From positions 1 to 64,000 of the IMG/VR virus record IMGVR_UViG_3300035208_005226: a stretch of DNA of 64,000 nt, one strand, 5' to 3'. The notes beneath the pieces were generated by a model, which did not search any database, was not told the origin of the DNA, and worked only from the letters and a program-made list of their open reading frames with translations. The position numbers were made by a program, and so were the translations under genes. This document shows, piece by piece, positions 1 through 64,000 of this stretch. The DNA comes from a virus. Taxonomy: Duplodnaviria; Caudoviricetes. Positions within the stretch are counted from its first letter, which is position 1, and each line of letters starts with the position of its first letter.

Positions 1-1
1 G

Positions 2-436
2 GAGTTTAAACCTGGGTACAACACAACAGATATAAGCCATAGAATTCTTAATCGGGATGGAACCGGGACAATCGCGTCTGTATTGGCTTCTGGGTCATAT
101 GAAGAGGTCACGGATCCTGTGCCTTTGAATGGAGTAACTAACATTTCGGGAACTGATGCCGGCACTTATTGCCACGGATACATATCAGATCTGGCTATGG
201 ATAGTGCAGGGATTTTACATGTTGCGTTGGTACCGGGGGCTTTTAATGGCGGGTCGAACGCAGAATTCTGTGATTATGGATATTCACACCAATATGGAAT
301 CTCACAAACGGGCGTTTTGCTGGTCGGTGGCGGTTGGACTTATGGCGCTTCGGCGGGTGTCGGCTGTCGTGGTTCGAATCGCGGATCTTCGTTCTGCGAG
401 CTTAATGTGGGTGCTCGCGCCGAGGCAATAATCTAA
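2..436 (+). CDS. Tail fibre / receptor-binding protein C-terminus, C-type-lectin (Mtd/DGR-target-like) fold; 5'-truncated by window edge
   Basis: Frame is open from position 2 (EFKPGYNTT...). It ends CDYGY...VLLVGGGWTYGASAGVGCRGSNRGSSFCELNVGAR, matching the GGxWxxGxxAG...xGxR pattern of CLec-fold phage adhesins. Confidence 0.7.
   Translation, partial: EFKPGYNTTDISHRILNRDGTGTIASVLASGSYEEVTDPVPLNGVTNISGTDAGTYCHGYISDLAMDSAGILHVALVPGAFNGGSNAEFCDYGYSHQYGISQTGVLLVGGGWTYGASAGVGCRGSNRGSSFCELNVGARAEAII
311..424 (+). other. DGR variable-region (VR)-like segment
   Basis: Hand count for 311-420: 8 A in 110 nt and about 62% GC in an AT-rich genome. Only 1 of 38 codons ends in A. It coincides with the CLec C-terminal motif. 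Confidence 0.6.
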
Positions 437-488
437 TATCTATCCGACAACCAACACTTATTTATGCATTGAAAATCAACGTAAAATC

Positions 489-1322
489 ATGAACATTCAA
501 TACCGAGACAAAGAATGGTTGCAAACAAAATACCTCACAGAAGAGTTAAGTACTTATAAGATTGCAGAAATCTGTCAAGTTGATGATGAATGTATCCGCA
601 AATGGATGATAAGATTTGAAATACCAAGGCGCAAAGCATACATTGCTAATTACTGCAAATTTAATGAGGATCTAAATAATTTAATTACGGGATCAATGCT
701 TGGCGATGGTTCGCTATCTTGGGGTTACGAAACTGTATCAGCATATTATTCGCTATCTAGCAAGTATAAGAAGTATCTGCAGTACGTTAAATCTGTATTT
801 GAAGATATTTCCAACATTAAAACTCGTGGCTCGATTGCAAAATATACTAATGATTTGGGAACTTGGTATGTTTGGCAAACGGGTTATTACAGAGGCTGGT
901 TTCCTGATCTACGCAGATTGTGGTATCCTGGCAATAAGAAAATCATACCTAATAATATCAAATTAACGCCCGAATGCCTACGAACTTTCTACATTGAAGA
1001 TGGCTGCCTCGGTATAAATTGGAAAATTCAACGCATAGAATATGTTTCACTTGCCGTTAATAACTTCACATTTGATGATATAGCAAAATTAATACAAATG
1101 ATGGCATTAGAATTAAACATTCCATTTAATGACATTAAAATTAACAAGAGTTGTAAACCAAATCAATATAACATAGTAATTAACAAACGTGCAGCAATAC
1201 GAGCATTCTTTGATTACATAGGATCATGCCCAAGTAAGATTATAAGTTGTTTTGGATACAAATGGCCTGTAATCACTGAAGATGAAATCACATATAATTT
1301 TAGGAGTTTTAAAAATGGTTGA
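489..1322 (+). CDS. Free-standing LAGLIDADG homing endonuclease with N-terminal HTH
   Basis: Two LAGLIDADG-like motifs (LITGSMLGDGSL; CLRTFYIEDGCL) and an N-terminal YRDKEWLxxKY...IAEIC HTH-like segment. Confidence 0.85.
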   Translation: MNIQYRDKEWLQTKYLTEELSTYKIAEICQVDDECIRKWMIRFEIPRRKAYIANYCKFNEDLNNLITGSMLGDGSLSWGYETVSAYYSLSSKYKKYLQYVKSVFEDISNIKTRGSIAKYTNDLGTWYVWQTGYYRGWFPDLRRLWYPGNKKIIPNNIKLTPECLRTFYIEDGCLGINWKIQRIEYVSLAVNNFTFDDIAKLIQMMALELNIPFNDIKINKSCKPNQYNIVINKRAAIRAFFDYIGSCPSKIISCFGYKWPVITEDEITYNFRSFKNG

Positions 1323-1602
1323 ATCAAACATAGAGCCGACAAACATCGGCATAGACGGCATAGTATCCGGAATCGCAACAATCCGGGTTCGTTGGAACAA
1401 AGAACAGGTTGAACGAGCTGGAATAGATGAAACTGCCATCACATTGTGGCAGTATGACGAATGCCGGATGCGATGGACGTTGCCTGTAGTATACACAACG
1501 CTGGCTGAAGTTCAGGCGTATCTTGACGCAAACTATGATGCCGGAGAAAAGATACTGGACTGGGCGAAAGCGAGTAAGATAAATTCTGAAGACTTGACGT
1601 GA
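1315..1602 (+). CDS. Small tail-fibre-associated protein (putative chaperone/accessory)
   Basis: 95-aa ORF from ATG 1315 with GGAG upstream. Function inferred from position after the fibre gene only. Confidence 0.4.
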   Translation: MVESNIEPTNIGIDGIVSGIATIRVRWNKEQVERAGIDETAITLWQYDECRMRWTLPVVYTTLAEVQAYLDANYDAGEKILDWAKASKINSEDLT

Positions 1603-1743
1603 GGGTGGATTCATATATCCAACATCATAACATGTTTAATAATTTTTAAACTTACTAAAGAAGTACTTTGGCACTTTAAAGACTAAATAATATCATTTTT
1701 TGTCTACCAACTTTTTATTTACTCGCGACGATTATACTTAGTT

Positions 1744-1911
1744 ATGGTTCGAAAAAAGAGAAAGGTTAAAGAGTATACGGATGATGAGATAAAAAAGGCT
1801 CAAGAGTCTGTTAAGAATTCTCCATCTCCACAAGATGGTGAAGTAGAGAAAAACCCATGGTGTCCATTTAATGAAGAGGGTCAGAATGATAACAAGGGCA
1901 CTCGCAATTAG
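1744..1911 (+). CDS. Small hypothetical protein (55 aa)
   Basis: Hand-translated MVRKKRKVKEYTDDEIKKAQ...; below the ORF-track cutoff; overlaps the start of the next gene. Confidence 0.35.
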   Translation: MVRKKRKVKEYTDDEIKKAQESVKNSPSPQDGEVEKNPWCPFNEEGQNDNKGTRN

Positions 1912-2746
1912 TTTCATTCTTTTTTTGTTGATAACGCCATGTTTATCAGATGGGGGATGGGAGGTATTAAGTTCTGGATATGGAGGGGCAACCGGAGGAT
2001 CATACACATCGATATCTGAATACTCCACAAATTTACAGAGGTTTAATCAAACTGATGGATATTATCAGATGGATGCATCAAGAACAAGTTATCTAACTAC
2101 AGGACTATCATCTCACTTGTTTACAAATAAAGACAATGGCAATATTAATGGAAGCTTAAAGTTACAGTCTGCCGATGCTTACCTGGCATCTGATGTTGTG
2201 TCGATGCACGAAGATAACACTAATGTTCCGGGGACGTTGTGTGATACTGGAGATCTAACCCAGCCAACAGGTTCACTAATTAACGCCACAAACAACACAT
2301 CTAGTAATGTTTTTCGGGCATCTGGTATTGTTCCAATGAGCCAAAATGCAGTTGCCTCATATACCATTATGGGACAGGGAACTGATGATGATCCGGGTAT
2401 TTATGAGAGCACCAGAAGTCTTGAAGGATCTAACATATCGTTGTCTTACGATACGGATTCACCAAAAGGTAATTCATTCCAGACTGTGTCAAGTTATATT
2501 GCATCCGGACAGAACCGAAAAGAGAAAGTAGAGCAATTCCACCAGTATACTCAGTCCGATACTATTATGGCATCAGACGAATCCGAAGGGATTAAACAAC
2601 ATGCGGTGTTGAATTTCGTCGGGCATAAATATGATGGACCAAATATGCCGGACACATGGGAAGCACAAAACACCACTAATGCTACTGCAAATTCTACAGT
2701 AAACCAGACTGTTAACTCTACTGTTGTAAATGCCGAGGCAATTTAA
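1886..2746 (+). CDS. Exported, probably N-glycosylated Ser/Thr-rich protein
   Basis: N-terminal signal peptide (MITRALAISFILFLLITPCLS) and 11 N-x-S/T sequons by hand count, 5 of them near the C-terminus. Confidence 0.7.
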   Translation: MITRALAISFILFLLITPCLSDGGWEVLSSGYGGATGGSYTSISEYSTNLQRFNQTDGYYQMDASRTSYLTTGLSSHLFTNKDNGNINGSLKLQSADAYLASDVVSMHEDNTNVPGTLCDTGDLTQPTGSLINATNNTSSNVFRASGIVPMSQNAVASYTIMGQGTDDDPGIYESTRSLEGSNISLSYDTDSPKGNSFQTVSSYIASGQNRKEKVEQFHQYTQSDTIMASDESEGIKQHAVLNFVGHKYDGPNMPDTWEAQNTTNATANSTVNQTVNSTVVNAEAI

Positions 2747-2784
2747 TCCCATACTTTTTTACGTATTATGTACCATTTATTCCT

Positions 2785-3822
2785 ATGATTTCTGCATGTA
2801 TGATAGTACGAGACGGCGCAGAGACGATTGAGGCCGCACTTAAATCAGTTAGGGATCTTGTGAATGAAATTGTAGTAGGGATAGATTCCAGGACAAAAGA
2901 CAACAGCAGAGAAATTATAGAAAAATATACGAATAACGTTTTTGAGTTTGACTGGATAGACGACTTTGCATATGCAAGAAATCTGGTGGCATCAAAATCT
3001 ACCAATGATTTTATCTTTGTCATAGATGTAGACGACATCGTTATTGAGGGATGTAAGGGGCATATAATAAATGAGATAAAAAACGATGTTAAGTTAATGC
3101 GGGTTAATTTAGTAACAGCTCCAGGCAACTCTATTACGTCTCCCAGGATATATGATCGGAGATTTTTGAAGTTTAGATACCGGATACACGAAGCCATAGA
3201 AAAAATAGATAGTGATTGTGAAATTTGGGCTGCTGATATTCCAATATCCATGGTGCATAAACATCCCGATAAGGTAATTGAACCCGGACGCAACATCCGA
3301 ATACTTAAGAATATAATTGATGAGATGCCACGATACCTGTTTTACATGGGACGGGAGTGTTTGGATTCAAATGATTACAAAAATGGAATAATATATTTTA
3401 ATAGATATTTACCGTTGTCTACATTTGAACCTGAAAAGTTGGATGCCATGGTAAACCTGGCAACCTGTTATGGATTTGAAGGAGACTTTACAAAAGCCCG
3501 TGAATATTGCTTTAGAGTGTTGTCGTGTAACACAAATTTTGTTCCGGCATACAATCTGCTGGGTCAATTGGATATGAGCCAGGACAAATATGATAGCGCG
3601 ATAACATGGTTTGAATCGGCAACAAAATGTAAGGATACGAGTTATATGTTTAATGATGTGCTGTCTGCGTTGTTTAACTGCTGGGGAAATTTAATTGTTG
3701 CGTATGCAAAGACGGGACAGATAGAAAAATCCAGAAATGCTATTGAAAATGCAAAATCAATCAATTGTGATAGTGAATGGCTGGATAGAAATATTGAATC
3801 GGTAAGGGATCTCTTGAAATAA
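2785..3822 (+). CDS. GT2-family glycosyltransferase with C-terminal TPR repeats
   Basis: ISACMIVRD...IVVGIDSRTKDNS...WIDDFAYARN...FVIDVDD (DxD), followed by helical TPR-like repeats. Confidence 0.9.
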   Translation: MISACMIVRDGAETIEAALKSVRDLVNEIVVGIDSRTKDNSREIIEKYTNNVFEFDWIDDFAYARNLVASKSTNDFIFVIDVDDIVIEGCKGHIINEIKNDVKLMRVNLVTAPGNSITSPRIYDRRFLKFRYRIHEAIEKIDSDCEIWAADIPISMVHKHPDKVIEPGRNIRILKNIIDEMPRYLFYMGRECLDSNDYKNGIIYFNRYLPLSTFEPEKLDAMVNLATCYGFEGDFTKAREYCFRVLSCNTNFVPAYNLLGQLDMSQDKYDSAITWFESATKCKDTSYMFNDVLSALFNCWGNLIVAYAKTGQIEKSRNAIENAKSINCDSEWLDRNIESVRDLLK

Positions 3823-3859
3823 AACTCACCTATATATTATATTTTGTGGGAACGTCTAT

Positions 3860-4237
3860 ATGAATAATATTATGACACCATCCAATACAGACTGGTTAAA
3901 CCAGTGTCTTGATTTATATAATAAACGATTTGATGCAATAGAAGGAAATCAATCAAAGATAGAAAGCAGTCAATCTGCAAGAATGGATAAATTTGAGGAA
4001 TCGGTAAATACTGATATATCAAGGGTTCATGATAGGATTGATGATGTCATAAATAAACAAGATCTTATTTTGGATAAAATGGATGGATTTTTTAGAGAGG
4101 CGAATAGCAAAACCACAGATAACCTTATTACGATTACTGAGATAAAAACAAAGCTGAGTTATTGGGGAACACTAGGGGGAATTATTTCGGGTGCTGCAAT
4201 AAGCTGGGTAATGTCGATTTTTCCAATAAACAAATAG
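3860..4237 (+). CDS. Coiled-coil protein with C-terminal TM helix (holin/XhlA-like)
   Basis: Heptad-rich body and hydrophobic C-terminus (LSYWGTLGGIISGAAISWVMSIF), near the end of the late operon. Confidence 0.5.
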   Translation: MNNIMTPSNTDWLNQCLDLYNKRFDAIEGNQSKIESSQSARMDKFEESVNTDISRVHDRIDDVINKQDLILDKMDGFFREANSKTTDNLITITEIKTKLSYWGTLGGIISGAAISWVMSIFPINK

Positions 4238-4251
4238 AAGGAAGATATGTT

Positions 4252-4746
4252 ATGACTGAATATACAATTAGAGCATTTAATGGGGATACATCTCCGATTG
4301 ATTACATATTGAGAAAACGAAGTATAGATAGCGATTTGACTCCACCAATTGATTTGTCTAACTGCGATGTCTATTTCTATATGTATGATGAAGACGGTAT
4401 TTGCATAACTCCAGTGTATACATTTGACACTAATGTTGAACGAGACGACTATTTTACAGATAATCCGAATGATTTAATTCGAGGATTATTAATCCAGTCT
4501 AATCTTGTGTTGTTACGATATGACGGAACAACATGGAACACCGATTATAAATATATAATGAATGGAGTGGAATGTGAAGCTATTGAAGATATTACCGGCG
4601 GAGTGAGATTTTATCCCACTTCTGAAGAGTTTAAGAACGCAGGAATGTTTTCCTCGTTCTATAGAGTCAAATCTACGGTTGACACTGAATCCGTATATGA
4701 AAAGTACCCAAAGGGTGAAAAATTATGGGTGAGGATAATGAAATAG
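4252..4746 (+). CDS. Putative virion protein (BppU N-domain-like)
   Basis: GDTSPIDYIL...PIDLSNCDVYFYMYD and GGVRFYP...AGMFSSFYRV resemble the BppU-like beta sandwich. Confidence 0.4.
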   Translation: MTEYTIRAFNGDTSPIDYILRKRSIDSDLTPPIDLSNCDVYFYMYDEDGICITPVYTFDTNVERDDYFTDNPNDLIRGLLIQSNLVLLRYDGTTWNTDYKYIMNGVECEAIEDITGGVRFYPTSEEFKNAGMFSSFYRVKSTVDTESVYEKYPKGEKLWVRIMK

Positions 4747-4759
4747 ACGAGTACGGAAC

Positions 4760-5260
4760 TCAGGATCCCCACGCACTCATCATTTTCTTTCTCATTTCAA
4801 GATGAGATGTTAATGTCCATCCTGGGTTTATGGTTTCCATTTCTTTAATTTCTGCTTCATTTTCTTCCAATATTTTTTCCGGATCAAACCCATAGATTAC
4901 TATGGCGTTGTCTATTACGTTGCCAATCTCGCATAATCTTTCCCACATCTTAAGTTCGTTGTGTCTGGACTCTACCATTACACGATATTGTTGGAGGCTT
5001 GCAAGTCTGGTATCTAGGTTTAGAATTTCGTGATCTATAATAGATCGTTGCTGTCTTAGTCTTGCTATGCTTTTCTCCAGCATTGATATGTTGTCGCGTA
5101 GATCACCACTTACTACAGATGTGTCGACGTATGATGAGTCGTGCTCAAGTATATGGTGAATTATTCTACGAATGGCATCTGATTTGCACATGCCTAATTG
5201 ATCAAGCTTGTTGAAGTCCGATTCTTCAAGTTTGACGTGGACTGCTCTCATTTTTGTCAT
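4760..5260 (-). CDS. Ribbon-helix-helix (CopG-like) regulator with coiled coil
   Basis: MRAVHVKLEESDFNKLDQLGMCKSDAIRRII RHH pattern. Confidence 0.65.
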   Translation of the reverse strand: MTKMRAVHVKLEESDFNKLDQLGMCKSDAIRRIIHHILEHDSSYVDTSVVSGDLRDNISMLEKSIARLRQQRSIIDHEILNLDTRLASLQQYRVMVESRHNELKMWERLCEIGNVIDNAIVIYGFDPEKILEENEAEIKEMETINPGWTLTSHLEMRKKMMSAWGS

Positions 5261-5269
5261 GATATCATA

Positions 5270-5593
5270 TCATTTCATTATGTTTGTAACGATAAACTGA
5301 GTGGATAAGTTGTCTACGCAGTCTGTTCGTATATAATACATGGAAATATCTAATGGACGATCTGATGTATATAGCCATACGATTGCCTTTGATTCTGTAT
5401 ATGATTCTATCCAATGGGGAACTATAATGTTATGGTGTATGAAATATATGCCGTAGTATTTATGATGCATCATAAGACACATTGGAAGAATCAGTCTGAT
5501 ACTTTCATCAGAATAATAGTTTGATCCGTCAAAAAATATGGTTTCTTTGTTTAATATCCGGTCTTCTACCAGTCTATCCAATATGATGTTCAT
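5270..5593 (-). CDS. Hypothetical protein
   Basis: ORF with ATGA overlap to the upstream ATPase gene. Confidence 0.5.
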   Translation of the reverse strand: MNIILDRLVEDRILNKETIFFDGSNYYSDESIRLILPMCLMMHHKYYGIYFIHHNIIVPHWIESYTESKAIVWLYTSDRPLDISMYYIRTDCVDNLSTQFIVTNIMK

Positions 5594-6756
5594 TGTACTC
5601 CTGTCCATTGAACTGTGTCTCCTACAATCCGGATGTCTCCATCGGACTCTATGCATTTTAATTTTGCAAACACGTCTTTTCTTCCCCAAGATATCATTTT
5701 ACATTCGTCTGCAATTAGTCTCCTGCTTGTAATGAGCCTGCTGTCCTTGTCTCTCTGAACGATACTTTTTATTATTTTACAGATCATGACAGAGTCGATG
5801 TCGTCTAATAATAATCGTTTCCAATCACGAAACAGCCCTATTAACCGGAGAATTTCATTATCGTGTGCCTCTACTTTTATATGTGGTTCTGGTCCGTATT
5901 TTGCCAGGTGGTATCCCAATAATAAGTTGTTGAACACATTGGTTTCAAATTGAAATAGGTTTAATTCCTGGTGTAAGCTGTATACTTCGGTTGCAAATTC
6001 AATTGATTCGATTGAGTTAAATTTCTCCTTCCAATTTACTACGCTGGTTGAAATGGAATTGATGTTAGTTTCGTTTTCTCTGATGTTTGACATCTGTTGT
6101 TTCATCTGAAGCATTGCAGTGTTATCATATCGAGTTGGAAGAAATATAAGGGGACAGAATCTTCGGAATAGTCCTGATGCTCCTTCATAATGACTTGGCT
6201 GGATGCCAGCCCACAGTGTTAGAAATGTGTCGTATGTTCTACCTCCTGCGGCCAGGTCCTTTGAGATGTGACCTCCATCCAGTATCTCCAATAACCTGCT
6301 GATTAGTGTTGCATTATATACTGCCCTGGTGCTCCCGGTGATTGTTGTAAATTCGTCAATCATTATGATATCGTTGGCGTGAATTTCTGCAATCCCAAAG
6401 TGCGGAATCTGTTCACCATCACGGTTTGTTGTAACAGATCCGACTAATGCGGATTCAGTCATTCCGGATTTGAATACCATGTCGGTTCCGGAACTTTTGA
6501 ATATGGAGTTAAATGCACGCAAATATGTGGTTTTCATAAACCCGGAAGGAGAGATAAATAGATTGTGTTCGCGTAGTTCCGGGATATCACCGGCTTCCCA
6601 ATATACAGCTTCTCGTTTTCCCGTTATTATATCTATTTTTCGATTTAACAGGTTCATATGATGCATAGCGTAAGAACAGATATAGAATGGAGCATATACA
6701 TTGTAAAGGTATAATTTGCGGTCCTCCATCTCCTGCATAACTCTATTATATATCAA
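5590..6756 (-). CDS. MCM-like AAA+ ATPase/helicase (short form)
   Basis: Walker A SPSGFMKT, SGMTESALVGSV, Walker B IMIDEF, LLEILDGGHIS, Arg finger LFRRF, winged-helix-like C-terminus. Confidence 0.75.
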   Translation of the reverse strand: MIYNRVMQEMEDRKLYLYNVYAPFYICSYAMHHMNLLNRKIDIITGKREAVYWEAGDIPELREHNLFISPSGFMKTTYLRAFNSIFKSSGTDMVFKSGMTESALVGSVTTNRDGEQIPHFGIAEIHANDIIMIDEFTTITGSTRAVYNATLISRLLEILDGGHISKDLAAGGRTYDTFLTLWAGIQPSHYEGASGLFRRFCPLIFLPTRYDNTAMLQMKQQMSNIRENETNINSISTSVVNWKEKFNSIESIEFATEVYSLHQELNLFQFETNVFNNLLLGYHLAKYGPEPHIKVEAHDNEILRLIGLFRDWKRLLLDDIDSVMICKIIKSIVQRDKDSRLITSRRLIADECKMISWGRKDVFAKLKCIESDGDIRIVGDTVQWTGVQ

Positions 6757-6774
6757 TTCGTCGTTTCCTCCGAT

Positions 6775-7440
6775 TTATTCTTCCCATTCGGTGTTTAATA
6801 TATTGCAGATGAACTCTGCTCGTTTCTCCGCAATCCCCTTTACAACCGTATAATTTTCAGGAGGCTGAATTGATAAGTTATGGATTGTTTTGTAAGTTGT
6901 TAATAGTTGTTTTAGTTGCTCTGGGGTTATTTTGAGTATTCGAGCCATAAGTTTAATAGGATCTCTTCTCGCGGGAATCCCATATTTACCATCATATACT
7001 GCCTGCATAAACCTAATCATTGCAAATTTGGCATTGATTTCGTCATGAGTCCAGATTACATGAAATTTTTCCCTTGTCATCAATGATGCAATCTCGCCGT
7101 ATATGATAGACTCGTTGATATCTATCTCTATAGATTTCATGTCTCGGATATAAGAGTCAACCGATCCTATAATTAAAAAAAGTACGATTTTGTCTTCGTG
7201 GGTTGCCAGTTTATCAGTTTCGTTGTGGATCCTAGAACGTCCATTTAGTTGTTTTGGACCAAAAATAGATTCACATAGGTCCCCTATGGTTTTACGTTCT
7301 ACCAAAACTTCTGCACTCTTCGCATAGTAGTCTCCCGCATCGAGTTTTTCATGGTGAAAAGTTATTGCAGGAAATAAAACACAATACTCGTCAAAAATAG
7401 ATTTCTTTTCTCTGGTATCAATTATTATCTCAAGAGACAT
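6775..7440 (-). CDS. ERCC4 (XPF/Hef-type) structure-specific endonuclease with HhH tail
   Basis: IIIDTREK, GDY, VERKTIGDLCESI and a C-terminal VKGIAEKRA HhH-like motif. Confidence 0.9.
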   Translation of the reverse strand: MSLEIIIDTREKKSIFDEYCVLFPAITFHHEKLDAGDYYAKSAEVLVERKTIGDLCESIFGPKQLNGRSRIHNETDKLATHEDKIVLFLIIGSVDSYIRDMKSIEIDINESIIYGEIASLMTREKFHVIWTHDEINAKFAMIRFMQAVYDGKYGIPARRDPIKLMARILKITPEQLKQLLTTYKTIHNLSIQPPENYTVVKGIAEKRAEFICNILNTEWEE

Positions 7441-7448
7441 AAAATCAC

Positions 7449-7733
7449 TTATATCTCTTCGTCTCCATATGTTCCAGTATACCAGGTTATTTCGGTTGCT
7501 TCATTCATCCAAGGCATCCACCACCCTTTATTTTTTATGGAGTCTAGCCATTTACCTAAAATATGATTTCCGATGTCGCTAAAGGAGTTAAATGACGCCT
7601 CCTCTATGTTTAGTTCGCCATGTTGTTCAACAATGTAATTCGTCACTTCGGAAAACGTAACACGTTCGGTATCTGAAGTAATTTTACTAATTATAGCAAT
7701 GTAGATTTCATTCATATAATCGCTTCCTGTCAT
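7449..7733 (-). CDS. Hypothetical protein
   Basis: ORF coupled by ATGA overlap to the dCTP deaminase gene. Confidence 0.5.
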   Translation of the reverse strand: MTGSDYMNEIYIAIISKITSDTERVTFSEVTNYIVEQHGELNIEEASFNSFSDIGNHILGKWLDSIKNKGWWMPWMNEATEITWYTGTYGDEEI

Positions 7734-8281
7734 AATTTGTTCCTGTAGTATCTGGACTTTGTTGGGCCTTGTTGACCTTGATACTTTGATCCTGGTTTGT
7801 TTCCATACGGAATCTTGCAATGTTCTGTTTTGTGAAAAATTAGTTGGGCAAATGTCATTCCGGATTTTAGTTTTATTGGATACATTCCGCAATTTGATAT
7901 CTCAAATGTTATGGTACCGGAAAATCCGGCGTCAATCCATCCAGCAGTTTTGTGTACATCTATACCGAGTCTTGCCAAAGATGACTTCCCAGTAACTTCT
8001 GCACAGATGTTATCGGGAAGAGTTATTTTTTCTATTGATGATCCCAAGATGAAATCACCTGGATTTATTGTTATGTCTGGTGTTGCAAATGGCTTTCCGC
8101 AATTTGATATGTCTTGTTGATTGTATGGATCGATTGCGTGAAATGTCGGGCCAAATGTAATGAAACCATCGCTCAATCTCAAATCAATAGAGTTTGGATT
8201 TACTAAGGATTCATCATATGGACTTATGGATACTAAACCGTCCGATATGTATGATTTGATCTCCCAATCCACCATTACCAT
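7730..8281 (-). CDS. dcd: dCTP deaminase
   Basis: NPNSIDLRL, GKSSLARLG, AGWIDAGFSGTITFEI, AQLIF, KYQGQ motifs. Confidence 0.93.
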   Translation of the reverse strand: MVMVDWEIKSYISDGLVSISPYDESLVNPNSIDLRLSDGFITFGPTFHAIDPYNQQDISNCGKPFATPDITINPGDFILGSSIEKITLPDNICAEVTGKSSLARLGIDVHKTAGWIDAGFSGTITFEISNCGMYPIKLKSGMTFAQLIFHKTEHCKIPYGNKPGSKYQGQQGPTKSRYYRNKL

Positions 8282-8283
8282 GT

Positions 8284-8511
8284 TTAATTTCCATAATCCT
8301 TAAAATTAGAAAGAACAAAATCTATGTCGTCCGCGGTAATTCTTTTTCCGTTCTTTTTATCGACTATTTTTTCTGCGTCTTGTACCAGGTGTTCAACATA
8401 AGAGGTTGCCAACTTGGCAAGATGTGTTGCAGTTTCCATACCAATAAGTTTCCCGCATGCATTTTTTCCTATGCGTCTTGCAGTATATGCTGGAAATATA
8501 TTATCTACCAT
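8284..8511 (-). CDS. Archaeal histone-fold protein
   Basis: 75 aa that align by eye and without gaps to HMf-type histones (P..RI.K.A...LAK...A.K....K.I.A.DI.....FK). Confidence 0.75.
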   Translation of the reverse strand: MVDNIFPAYTARRIGKNACGKLIGMETATHLAKLATSYVEHLVQDAEKIVDKKNGKRITADDIDFVLSNFKDYGN

Positions 8512-8538
8512 ACTTAATGATATAACATCGATTTGTAT

Positions 8539-9141
8539 TTAATCTGCTGATGTTTTGTTGCTAATTACCGGACAGCATATAATATATGAGTCTGTATTTT
8601 TGTCTCGTATTCCAATTGCATTAGATCCGTCTTTATGCTTTATGGAAACAATCTCAACAATATTGGTTGATATGTTTTTCTTTGATAGTTTAATCAGATA
8701 ATCTATCATATGCATATCAAACAGTCCTATTTGAGTTATGAGATTATTACCGTCATATCGTATTTCTCGTATACCTACAGCAGATGCAACATCCGGGGGT
8801 ATAGATAATTTACCCATAACACGATTTCTAACATATTCCTTTATGTAGGATTCAGATTGGGTATTCATGGGGCACGTACCGGTATCGTTGGTAAGTTTTC
8901 CAATCCAATCATCAGATATCTGCCATATTCGTGTAGATCCTCCAAAAGAAACATTTGTTACACTTACAATACACCCCAAATTCTTAAGTTTGTATATCAT
9001 TCCTCTTGGTAATGCACCGGATAAATAACTGGTTATGAATTTATCACAACCTACTTTGTTAAATATGGTCAATAGATTATCATATTGTCCTTTTGATAGT
9101 TCCCTCAAAATATCACCGCAATGTAAGAGGGTTTGGGACAT
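8539..9141 (-). CDS. Hypothetical protein (possible N-terminal winged helix)
   Basis: Long ORF in the replication module; start uncertain. Confidence 0.55.
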   Translation of the reverse strand: MSQTLLHCGDILRELSKGQYDNLLTIFNKVGCDKFITSYLSGALPRGMIYKLKNLGCIVSVTNVSFGGSTRIWQISDDWIGKLTNDTGTCPMNTQSESYIKEYVRNRVMGKLSIPPDVASAVGIREIRYDGNNLITQIGLFDMHMIDYLIKLSKKNISTNIVEIVSIKHKDGSNAIGIRDKNTDSYIICCPVISNKTSAD

Positions 9142-9823
9142 CCTTGAATAGCCCGGCTTCCTGTGTTGAACTACATAATCCACATATTGGATACATTGCC
9201 CAGGAGCACCGTGGTTTAATTTCAGCATCCGGATTGTTTATTATGGCTTTCATGTCTTGTATCGCGGTTTCTACTTTTGATGTGTCTGGATAGCCATAGT
9301 CCACATACTGTTGTAGTCTTGGATTGATTACCCTGAGTTCAGTTATGTCAATATCCAGGATGTTCTTGATGTTATATGCATAAAATTCGAGTTGACGCTT
9401 TTCTGATTTACGGTCAAACTTTTTGCTGGTTTTGTATTCTACCAGACGAAACCCACCGTAAAGTAGTGCATCGATCCGGTCTATTGTCCCTGTGGTTTCC
9501 AGGATGTGGTTTGTAAATTCAAGCTCCGTGACATATGGAAAAAATAGTTCGTCAGAATAAAACCGGTTTATTTCGTAATTTATAAAATATGATGCCATCC
9601 TGCGTTCTAAAATTCCAAACTCCTGTGGTATGAACTCTGTCCATCTGTCTGGAGAATATTTTAGGATGTCTACTGCGACAAAAAATTTGTCCGCGAATTC
9701 ATGGAATCGAGATCCTAAAGTTAGGGCATATGATTTTTTCTGCTCTGTTTTGTCGATGTATTGCTTTTTGAACTGGAGTGGACAGAACGAATAGGATTCT
9801 ATGTGAGACTTTCTAATGTACAT
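9113..9823 (-). CDS. PD-(D/E)XK exonuclease, Cas4/RecB-like
   Basis: YSFCPLQF, GSRFHE, TGTIDRID, LVEYKTS, QLEFY and C-terminal Cys residues. Confidence 0.88.
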   Translation of the reverse strand: MYIRKSHIESYSFCPLQFKKQYIDKTEQKKSYALTLGSRFHEFADKFFVAVDILKYSPDRWTEFIPQEFGILERRMASYFINYEINRFYSDELFFPYVTELEFTNHILETTGTIDRIDALLYGGFRLVEYKTSKKFDRKSEKRQLEFYAYNIKNILDIDITELRVINPRLQQYVDYGYPDTSKVETAIQDMKAIINNPDAEIKPRCSWAMYPICGLCSSTQEAGLFKDVPNPLTLR

Positions 9824-10032
9824 TTGCTCTCCTTATTTCCTTCTCTACGCACTCTATATATCTGTCTTTAATCTTCCACTGACCGCATCTATCTGCATGA
9901 GCACTTATTTCACCACGTCTTATGCTATCTTCACATATTCCTGATAAGTTGCCTCGATGAATAAATCTGCTACAAGTTCCGCATTCATCAGTAGAAAACG
10001 TGTAGCAATGTTCACCATTATGAGACTCTACT

Positions 10033-10227
10033 TCAAATGTTATTGGCATCATACACCACGTGTGTTTTGTCTATTGCATCCCCTATGTTATAGCCTTCCG
10101 GTCCTCTTGCACCACATTTGTTGCAATGTGAGTAAAATATGTCTATAATCTGCCCGTTTTTCTTTATGTATTCAGATTTTATAACCATAGAGCACCCACA
10201 GTATTTACAATCGCTTGGTTTAGACAT
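10033..10227 (-). CDS. Lar (restriction-alleviation)-like Zn-finger protein
   Basis: CKYCG...CNKCGARGP pattern. Confidence 0.55.
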   Translation of the reverse strand: MSKPSDCKYCGCSMVIKSEYIKKNGQIIDIFYSHCNKCGARGPEGYNIGDAIDKTHVVYDANNI

Positions 10228-10240
10228 GATAAAAAAAGAG

Positions 10241-10786
10241 TTATGTGAATTTAACCGTGAATGGAGATTCGTTCTTAAACATCTCTATTCTCTGGCTTTC
10301 CTGTGCTGCATAGACGAATACTGAGATCTGAACTTCCGCTGTCTCCCCTGCGATTCTAAACTTGGAAGGAATAGCAAAGAATTCGGTGTCGGTGTTATCG
10401 CCCTCTTTTATCTGTCCATGACAAATAGCAACCATCTTACTGTTGATATATACCCGAACTACATTGTTCACTACCCCATATCCTTTCCCAGATGATTCAA
10501 TTCTGTAAAACAGTTTTTCGGTTGTTATAGGAATGGTGATTTCGGTTTTTGGATTTGGCTCTCCTGCTTTTCCAGCCCAAATGCCATTAATTGTAATTGC
10601 AAGCCCACCGGTTCCCGTGGTATTTGGCCTTTCTACGGGTGTAGATACTTCGGGTTCATCTGTGGGAATGTTTTGTGCCTGGGGTTCTTCCTTGGGTTTT
10701 CGTGCATCTTCCATTATGCTTTCACCCGGTGTATTTGTCATAGAGTTTTCGCACTGTGCTTTTGTTTCCAGAAAGATGTTCGCCAT
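10241..10786 (-). CDS. Hypothetical protein (Pro/Glu-rich linker plus beta domain)
   Basis: ORF track; low-complexity N-terminus. Confidence 0.55.
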   Translation of the reverse strand: MANIFLETKAQCENSMTNTPGESIMEDARKPKEEPQAQNIPTDEPEVSTPVERPNTTGTGGLAITINGIWAGKAGEPNPKTEITIPITTEKLFYRIESSGKGYGVVNNVVRVYINSKMVAICHGQIKEGDNTDTEFFAIPSKFRIAGETAEVQISVFVYAAQESQRIEMFKNESPFTVKFT

Positions 10787-10888
10787 TCGGAAACTCTATC
10801 TGGTATCTCTTTTCCTCTACTACAGTCCCAATAATATTCGGGTTGTCATTTATCCCGAATTTATATCCGTTTTTTTCTTCTAATACTT

Positions 10889-11326
10889 TCATGATGATGC
10901 TACTGGTATGCTGACTGTCTCAGCCTGCTGTTCAACTGTTGATTCCTGACTTAAGTCACCATCGGAGACCTTAGCCATTTCACGGATAGCACTGTCGATT
11001 CCAGTTTTAATATCTTCTTCTGGTGGTAGATAAGCCTTTAGCCACCCGGTGCTCTGGCTGCTTATTGTCGCTCCATAAACAAACTTTAATATGTTCTCAA
11101 CATGCTCCTGAAACTTAAACGATGCTTCTACATACTCATCAACATCGTTATATGTCAGTGTTTTGTTGCCAAGAGAATCGATGCGTGCCTTTTCCACCTG
11201 CATTACTGCAAAATCTCTACACGCCTTTCCTACAGACCTGAGCTTTTTGAATAACCCAAGACTGATACCTCCCAAAACAATCCAGGAACCAATTAGTTCC
11301 GGATTGACTGCAAGAGTCTCTATCAT
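10889..11326 (-). CDS. Membrane-anchored hypothetical protein
   Basis: N-terminal hydrophobic helix LIGSWIVLGGISLGLF followed by KK. Confidence 0.55.
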   Translation of the reverse strand: MIETLAVNPELIGSWIVLGGISLGLFKKLRSVGKACRDFAVMQVEKARIDSLGNKTLTYNDVDEYVEASFKFQEHVENILKFVYGATISSQSTGWLKAYLPPEEDIKTGIDSAIREMAKVSDGDLSQESTVEQQAETVSIPVASS

Positions 11327-12102
11327 AACTATCTATATGATTTGCCCCATAATTATGCTTTTCTTAATAGATAAGTTGCTTATCTATTTGAAGCAATTAA
11401 TAAACGGTGCAATAAGAAAGCAAAAGATAAAGAATCCAACTATAATTAAGTAAATGTCTTCCATAATCTCAATGTGCTCCACAATGCAATAAAATAATCA
11501 GAGAAATGATCCAGCTTAAACAGAGACAAAAAGATAATTGTCTGCTGTTTGGTTTTGTGTGGAAATAACTATATGACATGGCTGTGCTTAAGGTTTATCA
11601 TTTGTTTTCTTGTATAATATACACATGTCTACCTTCCATTTTTTAGAATTGTCAAGTCCGCATGTTATGTAGTTTCTTCCATCGATTACAGCGTTGTCTT
11701 CGGAGTGTTTACAAGTTTTGCATAACGATTTTATCATTTAAACAATCTCAGTCTTATTATCTTTCCGACGTGTAAATTTGACTTCCTGCTCTTTAAAAAC
11801 TGATTAAATATCTGGTCTGACATTGTATTAGATTCAAACTCTCTATTTTCTATGCATGCCAAATAATATGAGATGTCTTCGGTCATTTAAACCAACCCAA
11901 ATCAATATCTGAGTTTCTTTCTATAGTTTTTCTGGCTTCACATCCATAATATATTTTAAGCATACATTGATCGCATATAGGGAGTCTGATTGATGCTGTG
12001 TCTTTGTTTAAAAAGTCAACTAATACTCCATTTATTTTCCCCCCGTAATGATCTGTCCCCACTGTTTCCCCGCAAATGCCACATGTTATTGTTTCTATCA
12101 TG

Positions 12103-14376
12103 TTACCACAATGTCTGTTGTCCATTTACTATATAATCCCATGTGTATCCCAATGCTTCCATATATGATTCCATTTTATTTTTTACCAGCTTTTCTGCGT
12201 GTGTTGTCCAATCAACCTCACTTTGAATTATTGAGGTATCGAAATCTCCATCTATACAAATCTCTCTGGGCCACGAGTCACGTTTAAGGAGATAAACAAG
12301 ACGTGGCTTTACAGAAGGATCAAATATGTGTTGGTATTGAACCTTTGCTACTTCTCTCCCACGATACCACGGATCGTCATGTTCAGTATGTATTCCCTTA
12401 GGTATAGAGACATCGTATACTGATAACTTTCCGGATTTTATGTCCTTCCAGCGTTGTCTTATGAGAGCCAGTGCTTTTGGTAGATCATCTTCAATGAATA
12501 GTATGTTGAAAAATTCTGTTTGGAGATCTTTTACCGCTTTTGCCTGATCTGATCTTTTGATTTCGACTCCAACATAACTCATCTTTTTACAGAACCCGTA
12601 ATCCTGATGCCACAACAACAATCCCACATATTTCTTTTTAGCTGCTTCATTACCTTTTTTTCTCATCTTGAAGAACAGTGAGTCATGTATTTTTTCGAGC
12701 TTTAACGTAAAATCTACAATGGCATTTGTGGCTATGGAGTATGTTTTAAGATCACCATTTAATATATCTTGAACTTTTAAACCCTCTTCAAGCGTATTTA
12801 CAGGATTAAACGCTGCTGAGTCCGTGTCGCAATATATTACGTGATATCCAAGCGATTCTATTTTATCCCGTACTATTTTTGAGATTTCTCTGCCATAGCG
12901 AGTGACTGACGCAGCTGTTGCTTCGTTGTATAAACGGAAGCTTTTGGCTCCAAGAACTCCATAGAAGCTGTTTGCTAGATACTTTAGGACTTGTTCCTGA
13001 TATTTTAGATTTATATCCTGGCTTGTTTTGTTTATGGTTCTGAGTCTGTCACGCTCTGCTACGATGTGTTTCAGGATTTTTGGAACTAATTTATCTACAT
13101 CCGGGGAGATGTCATATGCCATCATAATAGTTGGATATAGGGATTTTAAGTCTACCCAGCCTACGTTTTTGTGCAGGCCAAACGGCGGGAGAATTACTGT
13201 TGCGCCTTCAAATGTACTGTCTGAATTATTTGGAAGTCGTCTTGGCATCGGTTTGATGCCAGATTGCATGAGATATGATTCTATGATTTTGCTGTTGTAT
13301 ATGGTGTCTTCAAGTTTGCAGCCTGTAAAATGACGAACTGAATCAAAAAACCGAAACATCTGTGTCTTTTCTTCAATGATCATCAGGCTGGTGATATCAT
13401 TTTCACAGTACTGAAGTAGGGTATCCCAGTCATGAGTAGCATACAGGTGTTTTATTTGGGCACCATAGTCTTTATATGGGAATCCGTATTCGGCCGACAC
13501 TGTTTTGAGTCCGTTGTCTTCACGTTCCGACTCAGATGATTTTAGTTTTTTAAATCCGTCTAACATGTCAAAACATTGACGACCCGGAGTTCTTACGATG
13601 TATTTTCCGTTTGGCATTAAGTCGCATCGTGCGTCATTTAGCCTGCATAAAGCAGTTGTTCTCATGCCTATGACGTTTGCCCTGCGTACGAGATATGGCA
13701 AATCAAATTGAAGACAATACCATCCGGTGTAAACATCGGGATCAATCTTTTTGATTAGTTGATAAAAAATTTCAAACAGTTCTTTTTCCGACTTTGCAAC
13801 AATATGATTGGATTTTATTCTGTGATCTATTCCATTTGTGATTATGAATTTCTTTCCGGTGTAACTGTCGCCAAATTGAATGGTTGCGACCGGATATTTT
13901 ACAGTTGATGGATTTGGCATGTCCCCGGGATCATTGTCGATTTCGATATCGAAAAACAGGATTCTTGGAGGAATGTAACCGTCGTACTGCACCGATGATA
14001 CTGCGCTGTTGCTCTCGATTTTATATGCTTTTTTTAGCTTTTTGTCTGCAATAAATCTCTTTTCAAACAGAATGTCGCTCTCATCTGTGAAACTAAACTG
14101 ATCTCGTACTTCTGAGACCCGTCCAGGGAGGTCTGTAAATACCTTGACGACGTTTCTGCCAAAACAATCGGTTGCGGATTCTCCTCGTCTACATCCATCC
14201 AGTTGAGTAATTCTACCTGCTTCATCATATGGAACATAAAAATATGGTTCGAAGTCTTTTATCTTTGTTACGGTTGGTTCTCTTGTGGTAGTGTCTCTTC
14301 CAAAAACATGCAGGATTGGCTTCCGATTTTTAAAATCTATTTGATATGCTACATCCTGAACAATCGAAATAGACAT
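12103..14376 (-). CDS. polB: Family B DNA polymerase
   Basis: ExoI FFDIEID, ExoII GWYCLQFDLPYL, region A VDLKSLYPTIM, region B KYLANSFYG, region C YCDTDS, KKKYVG. Confidence 0.97.
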   Translation of the reverse strand: MSISIVQDVAYQIDFKNRKPILHVFGRDTTTREPTVTKIKDFEPYFYVPYDEAGRITQLDGCRRGESATDCFGRNVVKVFTDLPGRVSEVRDQFSFTDESDILFEKRFIADKKLKKAYKIESNSAVSSVQYDGYIPPRILFFDIEIDNDPGDMPNPSTVKYPVATIQFGDSYTGKKFIITNGIDHRIKSNHIVAKSEKELFEIFYQLIKKIDPDVYTGWYCLQFDLPYLVRRANVIGMRTTALCRLNDARCDLMPNGKYIVRTPGRQCFDMLDGFKKLKSSESEREDNGLKTVSAEYGFPYKDYGAQIKHLYATHDWDTLLQYCENDITSLMIIEEKTQMFRFFDSVRHFTGCKLEDTIYNSKIIESYLMQSGIKPMPRRLPNNSDSTFEGATVILPPFGLHKNVGWVDLKSLYPTIMMAYDISPDVDKLVPKILKHIVAERDRLRTINKTSQDINLKYQEQVLKYLANSFYGVLGAKSFRLYNEATAASVTRYGREISKIVRDKIESLGYHVIYCDTDSAAFNPVNTLEEGLKVQDILNGDLKTYSIATNAIVDFTLKLEKIHDSLFFKMRKKGNEAAKKKYVGLLLWHQDYGFCKKMSYVGVEIKRSDQAKAVKDLQTEFFNILFIEDDLPKALALIRQRWKDIKSGKLSVYDVSIPKGIHTEHDDPWYRGREVAKVQYQHIFDPSVKPRLVYLLKRDSWPREICIDGDFDTSIIQSEVDWTTHAEKLVKNKMESYMEALGYTWDYIVNGQQTLW

Positions 14377-14384
14377 GACAAATC

Positions 14385-15236
14385 CTATACAAATTCAAGA
14401 GAACTGTATGTTCCCACTTTGTTTTTGACATCTTCCCATGTAGGGTTTATCATGGGTTCGATCTCGGGAATATCGCCAAATCTTCCACCTTTGAAGTAAA
14501 ACCAGTGTTCGTTAAGCCCTGTGATTGGTTCCGGGACTTTTTTAACTTCCATAACAAGATTCAGCCAGAAATCTGTATTTTTTTGCCATTTTGGCAGATC
14601 AAATTTCAGTGGAGTAGATCCATCAAATGCCTGATGGGCTCTAAATGTAATTATGACATGCCATTTGGTGGCTAAAAGCATCCGTAGCATATCCATATAC
14701 TTGCGGTTTGCCTTACCCCACTCAGTTTGCATCATCAAATCTTTGCCGGATTTATCTTTTACCTTTTTCGTCTCTATGGTTTCAAGCCAAAGACTTAGCC
14801 ATTCCCAGGCATCGGTTCCAGAATCAATTACAATGAATCCGTATTTGCGATCTTCCTCTGGTAATTCTTCATTGGACAGTATCATGTCGGTTAAAACATC
14901 AATTGCCTCTTCGTATAGGGTCAGAGACTTTACCAGATCAACGGTTTTGTTCTTTTTGTCCAGATATTCCACAGCATTGAACAATCTTATTCTGTCTTGG
15001 ACTTCCTGAGGCCAAGTTGATACATTTATGTGGAAATCACCTTCTGTATCTATTGCCCAGACATAACCCGGGAGATTATGACTGATAAGATATTGTGCAG
15101 ACGATATGCAAAAATGAGTTTTGCCTTGTTTTGCCCTGGAATATACCGCAATTCGAATTGTTGCTTTCTGATGGCTTATAGGTTTAAAATAGTCGTCCAC
15201 TGATTTTTTGGTTTTAATTGTGCTACCAAATGCCAT
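14385..15236 (-). CDS. RecA-fold ATPase, Sak4/AAA_24-like recombinase
   Basis: Walker A YSRAKQGKT, IDTEG, Walker B FIVIDSGT. Confidence 0.75.
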   Translation of the reverse strand: MAFGSTIKTKKSVDDYFKPISHQKATIRIAVYSRAKQGKTHFCISSAQYLISHNLPGYVWAIDTEGDFHINVSTWPQEVQDRIRLFNAVEYLDKKNKTVDLVKSLTLYEEAIDVLTDMILSNEELPEEDRKYGFIVIDSGTDAWEWLSLWLETIETKKVKDKSGKDLMMQTEWGKANRKYMDMLRMLLATKWHVIITFRAHQAFDGSTPLKFDLPKWQKNTDFWLNLVMEVKKVPEPITGLNEHWFYFKGGRFGDIPEIEPMINPTWEDVKNKVGTYSSLEFV

Positions 15237-15748
15237 GATTATATTCCCAATTTTTCTGCTGCGTCTTGTGCAAATTTCACTGCACAATCTTTGCTGCATA
15301 CATCTGCGTAATCTGATTTATCACCATAATTCGCAATCATATGAAGCGCAAATGGCTTTTCCTGTGTTTTATTGCAGACATCACATGTATAAATAGTATG
15401 TTTTGACATAATGTTCACCTAAAAAATAGTTATGCAGTTGTGTCTTCTGGTTTGGAAGGCGGCAATTGCTGCTTTTTTGAAGACTTATGGATATCGGTGG
15501 GTATGTCTGTTGACTTTGAATTCTCCAGTCTTCCGGTTGGTGTTGAGTTTGGCTTGGCGTATTCTTTGGGATCTTGCACTTCTCGTAATCCATCAGGACG
15601 CTTCTCCCATTTCCTACACCAGGAATTTGGTTTTTTGTAGATAGACTCGGGATTTATGCAGCAATTTGATGTTTCTTCATCGTAATTCCCACAATCAATG
15701 CATGTTCCGAGTCTAAGATCATTCTTGAATGTTTTCATGTTCGCCTCG

Positions 15749-16750
15749 TTAGATTTCTATGTCGTCAATTGCAGTCAATGCACCAGACAACTCACTGCTT
15801 GATGGATTCAATAACACACCGAGTAAATTTATGTTCTGGTTTTCATTCCCATCTCTGCCCTTATACTTGTTTACGGTCCCGAACATGATTACTTCAGAAC
15901 CACGTGGGATGTTTTCGGATTGTTCCTTGATTACTTCATTAGAGACGTCTGCAAACCCTACAATATCATCTGCAAGACCAATGTCGGTAATTCCCACCAT
16001 TACTCCACCTGCACCGTCCTTTGTGACTTTTATTGATGTTACCTTACCAATTACCGCCACGAGTGTTCCGGGATCATTGTCAAACACCGATTCAATCGGA
16101 ACCGACATATCTGAGTTACTCAGGATATCGTAAGTTGTGTTCCAAAGCTCTTGCGGATCGGATGTTCCTTTTGGTTCCCATCCTTCTTTGTATATGAATG
16201 CCTTTGTGAGTTTTCCGTCATCGGTCTTGTTAATCTTCCCGGTCATTATACCGTTGTCGCCGGCGTTTGCATCAAGCTTGCCGTTGAATGGAACACAGAA
16301 TACATCACCACTTTTGTCCTCGATTAATAAGATGCCTTCGCGCTTGAGCTCCTCTTCAATGTCCTTCCTAAAATTTGGGTTCTTCTGTGTTTTCTTAGCG
16401 TCAAAGAATTCCTTGGAGTAGATTGGAATAGGCTGTCTATTTTCATCTAATCTTACCAGTCCTTCCGTAAGAGCAAGTTGCGGGTTTTCTGCATATTTGT
16501 TCAGAGCGTGCTTTTTGGATGGAAAGTTCACATCTCGATATGAGGTTATGGATACAATTACTGCCTTTGCTTTTTCTCCACCGGATCTTTTCGCCAAGCT
16601 GATTTTCATGTAAAGAATTTTTTCAATTTCTTCTGGAGTTTTTCCTGGACTTCGTTCTGCAATTTGCTTTCGTATGCTGTCTACTGCTGCTTTTGCATCT
16701 TCAGCAGGTATTCCCTTTATTTTTGCGTAGAGCTCTTCGCTTGATGTCAT
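15749..16750 (-). CDS. Putative OB-fold ssDNA-binding protein (RPA-like)
   Basis: VAVIGKVTSIKV...SEVIMFGTVNKYKG OB-like strand pattern, acidic C-terminal tail, next to Sak4 and PolB. Confidence 0.5.
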   Translation of the reverse strand: MTSSEELYAKIKGIPAEDAKAAVDSIRKQIAERSPGKTPEEIEKILYMKISLAKRSGGEKAKAVIVSITSYRDVNFPSKKHALNKYAENPQLALTEGLVRLDENRQPIPIYSKEFFDAKKTQKNPNFRKDIEEELKREGILLIEDKSGDVFCVPFNGKLDANAGDNGIMTGKINKTDDGKLTKAFIYKEGWEPKGTSDPQELWNTTYDILSNSDMSVPIESVFDNDPGTLVAVIGKVTSIKVTKDGAGGVMVGITDIGLADDIVGFADVSNEVIKEQSENIPRGSEVIMFGTVNKYKGRDGNENQNINLLGVLLNPSSSELSGALTAIDDIEI

Positions 16751-17931
16751 GTTCTATCTCTGTTATTTTGTACAAAATGCCTCAAGACATGTTATCTATC
16801 ATTGGCCGATTTATTCACCTATATTCTACAGATACACCAACTGGTTTATACTGTAAAAATCGTTCCGCAACTTCCGGACGTACATACCATACGTGCCGTT
16901 TATATTTTATCCTGACGACTTTATGTTGTGTCACAACCTTGTTTAAATACCATTTTGCCATTCCCCTTCCAGATCCAAAATAGTCTCCTAACCACGGAGC
17001 TGATGGTGCCATACAGGTATGCCAGTTGTATTTTATAAAGTCATCAAGATCTTGTTCATTCATGCTGTTGTTTTTTCTTTACTGCCATTAGTCCCTGAAT
17101 AAATCCTTCTTTATAGTTGGAATCTCCTGCAATTTTCTTTATGTATTCCTCATGTGCTTTAGACATATCGCGTCTATACAAATATAATTTTTCTCCCCGT
17201 AATGCAATATCGGTTTCAAGTTCCGGATGCATATGGAGATATCTATTGAGTTTCCCGTATAAACTATCGCGTTTTTGATCTACCGGCACATTAACCTCAG
17301 CAATGTTCTCTTCTGTTTTTAAAAATTCCAATACGATGTTTGCAGAACGAGCATAACACGGCAGAATTAATGGGATCTCTCCTTTTGAGTTTACTATTAG
17401 GTTAAATTGTTTATCTAGCGTCATGATTCTCTGTTTATAAAATTCGCCTTATATAAACACTGCCATGTATTGGCATGCTTGTGTCTATATGTAATACTCC
17501 ATCCATATCCTTCTCGCTTTCCCAAGTTCCCAGAATAATTTTTTCAAAATATGATTTCCGTATTGAATACCCGGTAGATTGTATATATGCATTATGCAGG
17601 ACAAATACAGCAAGTTTTGTGTCGTGAACTTCCTCTGCGTAATGCAACACAAATGCACGAATGGAGTTTGATATAGATGGTTTATTTTTCTTCTTTCGAT
17701 TCATTTCATCTGTAAAATATGCATGAAGATCTCCGATCGTATCGCATCCGTCTTTCATAGTAATAAATAGATCTCAATACATATATCATTTAATGCAAAT
17801 GATGTGGTAACATATAGGTTGTCTAATGCTTGCCATTTACTGAAATCCATCCACGACCACCACAATAACTGCACTGAGTTATTTCGTATGGTGGGATATC
17901 TCCTATGATTTTTCCGGATCCTCTGCATTCT

Positions 17932-18324
17932 TTACATATCTTGCCTTTCTGTTTCTTTTTCGACATTTCCCTTTGATATTATTTCTTTGATCAATTCAAT
18001 CTTTTGGATTTTATAGTTGTGTTCATTTGTATTCCAAAGACCTATTTTGTCTAGAACACGGGAATTAGATGAATAGAGATTGGCACATCTTCCCATCACA
18101 GTCTTTTTAATTGCTCTTTGTTTTACCTTTATGAGTTCTAATTGCAAGAGTCGTTTTAGAGATAGGGAGACTGCCGGTTCATCTCTATTGGTACACATTA
18201 CAATCTCTTTCATTGTTGCAGGAGACTTGATCAGTAGATATGCTAGCACATCTGAGTCTACCGCATTCAATTTACATAATTGTAATGAGGTACTGATTTC
18301 ATGTAGTTTTTCTATATCAGGCAT
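17932..18324 (-). CDS. Winged-helix transcription regulator (TrmB/MarR-like)
   Basis: VLAYLLIKSPATMKEIVMCTNRDEPAVSLSLKRLLQLELI...GRCANLY. Confidence 0.75.
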   Translation of the reverse strand: MPDIEKLHEISTSLQLCKLNAVDSDVLAYLLIKSPATMKEIVMCTNRDEPAVSLSLKRLLQLELIKVKQRAIKKTVMGRCANLYSSNSRVLDKIGLWNTNEHNYKIQKIELIKEIISKGNVEKETERQDM

Positions 18325-18819
18325 AGATTTATTACCTCTCGTGTTAATATTTATTTCCCCAAACACAAACAACAAGCAAGATCGGAATTGTCTTTTTCCT
18401 TTTCTTCTTGTTTAGAATCGATTGTTTGAGGAGTTGCGTCTGTCTTATTTTTCCGCGGTTATTCTAAGCAAGGCATTGTGTGCTGTTATAACGCATATCA
18501 TATGTTTTTCCTCATAGCATTCGTCATTCCTGTAATAACAAATGGTATCTCCCTGGGATAGGTGCATATTAATGTGATCTACGTCTACAACTTTTCCTCT
18601 ATCCAGATATGACTGCAATCCAAGTTTTTCTTTTGGCTCGTAATACTTGCAAAATGTTTGTGCTTGCGTCCAGGGGTTATTAACTATCGTTGCAAAAATA
18701 CAGTGGTTTAATTCTTTGGTCGCTGCACATATGTTTGATATGTGCACTGCGCCCGGGTCAGGTTTAACGTAATGTTTGCATTGTTCTGTCATGGTTTTGC
18801 CTTGTTGTTATTCGCAGTT

Positions 18820-19062
18820 TCAAACTCCATTTTTACATTGTTTCCAAAGTTTCCTGGCTTGTTCCATATCCGTTCCATATGGTCCACAAGCATTGCATTT
18901 GCGGCAATATACAAATACATAATTAGTGAAGAGAGTCCCTCCCTCACAATAGTCAAGATCTATGCCTTTGCAAAACGGACAAGGACAGTCTTTGCCTAGA
19001 TTGTTTAGCTCTTGGATGATTAGGCGACTTCTTGATGATCCAGGCGGCCAGTTTTCAGTCAT
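18820..19062 (-). CDS. Lar family restriction-alleviation-like protein
   Basis: CPFCKG...VYCRKCNACGP...ARKLW. Confidence 0.7.
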   Translation of the reverse strand: MTENWPPGSSRSRLIIQELNNLGKDCPCPFCKGIDLDYCEGGTLFTNYVFVYCRKCNACGPYGTDMEQARKLWKQCKNGV

Positions 19063-20308
19063 GAGTATTCACCTCCCCAACCGGGCTATAATTTATACAA
19101 TACTTTCGATTGGGTAAATCTAATGGGCATATAATTTCCCAAAAATCACAGTCATATACACTCGGATCATATCTTTGCATTTCATCGCAATGGTTTACGC
19201 AATCAACTGTACTATCATTTGGCCTGCAAACATAAACCATGTCATCTTTGATGTAGACTGGCTGGCCTCGTTGGATGTATTCACCTGCTAGTAATATTTC
19301 TTTCATTTTAATTTCCTTATAACCCTATCTTGATTGTAAGTTGGACCTTCATGTAGGGTGAGGTTTTCATCCTGATATTGAACAGATACACCATTAATAT
19401 AAGTGGCATCTTGATTGAATTGTATATGTAAGGGTTCTCCGTTTATGGATACCCATCTGGCAATAGGTAATATACAAGGATACAATTTAGTCACTTTAAT
19501 ATCTATACCTTGAATTGATAATTCGCCTATATTCAATAATTCATCGCCTTTATCCATCCTAGAACAATAAGTAGGATACTTTTCATTATGACAAGTTTTA
19601 CGGTTTATGCACTTATAGCAGAATTTGTGGCCCTGACTCTTCATCTCATTGATGGTTTCTTCTTCCCGGAGGATTTGCATTTCATAATTTTCAGTCATGA
19701 TTATTCATCTCCTATATATTCACATAAAACATCCACCGTATCCGGAAAGAGACAATGGTAACCAATTACTATGTATTTCTTGTATCCAAACATGATTATA
19801 GAATTAACTGGGGGAATCCAAGTAGAATTAGATAGATCACCCAATGGTGGATTAATCCATTTATCATATTTAACTTCTACATATAATGTAAATTTTGGTA
19901 TCATGATTCATCTGCACCATCTTCAATTGTTCCTGATCCATTACATTGCCTACAAGTTAGATCTGTTTCAGGATCATAACCATTGCCTCTGCATCTAGGA
20001 CATGTCTTTGTATACTCTTCACGAGTCATGATTCATCCTTTATAAGTTTGAATGAAATATGCATTAGTTCAGAACTAACTCCGATTGTTTTATGACAGTG
20101 GGGGCATTTTGTTGTATAATTTTTAAATACTATATCACCAAAGTGCGATTCAAATTCTTTCCCACAGTAAACGCAAGTAATCATACCATTAATGTTGATT
20201 ATCATTGAAACATTTCCTCATGAATTCGTTAAATGAAAGTTTCTATCCAGAGTAAGTCAACTCTGATTGACTCTGGAGTTGGCTCATCTAGTATTATCAT
20301 TAATTTAC

Positions 20309-20581
20309 TCACCATAATTCATCCTTTATATTGTCTACTATCATCATTGCATAGTTTGCTATGTCAGCACAGTCATCAATACTCTTCATTTGTGTTATGT
20401 CGGTAGAACTTCGGCTCATAACTGCATCATTAAATAGTTTTTCTACGTTGACTTGGAGTTTGAGTAATAGGGTTGTGATGTCATCTTGTTTCCACCCACC
20501 CTTGAAATCGTTCTTTCGAAGTTTATCTTCCATAAGGATTGCAAAATCTTTTACTTCGGTCCTACAATAAATATCAATCAT
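20309..20581 (-). CDS. MazG-like / dimeric all-alpha NTP pyrophosphatase fold protein
   Basis: FAILMEDKLRKNDFKGGW...DCADIANYAMMIVD. Some acidic metal ligands appear degenerate. Confidence 0.55.
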   Translation of the reverse strand: MIDIYCRTEVKDFAILMEDKLRKNDFKGGWKQDDITTLLLKLQVNVEKLFNDAVMSRSSTDITQMKSIDDCADIANYAMMIVDNIKDELW

Positions 20582-20742
20582 TTTTCTCGCATTATCTCCT
20601 GAGTTTATTGTATCCGATTTCTGATAAAATTCCTATGCTAAACACCGGGGTAACAATCAGAATGGTGAAATATGTGGCGTACCGATATACCCTAAAACCG
20701 GAATAACCTGTCTGGCAAATTATTATGTGTCCTATTCTCATT

Positions 20743-20982
20743 CTATCCACCGATATTTTCTTTGAGTCTTCCATAACTATTTATAGTGAAGTCTTGTTCT
20801 GTTATGTTCGTAAGATTTGTTTGGTGTCTACTGCCGTTGATCTCTGATGTGTGGGTTATGGTGAGATTGTCTCCGGAGATCTTAAAGTCTGAGAAGTCAT
20901 TACATGTTCGATCCATAACGTAGATGTTAATAACTCCGGCTGTAAATACCAGAAATAATAGGATAAATTGTATAATCTTCAT
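20743..20982 (-). CDS. Small membrane-anchored/exported protein with N-glycosylation sequons
   Basis: MKIIQFILLFLVFTAGVINIYV hydrophobic N-terminus; sequons NLT, NGS, NLT, NIT. Confidence 0.55.
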   Translation of the reverse strand: MKIIQFILLFLVFTAGVINIYVMDRTCNDFSDFKISGDNLTITHTSEINGSRHQTNLTNITEQDFTINSYGRLKENIGG

Positions 20983-20995
20983 TTTAACGCTCCTG

Positions 20996-21673
20996 CTATG
21001 TGTTGCATGGTTCCTCCAGTTTGTCCGATGTTGAAAATGTTAAGCCGTCAATGCGTCCTTCCATAAAAACAAGTTGATGAGATCTGTTGATTTTGGGTCG
21101 TATGTTTTCTGTTTTGATTGATGCTACCTTGTTGTATGTTTCGGTTACCTTTGTATCTGGTATCATGGCAAGTGCAACACTGGAATTACTGGATTTCTGT
21201 TCTTTATAGTTCTGGTGGAGTCCTGCTGCAAACCCGGTTGCATATGAGTCTTCGAGATCTCTTGTGGATTGATTGTGCCTTTTGTATTCTTTTTTGAGTT
21301 CTGTAGACCGCTTTAGTATGAATGATGTGGCGTATTTGTATACCTCCATGCATACGTCTACATCGTCTTTCAGTCCCAAAAACACAATGCATTTGGTCCC
21401 GCAATGTCTTGGCTGAATTAGACAATAACAGCTGAAGTTTGATGATATTATGCTGGCTAGCAGCATCCTCCATTTTTTATGTCTGAATGTATATTGGTGG
21501 ATCTGGACTGTAATATCTGATTCTGGTATCTGGATATCTTTAATGGATAGTTTATGCTTGGATAGGAGTTCTTGGGCTTTTAATAATGCGGTGTTTGCTT
21601 CGTGTTCGTTGGTGCTAGATGACAGTTCCAGCAACTTGCTTATTTTGGATTTTATTTCAGAAATAGGTGTCAT
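20996..21673 (-). CDS. DUF2786-domain protein
   Basis: KISKLLELSSSTNEHEANTALLKAQELLSKH N-terminus and SYATGFAAGL C-terminal motif. Confidence 0.85.
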   Translation of the reverse strand: MTPISEIKSKISKLLELSSSTNEHEANTALLKAQELLSKHKLSIKDIQIPESDITVQIHQYTFRHKKWRMLLASIISSNFSCYCLIQPRHCGTKCIVFLGLKDDVDVCMEVYKYATSFILKRSTELKKEYKRHNQSTRDLEDSYATGFAAGLHQNYKEQKSSNSSVALAMIPDTKVTETYNKVASIKTENIRPKINRSHQLVFMEGRIDGLTFSTSDKLEEPCNT

Positions 21674-21820
21674 AATCCTCCAGTGTATTTGTGGCGTCGT
21701 CGTCTATATTGTATGATGGTGATCCGGGATTCCCATACTTGTTGCATAACTGTGGTTCTTTGTATTTGCATCGTTTGTAATTCGCACAATCAGCACAAAA
21801 ATAGATTTCGTCGCTATCTG

Positions 21821-22135
21821 TTATGTCTGACATGCTATGCCACACAAATCAAGAAGTGACTTTATGGTATATTCGTTTATGTTGCCAAGTGAGTCAAACA
21901 GATCTGATATTTGGTATATGGCATCTGCACGAACATCAGAGTCGTGAGTTATAAGTAATACTGGTGCCTGAATTGCAAAACAACTACGATATCTGAGTTC
22001 GCATAGGGCATTTTTGCTTTGCATATCCTCAGTTATATACGGAATATTATATGCATCTAGTTTCTCTTTGAGTTTTTCGCAATTTGGACAGTTTTCTAAC
22101 GTAAAAATGGTTATTGTAATGTCTGGGTCATTCAT
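21821..22135 (-). CDS. Glutaredoxin/NrdH-like redoxin
   Basis: IFTLENCPNCEKLKEKL CxxC motif and cis-Pro motif QAPVL. Confidence 0.85.
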   Translation of the reverse strand: MNDPDITITIFTLENCPNCEKLKEKLDAYNIPYITEDMQSKNALCELRYRSCFAIQAPVLLITHDSDVRADAIYQISDLFDSLGNINEYTIKSLLDLCGIACQT

Positions 22136-23661
22136 TTGGTTCACCTTGGGATTTAATTGGTTCTGGGGTTTTATGGATAAAGTTGCCTTCCGAGTCAAAC
22201 ATTTCAGGATGTGTTTTTTTAAGCCATAATTCAGATCTTTTCCTGTGGATCTCTGAATATTCTATCCAGTGTTTTTTATGGAGTGGTGGTATGATAAACG
22301 GCAGAGTTAGGGATCCCGGGTGTGCTTTGTCTACGCTAAATATCCAGGATAATTCCGAGTTGGCGTCATTAAATTCTGGGTTTCCCATGGCTCTGTTTAT
22401 CATAAGAAATGCTGCATTTAGGAATACCAGGTCCCCCCTGGTAATCCGTATTGTTTTTACCACGTCTTTTAGCGTTGATCTTGGATCGACTGGTGTGTCT
22501 CTTGCAGGTTTAATCATGTTGTCGCCTCATGAGTTTATCTGAGAATTGTTTGAATCTGTTTAGCAATCTTACTGTTATATTTCCTTCAACACAGTTTAAC
22601 ATATTACGCAGACATTCTTCACATATGCGGGGATATTCGCGGTGATCGATTCTATACTCGTCCATATCCCAGAATGATGTAGTGTGGACGACTCTTGGCT
22701 GTATGTTTATTGAGATGTCCACGTAATGATATAGTTTGCGGCCACATGCATTACAATATATGGGATCATCTGGAATTTCCTTGATTTTACTCAAGTCGAT
22801 TACAGATGCCATGCACAGGTTACCAAATGATTTTTCCCCCATGTTTTAGTCCTCATAGTATAGTCGAACAAAGTTTAATGTGGTGTTGCCGGGGTGTTCT
22901 CCTTCCTTTATCCACAGTCGATACTTTGGCCTCCCGTAATATTGGATGTGTTGTTTTAGTAGTCGCTGAACCATTTTGGATATATAGTTCATTGAGTAGT
23001 CTTTTCCGTTCGATGCCTTCATCCAAGAGTTTATGCCTGTTCTTACGTAAAGGATTTCATTGCCTTTTTTCTTGATTACTATGTGTTTTACACTTGCAAC
23101 TTCGATTTGTTTTGTTAGTTTCATAAGAAATCACACCGGAATATTAGTTTTAGATTTGTTGATCGTAATGTCGGGTTTCCATTTATCATGCTATATTTTC
23201 CTCATTGGGTTAATTTGTATGTAATTTTTTGCCTTATTGTATCATTCTTCGAACTTTGTTGAGTGAGGACAATGTTCTGGGAATGGACATATCCCGGCTT
23301 TAATTTTTTCCTGGTCGTCTGTAGATAGTTCAGTGTCGTTCTGTAAGATGCATTCTGTTAATTCACATGCCATTTTTTCTCCGAATTGCTCATTTATGTC
23401 TGATATGATAGATCCTAATATGAGGTCATATGACTGTTTTATTAGGTTTGCTGTTTTTAATTTGTCTATACTATGGTTTATGTATGGAGATACGTCAACC
23501 ATCATGGCAAATGTGTCAAATTTACCAGTTTTTGTTCTATACCAGAATGCTGTCTCATATGAGAATGGCGCTGTCTGGATTATTGTGCTGAAGCTTGTGG
23601 ATGTCATAATAGATCATCAGATATGTGGATTTACTGATTTCATAGTGTTACCGCTTGCGAT

Positions 23662-23693
23662 TGGCGGGAATGGGGTTTGATCCCACTCCTGCC
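23662..23693 (-). ncRNA. tRNA minihelix-like hairpin (acceptor stem plus T-arm only)
   Basis: Minus strand GGCAGGA-GTGGG-ATCAAAC-CCCAT-TCCCGCC-A. Could also be an ordinary hairpin. Confidence 0.35.
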
Positions 23694-23888
23694 TATTGTA
23701 TCTCCCTGGAGAAGAAAGAAATGAAAAAACATCGGACCTATGTTGTCCCTACATAGTTTAGCCTCCGTGCCCAGAGTAAAGATTATGTGGGACTGAACCC
23801 ATCATAACCTCCCACATATTTTCTACACCCAGTGATTTTCTGCTCTGGAATTTTTGTTCCGTCATTGCAGGAGTCAATTGAAAATATG

Positions 23889-24128
23889 TTATACGTTGAA
23901 TATTGCAATGTCATCTGCAATATCTGCTGATTTCTTTAGTTCTGCTCTTACTAGGGTTCTTGAGATGTTTTCAAGTTTGTTTATTTTCTGCTGAAGTTCT
24001 GTAATAGTTAGTTCCGTTTCTTTTATTCTGTCTTTGAGATATGACAGTTCATTCTTAAGATTTTCAATTTCTGGATCTGGTTTTATTTCAGATATATAAG
24101 ATGTTAATTGTGGTAACTTTTTGCTCAT
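23889..24128 (-). CDS. Coiled-coil hypothetical protein
   Basis: Heptad pattern IENLKNELSYLKDRIKETELTITELQQKINKLE. Confidence 0.6.
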   Translation of the reverse strand: MSKKLPQLTSYISEIKPDPEIENLKNELSYLKDRIKETELTITELQQKINKLENISRTLVRAELKKSADIADDIAIFNV

Positions 24129-24190
24129 TGTGGTTCCTCGGTTAGAATTCTGTTTATTATCTTATTTATAGTATTGGTTTCGTTAAGATA

Positions 24191-24316
24191 TGTCGATTGT
24201 AGGATTTGAACCTACTTCTGTGGCTTGAGACCACCGTCTTTACCAATCTAATAAAATACAAATGATAGATCTATATTTCCCACGGGCATGATTTTATTAG
24301 ACCAGACCAAATCGAC
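24191..24316 (-). tRNA. tRNA-like gene with 55-nt inverted-repeat-bounded insert in the D-loop and abnormal anticodon loop (central UCA)
   Basis: Acceptor GTCGATT/AATCGAC+A, D-stem GTCT/AGAC, arm GTGGT-CTCAA-GCCAC, T-arm GTAGG-TTCAAAT-CCTAC. The insert at 24247-24301 is closed by an 11-bp perfect stem. Confidence 0.65.
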
Positions 24317-24343
24317 AATGGGAATTGTTAACATTCTTTGAAA

Positions 24344-24399
24344 TGGCACCAGTGAGATTCGCACTCACGTAGCCCTACGGCGGCAGATTTTGAGTTTGT
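24344..24399 (-). pseudogene. 3' two-thirds of a tRNA-Leu(CAA)-like gene
   Basis: CTCAAAA loop, TCTGC, long variable arm GTAG-GG-CTAC, T-arm GTGAG-TGCGAAT-CTCAC, TGGTGCC-A. No recognisable D-arm. Confidence 0.6.
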
Positions 24400-24520
24400 T
24401 GTTCTCTGGTAACAGGCTGACCCGTCGTGGGTCGATTTAAGCTGACTTTACAGACACCCTCATATGAAGCAATTAGTCGCTACACGCTGCTGGTTCTTCA
24501 TAGTTTCTGATACCAGAGAT

Positions 24521-24576
24521 AACCAGAATCGGGGATCGAACCCGAACGGCGCTACATGTGCCAACCCACTTCCGGT
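24521..24576 (-). ncRNA. D-armless mini tRNA-like element (56 nt)
   Basis: ACCGGAA-GTGGGTT-GGCAC-ATGTA-GCGCC-GT-TCGGG-TTCGATC-CCCGA-TTCTGGT-T. Confidence 0.55.
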
Positions 24577-24600
24577 TTTTGTTATAACTCATCCTGATGA

Positions 24601-24648
24601 TCGGATGTAGAGGGTTTGAACCTCCATTGATCTCATATCAAACATCCG
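24601..24648 (-). ncRNA. D-armless mini tRNA-like element (48 nt)
   Basis: CGGATGT-TTGAT-ATGAG-ATCAA-T-GGAGG-TTCAAAC-CCTCT-ACATCCG-A. Confidence 0.55.
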
Positions 24649-24735
24649 ATAGGCTGATTGTTTTTATAGAGGTATCAACCTATGAATTTAACCTCTTTTT
24701 GATTCAAACGTCTTTAAATCTCATCCATTTCTGGA

Positions 24736-24820
24736 TAACCGAATAGTGGAATTTAACCACAATTCAATCAGACTTATGGAGGTCTTACCCCTGATTTGAC
24801 CCAGGGATAAGATTATTGTT
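24736..24820 (-). pseudogene. Degenerate tRNA-Met/Ile(CAT)-like element with extended D-arm hairpin
   Basis: AGAC-CTCCATAA-GTCT arm, GTGG-TTAAATT-CCAC T-arm, 11-bp hairpin TCTTATCCCTG/CAGGGGTAAGA. Acceptor stem pairs poorly. Confidence 0.35.
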
Positions 24821-25018
24821 ATTTGCGACAGGAAGTTGAGTAAGTTTCCTGTATGAGTTATATTTGCGAAGGGTATCAGTCTGATGAGGATAAAATGTTT
24901 GTACTAAGTAGGTGCATTCGATGGCTTGTTTCCGTGTCTTGTGGTCCTCCTGTAGTTGTTTGGCCTCACCAAGATGTGATTATTGGATCACCGGCCAAAA
25001 AAGTTTGAGTTAATAAGG

Positions 25019-25309
25019 TTAATAAGCTCTGCTTATTATGTAATTCGACTGAGCCACAACTTCTGATGTGTTTGTTGTCAGGTTGTTATAGATGGTCAGG
25101 GTTGCAGCAAGAGATGCCTGTTGTCCTGTAACATAAAGTACTGATTGGTTTGTGATGAACTCACCATAGTAAAGTGGTGTCGCCCCACCTGCAATAACCA
25201 GGGACTTTGATGTTACGTTTATGGTCTGATTGGTATCTGCCATTGCGATACTAGATAGCATCAGTAATGTTGCTATCAGAAGAACTATGTAAAGCGCTTT
25301 TGTCTCCAT
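25019..25309 (-). CDS. Small secreted protein with N-glycosylation sequons
   Basis: Signal peptide METKALYIVLLIATLLMLSSIAMA; sequons NQT, NVT, NQS, NLT, NTS. Confidence 0.65.
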   Translation of the reverse strand: METKALYIVLLIATLLMLSSIAMADTNQTINVTSKSLVIAGGATPLYYGEFITNQSVLYVTGQQASLAATLTIYNNLTTNTSEVVAQSNYIISRAY

Positions 25310-25872
25310 AATATGTGGTTGGTGTTCCCTGGTATTATTTTTGTTGGATGATAATACCACATTTTGGATATTTTGCTGGGATTTTTCCTGGCGGTCCGAG
25401 GTATATGTGATAAAATTTGCAGGAGTATCCGGATTTCTGTCCGTTTATCAGGTACCCGCAATGGTTGCATGTTGGTGGGGTTTCTATGTCATCTTTAAAT
25501 AGTTTTTTTGCCATGTTACCACTTCTTTTGTGGGCATGATATCATTTGGTACCGGAGGTCTCCGGATATGTTGCATTTATACATTCCGTTTTTTACTGAA
25601 CTTTCTGTGCAGTCTCTACATGAGTTTATTTGTTTGAATTCGTTGTTGTTTCTGTCTGTCATATATCATTCCTCAATTTATGCTTAATTGTTTCCATAAT
25701 ATTAGCATCTCACGTTGTGATTCTCTGTCTAAATTTCCGATTTCATACATTATGGTTGTTAATTCTGGTGTAAAAAATATGCTGTGGACCTTTATCTGGT
25801 GGTATATCACACCGGAGAATGAGCGAGTTGTTAATTTAAGTGTCATATCATCACTATGTTATCCCAATATTG

Positions 25873-26352
25873 TTAATATCCATTTCCATTGATAAACATC
25901 CTTTTTGGATATATCATCATGAAAAGTCCACGTTTTATCATAAGTTTTGCGTCATCTCCGGTGATTCCCAATGACATGGGAGATATTATGTCGCATATTT
26001 CCAGGTATGACCCTAATGCTGCGATCCTGAATGCTGCTTCTTGGGAATCTAGTGTTGCCCCAATTTCTATGTAACTTGGGCCTTGAGAGAGTCGTTTTGG
26101 ATCGGGGTAGTTGTCTAGGATGTCTATCAGACTTTGTTTATTCCGTTCTGCTTTTTCTACTATTATACCTACCTTGAATAATCCCACATCTATTTTTAGA
26201 ATATCGGTATAGTCCGGATCTGATTCGTGTGGCATATTCCAAATTTCAGTTACAGTGAGATCTTTGTATTCAATTTGTTCAGATGGTTTTCCGATCCTGA
26301 GGCATATAGTTGATTCAGATAATATTTTGTGTAATTTTGTCAGGTCAAACAT
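25873..26352 (-). CDS. Hypothetical protein
   Basis: 159-aa ORF with plausible composition. Confidence 0.6.
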   Translation of the reverse strand: MFDLTKLHKILSESTICLRIGKPSEQIEYKDLTVTEIWNMPHESDPDYTDILKIDVGLFKVGIIVEKAERNKQSLIDILDNYPDPKRLSQGPSYIEIGATLDSQEAAFRIAALGSYLEICDIISPMSLGITGDDAKLMIKRGLFMMIYPKRMFINGNGY

Positions 26353-27066
26353 TGTGTCACCATATTTTGGAGTTCATCCATATAATGTCGAATATATAAA
26401 CAGTATTAGTGTTATGATAACCATTAGTAATGCACATATGAGTAGGGCATCATTTAAGTATTGTTCGATGTTTCTGTTAGACATAATCGCCCTCTTTAGC
26501 GTCGTAATACTTTGATCCTTTTATGAACATAGTGTATCCTCGTTTTTTATAGCAGTCTGGCTTCCGTTGCTTTGGATATTTCCAGTAATCTCTCGGGTAA
26601 GCATCACGCGATATTACTTTACACCATACCATTTTGGCATCTTTTAACCTCCAGCATTCCTTGACATTTAAGTCGTTATTGCCGTTGTAGAAGTTATCTT
26701 CACAACATATACAGTGTGCTTTGTTCATAATGCTATTTCCCCGATTTCATTATCATCAATTGAGTGCTGTGACTTACGACCATTCCAGCACCATGCATTT
26801 GCTCTTATAATTGGGAACCCGTCAATTGAAGGGTTATCTCGCCTGCATTCGATCATATCGTTACAAGTTATTTCAAAAACATCACTTGAAAATCTGCATG
26901 TTTTACAAGTATATCCTGGATTATCTCCCATATCATCACTTCTTTTTTGGCGTTTGCTTCTGTTCTACAAATATACACCAGATTGGTTTGGTTGATTGGT
27001 ATGCCGGACACTCCTCCAGGTAACAGGATGTAAAGCCTTTGTATGGACATCGTCTAGTCGAGATAG

Positions 27067-27846
27067 TCATGAGAATTGCTTCCTGCCTTGTATAAATCTG
27101 GATAATTCTTCAATGTCTCGTTTGTAATAGATGTGGGGTGAATTGCTTATGGTTTCAAGCCACCCGGATTCAATTTCATGGGATAACATTGTATTAATGT
27201 CATTCACTAGTTTCTGCTGTAGATATGCTAGTGCTATGGCGTTCATCCCCCAGGCAGATAGCATGTCATTGGAGCGGAATATGGAAATTAAGTTTAGATG
27301 ATTTGTTCTATCGATTAGTGCCTGGATTAGTTGGAGACATGGGGGTTCAGATGATATTATGTCAATCTCTGGAGACCAAGTGATTGCTATGGCTCTTCTA
27401 CTGTTTGGGGTGTTGATTAGTCGAGTTATTATGCTGAGTTTGAGCTGATTTATTCCCCCTAGATTTCCATTGCCAATTTGCCCATCTTCAGTTGGATAAT
27501 CGCACAATCTGTTACCATAGGTGTATGTTGCGTCAGTGTTGTCGTTTTTTCGCGTTGTAATTGAATACATAGATGATTTGTATTGATCTATGAATTTGTC
27601 GCCAAACATAGAGTATTGGGATTTCATTGGGGACTGCATTGGATTTTTTATATGAACACAGAGAGGTTGTTCCAGGTCCCATATGTGTTCGTTGTCTTCG
27701 GTTAGTTTATCAATGCCGAGACATGTGTCATGGATAAGATTTACGATGGAATTATGTGCCTCTCCAATTGTTGATTTTGATAGTAGGATCATGGGATCAT
27801 TTATTCTCCTCAATTTTGTTGTAATAGTCGACATGTAGTCTAACAA
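27067..27846 (-). CDS. thyA: Thymidylate synthase (archaeal ThyA-type)
   Basis: YTYGNRL, NSRRAIAITW, catalytic PPCL, FRSNDMLSAWGMN, SPHIY. Confidence 0.93.
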   Translation of the reverse strand: MLDYMSTITTKLRRINDPMILLSKSTIGEAHNSIVNLIHDTCLGIDKLTEDNEHIWDLEQPLCVHIKNPMQSPMKSQYSMFGDKFIDQYKSSMYSITTRKNDNTDATYTYGNRLCDYPTEDGQIGNGNLGGINQLKLSIITRLINTPNSRRAIAITWSPEIDIISSEPPCLQLIQALIDRTNHLNLISIFRSNDMLSAWGMNAIALAYLQQKLVNDINTMLSHEIESGWLETISNSPHIYYKRDIEELSRFIQGRKQFS

Positions 27847-27954
27847 AATGTTTAAAATCGTGCTCCAATCTAATCACCAGGCTATATAGATATAATAGCA
27901 TGATAACATATATTATGATAAATGTTACTATGCAAATTAGATATGTGGATTCAG

Positions 27955-28218
27955 TCATGATCTGTTTCCGATTTCTTCAGGGAACCCATGCAATTTGATT
28001 GCGATAGATTGTCTACACGATCCACTCTCTCTCTCTCTCTCTGTATCGTATAATAAAATTGCCTGATAAAGTGGGCAAAATCCATCAGATTCTCTCCCTC
28101 CGAACCAACACGAAGACGATTGCAACTTGTATCCTGCTTTAAGGAGACCATTTACCAGTTCCTCAAATTTATCACAATCTGAACTTTCTACAACTTTAAT
28201 TGAGGATGGGGCAATCAT
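27955..28218 (-). CDS. DUF1737-like small protein
   Basis: IKVVES...FEELVNGLLKAGYKL...YQAIL. A (GA)9 tract lies in the C-terminal tail. Confidence 0.5.
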   Translation of the reverse strand: MIAPSSIKVVESSDCDKFEELVNGLLKAGYKLQSSSCWFGGRESDGFCPLYQAILLYDTERERESGSCRQSIAIKLHGFPEEIGNRS

Positions 28219-28709
28219 TATATATCTTCCTCCCCCGGTTTCTTCAATGATAAAACCCAACCCAATATTTTAATTCCACATATCCGTGTTGTCGAACGAA
28301 CTGTTTCATCTGTTTTCATTTCATCTATTTTACTCTGGAGTTTTGCCAATATCCATTCTGGTAGTTCTTCAGATTTATTGGAGTTTAATAAATTCCATGG
28401 ATAATCTTCTGGACAAATTTCTTTTCGTTTGGATAATGCCTGGACAAGATCTTCAGTAGAAATGGTGGAGCCGGGTTTAATGTGCTCATTCCACGCATCG
28501 GTTATTTTTTTCTCATTTATACCACAAGGGCATAACACGATAGGTCCTACGTACTGGCATTTGTTACAACCGATAAAGAAAATTGTTCCAGGTAATTTAA
28601 GTCGAGTTGGATCTTGCGGGTGGAAGCCAATTATCAATCCCACACCGTTACAATCTTCATCTGCATCTCCTGCTCCACATTCCGGGCAGGGTTCAACATG
28701 ATATTTCAT
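28218..28709 (-). CDS. Lar-like Zn-finger protein with C-terminal extension
   Basis: PCPECG...IGCNKCQYVGP...ITDAWN. Confidence 0.5.
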   Translation of the reverse strand: MKYHVEPCPECGAGDADEDCNGVGLIIGFHPQDPTRLKLPGTIFFIGCNKCQYVGPIVLCPCGINEKKITDAWNEHIKPGSTISTEDLVQALSKRKEICPEDYPWNLLNSNKSEELPEWILAKLQSKIDEMKTDETVRSTTRICGIKILGWVLSLKKPGEEDI

Positions 28710-28965
28710 ACTTGTTCACCATTTTACCTTCTGTTAACATCTCTTCAGGCCACCCGCAAAATGGACAATGGAGTAATTCTTCAGTCATTTCTTATCACTC
28801 TTTGATTAACTCTGTTCGCTATATCTACAATCCAGGGAGTACTCGTTGTGACCTCGATAATAGTCGCAGTCTTCGCAATATGCTGGATCTTTGTAGTCAT
28901 CTAACATTGGACACAACACGATTTTCTTAAATGATAGGGATGTCATGATGTAGATTCTCCTGTCA

Positions 28966-29456
28966 TTATGTAGATCCGTGTTGTAGTCTTATGCAATCCC
29001 ACTTTCCGGTGTTGATTTCCCGCCATGCCATACATTCGTTACCTAGGCATTTCACCATGTTGAACTGTGCAATTAGAATCCTGGGATCTCTGAAAGAACT
29101 TGCTGCGACTGGTATGCTCATGAATGGACAGATTTTTTCTTCTGCCATGCTTAATCACCATCCAAAAATATATTTGGTAGAAATGTTACGTCTGGTTCGC
29201 TCGCAGGAATTAACATACAGTAACCTGGCCTGTAATGACAGCCGTTACCAATTTTCTTGTGATAGTGGGTGTCACCAAATTTTAGTTCTGGAGACCATGC
29301 TCTGCAGATTTCCTCACCCAGAATGCCAACTCGCTGATTTCCAATTCTCCCTTCAGTACAATATAGAAGATTTCCCGAAGAAAGAGAGAATGGGCAGATT
29401 TTGCTGTTTTCTGTTGTGTCTTCCATTATTTTATCTCCGGGATTAAAGCACGACAT
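28966..29456 (-). CDS. Two adjacent related small Cys-rich proteins (28966-29148, 29151-29456)
   Basis: Both carry KICPF...C...C(M/R)AW...C. Confidence 0.55.
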
Positions 29457-31438
29457 ATATCATTATATGACAATTTATCATGATGTAGCGGGCATCCTTG
29501 TCGTTCTAGCATTTCGACAAGAATCTGATTTAGGTTGTTTGATATGGTGGATGATATCTTGTGGTCCTTTAGCAGTTCTATGGCCGTTGCCAACTTCAAT
29601 ATAAGTGTTATGTTGTTCATTGTTTTTCCTGTATTTTAACAGTAGATAATGGAAAAATGGGCTTGGGTTACTCCCAGGTTAACTATTGGTTTGACCCAAT
29701 TTGTTAACAATAATAGAATGGTTGTAGAATTGTTCTACAGGGTTGCAGCATTCTGTTTTATAGAGTGCTGTTTTGTTCTTGATTAATGCCCGGATTAATG
29801 TCACACTAATCAGCTTTACCTACCCAGTTACAGCCGCATATAATATGCTGTTAATGCTGTTGCCTGCATCATTCCTGGACAGATGTTATTCTGTCGTCAT
29901 TTGGCAGGGCCGGGTGTGGTTGCCTTGCCTCACGGAACTCATCGGTATAATTACATTTGATGATTTGACTATTAAGTGTTTCGGTTTAATATGCAGAAAA
30001 AGTAGGTGTTTTGTGGATTTGGTGGAGATATGAGGTGTTGTGTTAATGTTGTTTGATTAACTGCACAGACGGTGGGGAGTTAAATTGTAGTTTGTAATTG
30101 CAGGTGAGGTGTCCTGGATAACAACAGGGGCGATTTCTGATTTTTTCTGCGCAGATAAAGGCGTTGTGGAATGGAATGCAGGAAAAACAATGGGGGATCA
30201 TTGGGGATATAATTGGGTGATATTACATGTTATGTTATTCATTGGATGGTTCGTTGTTTGCATTTTTTATTTAGATATGGTCTTGTAATGTTTGCATAGA
30301 AGGGCTGCAAATTCCCAGGCGCTTGGATCTGGAGATGAGGTGCCGTTGTCTGATAACATGGCAAATGGACATCCTGAGTTGATTTTGGTGCAGATATGTC
30401 CAGTGTGTTGATAGTTGTGGTGTTTACATGTGGTGTATTGTGTTGTCATTGTTTTTCCTTGGGTTTGTTGTTAGGCTGCCTGAGTTTAGTAGTCTGGTGA
30501 GGTATGAAATTACGTTGTCTTCTATACCGGTGTAGACTGTTGTGGTATTGTTTATAGATAGGGTTACGGTGTTATGTCCGGTGTGGTTAAGACTGGAAGA
30601 TAGAATGGATTCTATGATGGGTAGAGAGGTCGGATGTATTGGATATGTCCTGTCTTGGTATGTTAGAGATATGTTGGGCGTAATTGTTGTCATGGGTTAT
30701 CCGTGTATTTAGTCATCATAAATTTTATTTTCACAATTATAGCAGTGTAATACCAGTGTTATTGCGTCGTCCATTTCCGTATGTAGTTTACCACCACAGA
30801 TGGGACAGATAATTTCGCCACACTCTAAACATCTACAACAGTCCATTGGATTCGGATCGTCAATTATTGCATTACAATTAAAACATTTTATAGTGTGACT
30901 TTCTGGAAGCCTCCTTTTTTCTATGTCATAATATTTTATTTTATCAAATTCATTCATTCCCGAATGATTTTCTCCATGATTCTTATGTGCTCTCATAATA
31001 ATGCTACGTATCTTGTCTATTATAATTATTGTCATGATTGTTTCAATCTTTGTTTCATTGGATGTTCCTCTGATACTTGACAGTAACCCACTTCATAATA
31101 TTATTCCTCAATTTTACGAATGTATTTGTGCATGTCAATACTACACCTAAAATTTGGATAGTTGTCGGAATCATCGCAGTTTGATCCTTTTGCCGTGTCT
31201 ACCATAGTCTATTCCACACCCTTCAATTTTCTTTGAACAACTCTATAAATACTACAAATTGACAAAACTAATTCATCTGGAATTACCAGGATGGGTTCTC
31301 CGCAAAATGATGGTTCCCATACAACAAGACCCATGTCTATTAATGCTAAAACTTTATCTTTATCTTCGGGATTGAACTCTTCAAGCAGTAGTCCTTTACC
31401 ACTACGATTTTCAATGTATATCTTTAACAATATCTCTA

Positions 31439-32239
31439 TCATAGTCTATTCCACCAGTGTTTTTTCGTCACGTTTAACCATAGTGTTTTCTTTAGATTTT
31501 GTATGGTTTCGTCTTTGGCTGCTATAAATTCCGTTAATTGTTTGTTATGGATGGTAAGCGCTTCGATTTTCGTACTTTGATCTTCAGTTGTCCACTCTCT
31601 TCGGTCTTCTTTTTTGGCATAAACTGTCAACATTTGATTATAGGATTTTATCTCATCATCTAATTTGGTATTTAGTTCTTGTATGGTGTTATCGCGATCC
31701 GATAATATTTTCTTTAGTGCTTGTATGGTGTTATCCTTGGCTACCATCATTATGCTGTCTGCTGATGCAATGCTATGTATTTTGGAGTTTAGATGCTGTA
31801 TGGTTGCATGTCGTGATTCTATGCAGGCATTGAGTTCATGTATTGCCCGACATGCTGAATACATGTGGCAGTCAGCATTACAATTGCTGTTGTAGTTGTT
31901 GTAGTTGTGGCATTCGGGAATTAGACTTCTTGCAGTTGTCGTGCTAGTGGATTTGGCTGCATGATATGCGTCTCTATATTTGTTGAGAGACTGGGTTAGT
32001 GATTTCACTTCGATCTGTTGTATGTGAATCCTGGTGCACATGTTGTAGTGTTTGCATTTAACTTTGCAATTGCTGTTGTAGTTCTGATAAGTGTTGCATT
32101 TGGATGGCTTTGTAATGGTGCCTGTTGTTGTTTTAGGATGTTCTATGGTAGTCCCGCATTGTTTGGCTGACTTTGTCGTGTGCTTTGATTCTTTGCATTT
32201 GTTGCATTTGGTTTTTGGTATGGTGCTCTTGTGTTGCAT
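31439..32239 (-). CDS. Coiled-coil protein with two Cys-rich repeats
   Basis: CNTYQNYNSNCKVKCKHYNMCTRIH and CHNYNNYNSNCNADCHMYSACRAIH, each followed by heptads; ends KKHWWNRL. Confidence 0.7.
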   Translation of the reverse strand: MQHKSTIPKTKCNKCKESKHTTKSAKQCGTTIEHPKTTTGTITKPSKCNTYQNYNSNCKVKCKHYNMCTRIHIQQIEVKSLTQSLNKYRDAYHAAKSTSTTTARSLIPECHNYNNYNSNCNADCHMYSACRAIHELNACIESRHATIQHLNSKIHSIASADSIMMVAKDNTIQALKKILSDRDNTIQELNTKLDDEIKSYNQMLTVYAKKEDRREWTTEDQSTKIEALTIHNKQLTEFIAAKDETIQNLKKTLWLNVTKKHWWNRL

Positions 32240-32409
32240 ATGATTACCTCAGGTCGTGGAATGGATTAAATCATCTATTTCTTTTTTCCTAGCAGCATAT
32301 CTATCCATAGCCACAGGACTCCCTGCACATATGAAATAGTGTATGCAGGATATGTTACGGCATTTTCCATCATGAATATATGATGAACATGGCTCATACA
32401 TATGCTAAT

Positions 32410-34070
32410 GATTGCGTTCTGTTGTATTTAATGCTGTGGTTTTCGGTAGGAGATGACGGATTTGGTGAATTGAATGGTGAATTATGAAATGCGGTGGGTG
32501 ATAAGTTTTGGGGCAATTTTGAGGTTATTGTGAGATGAGTTGATGCGCTGTTTAAATATGGTTAGGGAATTGTGGCAAGTGGCTTGCCATTAGGTATTTA
32601 ATTGTTTTGAATGGTGTTATATATGTATTAGGTTCAATCCTTACAACAACACTGATAAAATAGTAATAAGATTTGGTATAATTAATTCTCTTTTCAACTC
32701 AAAAATGATAATGTAATGATGTTCTGTATAATTTTTTATTTGGTTTTTACCTTATTGGGTTAATTGTCATGATAGATCATGTGGGATATGATTGGGGGAT
32801 AGTTTGGGCTTTGTTTCCGGTTAATGTTTTTTGGTGGGATATACTGGGTTAATTTTTTGATTGCGGCTTAATTATGCCTGATGTATTATATGGTAACACT
32901 GCAATATAAGTAAAATGAAGGAATCGAAAAAAGGGTTATTGGCAAAAGGAGAGCATACCTTTATCCGATTGCGCCTCATTACTGCCAGGGATTCAAAATC
33001 GTTAGCCAAAACGTTAATATCAGTTTCCTTCTATTCTATCCTGACCGATAGGTTTATGTTGTGGTAATTTTGTCCGGAAATGAGGGTTAAGTGGGCGGCG
33101 AAAACACAAATATAACATGTAGTGGTACAAAAGTTGAGATTTAGTTTAAAAAATATGAAAAAAAGTTTAACACTAATTTTTTTTTAGTGTGATTTTGTTA
33201 TACTTTTGAATCGGGGTTCAATTTGGCTTTAATATTAATACTTTTATTTAAATATGGTTTATTTAATGATTTATGGAGCGCACACGCATCGTGATGAAGC
33301 CGGATATCGATTTATCTACGTTGGTTTTGTAATATAGTTTGTGATGGATAAAATAGGCGCGAGTCTGGCGTGGTGTTGCGCGTGTGGAAAATGGTTGGAT
33401 AGATGCTAACTCAATGTTTTTTGAGTTAAGTTAAGTTTTGTTTTCGCTTATTTGATACCGCACTTTTTTGAGAAAATTTCAATTTTTGTAGTATTTATAT
33501 GTTTGGGATGATTTCGGAAAATGTAGAATCGTGATAGATTTGTGCTACTAATTCAATTTTATATTCTACTGATGATTTAAATCTGGATTGGTGAAATAAG
33601 TGAGATACGGATGCAACTAGTTGCAACTGGCAGAATGGGCTTGGATTGAAATAAGGACAGAATGGGCGTATTTTCCAGTGGAAATAGTGGGAGTGTGACG
33701 TTAATTATAGGTCGGAATGATGAATAAGCAGTGTATATGCCGTTTCTTGACTTGTCCGGACTGGTTGACAACTATTTTGGGGCTGATTTGGGCTTGGTTT
33801 TTATTTTTGATTTAAAGCCGCGCTAATGTAAAACATGGCTGGATTGGTTTAACTTATAAAGCATGGCTATTGCTGGGGTAGATTGAAGAATGCGGCTTTA
33901 GCGCGTTAGCTATCGCTATAATAATTGCGCAAACTGGTTTTTGATGAATCAGGTGGTGTTAAGTATATATACTTAACAAAATTGCAGTAACACTTATACC
34001 AATTGGTATTAGTGTAGTGTGTTAATAATTTGTGTATTTTTTTTACTGTCGTATTATTTGATTAAAAAAT
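32410..34070. other. Long AT-rich, essentially non-coding region (candidate origin/terminus)
   Basis: No credible long ORF. Contains a 20-bp palindrome GTTAAGTATATATACTTAAC near 33958-33977, hairpin ACACTAA-TTTTTT-TTAGTGT near 33170-33190, and strong G-over-C skew. Confidence 0.55.
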
Positions 34071-34275
34071 TGTTATCTGAAGGATCTTGTCCACTGGTAT
34101 AACCTAGTGAGTGATGTGTTTACCTCCACAATCTTTTTATGTATTGAAATTAGGCTGTCAATACGACTCCTATTCATTTTTCCGTCACAATTACACTTTA
34201 TTTGTGATATAATTGTGCTCGACTTCTCAAACTCCTGTTCGATCTCCTCAAACAGGTAGTCCTCTATGATTGTCC

Positions 34276-35004
34276 TCATTGTATAATTCCAATAAGTTTT
34301 AAATACTTGGCCTCATCGCTTTTCAGCAACTCATTGACCACTTTTGGCTTATGTTTTTGTTCTCCATAACAACGCTTACATAGCCTGCATGCACCAATAC
34401 AATTGATATTTATGTCATTTTCAATTGCAAAGTCTGCTGTGAATATGTTGAATGATGCCCGCGACAGTGGATGCCTGTCGAAGTCCACATCGTTTATCAT
34501 CGGGTTAGAATGAACAAACGTGTAGTTTGAGGGCATTTTGCTTTCAACTCTCTCAATTATGTCTGGATTTTTAGTCCACGATGTACATGTTGCATAGTTT
34601 ACAACAGAACATATGGCAAAATCCACAAGAACATCTCGTTCGTCCTGATAATCTCCATTCCAATTAGATCTCCAAGTAAGATCATTATTTAAATGAAAGA
34701 CAGGAGGATGATCATATACATCTTCCGGGGACAGATCTCGGTTGCGTTGTAGTGCCTGTCCAACAGCAGGATATATTTGATTTATCCGTGTTGCATAGCA
34801 CTTTTGGCAAATACATCCTGGTATTTCGTGTCTGGGTTGACATCTGTCGGTCATCGGCCGACCAATTGCACGCTTTCCAAACATCTTCCCGGTCATCGTG
34901 CTCCAATGAACGCACCCAAGGTCATCAAAAAGTTTCTCCTTTGGGAGGATGTTATAGATGTTCTTCTTGAGAGCAACCTCTCTACTAATTATGGTTGTTT
35001 TCAT
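34276..35004 (-). CDS. Phage gp88-like Cys-rich (Fe-S/radical-SAM-related) protein
   Basis: MTGKMFG...C...CICQKCYA...WRSNWNGD...CIGACRLCKRCY. Start at 35004 follows a GGAGAAG RBS. Confidence 0.5.
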   Translation of the reverse strand: MKTTIISREVALKKNIYNILPKEKLFDDLGCVHWSTMTGKMFGKRAIGRPMTDRCQPRHEIPGCICQKCYATRINQIYPAVGQALQRNRDLSPEDVYDHPPVFHLNNDLTWRSNWNGDYQDERDVLVDFAICSVVNYATCTSWTKNPDIIERVESKMPSNYTFVHSNPMINDVDFDRHPLSRASFNIFTADFAIENDININCIGACRLCKRCYGEQKHKPKVVNELLKSDEAKYLKLIGIIQ

Positions 35005-35018
35005 TTCTTCTCCTGGGA

Positions 35019-35369
35019 TCAGAATTAACCTCATTTCCCAAGAGAGTCCTATTTTTGGAGCAATGAACCAAAAAATAAGAGAATTTATCGATCTACTACA
35101 ACTAAAGGTGCTGCCATACACGCAGCATCTTCAAATCTGTAGTGAACGACATCAGAACCAGATGTTATAAGAACAGTTTCTCCACAGTATGGACATATAC
35201 TGTGAGCATTGCAGTCTGTAGTGCCATGTGCATATACCCAAAATGTTATATTATAGGCTTTTGTTATCAATCCATACTGGCAGCTTGGGCATAAAACTGC
35301 CCCGGCACCATATATTTCTATTTCTTCTTTCATGTTTTCTTCTCCAGTAGGCTCAGAATTAACCTCATT
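35019..35369 (-). repeat. 17-bp direct repeat in gene leaders (35019-35035 and 35353-35369)
   Basis: Plus-strand TCAGAATTAACCTCATT occurs twice, each just upstream of a GGAGAAG RBS on the minus strand. Confidence 0.85.
35085..35333 (-). CDS. Zn-ribbon small protein
   Basis: CPSCQ...CPYCGE. Confidence 0.6.
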   Translation of the reverse strand: MKEEIEIYGAGAVLCPSCQYGLITKAYNITFWVYAHGTTDCNAHSICPYCGETVLITSGSDVVHYRFEDAACMAAPLVVVDR

Positions 35370-35602
35370 GCCAAAAGTTATTCAACAACTATACAATAGG
35401 ATACAAATTGATAGTATCCATGGGATTAGAACCAAAATGGTTGTGGTGTGGTTTTTCATATAATTTGATCGTTATCCCTTAACCTTACTTGACAAGCCAT
35501 AAGGTATTTCATGATCTGTTCCGATGTATCGATGTTCAATGCTTCTTCTGGCGAATTGGCCTCAACATCGGCGTAACTGTGGTAATAGATTCTAAATCTC
35601 AT

Positions 35603-35728
35603 TTAATCAACGCTCCAGTCAAATTCATTGTCGCAGTTGTGACAGATGAAGTGGATGTAACCAGATCCACAGCTGGTGTCTTCTAGGTTCTCATCTTCTC
35701 CGCAATAAGGACATGTTAATCTAATCAT
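35603..35728 (-). CDS. 41-aa Zn-ribbon microprotein
   Basis: Hand-translated MIRLTCPYCGEDENLEDTSCGSGYIHFICHNCDNEFDWSVD; ATGA-coupled to radC. Confidence 0.55.
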   Translation of the reverse strand: MIRLTCPYCGEDENLEDTSCGSGYIHFICHNCDNEFDWSVD

Positions 35729-36165
35729 ATGCATCCTAGTCTTCTTAACGATGCTATCCCTGCCTTTGCCACTATTATGTGGTCTAGCAGTTCTATTCCA
35801 ATAATCTTACCAGCATTGACAATCTGCTTGGTAACTTCTATGTCTGCACTGCTTGGTGTGAGACAGTTGCTTGGGTGATTATGCACAATAATTATGCTGT
35901 GTGCATTATCCATTATTGCTTCCCGGAATACCTCACGTGGGTGGACCAATGAATGATTCATCAATCCTTTGGTAATGATTCTGCACCTGATAACCTTTGA
36001 ATCAGCACCAAGAGTCAGTACCAAGACGTGCTCCTGTTTTTGTCCAGATATCCTGGATACCTGCTTATATGCCAGGATATCTTCAGGAGATACAATAGTT
36101 CTCCTGCTGTCTGCCGTGTATTCTGACCTTACGGCTTCATACACAGCCTTACAGATGTTTTCCAT
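35725..36165 (-). CDS. radC: RadC-family JAB-domain protein
   Basis: QEHVLVL, HPREVF, HNHPS, SSADIEVT, LLDHIIV. Confidence 0.93.
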   Translation of the reverse strand: MENICKAVYEAVRSEYTADSRRTIVSPEDILAYKQVSRISGQKQEHVLVLTLGADSKVIRCRIITKGLMNHSLVHPREVFREAIMDNAHSIIIVHNHPSNCLTPSSADIEVTKQIVNAGKIIGIELLDHIIVAKAGIASLRRLGCI

Positions 36166-36229
36166 TTCTTTTCTTCTCCAGTGGATAGGATTGATTACCT
36201 ATCCAGATCCGGGAAAAATAGAAGGAGGA

Positions 36230-36586
36230 TTATAGAGATTTAGCCCACTTCAGCAATGCAGTATAGTTATTGCCATATCTATGATCTATATTATCAGACA
36301 GACCGTATGAATCGCAGACTTCAAGTAATAATAGTTGATCCTTCATCACTTCTTTAATTGGCTCTCCACACGTCTTTGATGCATTAGACACACCTGTATA
36401 CGATAAAGATGACAAATCTATGTTTCTTACTATAACTAAGTATTTGCCGTTTGATATGTTATCACAGCAATCTTGCATATTACAAAATTCAATGATCGTG
36501 TAACATGAACATCCATCGTATCTATACCATTTTCCGCCATAGTCCTTCCAGTTCACGTCTCCTGTTAGAAACTTGAATTTTTCCAT
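36230..36586 (-). CDS. Hypothetical early protein
   Basis: ORF with GGAGAAAAGAAATG leader; FLTGDVNWKDYGGKW. Confidence 0.65.
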   Translation of the reverse strand: MEKFKFLTGDVNWKDYGGKWYRYDGCSCYTIIEFCNMQDCCDNISNGKYLVIVRNIDLSSLSYTGVSNASKTCGEPIKEVMKDQLLLLEVCDSYGLSDNIDHRYGNNYTALLKWAKSL

Positions 36587-36836
36587 TTCTTTTCTCCATA
36601 CCCTAGATGCTTACTCTAGGGATGGAATCCTCTATCCGGATTGAACCGACTTCTAAAAAGTAGAGGGTTATTCTCTCATCAGATATCGATTCATTTCAGT
36701 GTCTTCAGTTCCATCATCATACTGGACCATTGCCCAGTAATGCTCCCAATCCTTGCCATATCTAGATCTTATAACTTTACCATGAAGACCGCATTTAGGA
36801 GAGAGTGTGTATTGGTTTACAACTCTCGTTCCAATC

Positions 36837-37280
36837 TTAATCATCTGCTTTTACCATCCTTGGCTTTCTTGATGCCGCCGGACTATGCTTCTGCTCAATC
36901 TTGATTATCATAATCAAGAATTCTAATGATGCAAAGACGGTCACCGGCGGGACCACATACATACACATGGTAAGTGGATTCTGGGTATACCAGACACTTG
37001 CCACATTGAATGCAGTCGATGCTGCTGTAGTTGCTACCACAATAGCCCACGGGAATATGGTATTCTCCTTGAGCATACTGAACCTGATAACAGTGAGGCA
37101 ACCAATCACCATGAACAAGTCAAGACATAGAGGCCACAGATAGGATAGATATGATAATCCGTGTTCTAGCCCCATTATTACCAGGCTGCTGTAAGACAGG
37201 GTGAATGCAGCAATACACACTGCAATCAGTCCTACAGTGACTACATCAGCAATTCTCTTGCTGGATTTCGTTAGTTTCAT
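36837..37280 (-). CDS. DUF2637-like multi-pass membrane protein
   Basis: AAFTLSYSSL...YLWPLCLD...STAFNV...VVPPV, with about 4 TM helices. Confidence 0.7.
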   Translation of the reverse strand: MKLTKSSKRIADVVTVGLIAVCIAAFTLSYSSLVIMGLEHGLSYLSYLWPLCLDLFMVIGCLTVIRFSMLKENTIFPWAIVVATTAASTAFNVASVWYTQNPLTMCMYVVPPVTVFASLEFLIMIIKIEQKHSPAASRKPRMVKADD

Positions 37281-37346
37281 TTCTTTTCCTCTAGGGATAA
37301 CAGAATGTTCTGTTACCCAATCTAGGGAATTAATGTCTTAAAAAAG

Positions 37347-39057
37347 TTAGATTTCATTCCTAGCACTTTGGATCAATGCTTCTACATTGATCGATAATGC
37401 TATGGTCTTAATTTTCTCACAATCTTTTCGGATTGTTTTCATAGTCTTGACAGACAGTCTTGTGTTACCGAACGCTTCAGTCTTTGTGAGTAGATTCTCA
37501 CAATATCTGATGTCATTGACTAGACTGTCTATTGTAATAACTCCAAGGAGATCACCACTGTTTTTCCTAGTTGTTCTCTGTCTAGATACAACTGATAATA
37601 CGTGATTCTCCAGGGTATCACACAGTGCAATAGTTGTTTCTGCCAGATCTAATCCAACATTGATCTGATTTTCTAGATCGATGTGGTATTCAGTCAGAAA
37701 TTCTACTGCCTTTGCAAGGTCGTCCTTTGAGACCTTAACTGAATTGAGTTCTGCTGCCATTTCTTTCTCCATCCAAGTTACTGCCTGGTGCAGGCATATC
37801 AGTCATACATGGGCTGACATGCTATCTGCCCGTTAAAAAATTAGAGTGATAAGGTCTACATTGTATAAAACTTATCAATTACTTTCCATGCTTTCCTTCT
37901 ATTGCCGTGTTTTGTATAGAATTCTACCAAGTCGATTGAATGACCGATAAATTCTTTAAACCTATCATTTTCTGGTAGCAAAGCGTACATATTCCGTAGA
38001 TATGCAACCTCTGTTTCTAGTTTTCTTCTCATTACTTCTCCAAAAATAAGGGTTAGTAATCGTCTTCTTCACAAAGACGACGATCTCTTTCTACTTCATA
38101 GCAATGGTCCTCATAACCGGACCAAAAGATGTCTAATATCTCTCCATCAGACATCCTTTCGTATTCTTCTCGCTTTTCGTCGGTATCTGCATTATCTGCA
38201 AGATACTCTCGATACTCGTCTACATTGCAGTTAATCGTTTACTTCACCTCAAGCTGTTGTCTTGCATACTCAAGTGCAATCTTTGCGTTGTCAATCTTAC
38301 TCTTGAAGTCAGCAATATCACTGATATCACCGTGTATGTCCATACTTCCCCCTTTACCAGGAGTGCCAATCCTAAGCACATCCTGTTGCTTGACAAGTGT
38401 GGATTGTGATCCATGCACCTGTATTTCTCGGTCTTCCATTTTCTTCTCCAGGGACATCAGTCTAGCATGCTGATGTCCTATCTGTGTTAAAAATGGGTTG
38501 ATTTAACCCATTTGCCTTCTATTACAAAGTCTAATGAGTGCTGTTCTACTATCTTCTCTATAGTAAGATGGATGCCATTGTATGACACCACATCTGCAAG
38601 CTTAAGCCTTCTTGAGGCTTCCTTGATTGTTACAGGCTTAACAAGCACTATATCGTTGAGCTTCTTTGAAATGCTGTATTCTACATACTGTTGCTTCACA
38701 GCAAGTTTGCTATGAAACTTGACTGCTGCTTTCTTTGAGGATACAATCATATACCCCTTCAAGTTTCCATTCATTTCTTTCTTTTCTCCAGGGATAGCAG
38801 GTTGTCATCTGCTACCCTATCTGGGTTAAAAAGGATTAGATGTTAGGCACAAAGTGCCTTCCATCTATGCTGCACCCTAATGGGTGTGTGCATGTCATTA
38901 GACCCGCCGCACAGCAACCAGTGCTTTTGCCGCAGTGATACCCACACGATCTTGTGTCGTACGCCGGCCCATGCCAGTAACACATAAAACATGGGTTCGT
39001 AAATTTATCACCGCATGGTGCTACATACACCATGTCGAACTTCTTTTCTGTTTTCAT
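37347..39057 (-). other. Run of small early hypothetical genes (37347-37760, 38239-38439, 38487-38774, 38836-39057)
   Basis: Each is preceded by a GGAGAA-type RBS; starts adjusted to the RBS. Confidence 0.65.
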
Positions 39058-39481
39058 TTATTTTTCTCCAGGCATGACAGATTGATTCTGCCATGCTATC
39101 TGGGAAACGATGAGAGTTAGGTGTGTACTAACTCCCTGACTATTTTACCCACAGTGCGATACTGTAGGTAAACGTCTAGCCAGGTGTTACCCTGACAGTA
39201 TTCTACCTTCTTGCCACCGTTAAACATCTCTATGGTTACTCTCCACACAGAGGTGCTACATGATGCTAAGTAAGCATCTAAAACCAACTGCTTCATTTAA
39301 TCAGCCCAATACATCCCACCCATAATGCTATGTTCATCAATACCATGTTGAGTGCAAATAACCACTCAATCTTAAGATTGTATTCTCGTCTTGTCATGTT
39401 GTTCTCCAGTGATACTCTGGCTATATGAATGGAAGAAAAAAAGCATCTATATAGCCTCATAATATCACAAATCATCCTCAC

Positions 39482-39713
39482 CTTCTACCCGGATAAAAAA
39501 AAATTTCACTAAATCTACCAATTATTATAAAAAACAAAACATATATATCGTTATTATATATTGCAGTCGAGTTTATCACCTATCTTACCCACATTATGTT
39601 ATGGGATGTAAAAAGCCGAAAAGGCCGAAGAAATAATTTCTTGATATTATCACTATTTTTGCCGGGGTTTCGTTACGCAATCATTATAATGCTGGACATC
39701 CATACATTCGTGT
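39482..39713. promoter_or_regulatory. Divergent promoter region between early (minus) and late (plus) blocks
   Basis: Strand switch; AT-rich TATA-like tracts (AATTATAAAAAA, CATATATATC, TTATTATATA). Confidence 0.45.
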
Positions 39714-40358
39714 ATGACGTTCAAATACGGCAATAGTTACATGGGGATAACTGACGTGTCTATTGAGACCAGAGCGAGAGAACCATGGACTTTGAAGTTT
39801 GGTGGTGCAATTAGACCGGAGTTTATGGAGTTATTGCGGAATGAATTAATTCCGGACGGTGTCCATCCTGCATATTCTGTGAGTAGATTTCATGTTCCTA
39901 AAGGTAGATTTTCAAGTATATTTATGGATTTTATTCCCCAAAATTATGCGACTTTTTACCTAGAGAGGGAAATATTAGATCAAAACCTTATACTATTAGG
40001 CAAAAGTATTGATTTTCCAAGAGATCATGTCATGCCAGTTCTTGCTCCAGGATATTATACTTCTGTCGTTATAAATGGCAACAAATGTGAGGCAAAACAC
40101 ATGTCAATATTATTTGATCAGATCGGCAACATTGGCGCTGATGCCATTGCAACGATGGGAACAATCTGTATTACTGGGGGCGACCTTGTGGAATTTGACG
40201 GAGAGATCCCCTTAACCATAGACCTAAAATTTGTAGACAATTCGCGTTCCAACATTGCATTTGTGGTATCCAAACGGAACAAATATACCACCGGTGGCGT
40301 AATATCCCGAATTGTGTATAATATTGTCAGGATTGAAAACATTTCGCGTGTAGTTTAA
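39714..40358 (+). CDS. Hypothetical protein, first gene of the late block
   Basis: 214-aa ORF. Confidence 0.6.
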   Translation: MTFKYGNSYMGITDVSIETRAREPWTLKFGGAIRPEFMELLRNELIPDGVHPAYSVSRFHVPKGRFSSIFMDFIPQNYATFYLEREILDQNLILLGKSIDFPRDHVMPVLAPGYYTSVVINGNKCEAKHMSILFDQIGNIGADAIATMGTICITGGDLVEFDGEIPLTIDLKFVDNSRSNIAFVVSKRNKYTTGGVISRIVYNIVRIENISRVV

Positions 40359-40527
40359 ATCAATTATCTGCAATTATCTGCAAAGTTTGCAGGTTGCTTA
40401 TTTTTTATCCCGATACAACATTTGTCAATATTGCATGGTAATGGTTTTCTTTGTAAGCGAAATCATTCATGAGACTCCCAATGTATTTTGGCAGTTGCGT
40501 GGTGTGTCGGGTTGCGTTATTTAAACA

Positions 40528-41064
40528 TTGAACCACAAATACTGTCTCATGCCATATGATGAGAACTGTCCATTGTGTCGAAGTCCTATCCAGGCGGATG
40601 CATGGAGCAGGCTTATTTTATCGAATGAAAAGTCTTCTATGGAGTGTGCTAAAGAATTTGACATATCTGTGGAAGAAGTAAATGAACACATATACAAACA
40701 TTCATCTGGATTGGATGCCGACGGCGACCCTAATACACCAGAACATCTAAAGAATAAGCTGCTTAGATTTTCTCATATTTGTGAGATCTGGATGGATGAA
40801 ATGATAGTGAGTAAGGAACTAGATCCGTCGAAGTTAGACAAGGTGCTTAAACTGATGGATGTAATTGAGAAGCAACTGGTGTCCAGGGCACAAATAGCAG
40901 GCATAATTAAGAAAGATGCTCCACAAATACAGATAACAAATGTCCAAAATAATATTGATAATTTGACTAATGTTATTATGATGAAATTATGTCCGGAATG
41001 CAAGAAAATTGCAATTGCTGAAATGGAAGGGTTTGTATACGGAGAACAGAAACTTCTGGCGTGA
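40528..41064 (+). CDS. Putative terminase small subunit
   Basis: HTH-like CAKEFDISVEEVNEHIYKH plus helical oligomerisation region; directly upstream of TerL. Confidence 0.55.
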   Translation: MNHKYCLMPYDENCPLCRSPIQADAWSRLILSNEKSSMECAKEFDISVEEVNEHIYKHSSGLDADGDPNTPEHLKNKLLRFSHICEIWMDEMIVSKELDPSKLDKVLKLMDVIEKQLVSRAQIAGIIKKDAPQIQITNVQNNIDNLTNVIMMKLCPECKKIAIAEMEGFVYGEQKLLA

Positions 41065-41070
41065 TAGGTC

Positions 41071-42615
41071 TTGACAAAATCCAAAAAAGAGTTTAATGAG
41101 TTTAAGATAAAGCCCGGGGAGACTTTAGACGGGAAAGATCTGATCCGGTTTAAGTTGGATTTGATTAAGGGGAAATCAGATCCGGTTTGGGCGGTCCAAA
41201 ATATTTTGGGATTTGGAGATCTGTTCCCCTGGCAGGAAGAATACCTGAGATTGTTTTACCGGAATATTTATGATGCCAGTTTAATGCCGATAAGAGATGC
41301 ATATCTATCAGCGGGCCAGCGTAGTGGAAAAACTATGTGGGCTGCAATGATTGGGTCATATGACTTTTTTAACGTGGTGACTATTCCAGAACCACAAAAG
41401 TTCTTCGGGGTTAAAAATTCACAGAAGCTTTTTGCCACCTGCATGAGTACCAGCGGGAAGCTTGCGGAGGATGGAATTTATGCGCACATGCTAAATGCCA
41501 TTGAAGCAAGCGAATGGATGAATCAGTGGTTTGACATAAGATCTGTGACCTCTCCTATACCCCAAATCAGTGTTGATGATAAACAAGTGTATGCCCAGGT
41601 ATTAGGTTCCTGGATGAATACAGCAGTTGGCAGGACCAACTTCTGCGTATTGCTGGACGAAATAGATTATTTTGAGGAATCTACTTCTAAACGGTCTGGA
41701 ATGGAGGTATATTCCAGGATGACAAAATCCAGGGACACCTTAAGAGAATGGGGGCATCTGGTTGCAATTTCGTCTCCAAAGTCTATATCCGGTCCAATTT
41801 TGTCATTGGTAAGAGTAGCACAAAAACGTATTGAGGAATTTGGCATAAATGGAACCGACACAATTGGATTTAATAAGCCCGTATGGGAACTAAATCCAGA
41901 TCCGTTCTTTTCATTCCCGGAATTATGTAAGCGATATGCCCATGATATGATTGCGATGTGGAGAGACTTTGGATGCAAACCCGAAATGGCAGGTGGCATG
42001 CAGTTTCCTGAAGGCATATTCATGGATGAGACCCTGACTAACATATTAAAGGAAAAGGTCCGTCCGAAGTTTCAATACCCCCATGTCATGTACATAGATC
42101 CGGCTGCAAGATCAGATAAATTTGGGATATCCGTTGGCTGTAGGGTGCCATTTAAAGGAATGGTGGTAGACGGCACAACATATTTTAAGAAGAAAACGGG
42201 CGACCCGTTTATCATGCCGTCTGATGTCTGGGACTTTATAAATGAAGCAATCCCAAGATGTAATGTCCGATACTTTTGCTTTGATACCTGGATGTTCACT
42301 GAAATCCTGGAGCGAGTCTGGAAAAAGCATGGAATTAAGCCAGAACAGCATTTCGTGACTAAATCCGATTATGATACCTGGAGGTCCTATCAAAGCCCTA
42401 ACGCACCACACCCGATGCGATTGTGCTACGATAAAGAACTAAAGGACGAAGCCGATCAGCTCATAGTTAAGGAAGGCAAACGCGGACATGTGGTAGATCA
42501 TGCCTGGAACCAGTATAAAGATCAGTCGGATACTGTGGCAGGCGTCTGCTGGTTCCTAACGAATTTTGAGGTCGAATCAACTGTAGTGCCGTATATCGGG
42601 CTTCAAATAATTTAA
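41071..42615 (+). CDS. terL: Terminase large subunit
   Basis: FPWQ, Walker A AGQRSGKT, Walker B VLLDEID, RNase H-like nuclease YIDPA...D and DQSDTVA. Confidence 0.9.
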   Translation: MTKSKKEFNEFKIKPGETLDGKDLIRFKLDLIKGKSDPVWAVQNILGFGDLFPWQEEYLRLFYRNIYDASLMPIRDAYLSAGQRSGKTMWAAMIGSYDFFNVVTIPEPQKFFGVKNSQKLFATCMSTSGKLAEDGIYAHMLNAIEASEWMNQWFDIRSVTSPIPQISVDDKQVYAQVLGSWMNTAVGRTNFCVLLDEIDYFEESTSKRSGMEVYSRMTKSRDTLREWGHLVAISSPKSISGPILSLVRVAQKRIEEFGINGTDTIGFNKPVWELNPDPFFSFPELCKRYAHDMIAMWRDFGCKPEMAGGMQFPEGIFMDETLTNILKEKVRPKFQYPHVMYIDPAARSDKFGISVGCRVPFKGMVVDGTTYFKKKTGDPFIMPSDVWDFINEAIPRCNVRYFCFDTWMFTEILERVWKKHGIKPEQHFVTKSDYDTWRSYQSPNAPHPMRLCYDKELKDEADQLIVKEGKRGHVVDHAWNQYKDQSDTVAGVCWFLTNFEVESTVVPYIGLQII

Positions 42616-42939
42616 AAGAGATTGACAGGGGACCACTCTTATAGACCCTGTCTATACAGAGTAAGTTGGGTTGATATTTAAGTTGATTGATTTGAATCCT
42701 GGAGCAACTTGTGTCTTGAATGTAGATTCGCCGCGAATCATTAGGTAATAAGAATAGAACACAAATCAACCACTAATTGCGCAAATGATCTTGCTTAAAC
42801 AGAAGAAAGGAAATTGATTTCTCCTGCTTGGTTTGTTTGTGGAAATAAGTATAAGATGTCTTGTAACTTAAGGGTTGCTAAATTATCTCAACGGTTACGA
42901 TTGTGCTCCAACATCTATATCAGTTCTTGTGTTTAATAT

Positions 42940-44430
42940 TTGGATATGGGACTGATTAAACATATACGAGAGGTGTTTTCGGGATTTGCAAGGGTTAGAC
43001 AGGCACCTGGTGGAAGTGTGGGTGCCAGAATGCAATCCAATTCTTTTGTAAATTTTGTAATTAATTTGTTTTCTGATTGGGATACGAAACAAGAAGAAGA
43101 AATTTTCCAGGATATGTATTGCTATGATGATGCTGTAGGAGGTGGGATAGATAGAGTTTCCACGATGTGTGGACAGGCATTTATAGGGTTTGAAGCATGT
43201 TCGAATGAAGAAATGTTTACTGATGGACCTCCACCGGATAAGAAAAAGTTAGATGAGATGGTTAGAAGAGCAAATTATCTCAAAATTAAGAATGATTTGT
43301 CTTCGGTTGCAGCTACATACGGTGGGGTGCTGTCGATGTATGGATTACTGGTGCTTCACGAAGATCCAGGAACGTATGATATCGATATTTTGCCAAATAG
43401 TTTAATTACGTTTCTTGATTATGAAAGCAGAATAACAACTCCTCCTACCGATATAAAGAAACAGGTTATTACAAAGGCAAATATAGTTTGTGTCAATGAA
43501 CCGGTGCCAGACTTAATGGACAAATATCCGGTGTCTGAATGCTATATTGTTAAGATGCGGGATATTCCGTTATGGGCAAAAGATAGATTATGCAGGCTGA
43601 CATATGGATTGTATCCGGTTAGTCCATTGCAGCGTGCTATTATTCCAGTTTGGCAAAAATCAATTATTATTGCCATTGATGCAATGTGGAGATGGGCAAA
43701 TGTTCCCAGGGATCACCATAAGTTGAATTCTGAGATGTTTAGCCTGGATAAATTTCCTGGGTCTGATATGGACAGCGTTGTGGATCAGTCGATAAAGGCA
43801 GCAGATAAGGTTATAAAAGCATATGCTGCTGAAGTTAGTGCAAAGGCACCTGATCAGGGATATGTTACATTAGATACAGTGACTATTGAGCCGTTGGAGC
43901 ATGCAAACGCCGGATATATGGCACCAAATGATTTGTTGACACAGATCTCTGATCAGGTATGGGGTGCAATTGCGATACCTAAGAGCATTGTTACTGGGGT
44001 TTCCGGCAATAGTTATGCTAGTGAGCTTACCATTGCAAACTACACCAACACTATGATTTTGCATTTGGCTGGAAGGGCAACAATACCAATACTGGAAAAT
44101 ATGAAAAAAAGGCTTCAGGCATATAACAAAGGGTATCCTGTTGATTATTTAAAGGTTAAATTGGAGTTTAAGCTTGCTACAACTGAGTTGGATGAGATTA
44201 AGAGAGGTGCTGCAATGGCATCTACAAATTGTTATACGATCGATGAATGTAGGAATGAGACCGGACATTCACATTTAGATCCAAAGGATTATGATAAGAT
44301 GCCTGGTGCTGTAAATGCGGCAAGTAGTATGAAGAATGAGATGAACTATCCGGATACACCACAGAGTGCAAATCAGAGACCTACTGTTGCAGGTATGAGC
44401 AAGGCTGAAAAGTCTGTCAGCGCAACGTAA
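42940..44430 (+). CDS. Portal protein
   Basis: About 490 aa directly after TerL; YGLYPVSPL and YTIDECRNETG motifs typical of portals. Start uncertain. Confidence 0.75.
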   Translation: MDMGLIKHIREVFSGFARVRQAPGGSVGARMQSNSFVNFVINLFSDWDTKQEEEIFQDMYCYDDAVGGGIDRVSTMCGQAFIGFEACSNEEMFTDGPPPDKKKLDEMVRRANYLKIKNDLSSVAATYGGVLSMYGLLVLHEDPGTYDIDILPNSLITFLDYESRITTPPTDIKKQVITKANIVCVNEPVPDLMDKYPVSECYIVKMRDIPLWAKDRLCRLTYGLYPVSPLQRAIIPVWQKSIIIAIDAMWRWANVPRDHHKLNSEMFSLDKFPGSDMDSVVDQSIKAADKVIKAYAAEVSAKAPDQGYVTLDTVTIEPLEHANAGYMAPNDLLTQISDQVWGAIAIPKSIVTGVSGNSYASELTIANYTNTMILHLAGRATIPILENMKKRLQAYNKGYPVDYLKVKLEFKLATTELDEIKRGAAMASTNCYTIDECRNETGHSHLDPKDYDKMPGAVNAASSMKNEMNYPDTPQSANQRPTVAGMSKAEKSVSAT

Positions 44431-44472
44431 TTACCCATTTCTTTTTTATCATGGAAATTTCATAGCCTAATT

Positions 44473-45579
44473 ATGGTATTCCAGTGGAAACAGGAAGACG
44501 TTTTGCTTTCTGAAGGCGATGTTGTCAAAGCTGGTACTTGGCACGGAAACAATGTCGTTGATAATAAGCCATATGTCTCTACTTTCACTAATTCTGATGT
44601 AAGGAAGATCTATGACAGAATTCCAAAGGGATTAATTCCGATTTATGTAGATCTGCATGGCAGGAGAGGAGATCGGAGTGAACCCGATGGATATGCAATG
44701 AGCTTTGGAATATCAGAAGACAGCAGTAAAATTGCCCATAAAGGATTTGTGTATAATTTGGATGCGCAAAAGGCAATTGTAAGCGGGGATAACGAGTGCT
44801 CTCCAGAATTTAGTACATTAATTGATTCAAAAGGAAATGCTGATAGAACTCTTACTGCACTTTGTTATATTCCCAATTCTGCGATGAAAAATGATGTGAA
44901 TTTTATGTTCGAAAAATTTGAAGAAGCTCCAGAAAAAGGGGCAGACAAGACAGATGGAAATGCTGGAAATATTTCCGGACAAGATCAGAAAAAGGAGTCT
45001 GGAAATGATGCTAAGGATAAGTTTGCCGGGTTGTTCGACGGGGGAAAGAAGGCAGAACAAGCACCGGTAGAGGTAGATTATAATAAGATTGTTAGTATGA
45101 CAATAGATGCATTAAAGCCGTTTCTTACCGCTGGAGGGAATACTACTCCTGGTGTTTCTGATGGTGGTAAGAAGGAGGAATCTAAAGGCGGTGATAATGT
45201 AGATAAGAAGACTATAAAGCAAGATGGGGGTTCTGATCCGGGAGTAGATGCTTTAAAAAGCAGACTTGATGAACAGGGCGCCATGCTTGATGGTATGATG
45301 GACGAAAAGATCGAGGCCCTTGTAAATCAGATTAAAGGGTTTGGTGTGTCCGATCCAATGTCATTGATTCCGGCTGGAGCTTCGAAGAAGGGCACTATTG
45401 AGTTTCTGACCAAAACAAAGGATCTTAGACTGGATTTGATCAAGTTAAACGGTGTTCCACAGAATCTTGGTGGTGGTGAATCTTCGAAAGCTTCTAGGAT
45501 GGAATTTGAGAAAACTATGACAGAACTTGGGTTTGGAGACAAACATTATACGGAAATGTTTCCGGAAATGTATCAGTGA
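44473..45579 (+). CDS. Prohead protease-scaffold fusion
   Basis: KAGTWHG, PIYVDLHG, CSPEF, LTALCYIPNSAM N-domain followed by a low-complexity charged scaffold region. Confidence 0.6.
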   Translation: MVFQWKQEDVLLSEGDVVKAGTWHGNNVVDNKPYVSTFTNSDVRKIYDRIPKGLIPIYVDLHGRRGDRSEPDGYAMSFGISEDSSKIAHKGFVYNLDAQKAIVSGDNECSPEFSTLIDSKGNADRTLTALCYIPNSAMKNDVNFMFEKFEEAPEKGADKTDGNAGNISGQDQKKESGNDAKDKFAGLFDGGKKAEQAPVEVDYNKIVSMTIDALKPFLTAGGNTTPGVSDGGKKEESKGGDNVDKKTIKQDGGSDPGVDALKSRLDEQGAMLDGMMDEKIEALVNQIKGFGVSDPMSLIPAGASKKGTIEFLTKTKDLRLDLIKLNGVPQNLGGGESSKASRMEFEKTMTELGFGDKHYTEMFPEMYQ

Positions 45580-45590
45580 GGTTGTAAATT

Positions 45591-46115
45591 ATGGTGATGC
45601 CAATAAGCAACGATCAGCAGATCAGTACTGGTGGAACTCTGCAAGATGCTCCAAGGAGGATGTATTTTGTAGACTCTGCTGTGTATTGGCCTGGAACAGC
45701 AGTGACGTTTAAAACAAGCGAGGTTGATGAAAACGGAGATCCTTATGTGACACTTGCAGATAAAAATGATGTGCCTGTGGGGTTTGCATATCTGTCTACG
45801 GTAGATCCGAGGATACCATATGAATATCAGACTTCGAGTAGTTATCAGAGCGATGTCCCATGTTCTGTAAATAGATATGAAAGAGGGCAGAGAATATCAG
45901 TTCCGCTTTGTGCCGGACATGCAGCAATTGCGATAGGAGAAAAAGTTGCAATTTATGCAAACGGTGAGCATGATAAACTGTCTGCTGTTTCTGGTGCAAC
46001 CTGGTCTATTGGGTATGCATTGAGGGCGATTGATGCAAACACTGATAGCTTGGGGACTGCTGGACTTGATGCTGACTTTATGCTTATCTGGGTTGATGTC
46101 CAGAAGGAGAGCTAA
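45591..46115 (+). CDS. Head decoration / capsid cement protein
   Basis: Size and position between scaffold and MCP; AIAIGEKV...GYALRA pattern. Confidence 0.5.
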   Translation: MVMPISNDQQISTGGTLQDAPRRMYFVDSAVYWPGTAVTFKTSEVDENGDPYVTLADKNDVPVGFAYLSTVDPRIPYEYQTSSSYQSDVPCSVNRYERGQRISVPLCAGHAAIAIGEKVAIYANGEHDKLSAVSGATWSIGYALRAIDANTDSLGTAGLDADFMLIWVDVQKES

Positions 46116-46117
46116 TT

Positions 46118-47023
46118 ATGGTGCTTAAATTTGGTGCGTTAACTTCTGATAAGGACGCAATGAAAAAAGACATTGTTAAGCGGATTTTATATACCGAAGC
46201 TGAAACAATGCTTGAAATGGGCAGAGCTGTTGTAGTTCAGGGAATAGATCAGCTGAGTTATGGGATGACATTTCCCACGGTTGAGAGGCTTGATCCTCAA
46301 CAGGTAACAGAAGGAACAATTGCTGATTACCAGAAACTTAGCTGGGCAGAGTTTTATGGGAGCATGAAAAAGTTCCAGGATATCATTCTGACGACTGATG
46401 AAGCAAATGCCAGAAACCAGATGAATATCCAGATGCCATATACCATGACTGCAATTGCAAGAGGTCTGGCATGGGCAAAAGATAAGGAGATAAAGACCGT
46501 TGTAAAAGCTGCTGCTGGAAAGACGGTTAGTGTGTCTGCTTATTGGGATGACCCGGTTTCGAGCAACTTGCCTAAGGATATTGCTGAAGCTATGGCATTT
46601 GCTCTTTCGACTACCTATATGAATGTGGTTGATTTAAAAGGTGGAATATTGTTTTATCCTGCTGAGCTTTGGGCATTTATGAATCAGCCTGCAAGACCAA
46701 ACGAATATACCATGCTTGGTATGAGTCCTATTGAATGGGTTCAGCAGAAATATGGAGTCACATTTATTCCAACCAGGCAACTTGACGCAGAAGCAATGTT
46801 GGTATTTCCAGGACAGTGGACTGCACTTCATATGATATATATGGGTGGAGATATTCCGCTTGTTGAGTATGCAAGAGAGTACGGAACCGGTAACAAGTTC
46901 TATGTAACTCAGATGTACTCGACTCTTGCTATGCCGAATAGCACTACTGATAGACTTAAGAATAACCGGATTATTTTGTTAAGTGGCGTATGTCAGACTA
47001 GAGCTACAAGAGCATCTAGTTAA
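46118..47023 (+). CDS. Major capsid protein (HK97 fold)
   Basis: 301 aa in canonical position; VTEG E-loop-like segment, spine helix MTAIARGLAWAKDKEI. Confidence 0.75.
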   Translation: MVLKFGALTSDKDAMKKDIVKRILYTEAETMLEMGRAVVVQGIDQLSYGMTFPTVERLDPQQVTEGTIADYQKLSWAEFYGSMKKFQDIILTTDEANARNQMNIQMPYTMTAIARGLAWAKDKEIKTVVKAAAGKTVSVSAYWDDPVSSNLPKDIAEAMAFALSTTYMNVVDLKGGILFYPAELWAFMNQPARPNEYTMLGMSPIEWVQQKYGVTFIPTRQLDAEAMLVFPGQWTALHMIYMGGDIPLVEYAREYGTGNKFYVTQMYSTLAMPNSTTDRLKNNRIILLSGVCQTRATRASS

Positions 47024-47036
47024 GGAGGGATCCATT

Positions 47037-47447
47037 ATGGATCTCTCTATTATAGTCGATCGGGTTATTGATAATTTACATGGAATAACTCAGTCATATC
47101 TTGATGAAAAATTTGTAAGGAATGACGCCAGAAGAGCTTATTCATTTGTAAACTTTTATCTGCCTGCTGATTCTGATGCTACTGATGATCAGGTTTATGA
47201 TGCAGTTGAAGCATTAACTACGTTTTATTCATATGTTACATGGACAACATTGGTAGAACCAGAATTGGGATATTTACCTGCTGCAAACATGAACAAAGCA
47301 GCGATGTTGAGATCTACGGCAAAAGGTATGATTCAGATGTTGACGTCATTTCCGCTTACAGATGAGTTAACTATTGATATGAAAGTGATGTCTAAACGAA
47401 CGGTATGTTGTTTTGGACTCACAAAATCTGTTGCTGATCCGATATGA
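47037..47447 (+). CDS. Head-tail adaptor (putative)
   Basis: Position and helical composition. Confidence 0.5.
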   Translation: MDLSIIVDRVIDNLHGITQSYLDEKFVRNDARRAYSFVNFYLPADSDATDDQVYDAVEALTTFYSYVTWTTLVEPELGYLPAANMNKAAMLRSTAKGMIQMLTSFPLTDELTIDMKVMSKRTVCCFGLTKSVADPI

Positions 47448-48064
47448 CAGAAATACTTAAGGTGTATGAATATGGGAATCCGGGGTTATTGGGTAGCGTG
47501 GACTATGATGATTATAGATTGGCACTTTTAATGGCCGGAGATAATCTGATATTTTTTTGGAACAACCGGGTAAAATATTATTTTAGACGGAGTGAAAATC
47601 AAAGTCTGTTTAAGAAAGGATCTAAATTTAAGCTGGTGTCGCCATCTAAATCGTCTGTGCTTCAGAATGCATTGTTGAAGCCTACAATAAACGCTAGAAA
47701 TATGGGGATATTGGGGTTAAAAAATGTTGTGAAGAAAAATCCAAATGGGACTTCCGTTCAGCTTATTAAGGCGTTGTCTCATGGTGTTCCTGGAAGAGAT
47801 GGGATGCATTATGATCCATTTTCTGGGGTTATGGAAAAAGGTGGAAAATGGAAAGGATTTAGCGCGGAGTATTGGAGACGATGGGATACTGTATTTACGA
47901 ATAGGTGTAGGGAGGAGAGCGATAGGATTGCAGGGTATGTTGCGGATATAAAGGGAGCTGGTTATGAGGATAAGGAAGGACATGCATTTAGCAATTCTGG
48001 TGAGGTTGTTAAGGCATATCTGAATAGAGGAGTGGAAAGTACAAGATCACTTACACGGTTTTAA
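47444..48064 (+). CDS. Neck/tail-completion protein (putative)
   Basis: Position; basic composition. Confidence 0.4.
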   Translation: MTEILKVYEYGNPGLLGSVDYDDYRLALLMAGDNLIFFWNNRVKYYFRRSENQSLFKKGSKFKLVSPSKSSVLQNALLKPTINARNMGILGLKNVVKKNPNGTSVQLIKALSHGVPGRDGMHYDPFSGVMEKGGKWKGFSAEYWRRWDTVFTNRCREESDRIAGYVADIKGAGYEDKEGHAFSNSGEVVKAYLNRGVESTRSLTRF

Positions 48065-48066
48065 GT

Positions 48067-48447
48067 ATGGAAGAAAATGTTGACGAGTATAAGAGTTTGA
48101 TTGGAAAGTGTCTTAAGGACTTAGGATATAAGATATTTTATTCAAAGAAGGATAGTATGGCACCAAACGAGTGTGCCATATATTATACGGATGTAGATCT
48201 TGAACTTGAAACTACGGAGGACTATATTCAGTGGAACACACTGGTTATACAATGGGAGGAGAAAATAGATACAAATCTTAGGCTCCAGGTAAGGAGAATG
48301 GTGGAAAATGTTGAGAAGACCGTTAAGTTAAGCGGAGTGCTTCATGTATCTAGCTTTATGTTTGGGAAAGTAAAAATAATAGATTTAGGAACATCGTATA
48401 GATCCGTAATGACTGTATCGTTTAGGGAATTAGTAAGTCATGGGTGA
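48067..48447 (+). CDS. Tail terminator (putative)
   Basis: 126 aa immediately before the tail tube gene. Confidence 0.45.
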   Translation: MEENVDEYKSLIGKCLKDLGYKIFYSKKDSMAPNECAIYYTDVDLELETTEDYIQWNTLVIQWEEKIDTNLRLQVRRMVENVEKTVKLSGVLHVSSFMFGKVKIIDLGTSYRSVMTVSFRELVSHG

Positions 48448-48453
48448 AAATAA

Positions 48454-49479
48454 ATGACAGATAGATTGGTTGCAATTGCAATAAATTCTACTTCTGATTA
48501 TGGAGTAACCACCATCGGAACTGATATCGCCGGAACTTATTATAAGTTCAGGGGTAGTGCTGATACTGATGGGGTGAACAGGACTCCTATATCAGAAGAG
48601 AACATGGATACTATGGCACCGGGTGAAATAGACGGTGGTGGATATGCTGTTACCGGTAATATTGATGGAACACTTAGGACTGATCCTGGGACTCTTAATC
48701 TGATTAGTTGTTTCATGGGGGTTCAAGCTAGTGGAACAACCGCCGGTACTTATTATATGACGAATATCCCGCTTACCACATGCACGTTGCTTGTGTATGA
48801 TGAGCAGGCAAATGATAATGCCGGGGTTGCCACATATTATACCGGTGTCGGGATGACGTCCATGGAAATAAGCTGTAAGGTAGAAGATTACGCCAAGCTT
48901 AAGTTTGCATGGATTGGAAGACGGGCTATAACAGTTCATGGGGCATTATCGGCTGCACCAACGGAACCAACCTGGACAAGTTTTCCGATGTCAGTATATT
49001 ATAATGCAGTGTTGACATTTGGAGGAACTGTCTTACAGACCAAAGGAATTACTGTTAAGGCTGAGAGAAAATATGCTCAGGATTACAGGTTCTTGGGGTC
49101 ACAGTTTTTGCAGGGCTTGTATATTAACGGTATGAGCAACCTTTCAGGAACTATGGATATTGGAGCTGGTGAATGGGATCTCGTAAGTCAGATCATTAAT
49201 GGGTCCTCAATTGGCGGTGCTCTCGATTCAGGTCATACGGAGTTTGATGGTAGTCTGGCAAACACGATGGCCTCTGGAGAATTGAAGTTGAAGTTCTATA
49301 GGCCGGCTGGTAGCGGTGCGACAAATGGACTGCTTTTGACTGTTACGATAGCTAAATGTGTTGTTACTGATTTTAACCGGAGTGTCCAGAACCGGAATAT
49401 GTGGGAAAAGACCGTGAATTGGAAAGCTGCACTACCTACAAGTGCTGATTTCAGTATTACTGTGGCAGCAGTAACATAA
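48454..49479 (+). CDS. Major tail tube protein
   Basis: 341 aa, Thr/Gly-rich beta protein; YTGVGMTSMEISCKVEDYAKLKFAWIG. No sheath gene seen, so siphovirus-type. Confidence 0.75.
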   Translation: MTDRLVAIAINSTSDYGVTTIGTDIAGTYYKFRGSADTDGVNRTPISEENMDTMAPGEIDGGGYAVTGNIDGTLRTDPGTLNLISCFMGVQASGTTAGTYYMTNIPLTTCTLLVYDEQANDNAGVATYYTGVGMTSMEISCKVEDYAKLKFAWIGRRAITVHGALSAAPTEPTWTSFPMSVYYNAVLTFGGTVLQTKGITVKAERKYAQDYRFLGSQFLQGLYINGMSNLSGTMDIGAGEWDLVSQIINGSSIGGALDSGHTEFDGSLANTMASGELKLKFYRPAGSGATNGLLLTVTIAKCVVTDFNRSVQNRNMWEKTVNWKAALPTSADFSITVAAVT

Positions 49480-49526
49480 TTACTTTTTTTCGATATATTG
49501 ATATCCAGGTAATATCATTATATCTT

Positions 49527-50066
49527 ATGGGTTTTGATAAAGAATCTGGACAGATTATCGAATGCAAAGATAATATTATGAAGGTACTTATTCCATCCAC
49601 TGGAAACGTATATAAGATCCAGGAGCCTGTTGGGAATCTTGCACCTGATCATTTTATTTTGATGTCTAAAGGAGTTCCTATGGACATGCAGTTTGAGGAT
49701 GAGAGAGTTCCAAAATATGAATATCCCAGGGATGAAAACGGAGATATTATCGAAGGAGCAGAGAGAATTCCAGTATTTAAGACAAATGAAGATGGGACGT
49801 TTAAGATTGATGAAGATGGAGATCCCATTCCGGTGATGACAAAGGTTAGAACGCCTAGGTGGTCTGATGCAAACTGGAGAAATTTATTCGAGGCATTTAA
49901 AGCATGGTGCGAAAATATACTGAATAAACCGGGTGCCGTGGTTGTAGAAGGACTACCGTTTGATAAGATGCCTCCTGCTGACATGTTTGGGATTTTTATG
50001 GCGCTATACAACAGGTGTAATAGTGGCGTTACGCCCTTTCGGTTACTTGTCGGTGATGGCGTCTAA
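49527..50066 (+). CDS. Tail assembly chaperone (G-like)
   Basis: Position between tail tube and TMP genes. Confidence 0.6.
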   Translation: MGFDKESGQIIECKDNIMKVLIPSTGNVYKIQEPVGNLAPDHFILMSKGVPMDMQFEDERVPKYEYPRDENGDIIEGAERIPVFKTNEDGTFKIDEDGDPIPVMTKVRTPRWSDANWRNLFEAFKAWCENILNKPGAVVVEGLPFDKMPPADMFGIFMALYNRCNSGVTPFRLLVGDGV

Positions 50067-50253
50067 AGAGAAAGGACAAGAACAGAAACGAGTAAACAGT
50101 CTGATGGATAGCCTCAATGATATAGGTGAGCGATATCATATAAGGCCAACTTCTATTTTTGGATGGGACGATCCTAAAGATTGGTATAGGCGATTGTTGT
50201 TTGACCTCTACATAGTTAATAATACTAGGAAAGAATCAAATTCTAGTAATTAA
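50056..50253 (+). CDS. Second tail assembly chaperone segment (T-like)
   Basis: Overlapping +1-frame ORF, open from upstream of its ATG. Confidence 0.5.
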   Translation: MASKEKGQEQKRVNSLMDSLNDIGERYHIRPTSIFGWDDPKDWYRRLLFDLYIVNNTRKESNSSN

Positions 50254-50271
50254 TATTAGAGGTTTTATTTT

Positions 50272-53200
50272 ATGGTGGATCCTAAAAAAAATATCAATGA
50301 TAATGTAAGAGTTAAGATCTTGCTTGACGCCGCAAAGAAAGGCGATGAGAATCTTGAGCACATTAGAACGCGATATAAGGATGCCATAAAGGAGTATGGG
50401 GCCGATGAAGACATCATACTTGTTAATCCTAAGCTGGTGAGTGATCGCAAAGAGCTTAATGACATGATGCAACATGTCATGCTGGATAAAACTTTTGCTG
50501 TGGATACCGAGGTAAATCCTAGGGCCGGAAAACCCGGGACTATTCAAATTGCATCTAGATCAGGTGTACATACTATTGCGGTTAATGCATTTAGAGAAAA
50601 CGAAGCGGATATGACATATCTTAGAAATAAGATAGGGTCGTTGTTAAACCGGGATGACGTGCATTCATATTACCATAATAGAATGTTTGATATGGACTTT
50701 CTCACCAGGGATGGGTTTAATCTGGCATTGACAAATTCAGGGGGGGAAGTTACAGCACATGATACAGTTGCATTGGCATCCAGACTTGGGAAGGCAAACT
50801 TGCTTGCTAATCCAGAAATGGGAAATTCTCTGGCATCATTTGTACTGAGATCTTTGGGAAAATATCTGCCTAAGAAGTTGTCTGGGTCTGGATTTGGATT
50901 TAACTATAATGTTGAGACATCCAAAACCAAAGATTTTGATAAGTGGTTTCTTAGGTATGGTGCTGGAGATGCACTAGCACTGTATGAAGTGGTATCTAAG
51001 TATTATGGAGAGCACAATGATCTTAAGAACCTGAAGAATATTGGAGCATCCAAGGATCAGATTGATTTTATAAATAAGATTGATGAGATAGAGCATGCAA
51101 AGAGATCAATGTTTAGGCCACCGCCTAGTGTTCAGGATTTCATGGAAGGACGGAATATTATAGCAACCAGGGTTAAAAAGGGAAATGATGGGAAGTTATA
51201 TGTTGAAAGTTATTTGTCACCGTCTGATGAATCCCAAAATGCAGTGATGAATTACCTAAGCGACAATAATATTTTAGATATTAAAAAAAAGCACGAAACA
51301 GGAATATTGGAAAAGGCAGCAGCAGTAGGAGTAAAACTAAAAAAAGGAGAAATTGCAGAGGAAGTAAATCTAAAAGCAGAAAGAGAAATAGCAAGTTATC
51401 TGCATACAAACCACGGAATAGACATTTATAAAGCAGTTGCAGATGCATTATCCGGAACTGCAAAGACCGATGTAAAATCCGGGATTAATCCAATTGCAAG
51501 GATGTATGCAAAGGGTGTAGCCGGAAGACTTGGGATGTTTAGATCCAACCGGGTGTATGTATCTGATGCATATCGAAACAAACCTGGGCAGGGCGGATCA
51601 TATGCTAAATATGCCAGTGCATACAGCAAGGACAACAAGATTGGAATTGGATATATTCCGGAAATAAGAAGCGGGGATTTTTCAATTGTAAAGGCATTCA
51701 GACAGATGTATGAAGCATCTCCCGAATACCTGATGAAATCTGTGGGGCACTTTGTTAAAGGGGATATAAACAAGGGAAATGTAGAATCTGCAACATCTGA
51801 CATATTTAATAGGGTAAAGAGTCTGCCTACCGATATAAACGAGGTAAAGAATTATTTTGGTGCATTGGGAATTTCACCTGATGTTATTGATGCAAACCCG
51901 GAGATGTGGATTAGGGATTATCATAGACATGGCCTTGTGGGAACATGGCTTGGACTTAGTAATGTGGCAAAAGGATTGACTGGAAAGAAAAGTATAGAAC
52001 GAAATGTGGTTGGTGCAATTAAACAGGTTGGGTTTGATCCTACAACCGGAGATCCTATTTATGCAAGGAAGTTACAGGAATCGAAGTCTGAAATATCGGA
52101 GTCCGGATTAAACTCGTTGCTTAATGGAGTATATGAATCGTTTGCCGGGATAAAAATAGCAAAACATAGTGTTCCAGGATTTACTCCCGGAAAGTCTGCT
52201 GCTGCATTTGGATCGTTGCTTGGTAGTGGAAGAGCTGTTGAAATTATAACAAAGATGGGATTACCGGAAAGTGTGGCTGCCATACCAGGAAAGTTTAGAT
52301 TCAGACAGCAATTGATGTCATCTGCTGTTAATTATGGTGCGGCATATGAGAACATGGACGAGCGGATGCAATCCGTAAATGCAATCAACACACCCGAAAT
52401 GAATGAGTTATATGGGGAAACAGAGCTGCTTAACAAGATGCCTATACGATCCAGGTTTAAAGAAGGAGATGTTGATGAATCACATAGAGAACGGTTGAGA
52501 TCATTGGGATTTGAACCTGAAAAGATTGAAGAACTGGTTGCAAATGGCGGAGAAATATTAAGAGAGGCACTGACATCCCCGGTATTGTATGGAAAAGGAA
52601 ACGAATGGTGGAAACAGTCCAGAATTATTGTTACAGATGATGTAAAGCAGAAGTTTACTGACTTGTGGGAAAATATTGAGAATTATTCGCCTGAAGTTCA
52701 GAATAAGATACGATCTGCTCTTGCTATAGGAACAAAAGGGCCGTTTAGAGATGCAAACGGACTGGTGCAGGTTGGAGATCTTGATACCAGGATGGTGGGA
52801 CATAATAAGAATTATGAGTTATCCACAGGGTTCTATCAGGGAACTGTAGGTCAGGAAATAACATCTATGCTGACTGATAAGCAGTTTAGACATGAGGCAT
52901 TTATTGAAAATATACCAAAGATGATTCCAGAAATTTATGCAAGCGGCGATAAGGGAATTACACCCGGTGGAAGATCGCAATATATAAAAGACTCCTATGA
53001 TTTTTTTGCTCAGATAGGACTGCTTAAGAGCATTCCGGATAAAAAAGTGGGAATCAAAGCAGCAAAAGGCATCAAAAACACCATATTAACTGAAATGAGT
53101 TATAGGAAGGCATATGGGAAAAATGTACTTAGTGATGCTGAAGTTCTGAAGATGTCTCGTTTGTTTAATTTAGTGATGTCAAAAAGAGTTGCCAGAGACG

Positions 53201-56200
53201 AAACTATAATGAGGGCAGATCTAGACAAAAGTCTTGATTATATAGGGAATATTAAGAACGAGGTTGGATATAACCCCAATGTATTGCATGGATCTTATAG
53301 AAATTATAATGAAGAAACAGGAATGAGTACCATTGTACCATATCAGACATTATCTACACTCCCGACGATGAGTGAAAAGGAAGCCAGGAAACTGGAAGGA
53401 AGTTATATAAACAGAGTTAAGGAACTGTCTGAAGTAATAAGGCCGAAAGAATTGTTGCAAGTAGAAAAGTTTATTTCTGGAATAGAAAAGGGATATGCCC
53501 CAAATGCAACTGAGTCTGTTAATGCAGCATCAATATATGACACGGTGAAGAAGCTGGGATTGAATGAAGACGATGCATATTCGTTGGTAAATAATGCCAC
53601 AACTGAGGCTTATGATATAGGACAGGCGTTTTCTCCGGAATCAAAAATTCCTGCTACCTTGGCAGTCAGCAGAACGTTATTTCCACCATTAAAAAAGGCA
53701 ATTGCCTCTGTTATTCCAGATGTTGCACCGGTCATTTCAGATACAGGAGTTGGAAGATCTCATTCTCCGCTACTGAACGCAATATTTGATATATCGTCTG
53801 AGACTGGAGGACGAACTCCATTAATGTCTCACCCCATTGGTATAACCGATCCGGATGTTTTAATGTCTATGCTGGAGTCTGGTGCAATAACGGATAAAGA
53901 ATATGCAAAGGCTGTTGTGTTGTCTGCGAAACCAATTACAGATCAGAAAGGAACTAGATGGGAAAAACATATTCCGAGGGCATTTGCAGATATTTCTAAA
54001 GTTGATTTCTCCAGTGGATTTATACGACCGCCTAATGTAGGAGATGAATATATTCAGACACGTGGATCTGGTCCATCTCGTTTATACTACAGTACATTCC
54101 GGGGAATGATGGGAGAAACCTTGTCTGTAATGGCTGAGAATGCAGCACGTAAGAAACAAGATTTGAGAAGGCTCGAGAGCGAACGGGTTTTAGATAAGCT
54201 TGCTGGATCTCATTCCATTCAGGTTGATTACTTGAAAGGACACAAGGTTGCTACCGGTGCAAATGCTGTGATGGAAGAAGGAAAGGTTGGAAATCTTGTT
54301 AAGACATATGAGACATATAACAAGGTTTCTGATGCTATAGGAGAGAGACACAGCGATATAATAAAGCCAGGATATGTTCCTAAGAAAACAATATCAAGAA
54401 ATCGCATACTTGGGGAATATTCTCCAGAAACAGCAAATGTTAGATATAATAGAGACATTGGACAGATAATTGGAAGCGTATCTGATTATGCTGGAATGGC
54501 TAAAGATGTTGGAGGATTTAAAGATAGCAAGGAGGCATTAAAGAAGGCTCCTGGAATCATATCAAAGTTTTTAAACATATGGGGTCCAAGGAAACCAGAC
54601 ACTTGGAAAAGCAGTGATGCCAGATTGTTTGCTCCTGGATATTATCCAGAAAATGATGTGTCTGATTTGGTTTCCATAGATTTTTGGATGAACAAAGAGT
54701 TGGAGCGGGTATGGAGTGGAAAGACTCCATTTAGTCTGATGCCGAAGGGAGAGAACGAAGATATAAAAGGGTCTGATATATTTGGACTGGACTTTACCAG
54801 GGAAACCACAACCGAGAGTTCAAAGGACTTTAAGAGAATAAGCAGAGATGTAATGGAGAAATCAATTCTCCAGTCCATTAAGGAATCTGATAACCCGGTT
54901 GAACTTATAAATCAAATGCATAGATCTATTGAAGGATTCAATCAATGGAAGAAAGAAGGGGTTGAGGGAACTTATCCATATATTCCAGATTACTTGGCAT
55001 TGTCTAAATCACCAGGTATGAGTTCTGGATTGGGAACTTCGCTATTTGACTGGCTTACAAAAGGCAATACAAAGGAGTTATCTGCTGCATTTTCTGAGAA
55101 TGAGAAAGGATATGGTACGTTGTCCAGTATGCTTGAGGAGGTTGCGGAGATACAAGAAAGCGGGATGTTAAATGGAAAAAGGATAGGGAAAGACGCATCC
55201 GATTATGATGTGGTATCTCACGTAATAAATAAATACAGGACTGGAGAAACCGGAGAAATAAGTCTTGAATATCTTGATGCGGTTAACTTGGTTTCTGGAT
55301 ATAGACCATTAAGACCTGAATATGGAATACAACATGTTAATCCATATTATAAGGGAATACCAAGGAAGTTGTCTGAATATAATCCACGCGATTATGGACT
55401 TGGGATGAAAAGCGGGAGATCATCTGTGCTTACTGATCTGTACTCAGATGTCATTGATTACAGTAAGGGTAGAAGTATTGGATTTAGACTGCCTAAATTT
55501 GGAAAAGGAACTCCAAATATAAATGGAATTACATTATCTGGTAAGGCATTTGGATTATCGGTGGTAGGCGATGGCGGACCTGAAATATCAATCTCAGATG
55601 ATGGGACCATTAGAACCCACAATACGGAAGAAGTGGTTAATTTTAGATCTCCTACTACTGTAATACCAAAGAATAGACTTCCACACTTTGCTTTTGGAAC
55701 CCCAGACTTCAACAGAAATGACATAATACGGTCTATTGCGGAATCTATTGAAAATAGTTTTGAAGAATATAATGCTCTTGGATCAGATTTATTATCAACA
55801 AAGGGAGTCACAAGGACCACCACACCGTCTGAAATCCAGTCGATAAAAAGTGTGGTGGCGGAACATATGAATTCCGGATTGGCTAAATCCGGGAAGCATC
55901 CTGAAAGGGCTGGGTTGTTTAGGACGGAAGGAAGTGGAATAATCAGTGGTATTGGAAGATTTATGGACTTTGGTAATACTGATTATACGCTTAGTGGTCC
56001 TGGTAATGTAAGAAAAGATATTGGGCGGCATGATATCATGGGACAAGATATATCTGGTAGAATCCAGAGAATGTCGGATGTCACAAATATCACAGATAAT
56101 AGATTTATACGAAATAAAAACCGGGGGATTGCAGATGTATATGAAGATGCCACCATTCCTGGAATTCAAAAAGTAGTAACATCATTGCCTCAGCCTGGTG

Positions 56201-59200
56201 GAGTCGCACAATCCGGAGCAAGATTGTCTGCAACAGAAATTAATAGTCTTAAAGATATGCTGGGGGATTTAAATGCGTCGATGAGAGATCTTGGTAGCGA
56301 TACTGATTATGGTGGATTCATTAAGAGTCTTGAAACATCAATTGGGGCAAACAGGGGTATTGATGTAACAAAAGGTGTGGCAGAACAGTTTAAGCTACTT
56401 AGTGATCAGCTTAGGATTATTGTTCCGGAATTGAAGTCGTTTTCTGATGTTGCAAAGATAGAGAATATTGCAAAGGCAAGAAAGGTATCTCCTGAATATC
56501 AGGAAGAAATCATGAAAAAGGGGTACTTTAAGGAAGGCCCTATAAGCAGCATCAGATACATGATGGCAAAGAGGAGAGATCCCGGATTGACTCCGGAAGA
56601 ATGGAATGCAGATAGGTTTGAAGCATCATTTTCAGAAAGCAGAGATCAGAGATTAGCTAGGTGGTTAAAGAAGAGGGCTTTGAAGGGGACCGAAGAAACT
56701 GAGACATTTGCATTCCAAGCCAATTATGCATTGGAGTCTCCAGCAGCTAAGTCGGAAATGACAAGGGTGCAGTCAGAGTTCTCTGCATTTGTATCTGAAT
56801 TGTCTAAGATTGACAAAAATATTAAAATAAATACTCAGACGGGGACAAAATTCTCACCGGGCGAAAAGTCAAAACAAGTTGAGAGCGTCTTTGGGGAACA
56901 ACTTGGGATGAATGTAGAGGTGAGTAAAGAAGCTCTGAGATTGAAGTTTGGCAAAGATTATAGGAAGATATTACAGGGTATGTTTGGGCCGTCTTTAATT
57001 GATCAGCCAGGATATATTTCAAATGCAAACCTGGATATTGTGGAAGGCAGGAGAACCACAAGACCTACAGAAGAATCATCTGGATATTTATCTGCATCTT
57101 CCACTCTTCAGGGATATGGCAGAAAAATGACGGCATTGAGCATGGGTGCAATGGGTACCTACTTTTCAATAACTGGTATCTATAGTGTGATATCTCAAGG
57201 CGTTCGTATGGTAACCGATTCACTGAAGGATCTTAGTTCTCAGATGAAATCAATTGCCATAATGGATAACTTCAGCAATGGGCTACTTAGATCTAAGGAT
57301 ATAATGGCTACGATGGGAATAACCCAGCAGGATTTCATTAATGGGTGGAAAGGCATAACATCTATCCAGGCATCGTTCCAGGTATTTTTGGGATCTATTG
57401 CTGCTAAGATGATGCAGGTAGGAGAAGACGGAACTTCAGCGTTCAAAACCATTGCTGATACACTGATGAAGGCATTTACAGATAAAAGAAGCATAGATGA
57501 ATTGGTGAGTTCTGTTAAGACACTGGTTGTGGCGGGTGCAGAATTGCTACCGATGTTTATTGGGTTTGCTAAAACTCTTGCTAATCTGGTTGCTGGAATT
57601 GCAAAAAGTCCGTTTGCTCCACTTATTACTGGATTTACGCTTATTGCGTTTGTAATGCAACCGGTGCTTACACTGATTGCTGTTACACTGGAAGGATTTG
57701 CATCATTGCTTACCCTTATGGCATTCATGGGTCCGGCAGCATCAACCGGAGCACTTGGAATGACACAGTTTGCAGCTGGTACCACAAGTGCAGCTGGTGG
57801 TGTAATGGTTCTTAATGGGGCATTGGGAACTACACTTGCAATGTTATCAACTGTAGTTGTGGTTGTAGGAGCTGCTGTTGCTGCTTGGCAGTTACTAGGA
57901 ATGGCTATAAATTTTGCATCAAATAAAGAGGTTGTTCCTACCCCGGTTGGATTAATTGGGGGTGCACTTGGATTCAATAAGGGTGGATTGGTGGAGTGTT
58001 TTGCAGAGGGAGGAGAAAAAGGAACCGACATCGTTCCCTCAATGCTTACACCCGGGGAGTTTGTAGTTAGGAGAGATTCTGCTAAGAAGTTTGGATATGA
58101 CAGGCTTGACAAAATTAATAAAATGGCAGATGGAGGTGTTGTAGGCGGACTGATGCCATCATCCTCTCCTGTTATGGATTCAGATAACCGGATGAATATA
58201 AACAATAAGTTTGGGTTGTTGACAAATGTGAGTGAGGCAGGAGCCAATGCAAATAAAAATACCGCAAAGACGTTATCTGATGCAAGTGGAGGGAAATATC
58301 TTAATGTTAAGTTGTATGGAGAAGAAGGGCAGATCGGCGGTAAAGGCGATGTAGAAACTGAAGGTGGATATCTAGGAAATCTAATGGATACTCTAGGAAA
58401 TGCAGCAGATGAATTTGCGAAGGGGCTATCTGATACATTTACCCCAAGTGGACTCAAGAATGTAGTAACAACTGGAGCAGCTGGAGCAACGTTGTCTACT
58501 CCATTTAATGAACTTACTAAAAAAGTAAAGGAATGGTGGGATAAAATAGAATGGCCTGATGTCGGAAAATGGATTAAAGAAAGATTTAAGTTTTTGGATG
58601 ATACAGATCTTGGAGAAAAATTTAGGGAATTTAAGGAAAGGTTAATTGAGTTGACTACCGGAAAGGAGAGAACCGGTAGAACTGAGAATGTAGACATCGA
58701 TAGGAATGAAAAGATAAAAGGAAGGAAGACACCTGGGGAAGAAAGTCTCGAAAGTAAAACTAATAAAAGGGTTGTAGACTGGTTTAGAGGGGATAAAGGA
58801 TTAGAAGGCTGGGAAAAGGTAGATACAGGAACCGAAAAACAACCTAGCAGACCAAAGATGACCTGGTCATATGAGAATGAATATGGGAATGTAGAGGCAG
58901 AAAAACCAATTTATGAACCAGGAAGAAATGCATTACCAAATCAAATATGGGAGGTAACTCCAGAAGGAGGTATAGGAAAAGGAGTTGAAACACCAGAGAG
59001 CGGGTTTAAAACCGCAAAGCCACCTGTTGGAGTTTCAACTACCCAAGAGATTATTGGTGGTGCTAAAGGAGGTGGTATTCTTGGTGGTATATTAGCTGCT
59101 GTGGATGAGATACTTGTAAAGGGAAAATCTCCGGTAGAGGCAGCACCTACGGTTGGAGTGAGTGCAGCAGCAGGAGCGGGACTTGGAGCTGCAACAGCTG

Positions 59201-60264
59201 CATTTCCTATTTTGGGTCTTCCAGTAGCTATGCTTTCTCATGAGTGGATGGCAAACTTCGGCGCAAATGTAGCAGAAAAAGCAACTGGAGGAACATGGAT
59301 AGAAGAGAAAAAAGACAAACAGGGCAATGTTATTACTCCTGGATATATGGAGGGAGGAAATAAAGAACTTGGTGCGGCATCTGGCATTGCAGGTGCCACA
59401 ATAAATGATGTCACTGGTGGAGCAGTGACCGGTGGTGCAATAGGATCTGTGGTTCCAGTTGTTGGAACTGGCATTGGAGCACTTATAGGTGCAATTGCTG
59501 GCATAGTTAGTGGCGGGGTTCTTGATATTCAGGATATAAATAAACAGGTTTCGTCTGGCAAAACCAATATTGAGGGCAATTATGGTGTAATTGGATCGGT
59601 TTCAAAGTATGCAACTAATTTATCCATGAATCCAACTGCCGCAAATGGTGAAGCAAACCCGATGTATTATGATGCAACAAAGGCACAAAATATGCTGAGT
59701 GGAACGCTTGATTCCATAAAAACAAGTATATTGAGCGGGCTTGGAGATGCATCCGCCACACTTGGTACTATATGGGGTTCAGTTTATAATATGGCAATAT
59801 CAGGATTTGGAGATGCAGCATCGGTGCTTGGAGGACTGTGGACCTGGATATCAGATGCGGTTAAGTCGGCTATTGGTATTGGAGGCAGTGTAGTAAGTAC
59901 GGTGTCAAATGCTGCAACTGGTATAGCAAGCGGTGTAACTGGAACTGCAAGTGGGATTGTAAAGGCAATTACTGGTGCTGCTGATGGAGGACTGATAACT
60001 TCAACGGGATTGATTAATGCTCATGCTGGAGAAGTTATAGGTCCAATTGATAAAGTATCGAGTATTTTATCTGGTGCATCAAGCAGCAGCAATACAAATT
60101 CTACATCGTCTGTTTCATCATCTGGTGGTAATAATATCTCAATAACAATTCCAATAACTATAGGAAGTGCATCATCGTCCACAGTTAATGATATCAAGAG
60201 CGAACTTGAATATTGGTTACCACGGCTGCTCAAACAGTATGACATAAAAGGAATTAGCTTATGA
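50272..60264 (+). CDS. Giant tape measure protein with N-terminal DEDDy 3'-5' exonuclease domain
   Basis: Canonical TMP position. The C-terminal third is Ala/Gly-rich with hydrophobic helices and GTDIVPSMLTPGEFVV. The N-terminus has AVDTE / HNRMFD / YGAGD. Confidence 0.85.
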   Translation: MVDPKKNINDNVRVKILLDAAKKGDENLEHIRTRYKDAIKEYGADEDIILVNPKLVSDRKELNDMMQHVMLDKTFAVDTEVNPRAGKPGTIQIASRSGVHTIAVNAFRENEADMTYLRNKIGSLLNRDDVHSYYHNRMFDMDFLTRDGFNLALTNSGGEVTAHDTVALASRLGKANLLANPEMGNSLASFVLRSLGKYLPKKLSGSGFGFNYNVETSKTKDFDKWFLRYGAGDALALYEVVSKYYGEHNDLKNLKNIGASKDQIDFINKIDEIEHAKRSMFRPPPSVQDFMEGRNIIATRVKKGNDGKLYVESYLSPSDESQNAVMNYLSDNNILDIKKKHETGILEKAAAVGVKLKKGEIAEEVNLKAEREIASYLHTNHGIDIYKAVADALSGTAKTDVKSGINPIARMYAKGVAGRLGMFRSNRVYVSDAYRNKPGQGGSYAKYASAYSKDNKIGIGYIPEIRSGDFSIVKAFRQMYEASPEYLMKSVGHFVKGDINKGNVESATSDIFNRVKSLPTDINEVKNYFGALGISPDVIDANPEMWIRDYHRHGLVGTWLGLSNVAKGLTGKKSIERNVVGAIKQVGFDPTTGDPIYARKLQESKSEISESGLNSLLNGVYESFAGIKIAKHSVPGFTPGKSAAAFGSLLGSGRAVEIITKMGLPESVAAIPGKFRFRQQLMSSAVNYGAAYENMDERMQSVNAINTPEMNELYGETELLNKMPIRSRFKEGDVDESHRERLRSLGFEPEKIEELVANGGEILREALTSPVLYGKGNEWWKQSRIIVTDDVKQKFTDLWENIENYSPEVQNKIRSALAIGTKGPFRDANGLVQVGDLDTRMVGHNKNYELSTGFYQGTVGQEITSMLTDKQFRHEAFIENIPKMIPEIYASGDKGITPGGRSQYIKDSYDFFAQIGLLKSIPDKKVGIKAAKGIKNTILTEMSYRKAYGKNVLSDAEVLKMSRLFNLVMSKRVARDETIMRADLDKSLDYIGNIKNEVGYNPNVLHGSYRNYNEETGMSTIVPYQTLSTLPTMSEKEARKLEGSYINRVKELSEVIRPKELLQVEKFISGIEKGYAPNATESVNAASIYDTVKKLGLNEDDAYSLVNNATTEAYDIGQAFSPESKIPATLAVSRTLFPPLKKAIASVIPDVAPVISDTGVGRSHSPLLNAIFDISSETGGRTPLMSHPIGITDPDVLMSMLESGAITDKEYAKAVVLSAKPITDQKGTRWEKHIPRAFADISKVDFSSGFIRPPNVGDEYIQTRGSGPSRLYYSTFRGMMGETLSVMAENAARKKQDLRRLESERVLDKLAGSHSIQVDYLKGHKVATGANAVMEEGKVGNLVKTYETYNKVSDAIGERHSDIIKPGYVPKKTISRNRILGEYSPETANVRYNRDIGQIIGSVSDYAGMAKDVGGFKDSKEALKKAPGIISKFLNIWGPRKPDTWKSSDARLFAPGYYPENDVSDLVSIDFWMNKELERVWSGKTPFSLMPKGENEDIKGSDIFGLDFTRETTTESSKDFKRISRDVMEKSILQSIKESDNPVELINQMHRSIEGFNQWKKEGVEGTYPYIPDYLALSKSPGMSSGLGTSLFDWLTKGNTKELSAAFSENEKGYGTLSSMLEEVAEIQESGMLNGKRIGKDASDYDVVSHVINKYRTGETGEISLEYLDAVNLVSGYRPLRPEYGIQHVNPYYKGIPRKLSEYNPRDYGLGMKSGRSSVLTDLYSDVIDYSKGRSIGFRLPKFGKGTPNINGITLSGKAFGLSVVGDGGPEISISDDGTIRTHNTEEVVNFRSPTTVIPKNRLPHFAFGTPDFNRNDIIRSIAESIENSFEEYNALGSDLLSTKGVTRTTTPSEIQSIKSVVAEHMNSGLAKSGKHPERAGLFRTEGSGIISGIGRFMDFGNTDYTLSGPGNVRKDIGRHDIMGQDISGRIQRMSDVTNITDNRFIRNKNRGIADVYEDATIPGIQKVVTSLPQPGGVAQSGARLSATEINSLKDMLGDLNASMRDLGSDTDYGGFIKSLETSIGANRGIDVTKGVAEQFKLLSDQLRIIVPELKSFSDVAKIENIAKARKVSPEYQEEIMKKGYFKEGPISSIRYMMAKRRDPGLTPEEWNADRFEASFSESRDQRLARWLKKRALKGTEETETFAFQANYALESPAAKSEMTRVQSEFSAFVSELSKIDKNIKINTQTGTKFSPGEKSKQVESVFGEQLGMNVEVSKEALRLKFGKDYRKILQGMFGPSLIDQPGYISNANLDIVEGRRTTRPTEESSGYLSASSTLQGYGRKMTALSMGAMGTYFSITGIYSVISQGVRMVTDSLKDLSSQMKSIAIMDNFSNGLLRSKDIMATMGITQQDFINGWKGITSIQASFQVFLGSIAAKMMQVGEDGTSAFKTIADTLMKAFTDKRSIDELVSSVKTLVVAGAELLPMFIGFAKTLANLVAGIAKSPFAPLITGFTLIAFVMQPVLTLIAVTLEGFASLLTLMAFMGPAASTGALGMTQFAAGTTSAAGGVMVLNGALGTTLAMLSTVVVVVGAAVAAWQLLGMAINFASNKEVVPTPVGLIGGALGFNKGGLVECFAEGGEKGTDIVPSMLTPGEFVVRRDSAKKFGYDRLDKINKMADGGVVGGLMPSSSPVMDSDNRMNINNKFGLLTNVSEAGANANKNTAKTLSDASGGKYLNVKLYGEEGQIGGKGDVETEGGYLGNLMDTLGNAADEFAKGLSDTFTPSGLKNVVTTGAAGATLSTPFNELTKKVKEWWDKIEWPDVGKWIKERFKFLDDTDLGEKFREFKERLIELTTGKERTGRTENVDIDRNEKIKGRKTPGEESLESKTNKRVVDWFRGDKGLEGWEKVDTGTEKQPSRPKMTWSYENEYGNVEAEKPIYEPGRNALPNQIWEVTPEGGIGKGVETPESGFKTAKPPVGVSTTQEIIGGAKGGGILGGILAAVDEILVKGKSPVEAAPTVGVSAAAGAGLGAATAAFPILGLPVAMLSHEWMANFGANVAEKATGGTWIEEKKDKQGNVITPGYMEGGNKELGAASGIAGATINDVTGGAVTGGAIGSVVPVVGTGIGALIGAIAGIVSGGVLDIQDINKQVSSGKTNIEGNYGVIGSVSKYATNLSMNPTAANGEANPMYYDATKAQNMLSGTLDSIKTSILSGLGDASATLGTIWGSVYNMAISGFGDAASVLGGLWTWISDAVKSAIGIGGSVVSTVSNAATGIASGVTGTASGIVKAITGAADGGLITSTGLINAHAGEVIGPIDKVSSILSGASSSSNTNSTSSVSSSGGNNISITIPITIGSASSSTVNDIKSELEYWLPRLLKQYDIKGISL

Positions 60265-60767
60265 CCGAACTTGCTGAATATGCTCCATTGCAGTTTGCAG
60301 AAAGCACATTGAATATAACTATGGAATATAATGGAGATCATGGAAGAAAGGGATATGCTCCCGGATCAACTGGATTTACCCATAATATTTTTGCTAAAAA
60401 ACACAATAACACCAGAGAACTCAACGTAGATTCTATTCCTGGTGGAGCAATACCAGTGTCTAATTATTATGGGAAAAAAGTCCAGGTAGTAACACTAGAG
60501 GGATATTTTCCTTATAGATACCCAGATGATTTCTGGAATGTTTTTATGGCTGCATTGTCTCCATATCGGTATCTTTGCGTTCCTAAGAATATTTTTCTAT
60601 GTGGTAGTGTAATTCAGGTTAGTAAAAATGTAACATTCCCAGATTTACCGGTTGGATCATACTGGTATATAAAACGCTACACATATAAACGGGGTGTTGA
60701 TATGCCAGAAGTAGCGGGATTTAACTTGGTTTTATGGAGGTGGTATAACCTTGACATCTTTGAGTAA
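60261..60767 (+). CDS. Distal tail protein (Dit-like, putative)
   Basis: 168 aa directly after TMP with ATGA overlap. Confidence 0.5.
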   Translation: MTELAEYAPLQFAESTLNITMEYNGDHGRKGYAPGSTGFTHNIFAKKHNNTRELNVDSIPGGAIPVSNYYGKKVQVVTLEGYFPYRYPDDFWNVFMAALSPYRYLCVPKNIFLCGSVIQVSKNVTFPDLPVGSYWYIKRYTYKRGVDMPEVAGFNLVLWRWYNLDIFE

Positions 60768-62547
60768 TACATATGCATATTTCAATCTCATGAGATCAGA
60801 ATATGGGAGCGATGGATCTCTTATATGGTCCACAATATATGAGCTCCCGCCGGCATCATTAAGCAGCATAGAGATTGTTACAGACTCGTATGAGGAAAAA
60901 ACAGAATATGGAGCAGAACCAGATATAGTTCCAATGGGAATTAATTCGTGTTCTGCCACAATGTCTGGTCAGTTTATGCGAAAAGTAGCATCTGGTAATA
61001 AACTAAATGCCTCGTATCCATTCCCGGCAGGCAATCTATCTCCCGTAATAGTAAGTTCAGATGATTTGTTTCCATTGTTTGTGGATATAAGCGGGAATAC
61101 TCATGTGTTTGCGATCCAAAGAACTGCTACCGGAACTGGAGGGAGAGATCTTGGAAGCGGAATATGGAGAATAGATAAATTTGTTTTTGATAGAGATTCT
61201 AATAATGCCGGGATATTTAGGTTTAACATGGTGCTTGGGTATGTATGGACTAATCCGCTTGAGCAACAGATATTTTATGGAAATACTGGGGTCAATAAGA
61301 AACAGACATGCAAATTCCAGGCTACAATAACTCCAAGTGATAATGACCAAGATGAATTAAATGCAGTTGAAATATTTAATACTAAGATTACTAAGTCGCT
61401 TTATGTAAAGAATACAGCTAAGTTCGATTACACTGTTAACATATTTAAAAATTCTTTTGTCTTGATTGGAAAGATGGGAGCAACCAGTGATTCAGAATCT
61501 AAAGTCTTTCTCGGAATAGTTACGGATTGCGAAAACAATAGGGATGGCACGTTTACTGTGTCGTGTAAAGAAGTTTGTGACCTGTTATACCGTGGTGTGT
61601 GTAGTCAAGGGGGACTGTTGGGTGCATTATTTCCAAAGGTTATAATTCCAAACCCTGATGCATATACCGCAACAGACTTGACTATAGATCAGATACTAAA
61701 TAAGATTCTCCAATATTATAAGGCTAAAACCGGATATGAGAGATTTGTTCCCGGATATATAGGAAATGATAGAACGCACGGACTCGGTGGATCTATTTAT
61801 CTACCTGGTCATGATTCAGATACAGAATCTCCAATTAAAATCAGTACTCAGGTTATGTCATGTATGAGCGTAGGAACAGCAGTAACTAATTTTCTGTATC
61901 AGCAGTGCGGGTTTAATATATGGTATAACTATAATACAAATGGAACGATAGAATATGGATACATAAGAGATAGAATAACCATCGACATTACAAAGGAGGT
62001 TATTGAAAAGAGTGAATTAATCTCAACAAATAACGAAGAAACTGTTCCGGATGGCGTTATGGTATGGGATTCAGCAGGAGAATATAACGGAAGTTATGGG
62101 GATATAGACATAAATAAACATGTATTGGTTTATGTTATGACCGATAGTAAATTTGATGGGGCGTTAAACGCAATTGCAGAAAGAATATTTAAATTGTATG
62201 ATGGAATTGATTTGTCTAGTTATAGCGTGAGATTTCCGGCTGGAACTGTAAGGTTTAAAGAGGGAGACTATTTTGATGGGCTAGGCGACGAAACAGTATC
62301 CGATAGAATTATGGAATACAGGGAAGGAACCGATGTAGATCCATTGGAAGATCCAACTGATGCAGTATGGCAAATTAAGGAACTCACTATAACTGAACAA
62401 AGTACCACGGTAACTGTTGGAAGCTCGTATGTATCGGTTCTCGACATATATAGAGGGGTACTTAATAAGAATAAAGATGGTATTCCGGCACCAGTTGAAA
62501 ATAAGGTTCTTCAGTCAAAACCGATTGTGGTAGGAAGAGCAACATGA
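60751..62547 (+). CDS. Baseplate hub / tail tip protein (putative)
   Basis: 598 aa; VFLGIVTD...FTVSCKEVCDLL hub-like motif; position. Confidence 0.55.
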   Translation: MTSLSNTYAYFNLMRSEYGSDGSLIWSTIYELPPASLSSIEIVTDSYEEKTEYGAEPDIVPMGINSCSATMSGQFMRKVASGNKLNASYPFPAGNLSPVIVSSDDLFPLFVDISGNTHVFAIQRTATGTGGRDLGSGIWRIDKFVFDRDSNNAGIFRFNMVLGYVWTNPLEQQIFYGNTGVNKKQTCKFQATITPSDNDQDELNAVEIFNTKITKSLYVKNTAKFDYTVNIFKNSFVLIGKMGATSDSESKVFLGIVTDCENNRDGTFTVSCKEVCDLLYRGVCSQGGLLGALFPKVIIPNPDAYTATDLTIDQILNKILQYYKAKTGYERFVPGYIGNDRTHGLGGSIYLPGHDSDTESPIKISTQVMSCMSVGTAVTNFLYQQCGFNIWYNYNTNGTIEYGYIRDRITIDITKEVIEKSELISTNNEETVPDGVMVWDSAGEYNGSYGDIDINKHVLVYVMTDSKFDGALNAIAERIFKLYDGIDLSSYSVRFPAGTVRFKEGDYFDGLGDETVSDRIMEYREGTDVDPLEDPTDAVWQIKELTITEQSTTVTVGSSYVSVLDIYRGVLNKNKDGIPAPVENKVLQSKPIVVGRAT

Positions 62548-64000
62548 GTAATAATGAAGTGGTGTCACTGGATAAGTTTTTTATTGATCCGCTGTGTAAT
62601 GGAACAATTACCATTTCTTCGAGTGTTGCAGAGGTTGTAGATACAGTTGATTATCCGGAGTCAAATAATACTGCTGCTGAGTGTAGTGCGTCATATGGAA
62701 CCGCAATAACAATAACTCCCGGGGGATTGTTTGAGTTTGACTTTGATAGCACAACCACATCATATGGGGATAATTTGGGCATTCTTAAATATATTCCAGC
62801 ATTTTATTCATCCGGATCCATCGTGATTAATGCAATTGTCCAGGAATCTGATGATGAGGACGGAGCCGTTGATTTAACATTTGATGCTATGATGTATGTA
62901 GCGGATGCTGATAAACCAACCTGGTATCCATATAGCTTAGAGTTGGTTACAGATCCGGATGATGTCACTCTTGAACGAATGCCATACCCGATGGACGGAA
63001 TGATAACATCACCAAACGATAATACCAAACATGACAGCATTGGCGAAAATACAAATCTCACACACACGTTTACCATTGGTTCCTGGGTTGGTATGAGACC
63101 AATGGTAGAGTCGTTTAATACAGATGGGATTAAAAGAGGACATCTACCTCCATTGTCGTTTAAAGTTACGTGTAAGAATAACTTGGAGTCTTCTGTTACA
63201 TTTTCAAGTCTTAAAGTCTCAATTTCATTTAATTATGCATCAGACGGAACCTTGATGAATCTGGGAAGTACTGCGGTTGCTGATTTCTGTAAGTTGTATT
63301 GTGATCCTAAATTTATTAATAATGATGAGAAAACCGATCCATCGGACGGCGAAGATAGATATCTTTGGGCAATTGCAGATGGATATTCAAAAGGAGAAAT
63401 TCTTCATGTATTTGGATACTATAGGCAGACTCAGAGTGACAGTACTACAAAGTTAAAATGCGTATATCTGAAGAAAGTAGCTGCAACAGAGGGAACAAAC
63501 CACGCTGCATTTGTTTATAAATCTGACATAGCGGTTAATCCGGTGGATTTTTCTGATAACTATCGCATGGTGTTTAGGGGATTTTACTCCGATGAATATG
63601 CATATGTGGTAACTCCAAAAGTCATTTGTCAAAGTGATAAGTTTAAAGACATAAGCGTAACTTGTATGAAAGAAGTAATATCCGATGATGAGGAAGCAGA
63701 CACGTCATACATTGAATGCTCTCCATCTGATGTCGATGCTATTTTCATGATTGTGGTTAAACTACGGGATGATGATATAGATGAGATTGCAATCGTCGGA
63801 ACAAGACTTGGGGTAACATCTGACGACTTTAATTCCGCTATCAAAACGATAAAGTTTTATGATGTTGATACCGCTTTTGTGCCATATACGGAAAATGAAG
63901 ATGGAACGAATACTGCGATTCAAGTGTTGAGATCCGACATAAATAAAATATTTTATGATACGCTGGCAAAGAGCTTTGAAGAGGATGTAATTTTAGTTTC
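62544..64000 (+). CDS. Tail/baseplate protein, 3'-truncated by window edge
   Basis: Hand translation from ATG 62544 (MSNNEVVSLDKFFIDPLC...) stays open to 64000; absent from the ORF track, presumably because it has no stop. Confidence 0.7.
   Translation, partial: MSNNEVVSLDKFFIDPLCNGTITISSSVAEVVDTVDYPESNNTAAECSASYGTAITITPGGLFEFDFDSTTTSYGDNLGILKYIPAFYSSGSIVINAIVQESDDEDGAVDLTFDAMMYVADADKPTWYPYSLELVTDPDDVTLERMPYPMDGMITSPNDNTKHDSIGENTNLTHTFTIGSWVGMRPMVESFNTDGIKRGHLPPLSFKVTCKNNLESSVTFSSLKVSISFNYASDGTLMNLGSTAVADFCKLYCDPKFINNDEKTDPSDGEDRYLWAIADGYSKGEILHVFGYYRQTQSDSTTKLKCVYLKKVAATEGTNHAAFVYKSDIAVNPVDFSDNYRMVFRGFYSDEYAYVVTPKVICQSDKFKDISVTCMKEVISDDEEADTSYIECSPSDVDAIFMIVVKLRDDDIDEIAIVGTRLGVTSDDFNSAIKTIKFYDVDTAFVPYTENEDGTNTAIQVLRSDINKIFYDTLAKSFEEDVILV

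Follow-up and report, generated by a model that had tools for sequence, protein, structure and literature searches.

The locus described here raises the question of why a virus should carry a row of tRNA-derived units in which one half of the molecule is retained and the other is not. RNase P, tRNase Z, the CCA-adding enzyme and several synthetases all read the acceptor/T-arm half of a tRNA (the top half), which, by a long-standing argument, is the older half and is self-sufficient. To our knowledge, natural RNAs with a top half only form a short list, made up of t-elements, mascRNA and some phage RNAs. The units lie in a 64,000-nt stretch (hereafter the window, meaning the whole stretch of DNA analysed) of a 76-kb viral contig, and they may represent either working parts or the remains of tRNA genes.

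Organization of the array

We found that the minus strand between 23662 and 24812, about 1.2 kb of non-coding DNA, contains at least eight units, all descended from tRNAs. Four are bare minihelices (A, B, I and H), two are mini-tRNAs (C, 48 nt; D, 56 nt), and the remaining two are an eroded unit of 70 nt (F) and a tRNA(UCA)-like gene of 126 nt (G). The first-pass annotation had proposed at least six tRNA-derived units in this interval, and eight were identified from the folds, the clustering and the transplant test presented below. The features of the region, in the order in which the minus strand is read, are as follows.

25002-24997, minus strand: second T run, 17 nt past the stop of the upstream 113-aa gene
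24812-24782, minus strand: unit A, a 12-bp minihelix with a T-like 6-nt loop (GUCAAA) and discriminator C at 24782
24768-24737, minus strand: unit B, a minihelix in which a 4-bp T-stem follows the 7-bp acceptor directly, with a U.U mismatch (49-65) between them
24700-24660, minus strand: debris, a copy of the T-loop of B (GGUUAAAUUC) with a 6-bp stem and a 17-nt loop, lacking an acceptor stem
24648-24601, minus strand: unit C, a 48-nt D-armless mini-tRNA
24576-24521, minus strand: unit D, a 56-nt mini-tRNA in which 24 nt replace the D and anticodon arms
24519-24403, minus strand: element E, a 117-nt structured stretch with a perfect 9-bp closing stem
24413-24344, minus strand: unit F, a 70-nt eroded tRNA-like unit with 6/7 acceptor pairs
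24316-24191, minus strand: unit G, a 126-nt tRNA(UCA)-like gene, the D-loop of which is interrupted by a 55-nt hairpin
24301-24247, minus strand: the insert of G, the 55-nt hairpin in the D-loop, with perfect 11-bp terminal inverted repeats
24128-23889, minus strand: gene for a 79-aa coiled-coil protein, located within the array and having the ribosome site GAGG
23809-23780, minus strand: unit I, a minihelix whose 7-bp acceptor is separated by a bulged A from a 4-bp stem
23729-23724, minus strand: run of six T resembling an archaeal terminator, between I and H
23693-23662, minus strand: unit H, a bare minihelix in which a 5-bp T-stem follows directly on a 7-bp acceptor containing one A.C
23640-23619, minus strand: debris, a 22-nt, 77% copy of the 3' end of G without a pairing partner

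Standard detectors passed over these units. With default settings, ARAGORN called no tRNA in the window, and it found no intact tRNA in the entire 76-kb contig; Rfam returned no family for the window at the gathering score. At E<=10, the only Rfam results were two matches to the tRNA family (RF00005) below the cut-off of 29 bits, one at 24191-24259 in unit G (21.7 bits) and one at 24601-24648 in unit C (19.3 bits). Relaxed ARAGORN runs (-ps80/70/60, -mt, -mtmam and -i) gave mostly noise, with three calls coinciding with units, and the mitochondrial mode gave noise only.

All eight units share one architecture, in which an acceptor stem of 7 bp stacks upon a T-arm, and in four of them the gap between the acceptor and the T-stem is 0-1 nt. 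A canonical anticodon arm (5-bp stem, 7-nt loop, U33) was found in none of the eight, and decoding is impossible for any of them. The claim that acceptor and T-arms remain paired while the decoding parts are broken was thus borne out, with top halves intact in 8/8 units and decoding halves in 0/8, although this asymmetry is biased as an argument because units that had lost the top half would no longer be recognisable. The acceptor and T-arm consensus (U54 U55 C56 R57 A58, with G53:C61) is complete in C, D and G and shows one or two departures in B, F, H, A and I; specifically, the loops of A and I have 6 nt, and the deviating bases are A54 in H, A56 in B and G55 in F. CCA is encoded by no unit of the array. 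Global folding of the whole region preserved the local structures of A, B, C, G and H and of element E.

The minihelices A, B, I and H have no anticodon-type arm at all and are mutually unrelated in sequence. Unit A folds at -17.5 kcal/mol (z -4.6), unit B has the loop UUAAAUU and discriminator U (z -3.5), and unit I has a 6-nt loop (UUCAGU) and discriminator U (z -3.3). Unit H, which had been noticed previously as a bare minihelix at 23662-23693, has 11/12 pairs, the loop AUCAAAC, discriminator A and a fold of -19.8 kcal/mol (z -5.5).

The two mini-tRNAs had been described as carrying a 5-bp arm with a 5-nt loop, which is correct for C; for D the loop stands but the arm is imperfect. In C, all seven acceptor pairs are Watson-Crick, the discriminator is A, a 5-bp arm closes the loop AUGAG and is followed by one linker base, and the T-arm reads GGAGG/UUCAAAC/CCUCU. 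In D, the 7-bp acceptor includes one G.U pair, the discriminator is U and the T-arm reads UCGGG/UUCGAUC/CCCGA, but one position of the supposed 5-bp arm around the loop AUGUA (5 nt) is an A.C mismatch. Taken by itself, D has a minimum-energy fold no better than those of shuffled sequences (z -0.3). If the closing pair of the loop is opened, position 33 is A in both C and D. Unit F has the T-arm GUGAG/UGCGAAU/CUCAC and an A-rich middle with a CUCAAAA loop lacking flanking stems; its top half keeps 11/12 pairs though the middle stems are gone, and alone it folds no better than shuffles (z -1.3).

Element E, located between D and F, folds at -40.3 kcal/mol (z -3.6). Its 5' strand is a tandem copy of the 3' acceptor strand and trailer of D, and its 3' strand overlaps the 5' acceptor strand of F; the closure looks like a by-product of local duplication. 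The stretch 24403-24519 had been put forward as an RNA closed by a stem and released by processing; the 9-bp closure holds, whereas the stretch is a poor example of release, as it shares bases with F.

Unit G is the most complete of the eight, with perfect acceptor (7 bp), D and T (5 bp) stems and z -3.1. It departs from the earlier description of the array as D-armless, since it has a D-arm, albeit an interrupted one. The 5-nt anticodon loop previously ascribed to it is a possible reading, and a 7-nt loop (UCUCAAG, with C33) can be read as well. When the insert was removed in silico, default ARAGORN called a 74-nt tRNA with the anticodon tca, and 20-21 nt of the T-arm are identical to T-arms of annotated phage tRNAs. 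The insert forms a continuous, unbulged 11-bp helix, with no bulge-helix-bulge (BHB) motif at either junction. We considered whether it might be a mobile hairpin element and dropped this idea because only one copy is present in the window.

Statistical support for tRNA ancestry

A search of both strands of the 76-kb contig for T-arm-like hairpins (5 bp, G53:C61, loop NT[ACT][AG]ANN) yielded seven, compared with 4.8 +/- 1.9 in shuffled sequences. Four of the seven fall within 23663-24625 on the minus strand, where about 0.04 would be expected, and in all four the next 7 nt pair with an upstream 7-mer. Plain 12-bp hairpins numbered 43, against about 30 in shuffles; such hairpins are common by chance, and the signal rests on the loops and the clustering.

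In the transplant test, each top half was joined to three bottom halves of N4 tRNAs and submitted to default ARAGORN. All eight top halves of the array were called as tRNA, as against 1/40 natural hairpins from elsewhere in the contig, 52/300 perfect synthetic hairpins and 8/300 random top halves. The reverse transplant, in which windows of the array were set into a good tRNA top half, was unspecific (50 start positions versus 20-71 in controls) and carries no information on whether bottom halves are intact. Among the acceptor and T-stem pairs of B, C, D, G and H, only 2/60 are mismatched. The G+C content of the top halves is 50%, compared with 37.7% for the rest of the non-coding array and 38% for the genome. 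In addition, ATC occurs within 4 nt after the acceptor in 5/8 units (p ~0.001).

Gene context, host and relatives

The cluster sits on the strand of the early genes. The units are confined to this single cluster, and none was found at the other gene junctions of the contig. No promoter-like boxes belonging to the units were found, and scans for bacterial promoters and terminators gave results at chance level; the two T runs listed above may represent terminators. An attP remnant was also considered and rejected, there being no integrase among the scanned proteins and both acceptor strands being present in each unit.

The virus is probably a tailed virus of an archaeal host, as suggested by a gene context that includes a histone-fold protein and TrmB, ERCC4, PolB and Cas4 domains, with the best matches of PolB being to haloarchaeal tailed viruses. 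A scan of genome contigs with dCTP deaminase gave weak bacterial matches only and none to archaea. The long genes are open in the standard code.

A BLAST search of the region against 50,697 phage records revealed nothing beyond T-arm identities of 20-21 nt. As to the proteins encoded nearby, no relative was found for the 121-aa protein; those of the flanking DUF7168 protein are at most 39% identical and lie on short contigs; and for the 113-aa protein, one relative (71%) was found on a contig of 1.5 kb and another (42%) on a Logan contig of 77,489 bp. The terminase has relatives on JGI contigs that are 53-60% identical. No tRNA-like unit was present in those parts of the relatives' contigs that are collinear with 34-49 kb of the present genome, and no relatives were found in the same assembly or in the 20 genomes of the MAG's family. 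In HSTV-2, a haloarchaeal tailed virus, one normal tRNA-Gln is present and top-half units are absent.

A possible role in transcript processing

We estimate a probability of roughly one half that the array was once a tRNA cluster and has since shrunk to t-element-like substrates for RNase P and tRNase Z. A t-element has at minimum an acceptor and T-arm fold and has no decoding role, and this is what the array presents. The interpretation given in the first-pass annotation is partly supported, in that the units derive from tRNAs and the asymmetry between their halves is real. More tentatively, and at somewhat less than even odds, we suggest that an archaeal virus keeps a dedicated array of top halves, down to minihelices of 31 nt, as working parts that recruit RNase P, tRNase Z and the CCA-adding enzyme, cut an early transcript into defined messages and give rise to CCA-ended mini-RNAs.

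The proposed mechanism would run as follows. The cluster would be co-transcribed with the early genes, and the host RNase P would cut at the 5' side of every acceptor stem, with tRNase Z cutting past every discriminator base. RNase P is known to cleave acceptor/T-stem hairpins (PMC11143913), and both enzymes need the top half only, as with the t-elements of Haloferax and of plant mitochondria. Such cutting would free the message of the 79-aa gene between G and I and would fix the 5' end of the message beginning after H, while small stable top-half RNAs would be released and then receive CCA. On this reading, the virus would retain the top halves for the benefit it draws from the processing or from the small RNAs. 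The 79-aa gene is bracketed by G, which ends 62 nt upstream, and by I, which starts 79 nt downstream, and H ends 54 nt before the ATG (23607) of the 121-aa gene, a layout that fits t-element processing.

Several observations count against this proposal. The absence of units from the other gene junctions would be odd for a general punctuation system, and the back-to-back arrangement of A-B and of C-D-E-F is more than would be needed, as one element per junction should be enough. The six-T run between I and H could stop transcription ahead of H. The T-loops of several units depart from the consensus, the folds of D and F are at the level of shuffled sequences, and bare 12-bp hairpins are common by chance. 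Furthermore, the partial copies and unpaired fragments in the spacers, such as that at 23640-23619, which comprises the 3' strand of the T-stem, the 3' strand of the acceptor and the trailer of G, resemble a region that is decaying and duplicating.

Alternative explanations

The main rival to the processing reading is neutral decay, in which 8-13 tRNA genes that once worked became unneeded and have been rotting by deletions, a hairpin insertion, local duplications and substitutions. We regard this as a real possibility, though one that we would sooner bet against than for, and the same holds for its account of the intact top halves, namely that the decay is recent and that recognition is biased toward them. 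The absence of an intact tRNA from the 76-kb contig is what decay would leave, as is the graded series that runs from G (nearly whole, with one insert) through F (eroded) and C and D (truncated) to the minihelices. The spacer fragments and partial copies at 23619-23640 and 24660-24700, the tandem copy of the 3' end of D and the thermodynamically undistinctive folds of D and F point in the same direction, and so do the lack of sequence-level relatives in the phage records searched and the normal tRNA of HSTV-2, which has no such units. However, decay would need three to four deletions of positions 8-48, near nucleotide-exact, each stacking the acceptor directly on the T-stem, and no sequence relationship links the minihelices (A, B, I and H) so produced. 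Decay must also account for eight surviving top halves against no bottom halves, for the loss by substitution of the middle stems of F while 11 of its 12 top-half pairs were kept, and for top halves that are still 50% G+C in a 38% genome. Moreover, 1.2 kb of junk would be costly for a packaged viral genome.

Two other explanations assign the units a function different from that of processing marks. As decoys or sponges, CCA-ended top halves might titrate some host factor or defence enzyme whose target is the acceptor end of tRNA, thereby shielding the host tRNA pool during infection; candidates would be a synthetase, the CCA-adding enzyme, or toxins acting on the 3' end by cutting, extending or modifying it. 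The many tandem copies, with one shape and differing sequences, are as expected for a titrating RNA, and non-decoding tRNA mimics are conserved in other phage tRNA clusters (N4 family). Nevertheless, we consider this explanation improbable. [quoted passage not shown] The earlier suggestion of decoys against tRNA-targeting nucleases fares poorly for anticodon nucleases, which drop out as targets because no unit offers an anticodon loop. Least probable of all, and to our minds very unlikely, is that the units are cryptic working tRNAs, i.e. exons of intron-containing, split or permuted genes that are joined by the host splicing endonuclease and ligase; for example, G would become a UGA-reading tRNA after removal of the 55-nt insert. 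In favour of this, G without the insert is a tRNA(UCA) at the default ARAGORN threshold, and the host is probably archaeal, archaea being able to splice introns at non-canonical tRNA positions (PMC4033280). On the other hand, BHB motifs occur at background level (18 versus 12 expected; with stricter helices, 6 versus 4.4), the helix at the insert of G is unbulged and forms no such motif, and G retains C33 rather than U33. The minihelices are, in addition, shorter than a set of tRNA halves, and each unit already has both acceptor strands. As the long genes are open in the standard code, a suppressor would be unneeded.

If the units are maintained as working parts, they would constitute the first viral t-element array and a natural example of a tRNA top half being kept on its own, the decoding half having been discarded. 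Were they under selection, the series from a nearly whole tRNA to a minihelix would probe the minimal needs of the archaeal processing enzymes, would point to a route of transcript punctuation for archaeal viruses and would bring an archaeal example into the set of non-decoding tRNA mimics seen in the tRNA clusters of phages. If they reflect decay only, the array would serve as a warning that tRNA pseudogenes may seem to be preserved in their top halves because their other remnants are unrecognisable.

Comparison with known tRNA-like RNAs

The tRNA-like parts of mascRNA (MALAT1) and of the MHV68 TMERs give RNase P or RNase Z a point of entry, through which a neighbouring RNA is released. They are, however, eukaryotic nuclear or herpesviral, form near-full cloverleaves and follow a polymerase III logic, and they are unrelated to the array in both sequence and setting. 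Among phages, species 1 and 2 of the T4 tRNA cluster are long-known stable RNAs with no assigned role. A closer parallel in form is the armless tRNA-like RNA of N4-like coliphages (66 nt, N4 32869-32934), the conservation of which, with six compensatory pairs, we verified. This RNA is non-decoding and combines a T-arm and a single short hairpin with a 7-bp acceptor, the architecture of C and D, and no sequence similarity was found between it and the array. It belongs to a bacterial virus, lies among four real tRNAs and has its own ACCA end, whereas the array has neither a real tRNA nor CCA.

In nematodes and arachnids, the D-armless and armless tRNAs of mitochondria (42-60 nt; PMC4033280) are similarly shrunken, with a short connector replacing an arm, but they keep a 7-nt anticodon loop and decode, in contrast to C and D with 5-nt loops and to A, B, I and H, which have no such arm. 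In plant mitochondria, t-elements and acceptor-like stem-loops mark the 5' and 3' ends of mRNAs (Forner et al. 2007, PMC1920247). These t-elements are degenerate tRNA-derived sequences that were found by means of the T-arm motif GGTTCRANYCC; they are cut by RNase P/RNase Z, and the released element gains C or CCA (PMC1920247). They are dispersed singly at the ends of organelle genes, whereas the array is compact and viral.

A direct archaeal precedent for processing marks is the t-element of Haloferax volcanii, a tRNA-like structure upstream of the 5S rRNA (Holzle et al. 2008, 2012, as cited in PMC4326828). According to the account given there, Haloferax t-elements are cut in vivo by RNase P and tRNase Z, which fixes the end of the adjacent RNA, and an RNA placed between two of them is released (PMC4326828). 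The Haloferax t-elements and the array have in common an archaeal setting (the host here being a probable one), a tRNA-like form and the absence of a decoding function. The former are single cellular elements, the cleavage of which has been shown experimentally, whereas the array is viral, is known from its sequence and comprises at least eight units in tandem, several of which are reduced to a bare 12-bp minihelix.

Virus and likely host

The window makes up the first 64 kb of contig C44 (76,314 bp, 38.8% G+C), which belongs to an assembly of 252 contigs with a bulk of ~70% G+C; because of this difference, C44 is regarded as an element foreign to the bacterium with which it was binned. The same assembly holds 20 low-GC contigs totalling 1.08 Mb (C200, C137, C226, C242 and 16 others), and one of these, C200 (340 kb, 40.5% G+C, 65 ARAGORN tRNA genes), resembles a jumbo phage or some other foreign genome included by the binning. 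The virus is a tailed virus whose structural genes are encoded by the plus strand and whose small early genes are encoded by the minus strand, the long genes staying open under the standard code.

Genes outside the array
8284-8511, minus: histone-fold protein, 75 aa
41071-42615: large terminase
50272-60264, plus: tape measure, 3,330 aa, structural gene

An archaeal host is suggested by several features, none of them conclusive. The histone-fold protein matched HMfA weakly in sequence (E 0.13), but its nearest Atlas clusters were archaeal or viral, with archaeal histones among the structure neighbours (TM 0.80-0.84). TrmB, ERCC4, family B polymerase and Cas4 domains were also counted towards such a host, and among 50,697 phage records the polymerase best matched haloarchaeal tailed viruses, which have the same genome layout. 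Several minus-strand genes have TTTATATA-like boxes 22-46 nt upstream of their start codons (upstream of 17424, 19698 and 26352), which fits archaeal TATA promoters with short leaders; no such box was found upstream of any tRNA-like unit. Separately, a stretch of ~1.8 kb with few ORFs (32250-34070) has the strongest GC skew of the window (0.33), G/T-rich TTTGGGG-like motifs that recur at ~1-kb spacing, and a 15-nt palindrome (33990-34015), with no tandem repeats within it; it is a possible replication origin or a further RNA region.

Structure of the tRNA-like array

At normal thresholds, neither ARAGORN nor Rfam found a tRNA in the window, and Rfam at E ≤ 10 gave two sub-threshold tRNA matches (24191-24259 and 24601-24648). 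A scan of the minus strand for T-loops closed by a 5-bp T-stem, with the next 7 nt pairing with an upstream 7-mer, revealed eight tRNA-derived units, where the first-pass annotation had claimed at least six; its observation of a tRNA-like array is thus confirmed and extended.

Features of the array
24812-24782, minus: unit A, minihelix, acceptor directly on T-stem
24768-24737, minus: unit B, minihelix, acceptor directly on T-stem
24648-24601, minus: unit C, 48 nt; acceptor, 5-bp arm with 5-nt loop, T-arm
24576-24521, minus: unit D, 56 nt
24519-24403, minus: element E, between D and F; perfect 9-bp closing stem
24413-24344, minus: unit F, 70 nt; A-rich unpaired middle
24316-24191, minus: unit G, 126 nt
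24128-23889, minus: 79-aa coiled-coil gene, between G and I
23809-23780, minus: unit I, minihelix, acceptor directly on T-stem
23693-23662, minus: unit H, minihelix, acceptor directly on T-stem

For units A, B, G, H and I and for element E, the fold energies were 3 to 5.5 SD better than those of shuffles, that of C was marginal (z -2.3), and those of D and F were not distinctive; folding of the whole region kept the local structures of A, B, C, E, G and H. Upstream of the array, a 113-aa ORF (25019-25360, minus strand), probably starting at M18 (25309), encodes a small protein with a hydrophobic N-terminal segment, whose small family (relatives 71% and 42% identical) is known from Logan assemblies only.

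Eight top halves (acceptor stem plus T-arm) remain and no bottom halves (positions 8-48, the D and anticodon part), in agreement with the earlier statement that the decoding parts are broken while the acceptor and T-arms stay paired, and decoding is possible in no unit. Only 0-1 nt replace the bottom half in the 29-32-nt minihelices A, B, I and H; C and D have 16 and 24 nt where 41 would stand; and F is as long as a tRNA, yet both its D and anticodon stems are gone. Unit G is nearly a whole tRNA gene: when a 54-55-nt D-loop hairpin was removed in silico, default ARAGORN called a 74-nt tRNA (anticodon UCA) with a normal D-arm and the 7-nt loop UCUCAAG, containing C33. The 5-nt loop previously assigned to G can form from these 7 nt through a closing U.G pair. 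The insert, bounded by 11-bp perfect terminal inverted repeats, occurs once in the window.

Origin of the units

The units are tRNA-derived. Hairpins alone prove little, since even shuffles yield ~30 bare 12-bp hairpins with 7-nt loops, compared with 43 on the contig. T-arm-like hairpins (5 bp, G53:C61, loop NT[ACT][AG]ANN) numbered seven on both strands of the contig, compared with 4.8 ± 1.9 in shuffles. Of these seven, four fall inside 1 kb of a single strand, for which ~0.04 would be expected. When each top half was joined to the bottom halves of three real tRNAs of phage N4, default ARAGORN called all 24 chimeras as tRNAs, as opposed to 1/40 with natural hairpins taken from other parts of the contig, 52/300 with perfect synthetic hairpins having random loops and 8/300 with random top halves. 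In addition, 20-21 nt of the T-arm of G recur unchanged in the T-arms of phage genes annotated as tRNA-Pro and tRNA-Ser.

Because the host may be archaeal, joining of the pieces as exons at bulge-helix-bulge motifs was also tested. It was rejected, as such motifs in the region were at background (18 versus 12 expected; 6 versus 4.4 with longer helices) and the insert of G is an unbulged helix.

The spacers contain a partial copy of the B T-loop in a widened hairpin (24660-24700) and a 22-nt copy of the 3' end of G (23619-23640). A tandem copy of the 3' acceptor strand and trailer of D forms the 5' strand of the E closing stem, the 3' strand of which overlaps the 5' acceptor strand of F, so that E and F are alternative folds. 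The stem-closed RNA proposed earlier at 24403-24519 does have its perfect closing stem, but the closure may be a by-product of duplication.

Selection, decay or decoy

RNase P cleaves hairpins that have no more than an acceptor stem, a T-stem and a T-loop (PMC11143913), and mRNA ends in plant mitochondria are set by degenerate t-elements and acceptor-like stem-loops (PMC1920247). Haloferax t-elements undergo cutting by RNase P and tRNase Z, with release in vivo of an RNA inserted between two t-elements (PMC4326828). The layout of the array fits such a use: G ends 62 nt upstream and I starts 79 nt downstream of the 79-aa gene, H ends 54 nt upstream of a 121-aa gene, promoter-like boxes belonging to the units themselves are absent, and one run of six T follows the upstream gene (25002-24997) while another separates I from H (23729-23724). 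Given these precedents and this layout, we favour, at roughly even odds (probability about 0.5), a former tRNA cluster that would have been retained as t-element-like substrates for processing.

Counted for selection were the survival of eight top halves against no bottom halves, the few acceptor and T-stem mismatches in B, C, D, G and H (2/60 pairs), the 11 of 12 top-half pairs that F keeps despite losing its middle stems, and the almost exact absence of positions 8-48 from three or four minihelices unrelated in sequence. Further, G+C is 50% in the top halves versus 37.7% in the remaining non-coding stretch, and in five of the eight units ATC occurs no more than 4 nt after the acceptor (p ~0.001). 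Neutral decay of a tRNA cluster is a serious, if less probable, explanation: debris is present in the spacers, a working tRNA is absent from the whole contig, two units (D and F) are weak, none of the units lies outside the one cluster, and the count of top halves is subject to ascertainment bias, as units lacking one cannot be seen. The first-pass interpretation, processing marks or decoys against tRNA-targeting nucleases, holds in part: the layout suits processing of the t-element type, whereas decoys for anticodon nucleases are excluded because the units have no anticodon loops, and a decoy for enzymes acting on the tRNA acceptor end seems improbable.

Comparison with other viruses

Related viruses, with terminases 53-60% identical, are collinear with positions 34-49 kb of the window, the compared parts ending ~10 kb away from the array. 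Two related metagenome contigs, L007 (8702-8968 and 10001-11311) and likewise L008, have a large terminase match that is split by ~1 kb; the 892-aa protein P0020 is considered an intein-bearing terminase because it has intein and homing-endonuclease domains (PF14528 and PF14890). The terminase of the virus studied here has no intein insert.

The one haloarchaeal tailed virus checked, HSTV-2, differs in having a normal tRNA only. The tRNA island of coliphage N4 contains a 66-nt RNA (32869-32934) composed of a 7-bp acceptor, one hairpin, a T-arm and ACCA, the same architecture as units C and D. It was found in 64 N4-like phages, with 98.8% of pairs kept and 6 compensatory pairs (five diverged members), and such an architecture can therefore be maintained by selection. 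Adjoining it is an odd 75-nt unit (32952-33026; 12952-13026 of the N4 piece L015) with acceptor TTTTGGT/ACCAGAG and a T-arm containing TTCGAAT, but without recognisable D or anticodon arms or CCA. Unlike that of N4, the array described here has no working tRNA alongside and no encoded CCA, and includes units as small as bare minihelices; it is a variant related to t-elements and non-decoding tRNA mimics.

Follow-up and report, generated by a model that had tools for sequence, protein, structure and literature searches.

Bulged hairpins at ribosome-binding sites in a series of early genes of an uncultured tailed virus: a candidate intercistronic RNA lock

Background

RNase III sites R0.3 to R1.3 lie between the early genes of phage T7, and similar sites are found in the early mRNA of the Bacillus phage SP82. 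These few, mutually related sites are irregular hairpins whose internal bulge region is asymmetric. The hairpins described here, which we call family A, resemble them in occupying the spacers of consecutive early genes on one polycistronic transcript, near the next ribosome-binding site (RBS). Unlike the T7 and SP82 sites, family A elements are shorter (17-21 bp when the outermost helix, h, is counted), have a fixed pair of bulges of 3 nt and 1 nt around a 4-bp helix and hold the Shine-Dalgarno sequence (SD) inside the structure. Their likely host is archaeal, and cleavage is only a candidate process here.

Intercistronic hairpins that occlude an RBS are known from prokaryotic operons and RNA phages, where, as in family A, the SD and AUG of the downstream cistron are paired with sequence adjoining the upstream stop codon (PMC12548453). 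Those hairpins are idiosyncratic singles, whereas family A is multi-copy, has conserved bulges and includes one copy away from a start codon. The PeSLs of T4-type phages are likewise repeated intergenic elements with an SD and a start codon at their end. They border small ORFans of a plastic early region and sit where the genomes of close relatives differ by an insertion, deletion or replacement (PMC2839356). However, a PeSL is a DNA composite of promoter and terminator, about 100 bp long and with a conserved sigma-70 promoter (PMC2839356), while family A lacks a promoter motif and what is kept is RNA base-pairing with covariation. Finally, the archaeal bulge-helix-bulge (BHB) motif in its hBHBh' form has in common with family A a central helix of 4 bp followed on the 5' strand by a 3-nt bulge, the flanking helices h and h' and unpaired bases in a pseudo-twofold arrangement (PMC4090602, PMC6379350). 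Family A differs in that its second bulge is one A and in its place, the leaders of viral mRNAs.

Results and discussion

Six hairpins between early genes

The window, the whole stretch of 64,000 nt that was analysed, comes from a tailed, uncultured virus that probably has a methanogen host. Six hairpins were present on the minus strand of its early region, at the coordinates given by an earlier note on this DNA (Table 1), and they are real rather than chance structures. Copies of family A begin a few nucleotides 3' of the stop codon of one small gene and end at the start of the next gene, with the stop codon 1-21 nt (typically about 13) upstream of the helix H. From the outside inwards come h, a single unpaired A bulging from the 3' strand, the 4-bp helix H, a bulge of 3 nt with A first on the 5' strand, then h' and the loop. 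H had 4 bp in five of the copies and 3 bp plus an A.G mismatch in the copy at 38485. The 5'-strand bulge was ATA in four copies, ATT in one and ATC in one. The inner helix h' had 8-11 bp in the six copies, and opposite the 5' bulge the 3' strand was continuous, followed by the A.

The earlier note had correctly described the helix of about 4 bp, the 3-nt bulge and the unpaired A, but it drew the element too small and, through the unpaired A, no more than hinted at the third helix, h, in which the upstream T-run pairs with the spacer 3' of the SD over 2-6 bp. Nor are the inner stems unrelated to each other, as had been stated; they are diverged homologues, most of which share a basal G and a loop-adjoining CAG...CTG.

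In five of the six copies the 3' strand ran into the RBS, as reported before, with CTGG-AG or CTAG-AGG serving as the SD 8-13 nt from the ATG. The exception was the copy at 37829, in which a second small hairpin comes next and then GGAG. Within the GGAG of the SD, H takes up the first GG and the A forms the bulge, while the last G falls with the spacer in h and its extensions, where the AUG is often paired too. Minimum free energy (MFE) folds of the six copies (-19.2 to -24.4 kcal/mol) had the structure described, with h, H and h' all formed and, in four of the six, extra pairs beyond h reaching or approaching the AUG. Fold z-scores were between -3.7 and -5.8 in five copies and -1.9 in the 37829 copy. 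Since the SD and its spacer are placed in H and h, the downstream RBS is locked in a structure of -19 to -24 kcal/mol.

The early operon genes were either overlapping (ATGA) or spaced by structured spacers of this kind. These included a sibling class, family B, whose helix P1 was tested by comparing real with cross-paired flanks; a MAFFT alignment put P1 out of register.

Table 1. Intercistronic elements in the early region of the window. Energies and z-scores refer to the folds, E-values to the covariance model trained on relatives only.
Element	Position	Strand	Span of H	Structure	Downstream gene	MFE (kcal/mol)	z	E	Remarks
Family A copy 1	39061..39109	-	39103-39068	h UUUC/GAAA; H CCAG/CUGG; bulge AUA; h' GCAUGGCAGA/UCUGUCAUGC, one G.U	73 aa, 39057-38836	-23.5	-4.9	1.5e-9	
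Family A copy 2	38781..38830	-	38824-38788	H CCAG/CUGG; bulge AUA; h' GGGUAGCAG/CUGCUAUCC, G.U	95 aa, 38774-38487	-22.1	-5.5	5.1e-9	
Family A copy 3	38441..38491	-	38485-38448	H (A)CAG/CUG(G); bulge AUA; h' GGACAUCAG/CUGAUGUCC		-23.7	-5.8	1.4e-8	upstream stop UAA 38489-38487 within the 5' strand of the outer pairing; AUG 38439 paired in the MFE fold
Family A copy 4	37783..37835	-	37829-37790	H GCAG/CUGC; bulge AUA	141 aa, 37772-37347	-19.2	-1.9	7.9e-8	bulged A retained without a directly adjoining SD; second small hairpin CCAGG..CUUGG abuts the GGAG of the gene; ~90% identical to the L007 and L003 copies
Family A copy 5	37284..37331	-	37325-37291	h UUCC/GGAA; H CUAG/CUAG; bulge AUU; h' GGGUAACAGA/UCUGUUAUCC, G.U	DUF2637, 37280-36837	-21.1	-5.1	1.5e-7	
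Family A copy 6	36171..36218	-	36212-36178	h UUUUUC/GAAGAA; H CCGG/CUGG (G.U); bulge AUC; h' UGGAUAGG/CCUAUCCA	RadC-like, 36165-35725	-24.4	-3.7	3.4e-6	
Family B element	36587..36670	-		P1 CCUCUA/UAGAGG; T-run and AGAAGU, then a 3-bp hairpin with conserved loop UUCAAU; P3 CCAU-CCCUAGA...UCUAGGG-U-AUGG-AG	36586-36230				sibling class; P1 directly after stop codon 36670-36668; base of P3 holds the GG of the SD
Hairpin-less junction	38033..38057	-		stop codon, CCCTTATTTTTGG, directly GAGAAGTA-ATG	58 aa, 38032-37856				

Covariance model, covariation and distribution

A covariance model, R2, was trained on 17 copies from related metagenomic viral contigs, with no sequence from the window; close orthologues of the 37829 copy were in the training set, and none of the other five. 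In a search of both strands of the whole viral contig (76,314 bases) it found exactly the six hairpins (E 1.5e-9 to 3.4e-6), the next-best matches being the antisense of one copy (E 0.12) and one match at E 1.8. All significant matches of the model were on the gene strand.

The covariation proposed earlier was borne out in 24 copies from six contigs. In these, 85.4% of the cells paired, against 38.6-43.1% with slid partners and 61% after shuffling, and in H alone 93.5% paired against 28-41%; the percentages for H and h' are inflated because a pairing descriptor partly selected the copies, which leaves unaffected both the independent covariance model test and helix h, which played no part in choosing copies and paired in 75.4% of cells against 39-59% with slid partners. 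Both sides changed in 18 of the 20 pairs. Compensatory cells numbered 108 against 36.6 in shuffles (reached in 0 of 500), and 23 against 8.8 for h. Compensatory change did extend to the 4-bp helix, as had been claimed: all four pairs of H (columns 16-19/54-57) covaried, and the outermost was formed in 21 of the 23 distinct copies. Read as sense-strand RNA, H and h' together held 36 G.U cells against 9 A.C cells.

The first base of the 5' bulge was A and the 3'-strand bulge was a single A in 24 of 24 copies, including those in which no SD comes next (CUGC-A-CC). When the bulges were allowed any size, a 3-nt 5' bulge with none opposite was seen in 12 of 15 strict matches. One copy, at 5543 in the related contig L006 (GUAG-A-UC), kept h, the A, H, the bulge and h', although the next ATG is 107 nt away. 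Outside the 24-copy alignment, a copy found by the covariance model places TAA-type and GAUC-type bulges nearby in family A. A kink-turn of the L7Ae-binding kind was considered and rejected, as the pairs following the bulge are Watson-Crick and not tandem sheared G.A/A.G (columns 23-53: 18 GC, 2 CG, 2 UA; columns 24-52: 11 GC, 10 CG).

No significant family A copy was detected in L008, with 43% terminase identity, or in L009 and L010, with 30-31%. Rfam returned 0 matches at the gathering score in the window and, in 34000-39700, only a spurious one (E 0.54). A DNA match to the region was not found among public phage records, and a scan of IMG/VR with the consensus pattern gave six matches, none of them with the structure. 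A scan of metagenome contigs for the 3' half of copy 4 recovered the source contig of the related genome L007 and two more contigs of the same clade, besides two chance matches in coding sequence. That family A is a new RNA motif family, with about 29 copies and without an Rfam match, is well supported. In the best explanation, its members are RNA structures of a single family that act in cis on a polycistronic transcript of the early genes, for which the minus strand is sense.

Transcription signals

Oligo-T is an intrinsic termination signal in archaea, and a run of T5-T8 followed almost every stop codon in the region, including at hairpin-less junctions. The elements might therefore be plain transcription signals, the T-run acting as terminator and the hairpin as a terminator hairpin or part of a promoter; in family B, moreover, the T-run is not paired with the RBS. 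We consider this very improbable. For h to form, one RNA must carry both the T-run side and the SD side, so selection has acted on read-through transcripts. At the elements, scoring gave no terminator-like site on the sense strand, sigma-70-like matches numbered 21 against 18.7 expected by chance, and between T-run and hairpin there is neither room nor motif for BRE/TATA. A bacterial-type intrinsic terminator (hairpin plus U-tract) was rejected, since the T-run precedes the hairpin and purine-rich sequence lies 3' of it. Identity with PeSLs was rejected as well, the sigma-70-like matches being at chance level and alignment A3 containing no promoter-like block besides the T-run and the SD.

Cassette junctions

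The suggestion in the earlier note that the sites modularise the early region as cassette junctions gained support, as mosaic junctions of related genomes fell exactly at the T-run before the hairpins. Four such junctions were found. Two are between L006 and L007, whose blocks of 92% identity stop precisely where the T-run ends on its 3' side; one belongs to a relocated cassette with the GCAG copy; and in the fourth the 58-aa gene of the window is inserted, relative to L007, exactly between the T-run and the copy 4 hairpin. The GCAG copy is about 90% identical between the window and L007, whereas the flanking genes are 78% identical or cannot be aligned. Such a pattern could be taken to mean that family A is a linker at the DNA level, a PeSL-like boundary whose flanks (stop codon, CCYTATTTTT, hairpin) promote recombination and shuffle ORFan cassettes, for which the PeSLs of T4-like phages offer a precedent (PMC2839356). 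As an account of the hairpins this is improbable. The G.U covariation on one strand and the pairing of the T-run with the spacer after the SD point to selection at the RNA level, the shared sequence is only about 10-15 nt, and junctions at gene borders are also expected from selection after illegitimate recombination.

Candidate host

The names of homologues and a single MAG bin make Methanomicrobiales the likely host order. Among named homologues, those that best match the viral dCTP deaminase come from Methanomicrobiales, and a terminase relative was found on a contig binned to a Methanospirillum MAG; in IMG/VR a terminase relative was not found. When 20 kb of the window was compared with 401 genomes of the phylum of this MAG, only short, weak matches at chance level were obtained, and there was no exact match of spacer length. 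Look-alikes of the ERCC4 nuclease were mostly viral and uninformative on the host. The MAG that contains the 76-kb viral contig itself was rejected as host: its GC content is 64% against 39% for the contig, and it is without EndA. The contig was mis-binned, and the genome of that MAG thus says nothing about the host.

Comparison with bulge-helix-bulge motifs

The geometry had been described as BHB-like, which is right as to polarity. The order of parts is h-H-bulge-h' on the 5' strand and h'-H-A-h on the 3' strand, so each bulge lies 3' of H on its own strand. The same position of the bulges, 3' of the central helix and with flanking helices, is described for the pre-tRNA motif (PMC4090602), and the central helix is exactly 4 bp as in the canonical form. 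However, the canonical motif has two 3-nt bulges, one per strand, whereas the 3'-strand bulge here is one invariant A.

In the candidate host order, to which the Methanospirillum MAG belongs, all 41 sampled genomes had EndA, and BHB motifs occur in archaeal pre-mRNA and pre-rRNA (PMC6379350). In combination with the polarity, the 4-bp helix and the 3-nt bulge between flanking helices, this would suit hairpins that serve the host EndA as BHB-type substrates, with the cut in the AUA bulge and ligation as an optional further step. We regard this as unlikely to be correct, the second bulge being 1 nt in every one of the 24 copies. In the candidate hosts EndA is a protein of about 337 aa with its two domains in tandem, the alpha'2 type, which is reported to be strict for canonical BHB (PMC6379350, PMC4090602), and an EndA domain was not found on the viral contig. 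In addition, excision at both bulges would take the SD out with the 'intron'.

An intercistronic lock on the ribosome-binding site

The bulge-4 bp-bulge arrangement and its two unpaired A's have been kept despite the near-complete divergence of h', from which we infer a recognition site for a trans-acting, structure-specific factor. Judging from the sequences, we tentatively suggest that family A is an intercistronic RNA lock on the RBS, most likely read by a structure-specific nuclease or another candidate factor. An endoribonuclease would be the likeliest factor, either an RNase III-like enzyme of the host or, with lower probability, EndA. By cutting at the module it would part the cistrons and free the downstream SD, and the downstream mRNA would retain h' as a 5' hairpin that protects it, following the logic of the RNase III sites between the T7 early genes. 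At the DNA level, the T-run before each hairpin is, on this view, the seam where related viruses have exchanged gene cassettes.

Of the 41 genomes sampled from the candidate host order, 39 had the RNase III domain PF14622 above the cut-off; four archaeal control genomes lacked it. A bacterial-type, T7-like RNase III site takes about two turns of double-stranded RNA, interrupted by an internal loop or a bulge where the enzyme cuts, about 10-12 bp from the loop. With h' of 8-11 bp, the bulge-H-bulge part and h of 2-6 bp, the family A duplex totals 17-21 bp, at the low end for RNase III, and for the classical enzyme so short and interrupted a duplex counts against a nuclease. Among the small early proteins, no Pfam family pointed to an RNA-binding protein or a nuclease.

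Family B, in its P3, and a further class, family C, bury the SD with different geometry, which counts against recognition by a factor. Orthologous DUF2637 genes are preceded by family A in some genomes and by family B in another. Given these siblings of other geometry and the exchange of A and B, the common selected property may simply be occlusion of the SD.

A close rival, which we consider possible but doubtful, is pure translational coupling, a well-known mechanism (reviewed in PMC12548453). The terminating upstream ribosome would melt the outer pairs and the hairpin would only hide the SD and AUG, making translation of the downstream gene dependent on that of the upstream one; no nuclease or protein factor would be involved, and the bulges would tune stability or come from a common ancestor. 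With the stop codon 1-21 nt before H, a terminating ribosome would cover, or come to just short of, the 5' strand of h and its extensions, and the SD and often the AUG are paired in the folds. The stop codon itself is inside the pairing in the 38485 copy, and in most family B copies it is taken in by P1. The structured spacers between those operon genes that do not overlap, and the interchangeability of hairpin classes before orthologous genes, also agree with coupling. However, at the typical gap of 13 nt the footprint of a terminating ribosome would extend to the edge of h only, leaving H out of reach. Nor does coupling account for the constancy, in about 22 diverged lineages, of the two unpaired A's, of a bulge of 3 nt and of an H of 4 bp, or for the copy that has the whole geometry 107 nt from any start codon.

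A more specific version of the factor-read lock, rather unlikely in our view, is that BHB-derived 'half-sites' (a 3-nt bulge, a 4-bp helix and one flipped A) punctuate the polycistronic early mRNA of a methanogen virus, with a host EndA or RNase III-like enzyme cutting once, in the A-first bulge. If this were true, the RBS would be released and each monocistronic mRNA would receive a 5' hairpin cap. The archaeal splicing or processing machinery would then be seen, for the first time, to mature viral mRNA, and the element would be a portable 'insulator' that allows ORFan cassettes to be shuffled at the T-run.

Conclusions

Post-transcriptional control in archaeal viruses is almost unexplored, and burial of the RBS of successive early genes gives family A a concrete, testable function. 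As a nuclease site, it would reveal how polycistronic mRNA is processed in an archaeal virus and which host enzyme is borrowed for this; as a coupling device, it would be an unusually modular one. Either way, the unit of T-run and hairpin marks the seams of ORFan cassette exchange and bears on the evolution of the early region, and it offers a natural design for an RBS insulator.

Confirmation of the hairpin family

The six minus-strand hairpins (36174-39107; hereafter family A) that an earlier note had placed at the ribosome-binding sites of consecutive early genes were all present on the gene strand at the positions it gave, and folding reproduced the architecture described (-19 to -24 kcal/mol). 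Compared with dinucleotide shuffles, z-scores were between -3.7 and -5.8 in five of the six, and -1.9 in the copy at 37829. Five hairpins adjoin a Shine-Dalgarno (SD) sequence (CTGG-AG, CTAG-AGG) 8-13 nt upstream of the ATG. In the sixth, at 37829, another small hairpin intervenes before GGAG.

The covariance-model search was the strongest test and was independent of the window. Related viral contigs, obtained via terminase homologues of 54-60% identity, have the gene order of the window, and hairpins of this type occur in their own early spacers. A model trained on 17 copies from these contigs alone, without window copies, was run over both strands of the complete 76-kb contig and matched just the six window sites (E 1.5e-9 to 3.4e-6), with close orthologues of one of the six window copies in the training set and none of the other five. 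The next-best matches had E values of 0.12 (antisense of one copy) and 1.8. Rfam contained no match to the hairpins. Readings of family A as a K-turn, an intrinsic terminator or a sigma-70 promoter failed.

Features of the window
Feature	Position	Strand	Remarks
Family B element	36587-36670	minus	one window copy, same operons as family A
Third spacer class	35334-35400	minus	variable stem closing conserved 17-nt loop
Third spacer class	35005-35085	minus	variable stem closing conserved 17-nt loop
Run of small genes	~39480 down to ~34070	minus	mostly ORFan; divergent from terminase operon
Open frame	38050-38238	minus	between 66-aa gene and 58-aa gene
Weak tRNA match	24191-24259	minus	21.7 bits
Weak tRNA match	24601-24648	minus	19.3 bits; without D and anticodon arms
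LAGLIDADG_2 gene	489-1322		free-standing
Large terminase			Pfam MJ0330_N
Tail-tube-type protein			
Tape-measure-like ORF			3,330 aa
Family B DNA polymerase			
ERCC4 nuclease			
Cas4-like nuclease			
dCTP deaminase			
Thymidylate synthase			
RadC			

Structure and covariation

Family A extends beyond its first description. In most copies the end of the T-run, just 5′ of the central 4-bp helix (H), pairs with bases that follow one unpaired A of the 3′ side (UUUUUC-CCGG with CUGG-A-GAAGAA, UUUAGC-CCUG with CAGG-A-GUUGAA, UUUUAC with GUAAAA). The layout is thus an outer helix (h), a bulged A, H, a 3-nt bulge, an inner helix (h′) of 8-11 bp and a loop. Pairing statistics were computed on a 24-copy alignment, the copies having been selected without use of h, whose signal came mainly from the two pairs adjoining H.

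Pairing and compensatory change in family A
Measure	Observed	Control
Cells paired, whole structure	85.4%	38.6-43.1% slid; 61% shuffled
Pairs changing on both sides	18/20	14.1 in shuffles
Compensatory cells, whole structure	108	36.6 in shuffles (0/500)
Cells paired, H alone	93.5%	28-41% slid
Cells paired, h alone	75.4%	39-59% slid
Compensatory cells, h alone	23	8.8 in shuffles

Since G.U cells outnumbered A.C cells in H and h′ (36 vs 9) and the significant model matches lay on the sense strand in every case, the structure is selected in RNA. The selected RNA is a read-through, polycistronic transcript, as h can form only if the T-run side and the sequence past the SD belong to a single molecule. 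That the elements are plain transcription signals is very improbable.

Sibling spacer elements

Family B was also found in five related contigs (L002, L003, L004, L006 and L007). Its helix P1 measured 6-10 bp in 11 of 11 copies; cross-paired flanks averaged 4.9 bp. P1 usually contains the upstream stop codon, and it encloses a T-run, the conserved sequence AGAAGUA and a 3-bp hairpin whose conserved UUCAAU loop is T-loop-like. The base of a further hairpin 3′ of P1 (P3) holds the GG of the SD, as in family A. The loop of the third class, AAUGAGGUUAAUUCUGA, lies directly upstream of the SD of the genes at 35333-35085 and 35004-34276. A hybrid in L002 (5811-5874) joins a family A stem to a GGUUAAUUCC loop. 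Among orthologous DUF2637 genes, those of the window and L004 have family A, but that of L006 has family B.

Cassette seams

The earlier note had also suggested a cassette-recombination site. Exchange seams at the T-runs support the cassette idea. Recombination at the DNA level as the main role is improbable. L006 and L007 share two blocks of 92% identity whose breaks coincide exactly with T-run 3′ ends, and beyond each break lie a genome-specific hairpin and its gene. The GCAG-type hairpin (the type of the 37829 copy) and its gene occupy different locations in the two contigs, and the window has a 58-aa gene inserted exactly between that T-run and this hairpin. The family B seam falls between P1′ and P3. 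The stop codon and T-run are thus part of the upstream unit, and the hairpin and SD part of the downstream unit. In distal h, the pairing of U-run with A-rich sequence is generic and would be preserved through any such shuffle. Similar seams are known from the promoter-early stem-loop (PeSL) cassettes of T4-like phages (PMC2839356); unlike these, the hairpin cassettes of the window and its relatives have no promoter.

The open frame in the table has no ATG, GTG or TTG near its 5′ end and begins ATT AAC right after the upstream stop; its DNA is 76-78% identical to a called 61-aa gene of L006 and L007.

Viral contig and candidate host

The viral contig (C44; 76,314 bp), whose first 64 kb make up the window, is mis-binned, since it has ~39% G+C and its 6.2-Mb bin 64%. 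A few other contigs of the bin (e.g. C215, C221, C224, C226 and C242) also appear low in G+C, and the bin may be a mixture. The window codes for a tailed-virus module. The best named homologues of its dCTP deaminase (44-47% identity) are all from Methanomicrobiales (Methanocorpusculaceae, Methanomicrobium, Methanoregulaceae). One terminase relative (30%) comes from a contig assigned to a Methanospirillum MAG and another is in a Syntrophaceae bin. No exact spacer-length match was found in 401 genomes of the phylum of the Methanospirillum MAG. An archaeal methanogen is a likely, but not proven, host.

The terminase of L007 (10001-12679) contains an intein with a LAGLIDADG endonuclease and is 892 aa long; the window terminase has 514 aa. 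ARAGORN detected no tRNA in the window; the two sub-threshold matches at 23400-25200 are degenerate tRNA-like units.

Occlusion, and possible recognition and cleavage

In the fold, H takes up the GG of GGAG, the following A forms the bulge, and h contains the last G together with the A-rich spacer; in four of the six MFE folds, additional pairing outside h extends to or near the AUG. The initiation region of each downstream gene is thus locked in this fold. The stop codon of the upstream gene is 1-21 nt (typically ~13) upstream of H. Ribosome-driven translational coupling is a somewhat less likely but close rival to recognition by a factor, and its main argument is that an SD-burying hairpin is the property common to all spacer classes. 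Against pure occlusion, the bulge geometry is conserved even without an SD or far from an ATG. The first base of the 5′ bulge and the 3′-strand bulge are each A in 24 of 24 copies, also in lineages without a following SD (CUGC-A-CC). A model-found copy at L006 5543 (GUAG-A-UC) keeps all features 107 nt from the next ATG. With bulge sizes left free, 12 of 15 strict matches had a 3-nt 5′ bulge and nothing opposite. This geometry points to recognition by a factor, and not to occlusion alone. The leading but tentative reading is that the bulge-4 bp-bulge module may be where a structure-specific factor acts, a nuclease being the likeliest candidate.

The likeness to archaeal bulge-helix-bulge (BHB) motifs seen in the earlier note was borne out in polarity, the 5′ strand running in both from outer helix through central helix and bulge to inner helix, but not in bulge size: the motif needs two 3-nt bulges (PMC6379350), and one of the two in family A is a single A. 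The splicing endonuclease EndA, which cuts BHB motifs, was present in every genome sampled from the candidate host order, with two tandem domains in a ~337-aa frame. This is the alpha′2 type, described as strict in two reviews (PMC6379350, PMC4090602), and no EndA of the virus's own was found on the viral contig. EndA specifically is improbable as the acting enzyme.

An RNase III domain (PF14622), unexpected in this order, exceeded its cut-off in 39 of the 41 genomes sampled there and in none of four archaeal controls (M. jannaschii, H. volcanii, S. acidocaldarius, M. acetivorans). The frames span ~155-376 aa, and mini-III-like and longer forms may both be present. RNase III-type cuts occur between the early genes of T7. 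Given the gene in 39 genomes, a cut of this type would be possible in the candidate host.

Family A is real and new, an RNA family with covariation by which the ribosome-binding sites of successive early genes are locked.
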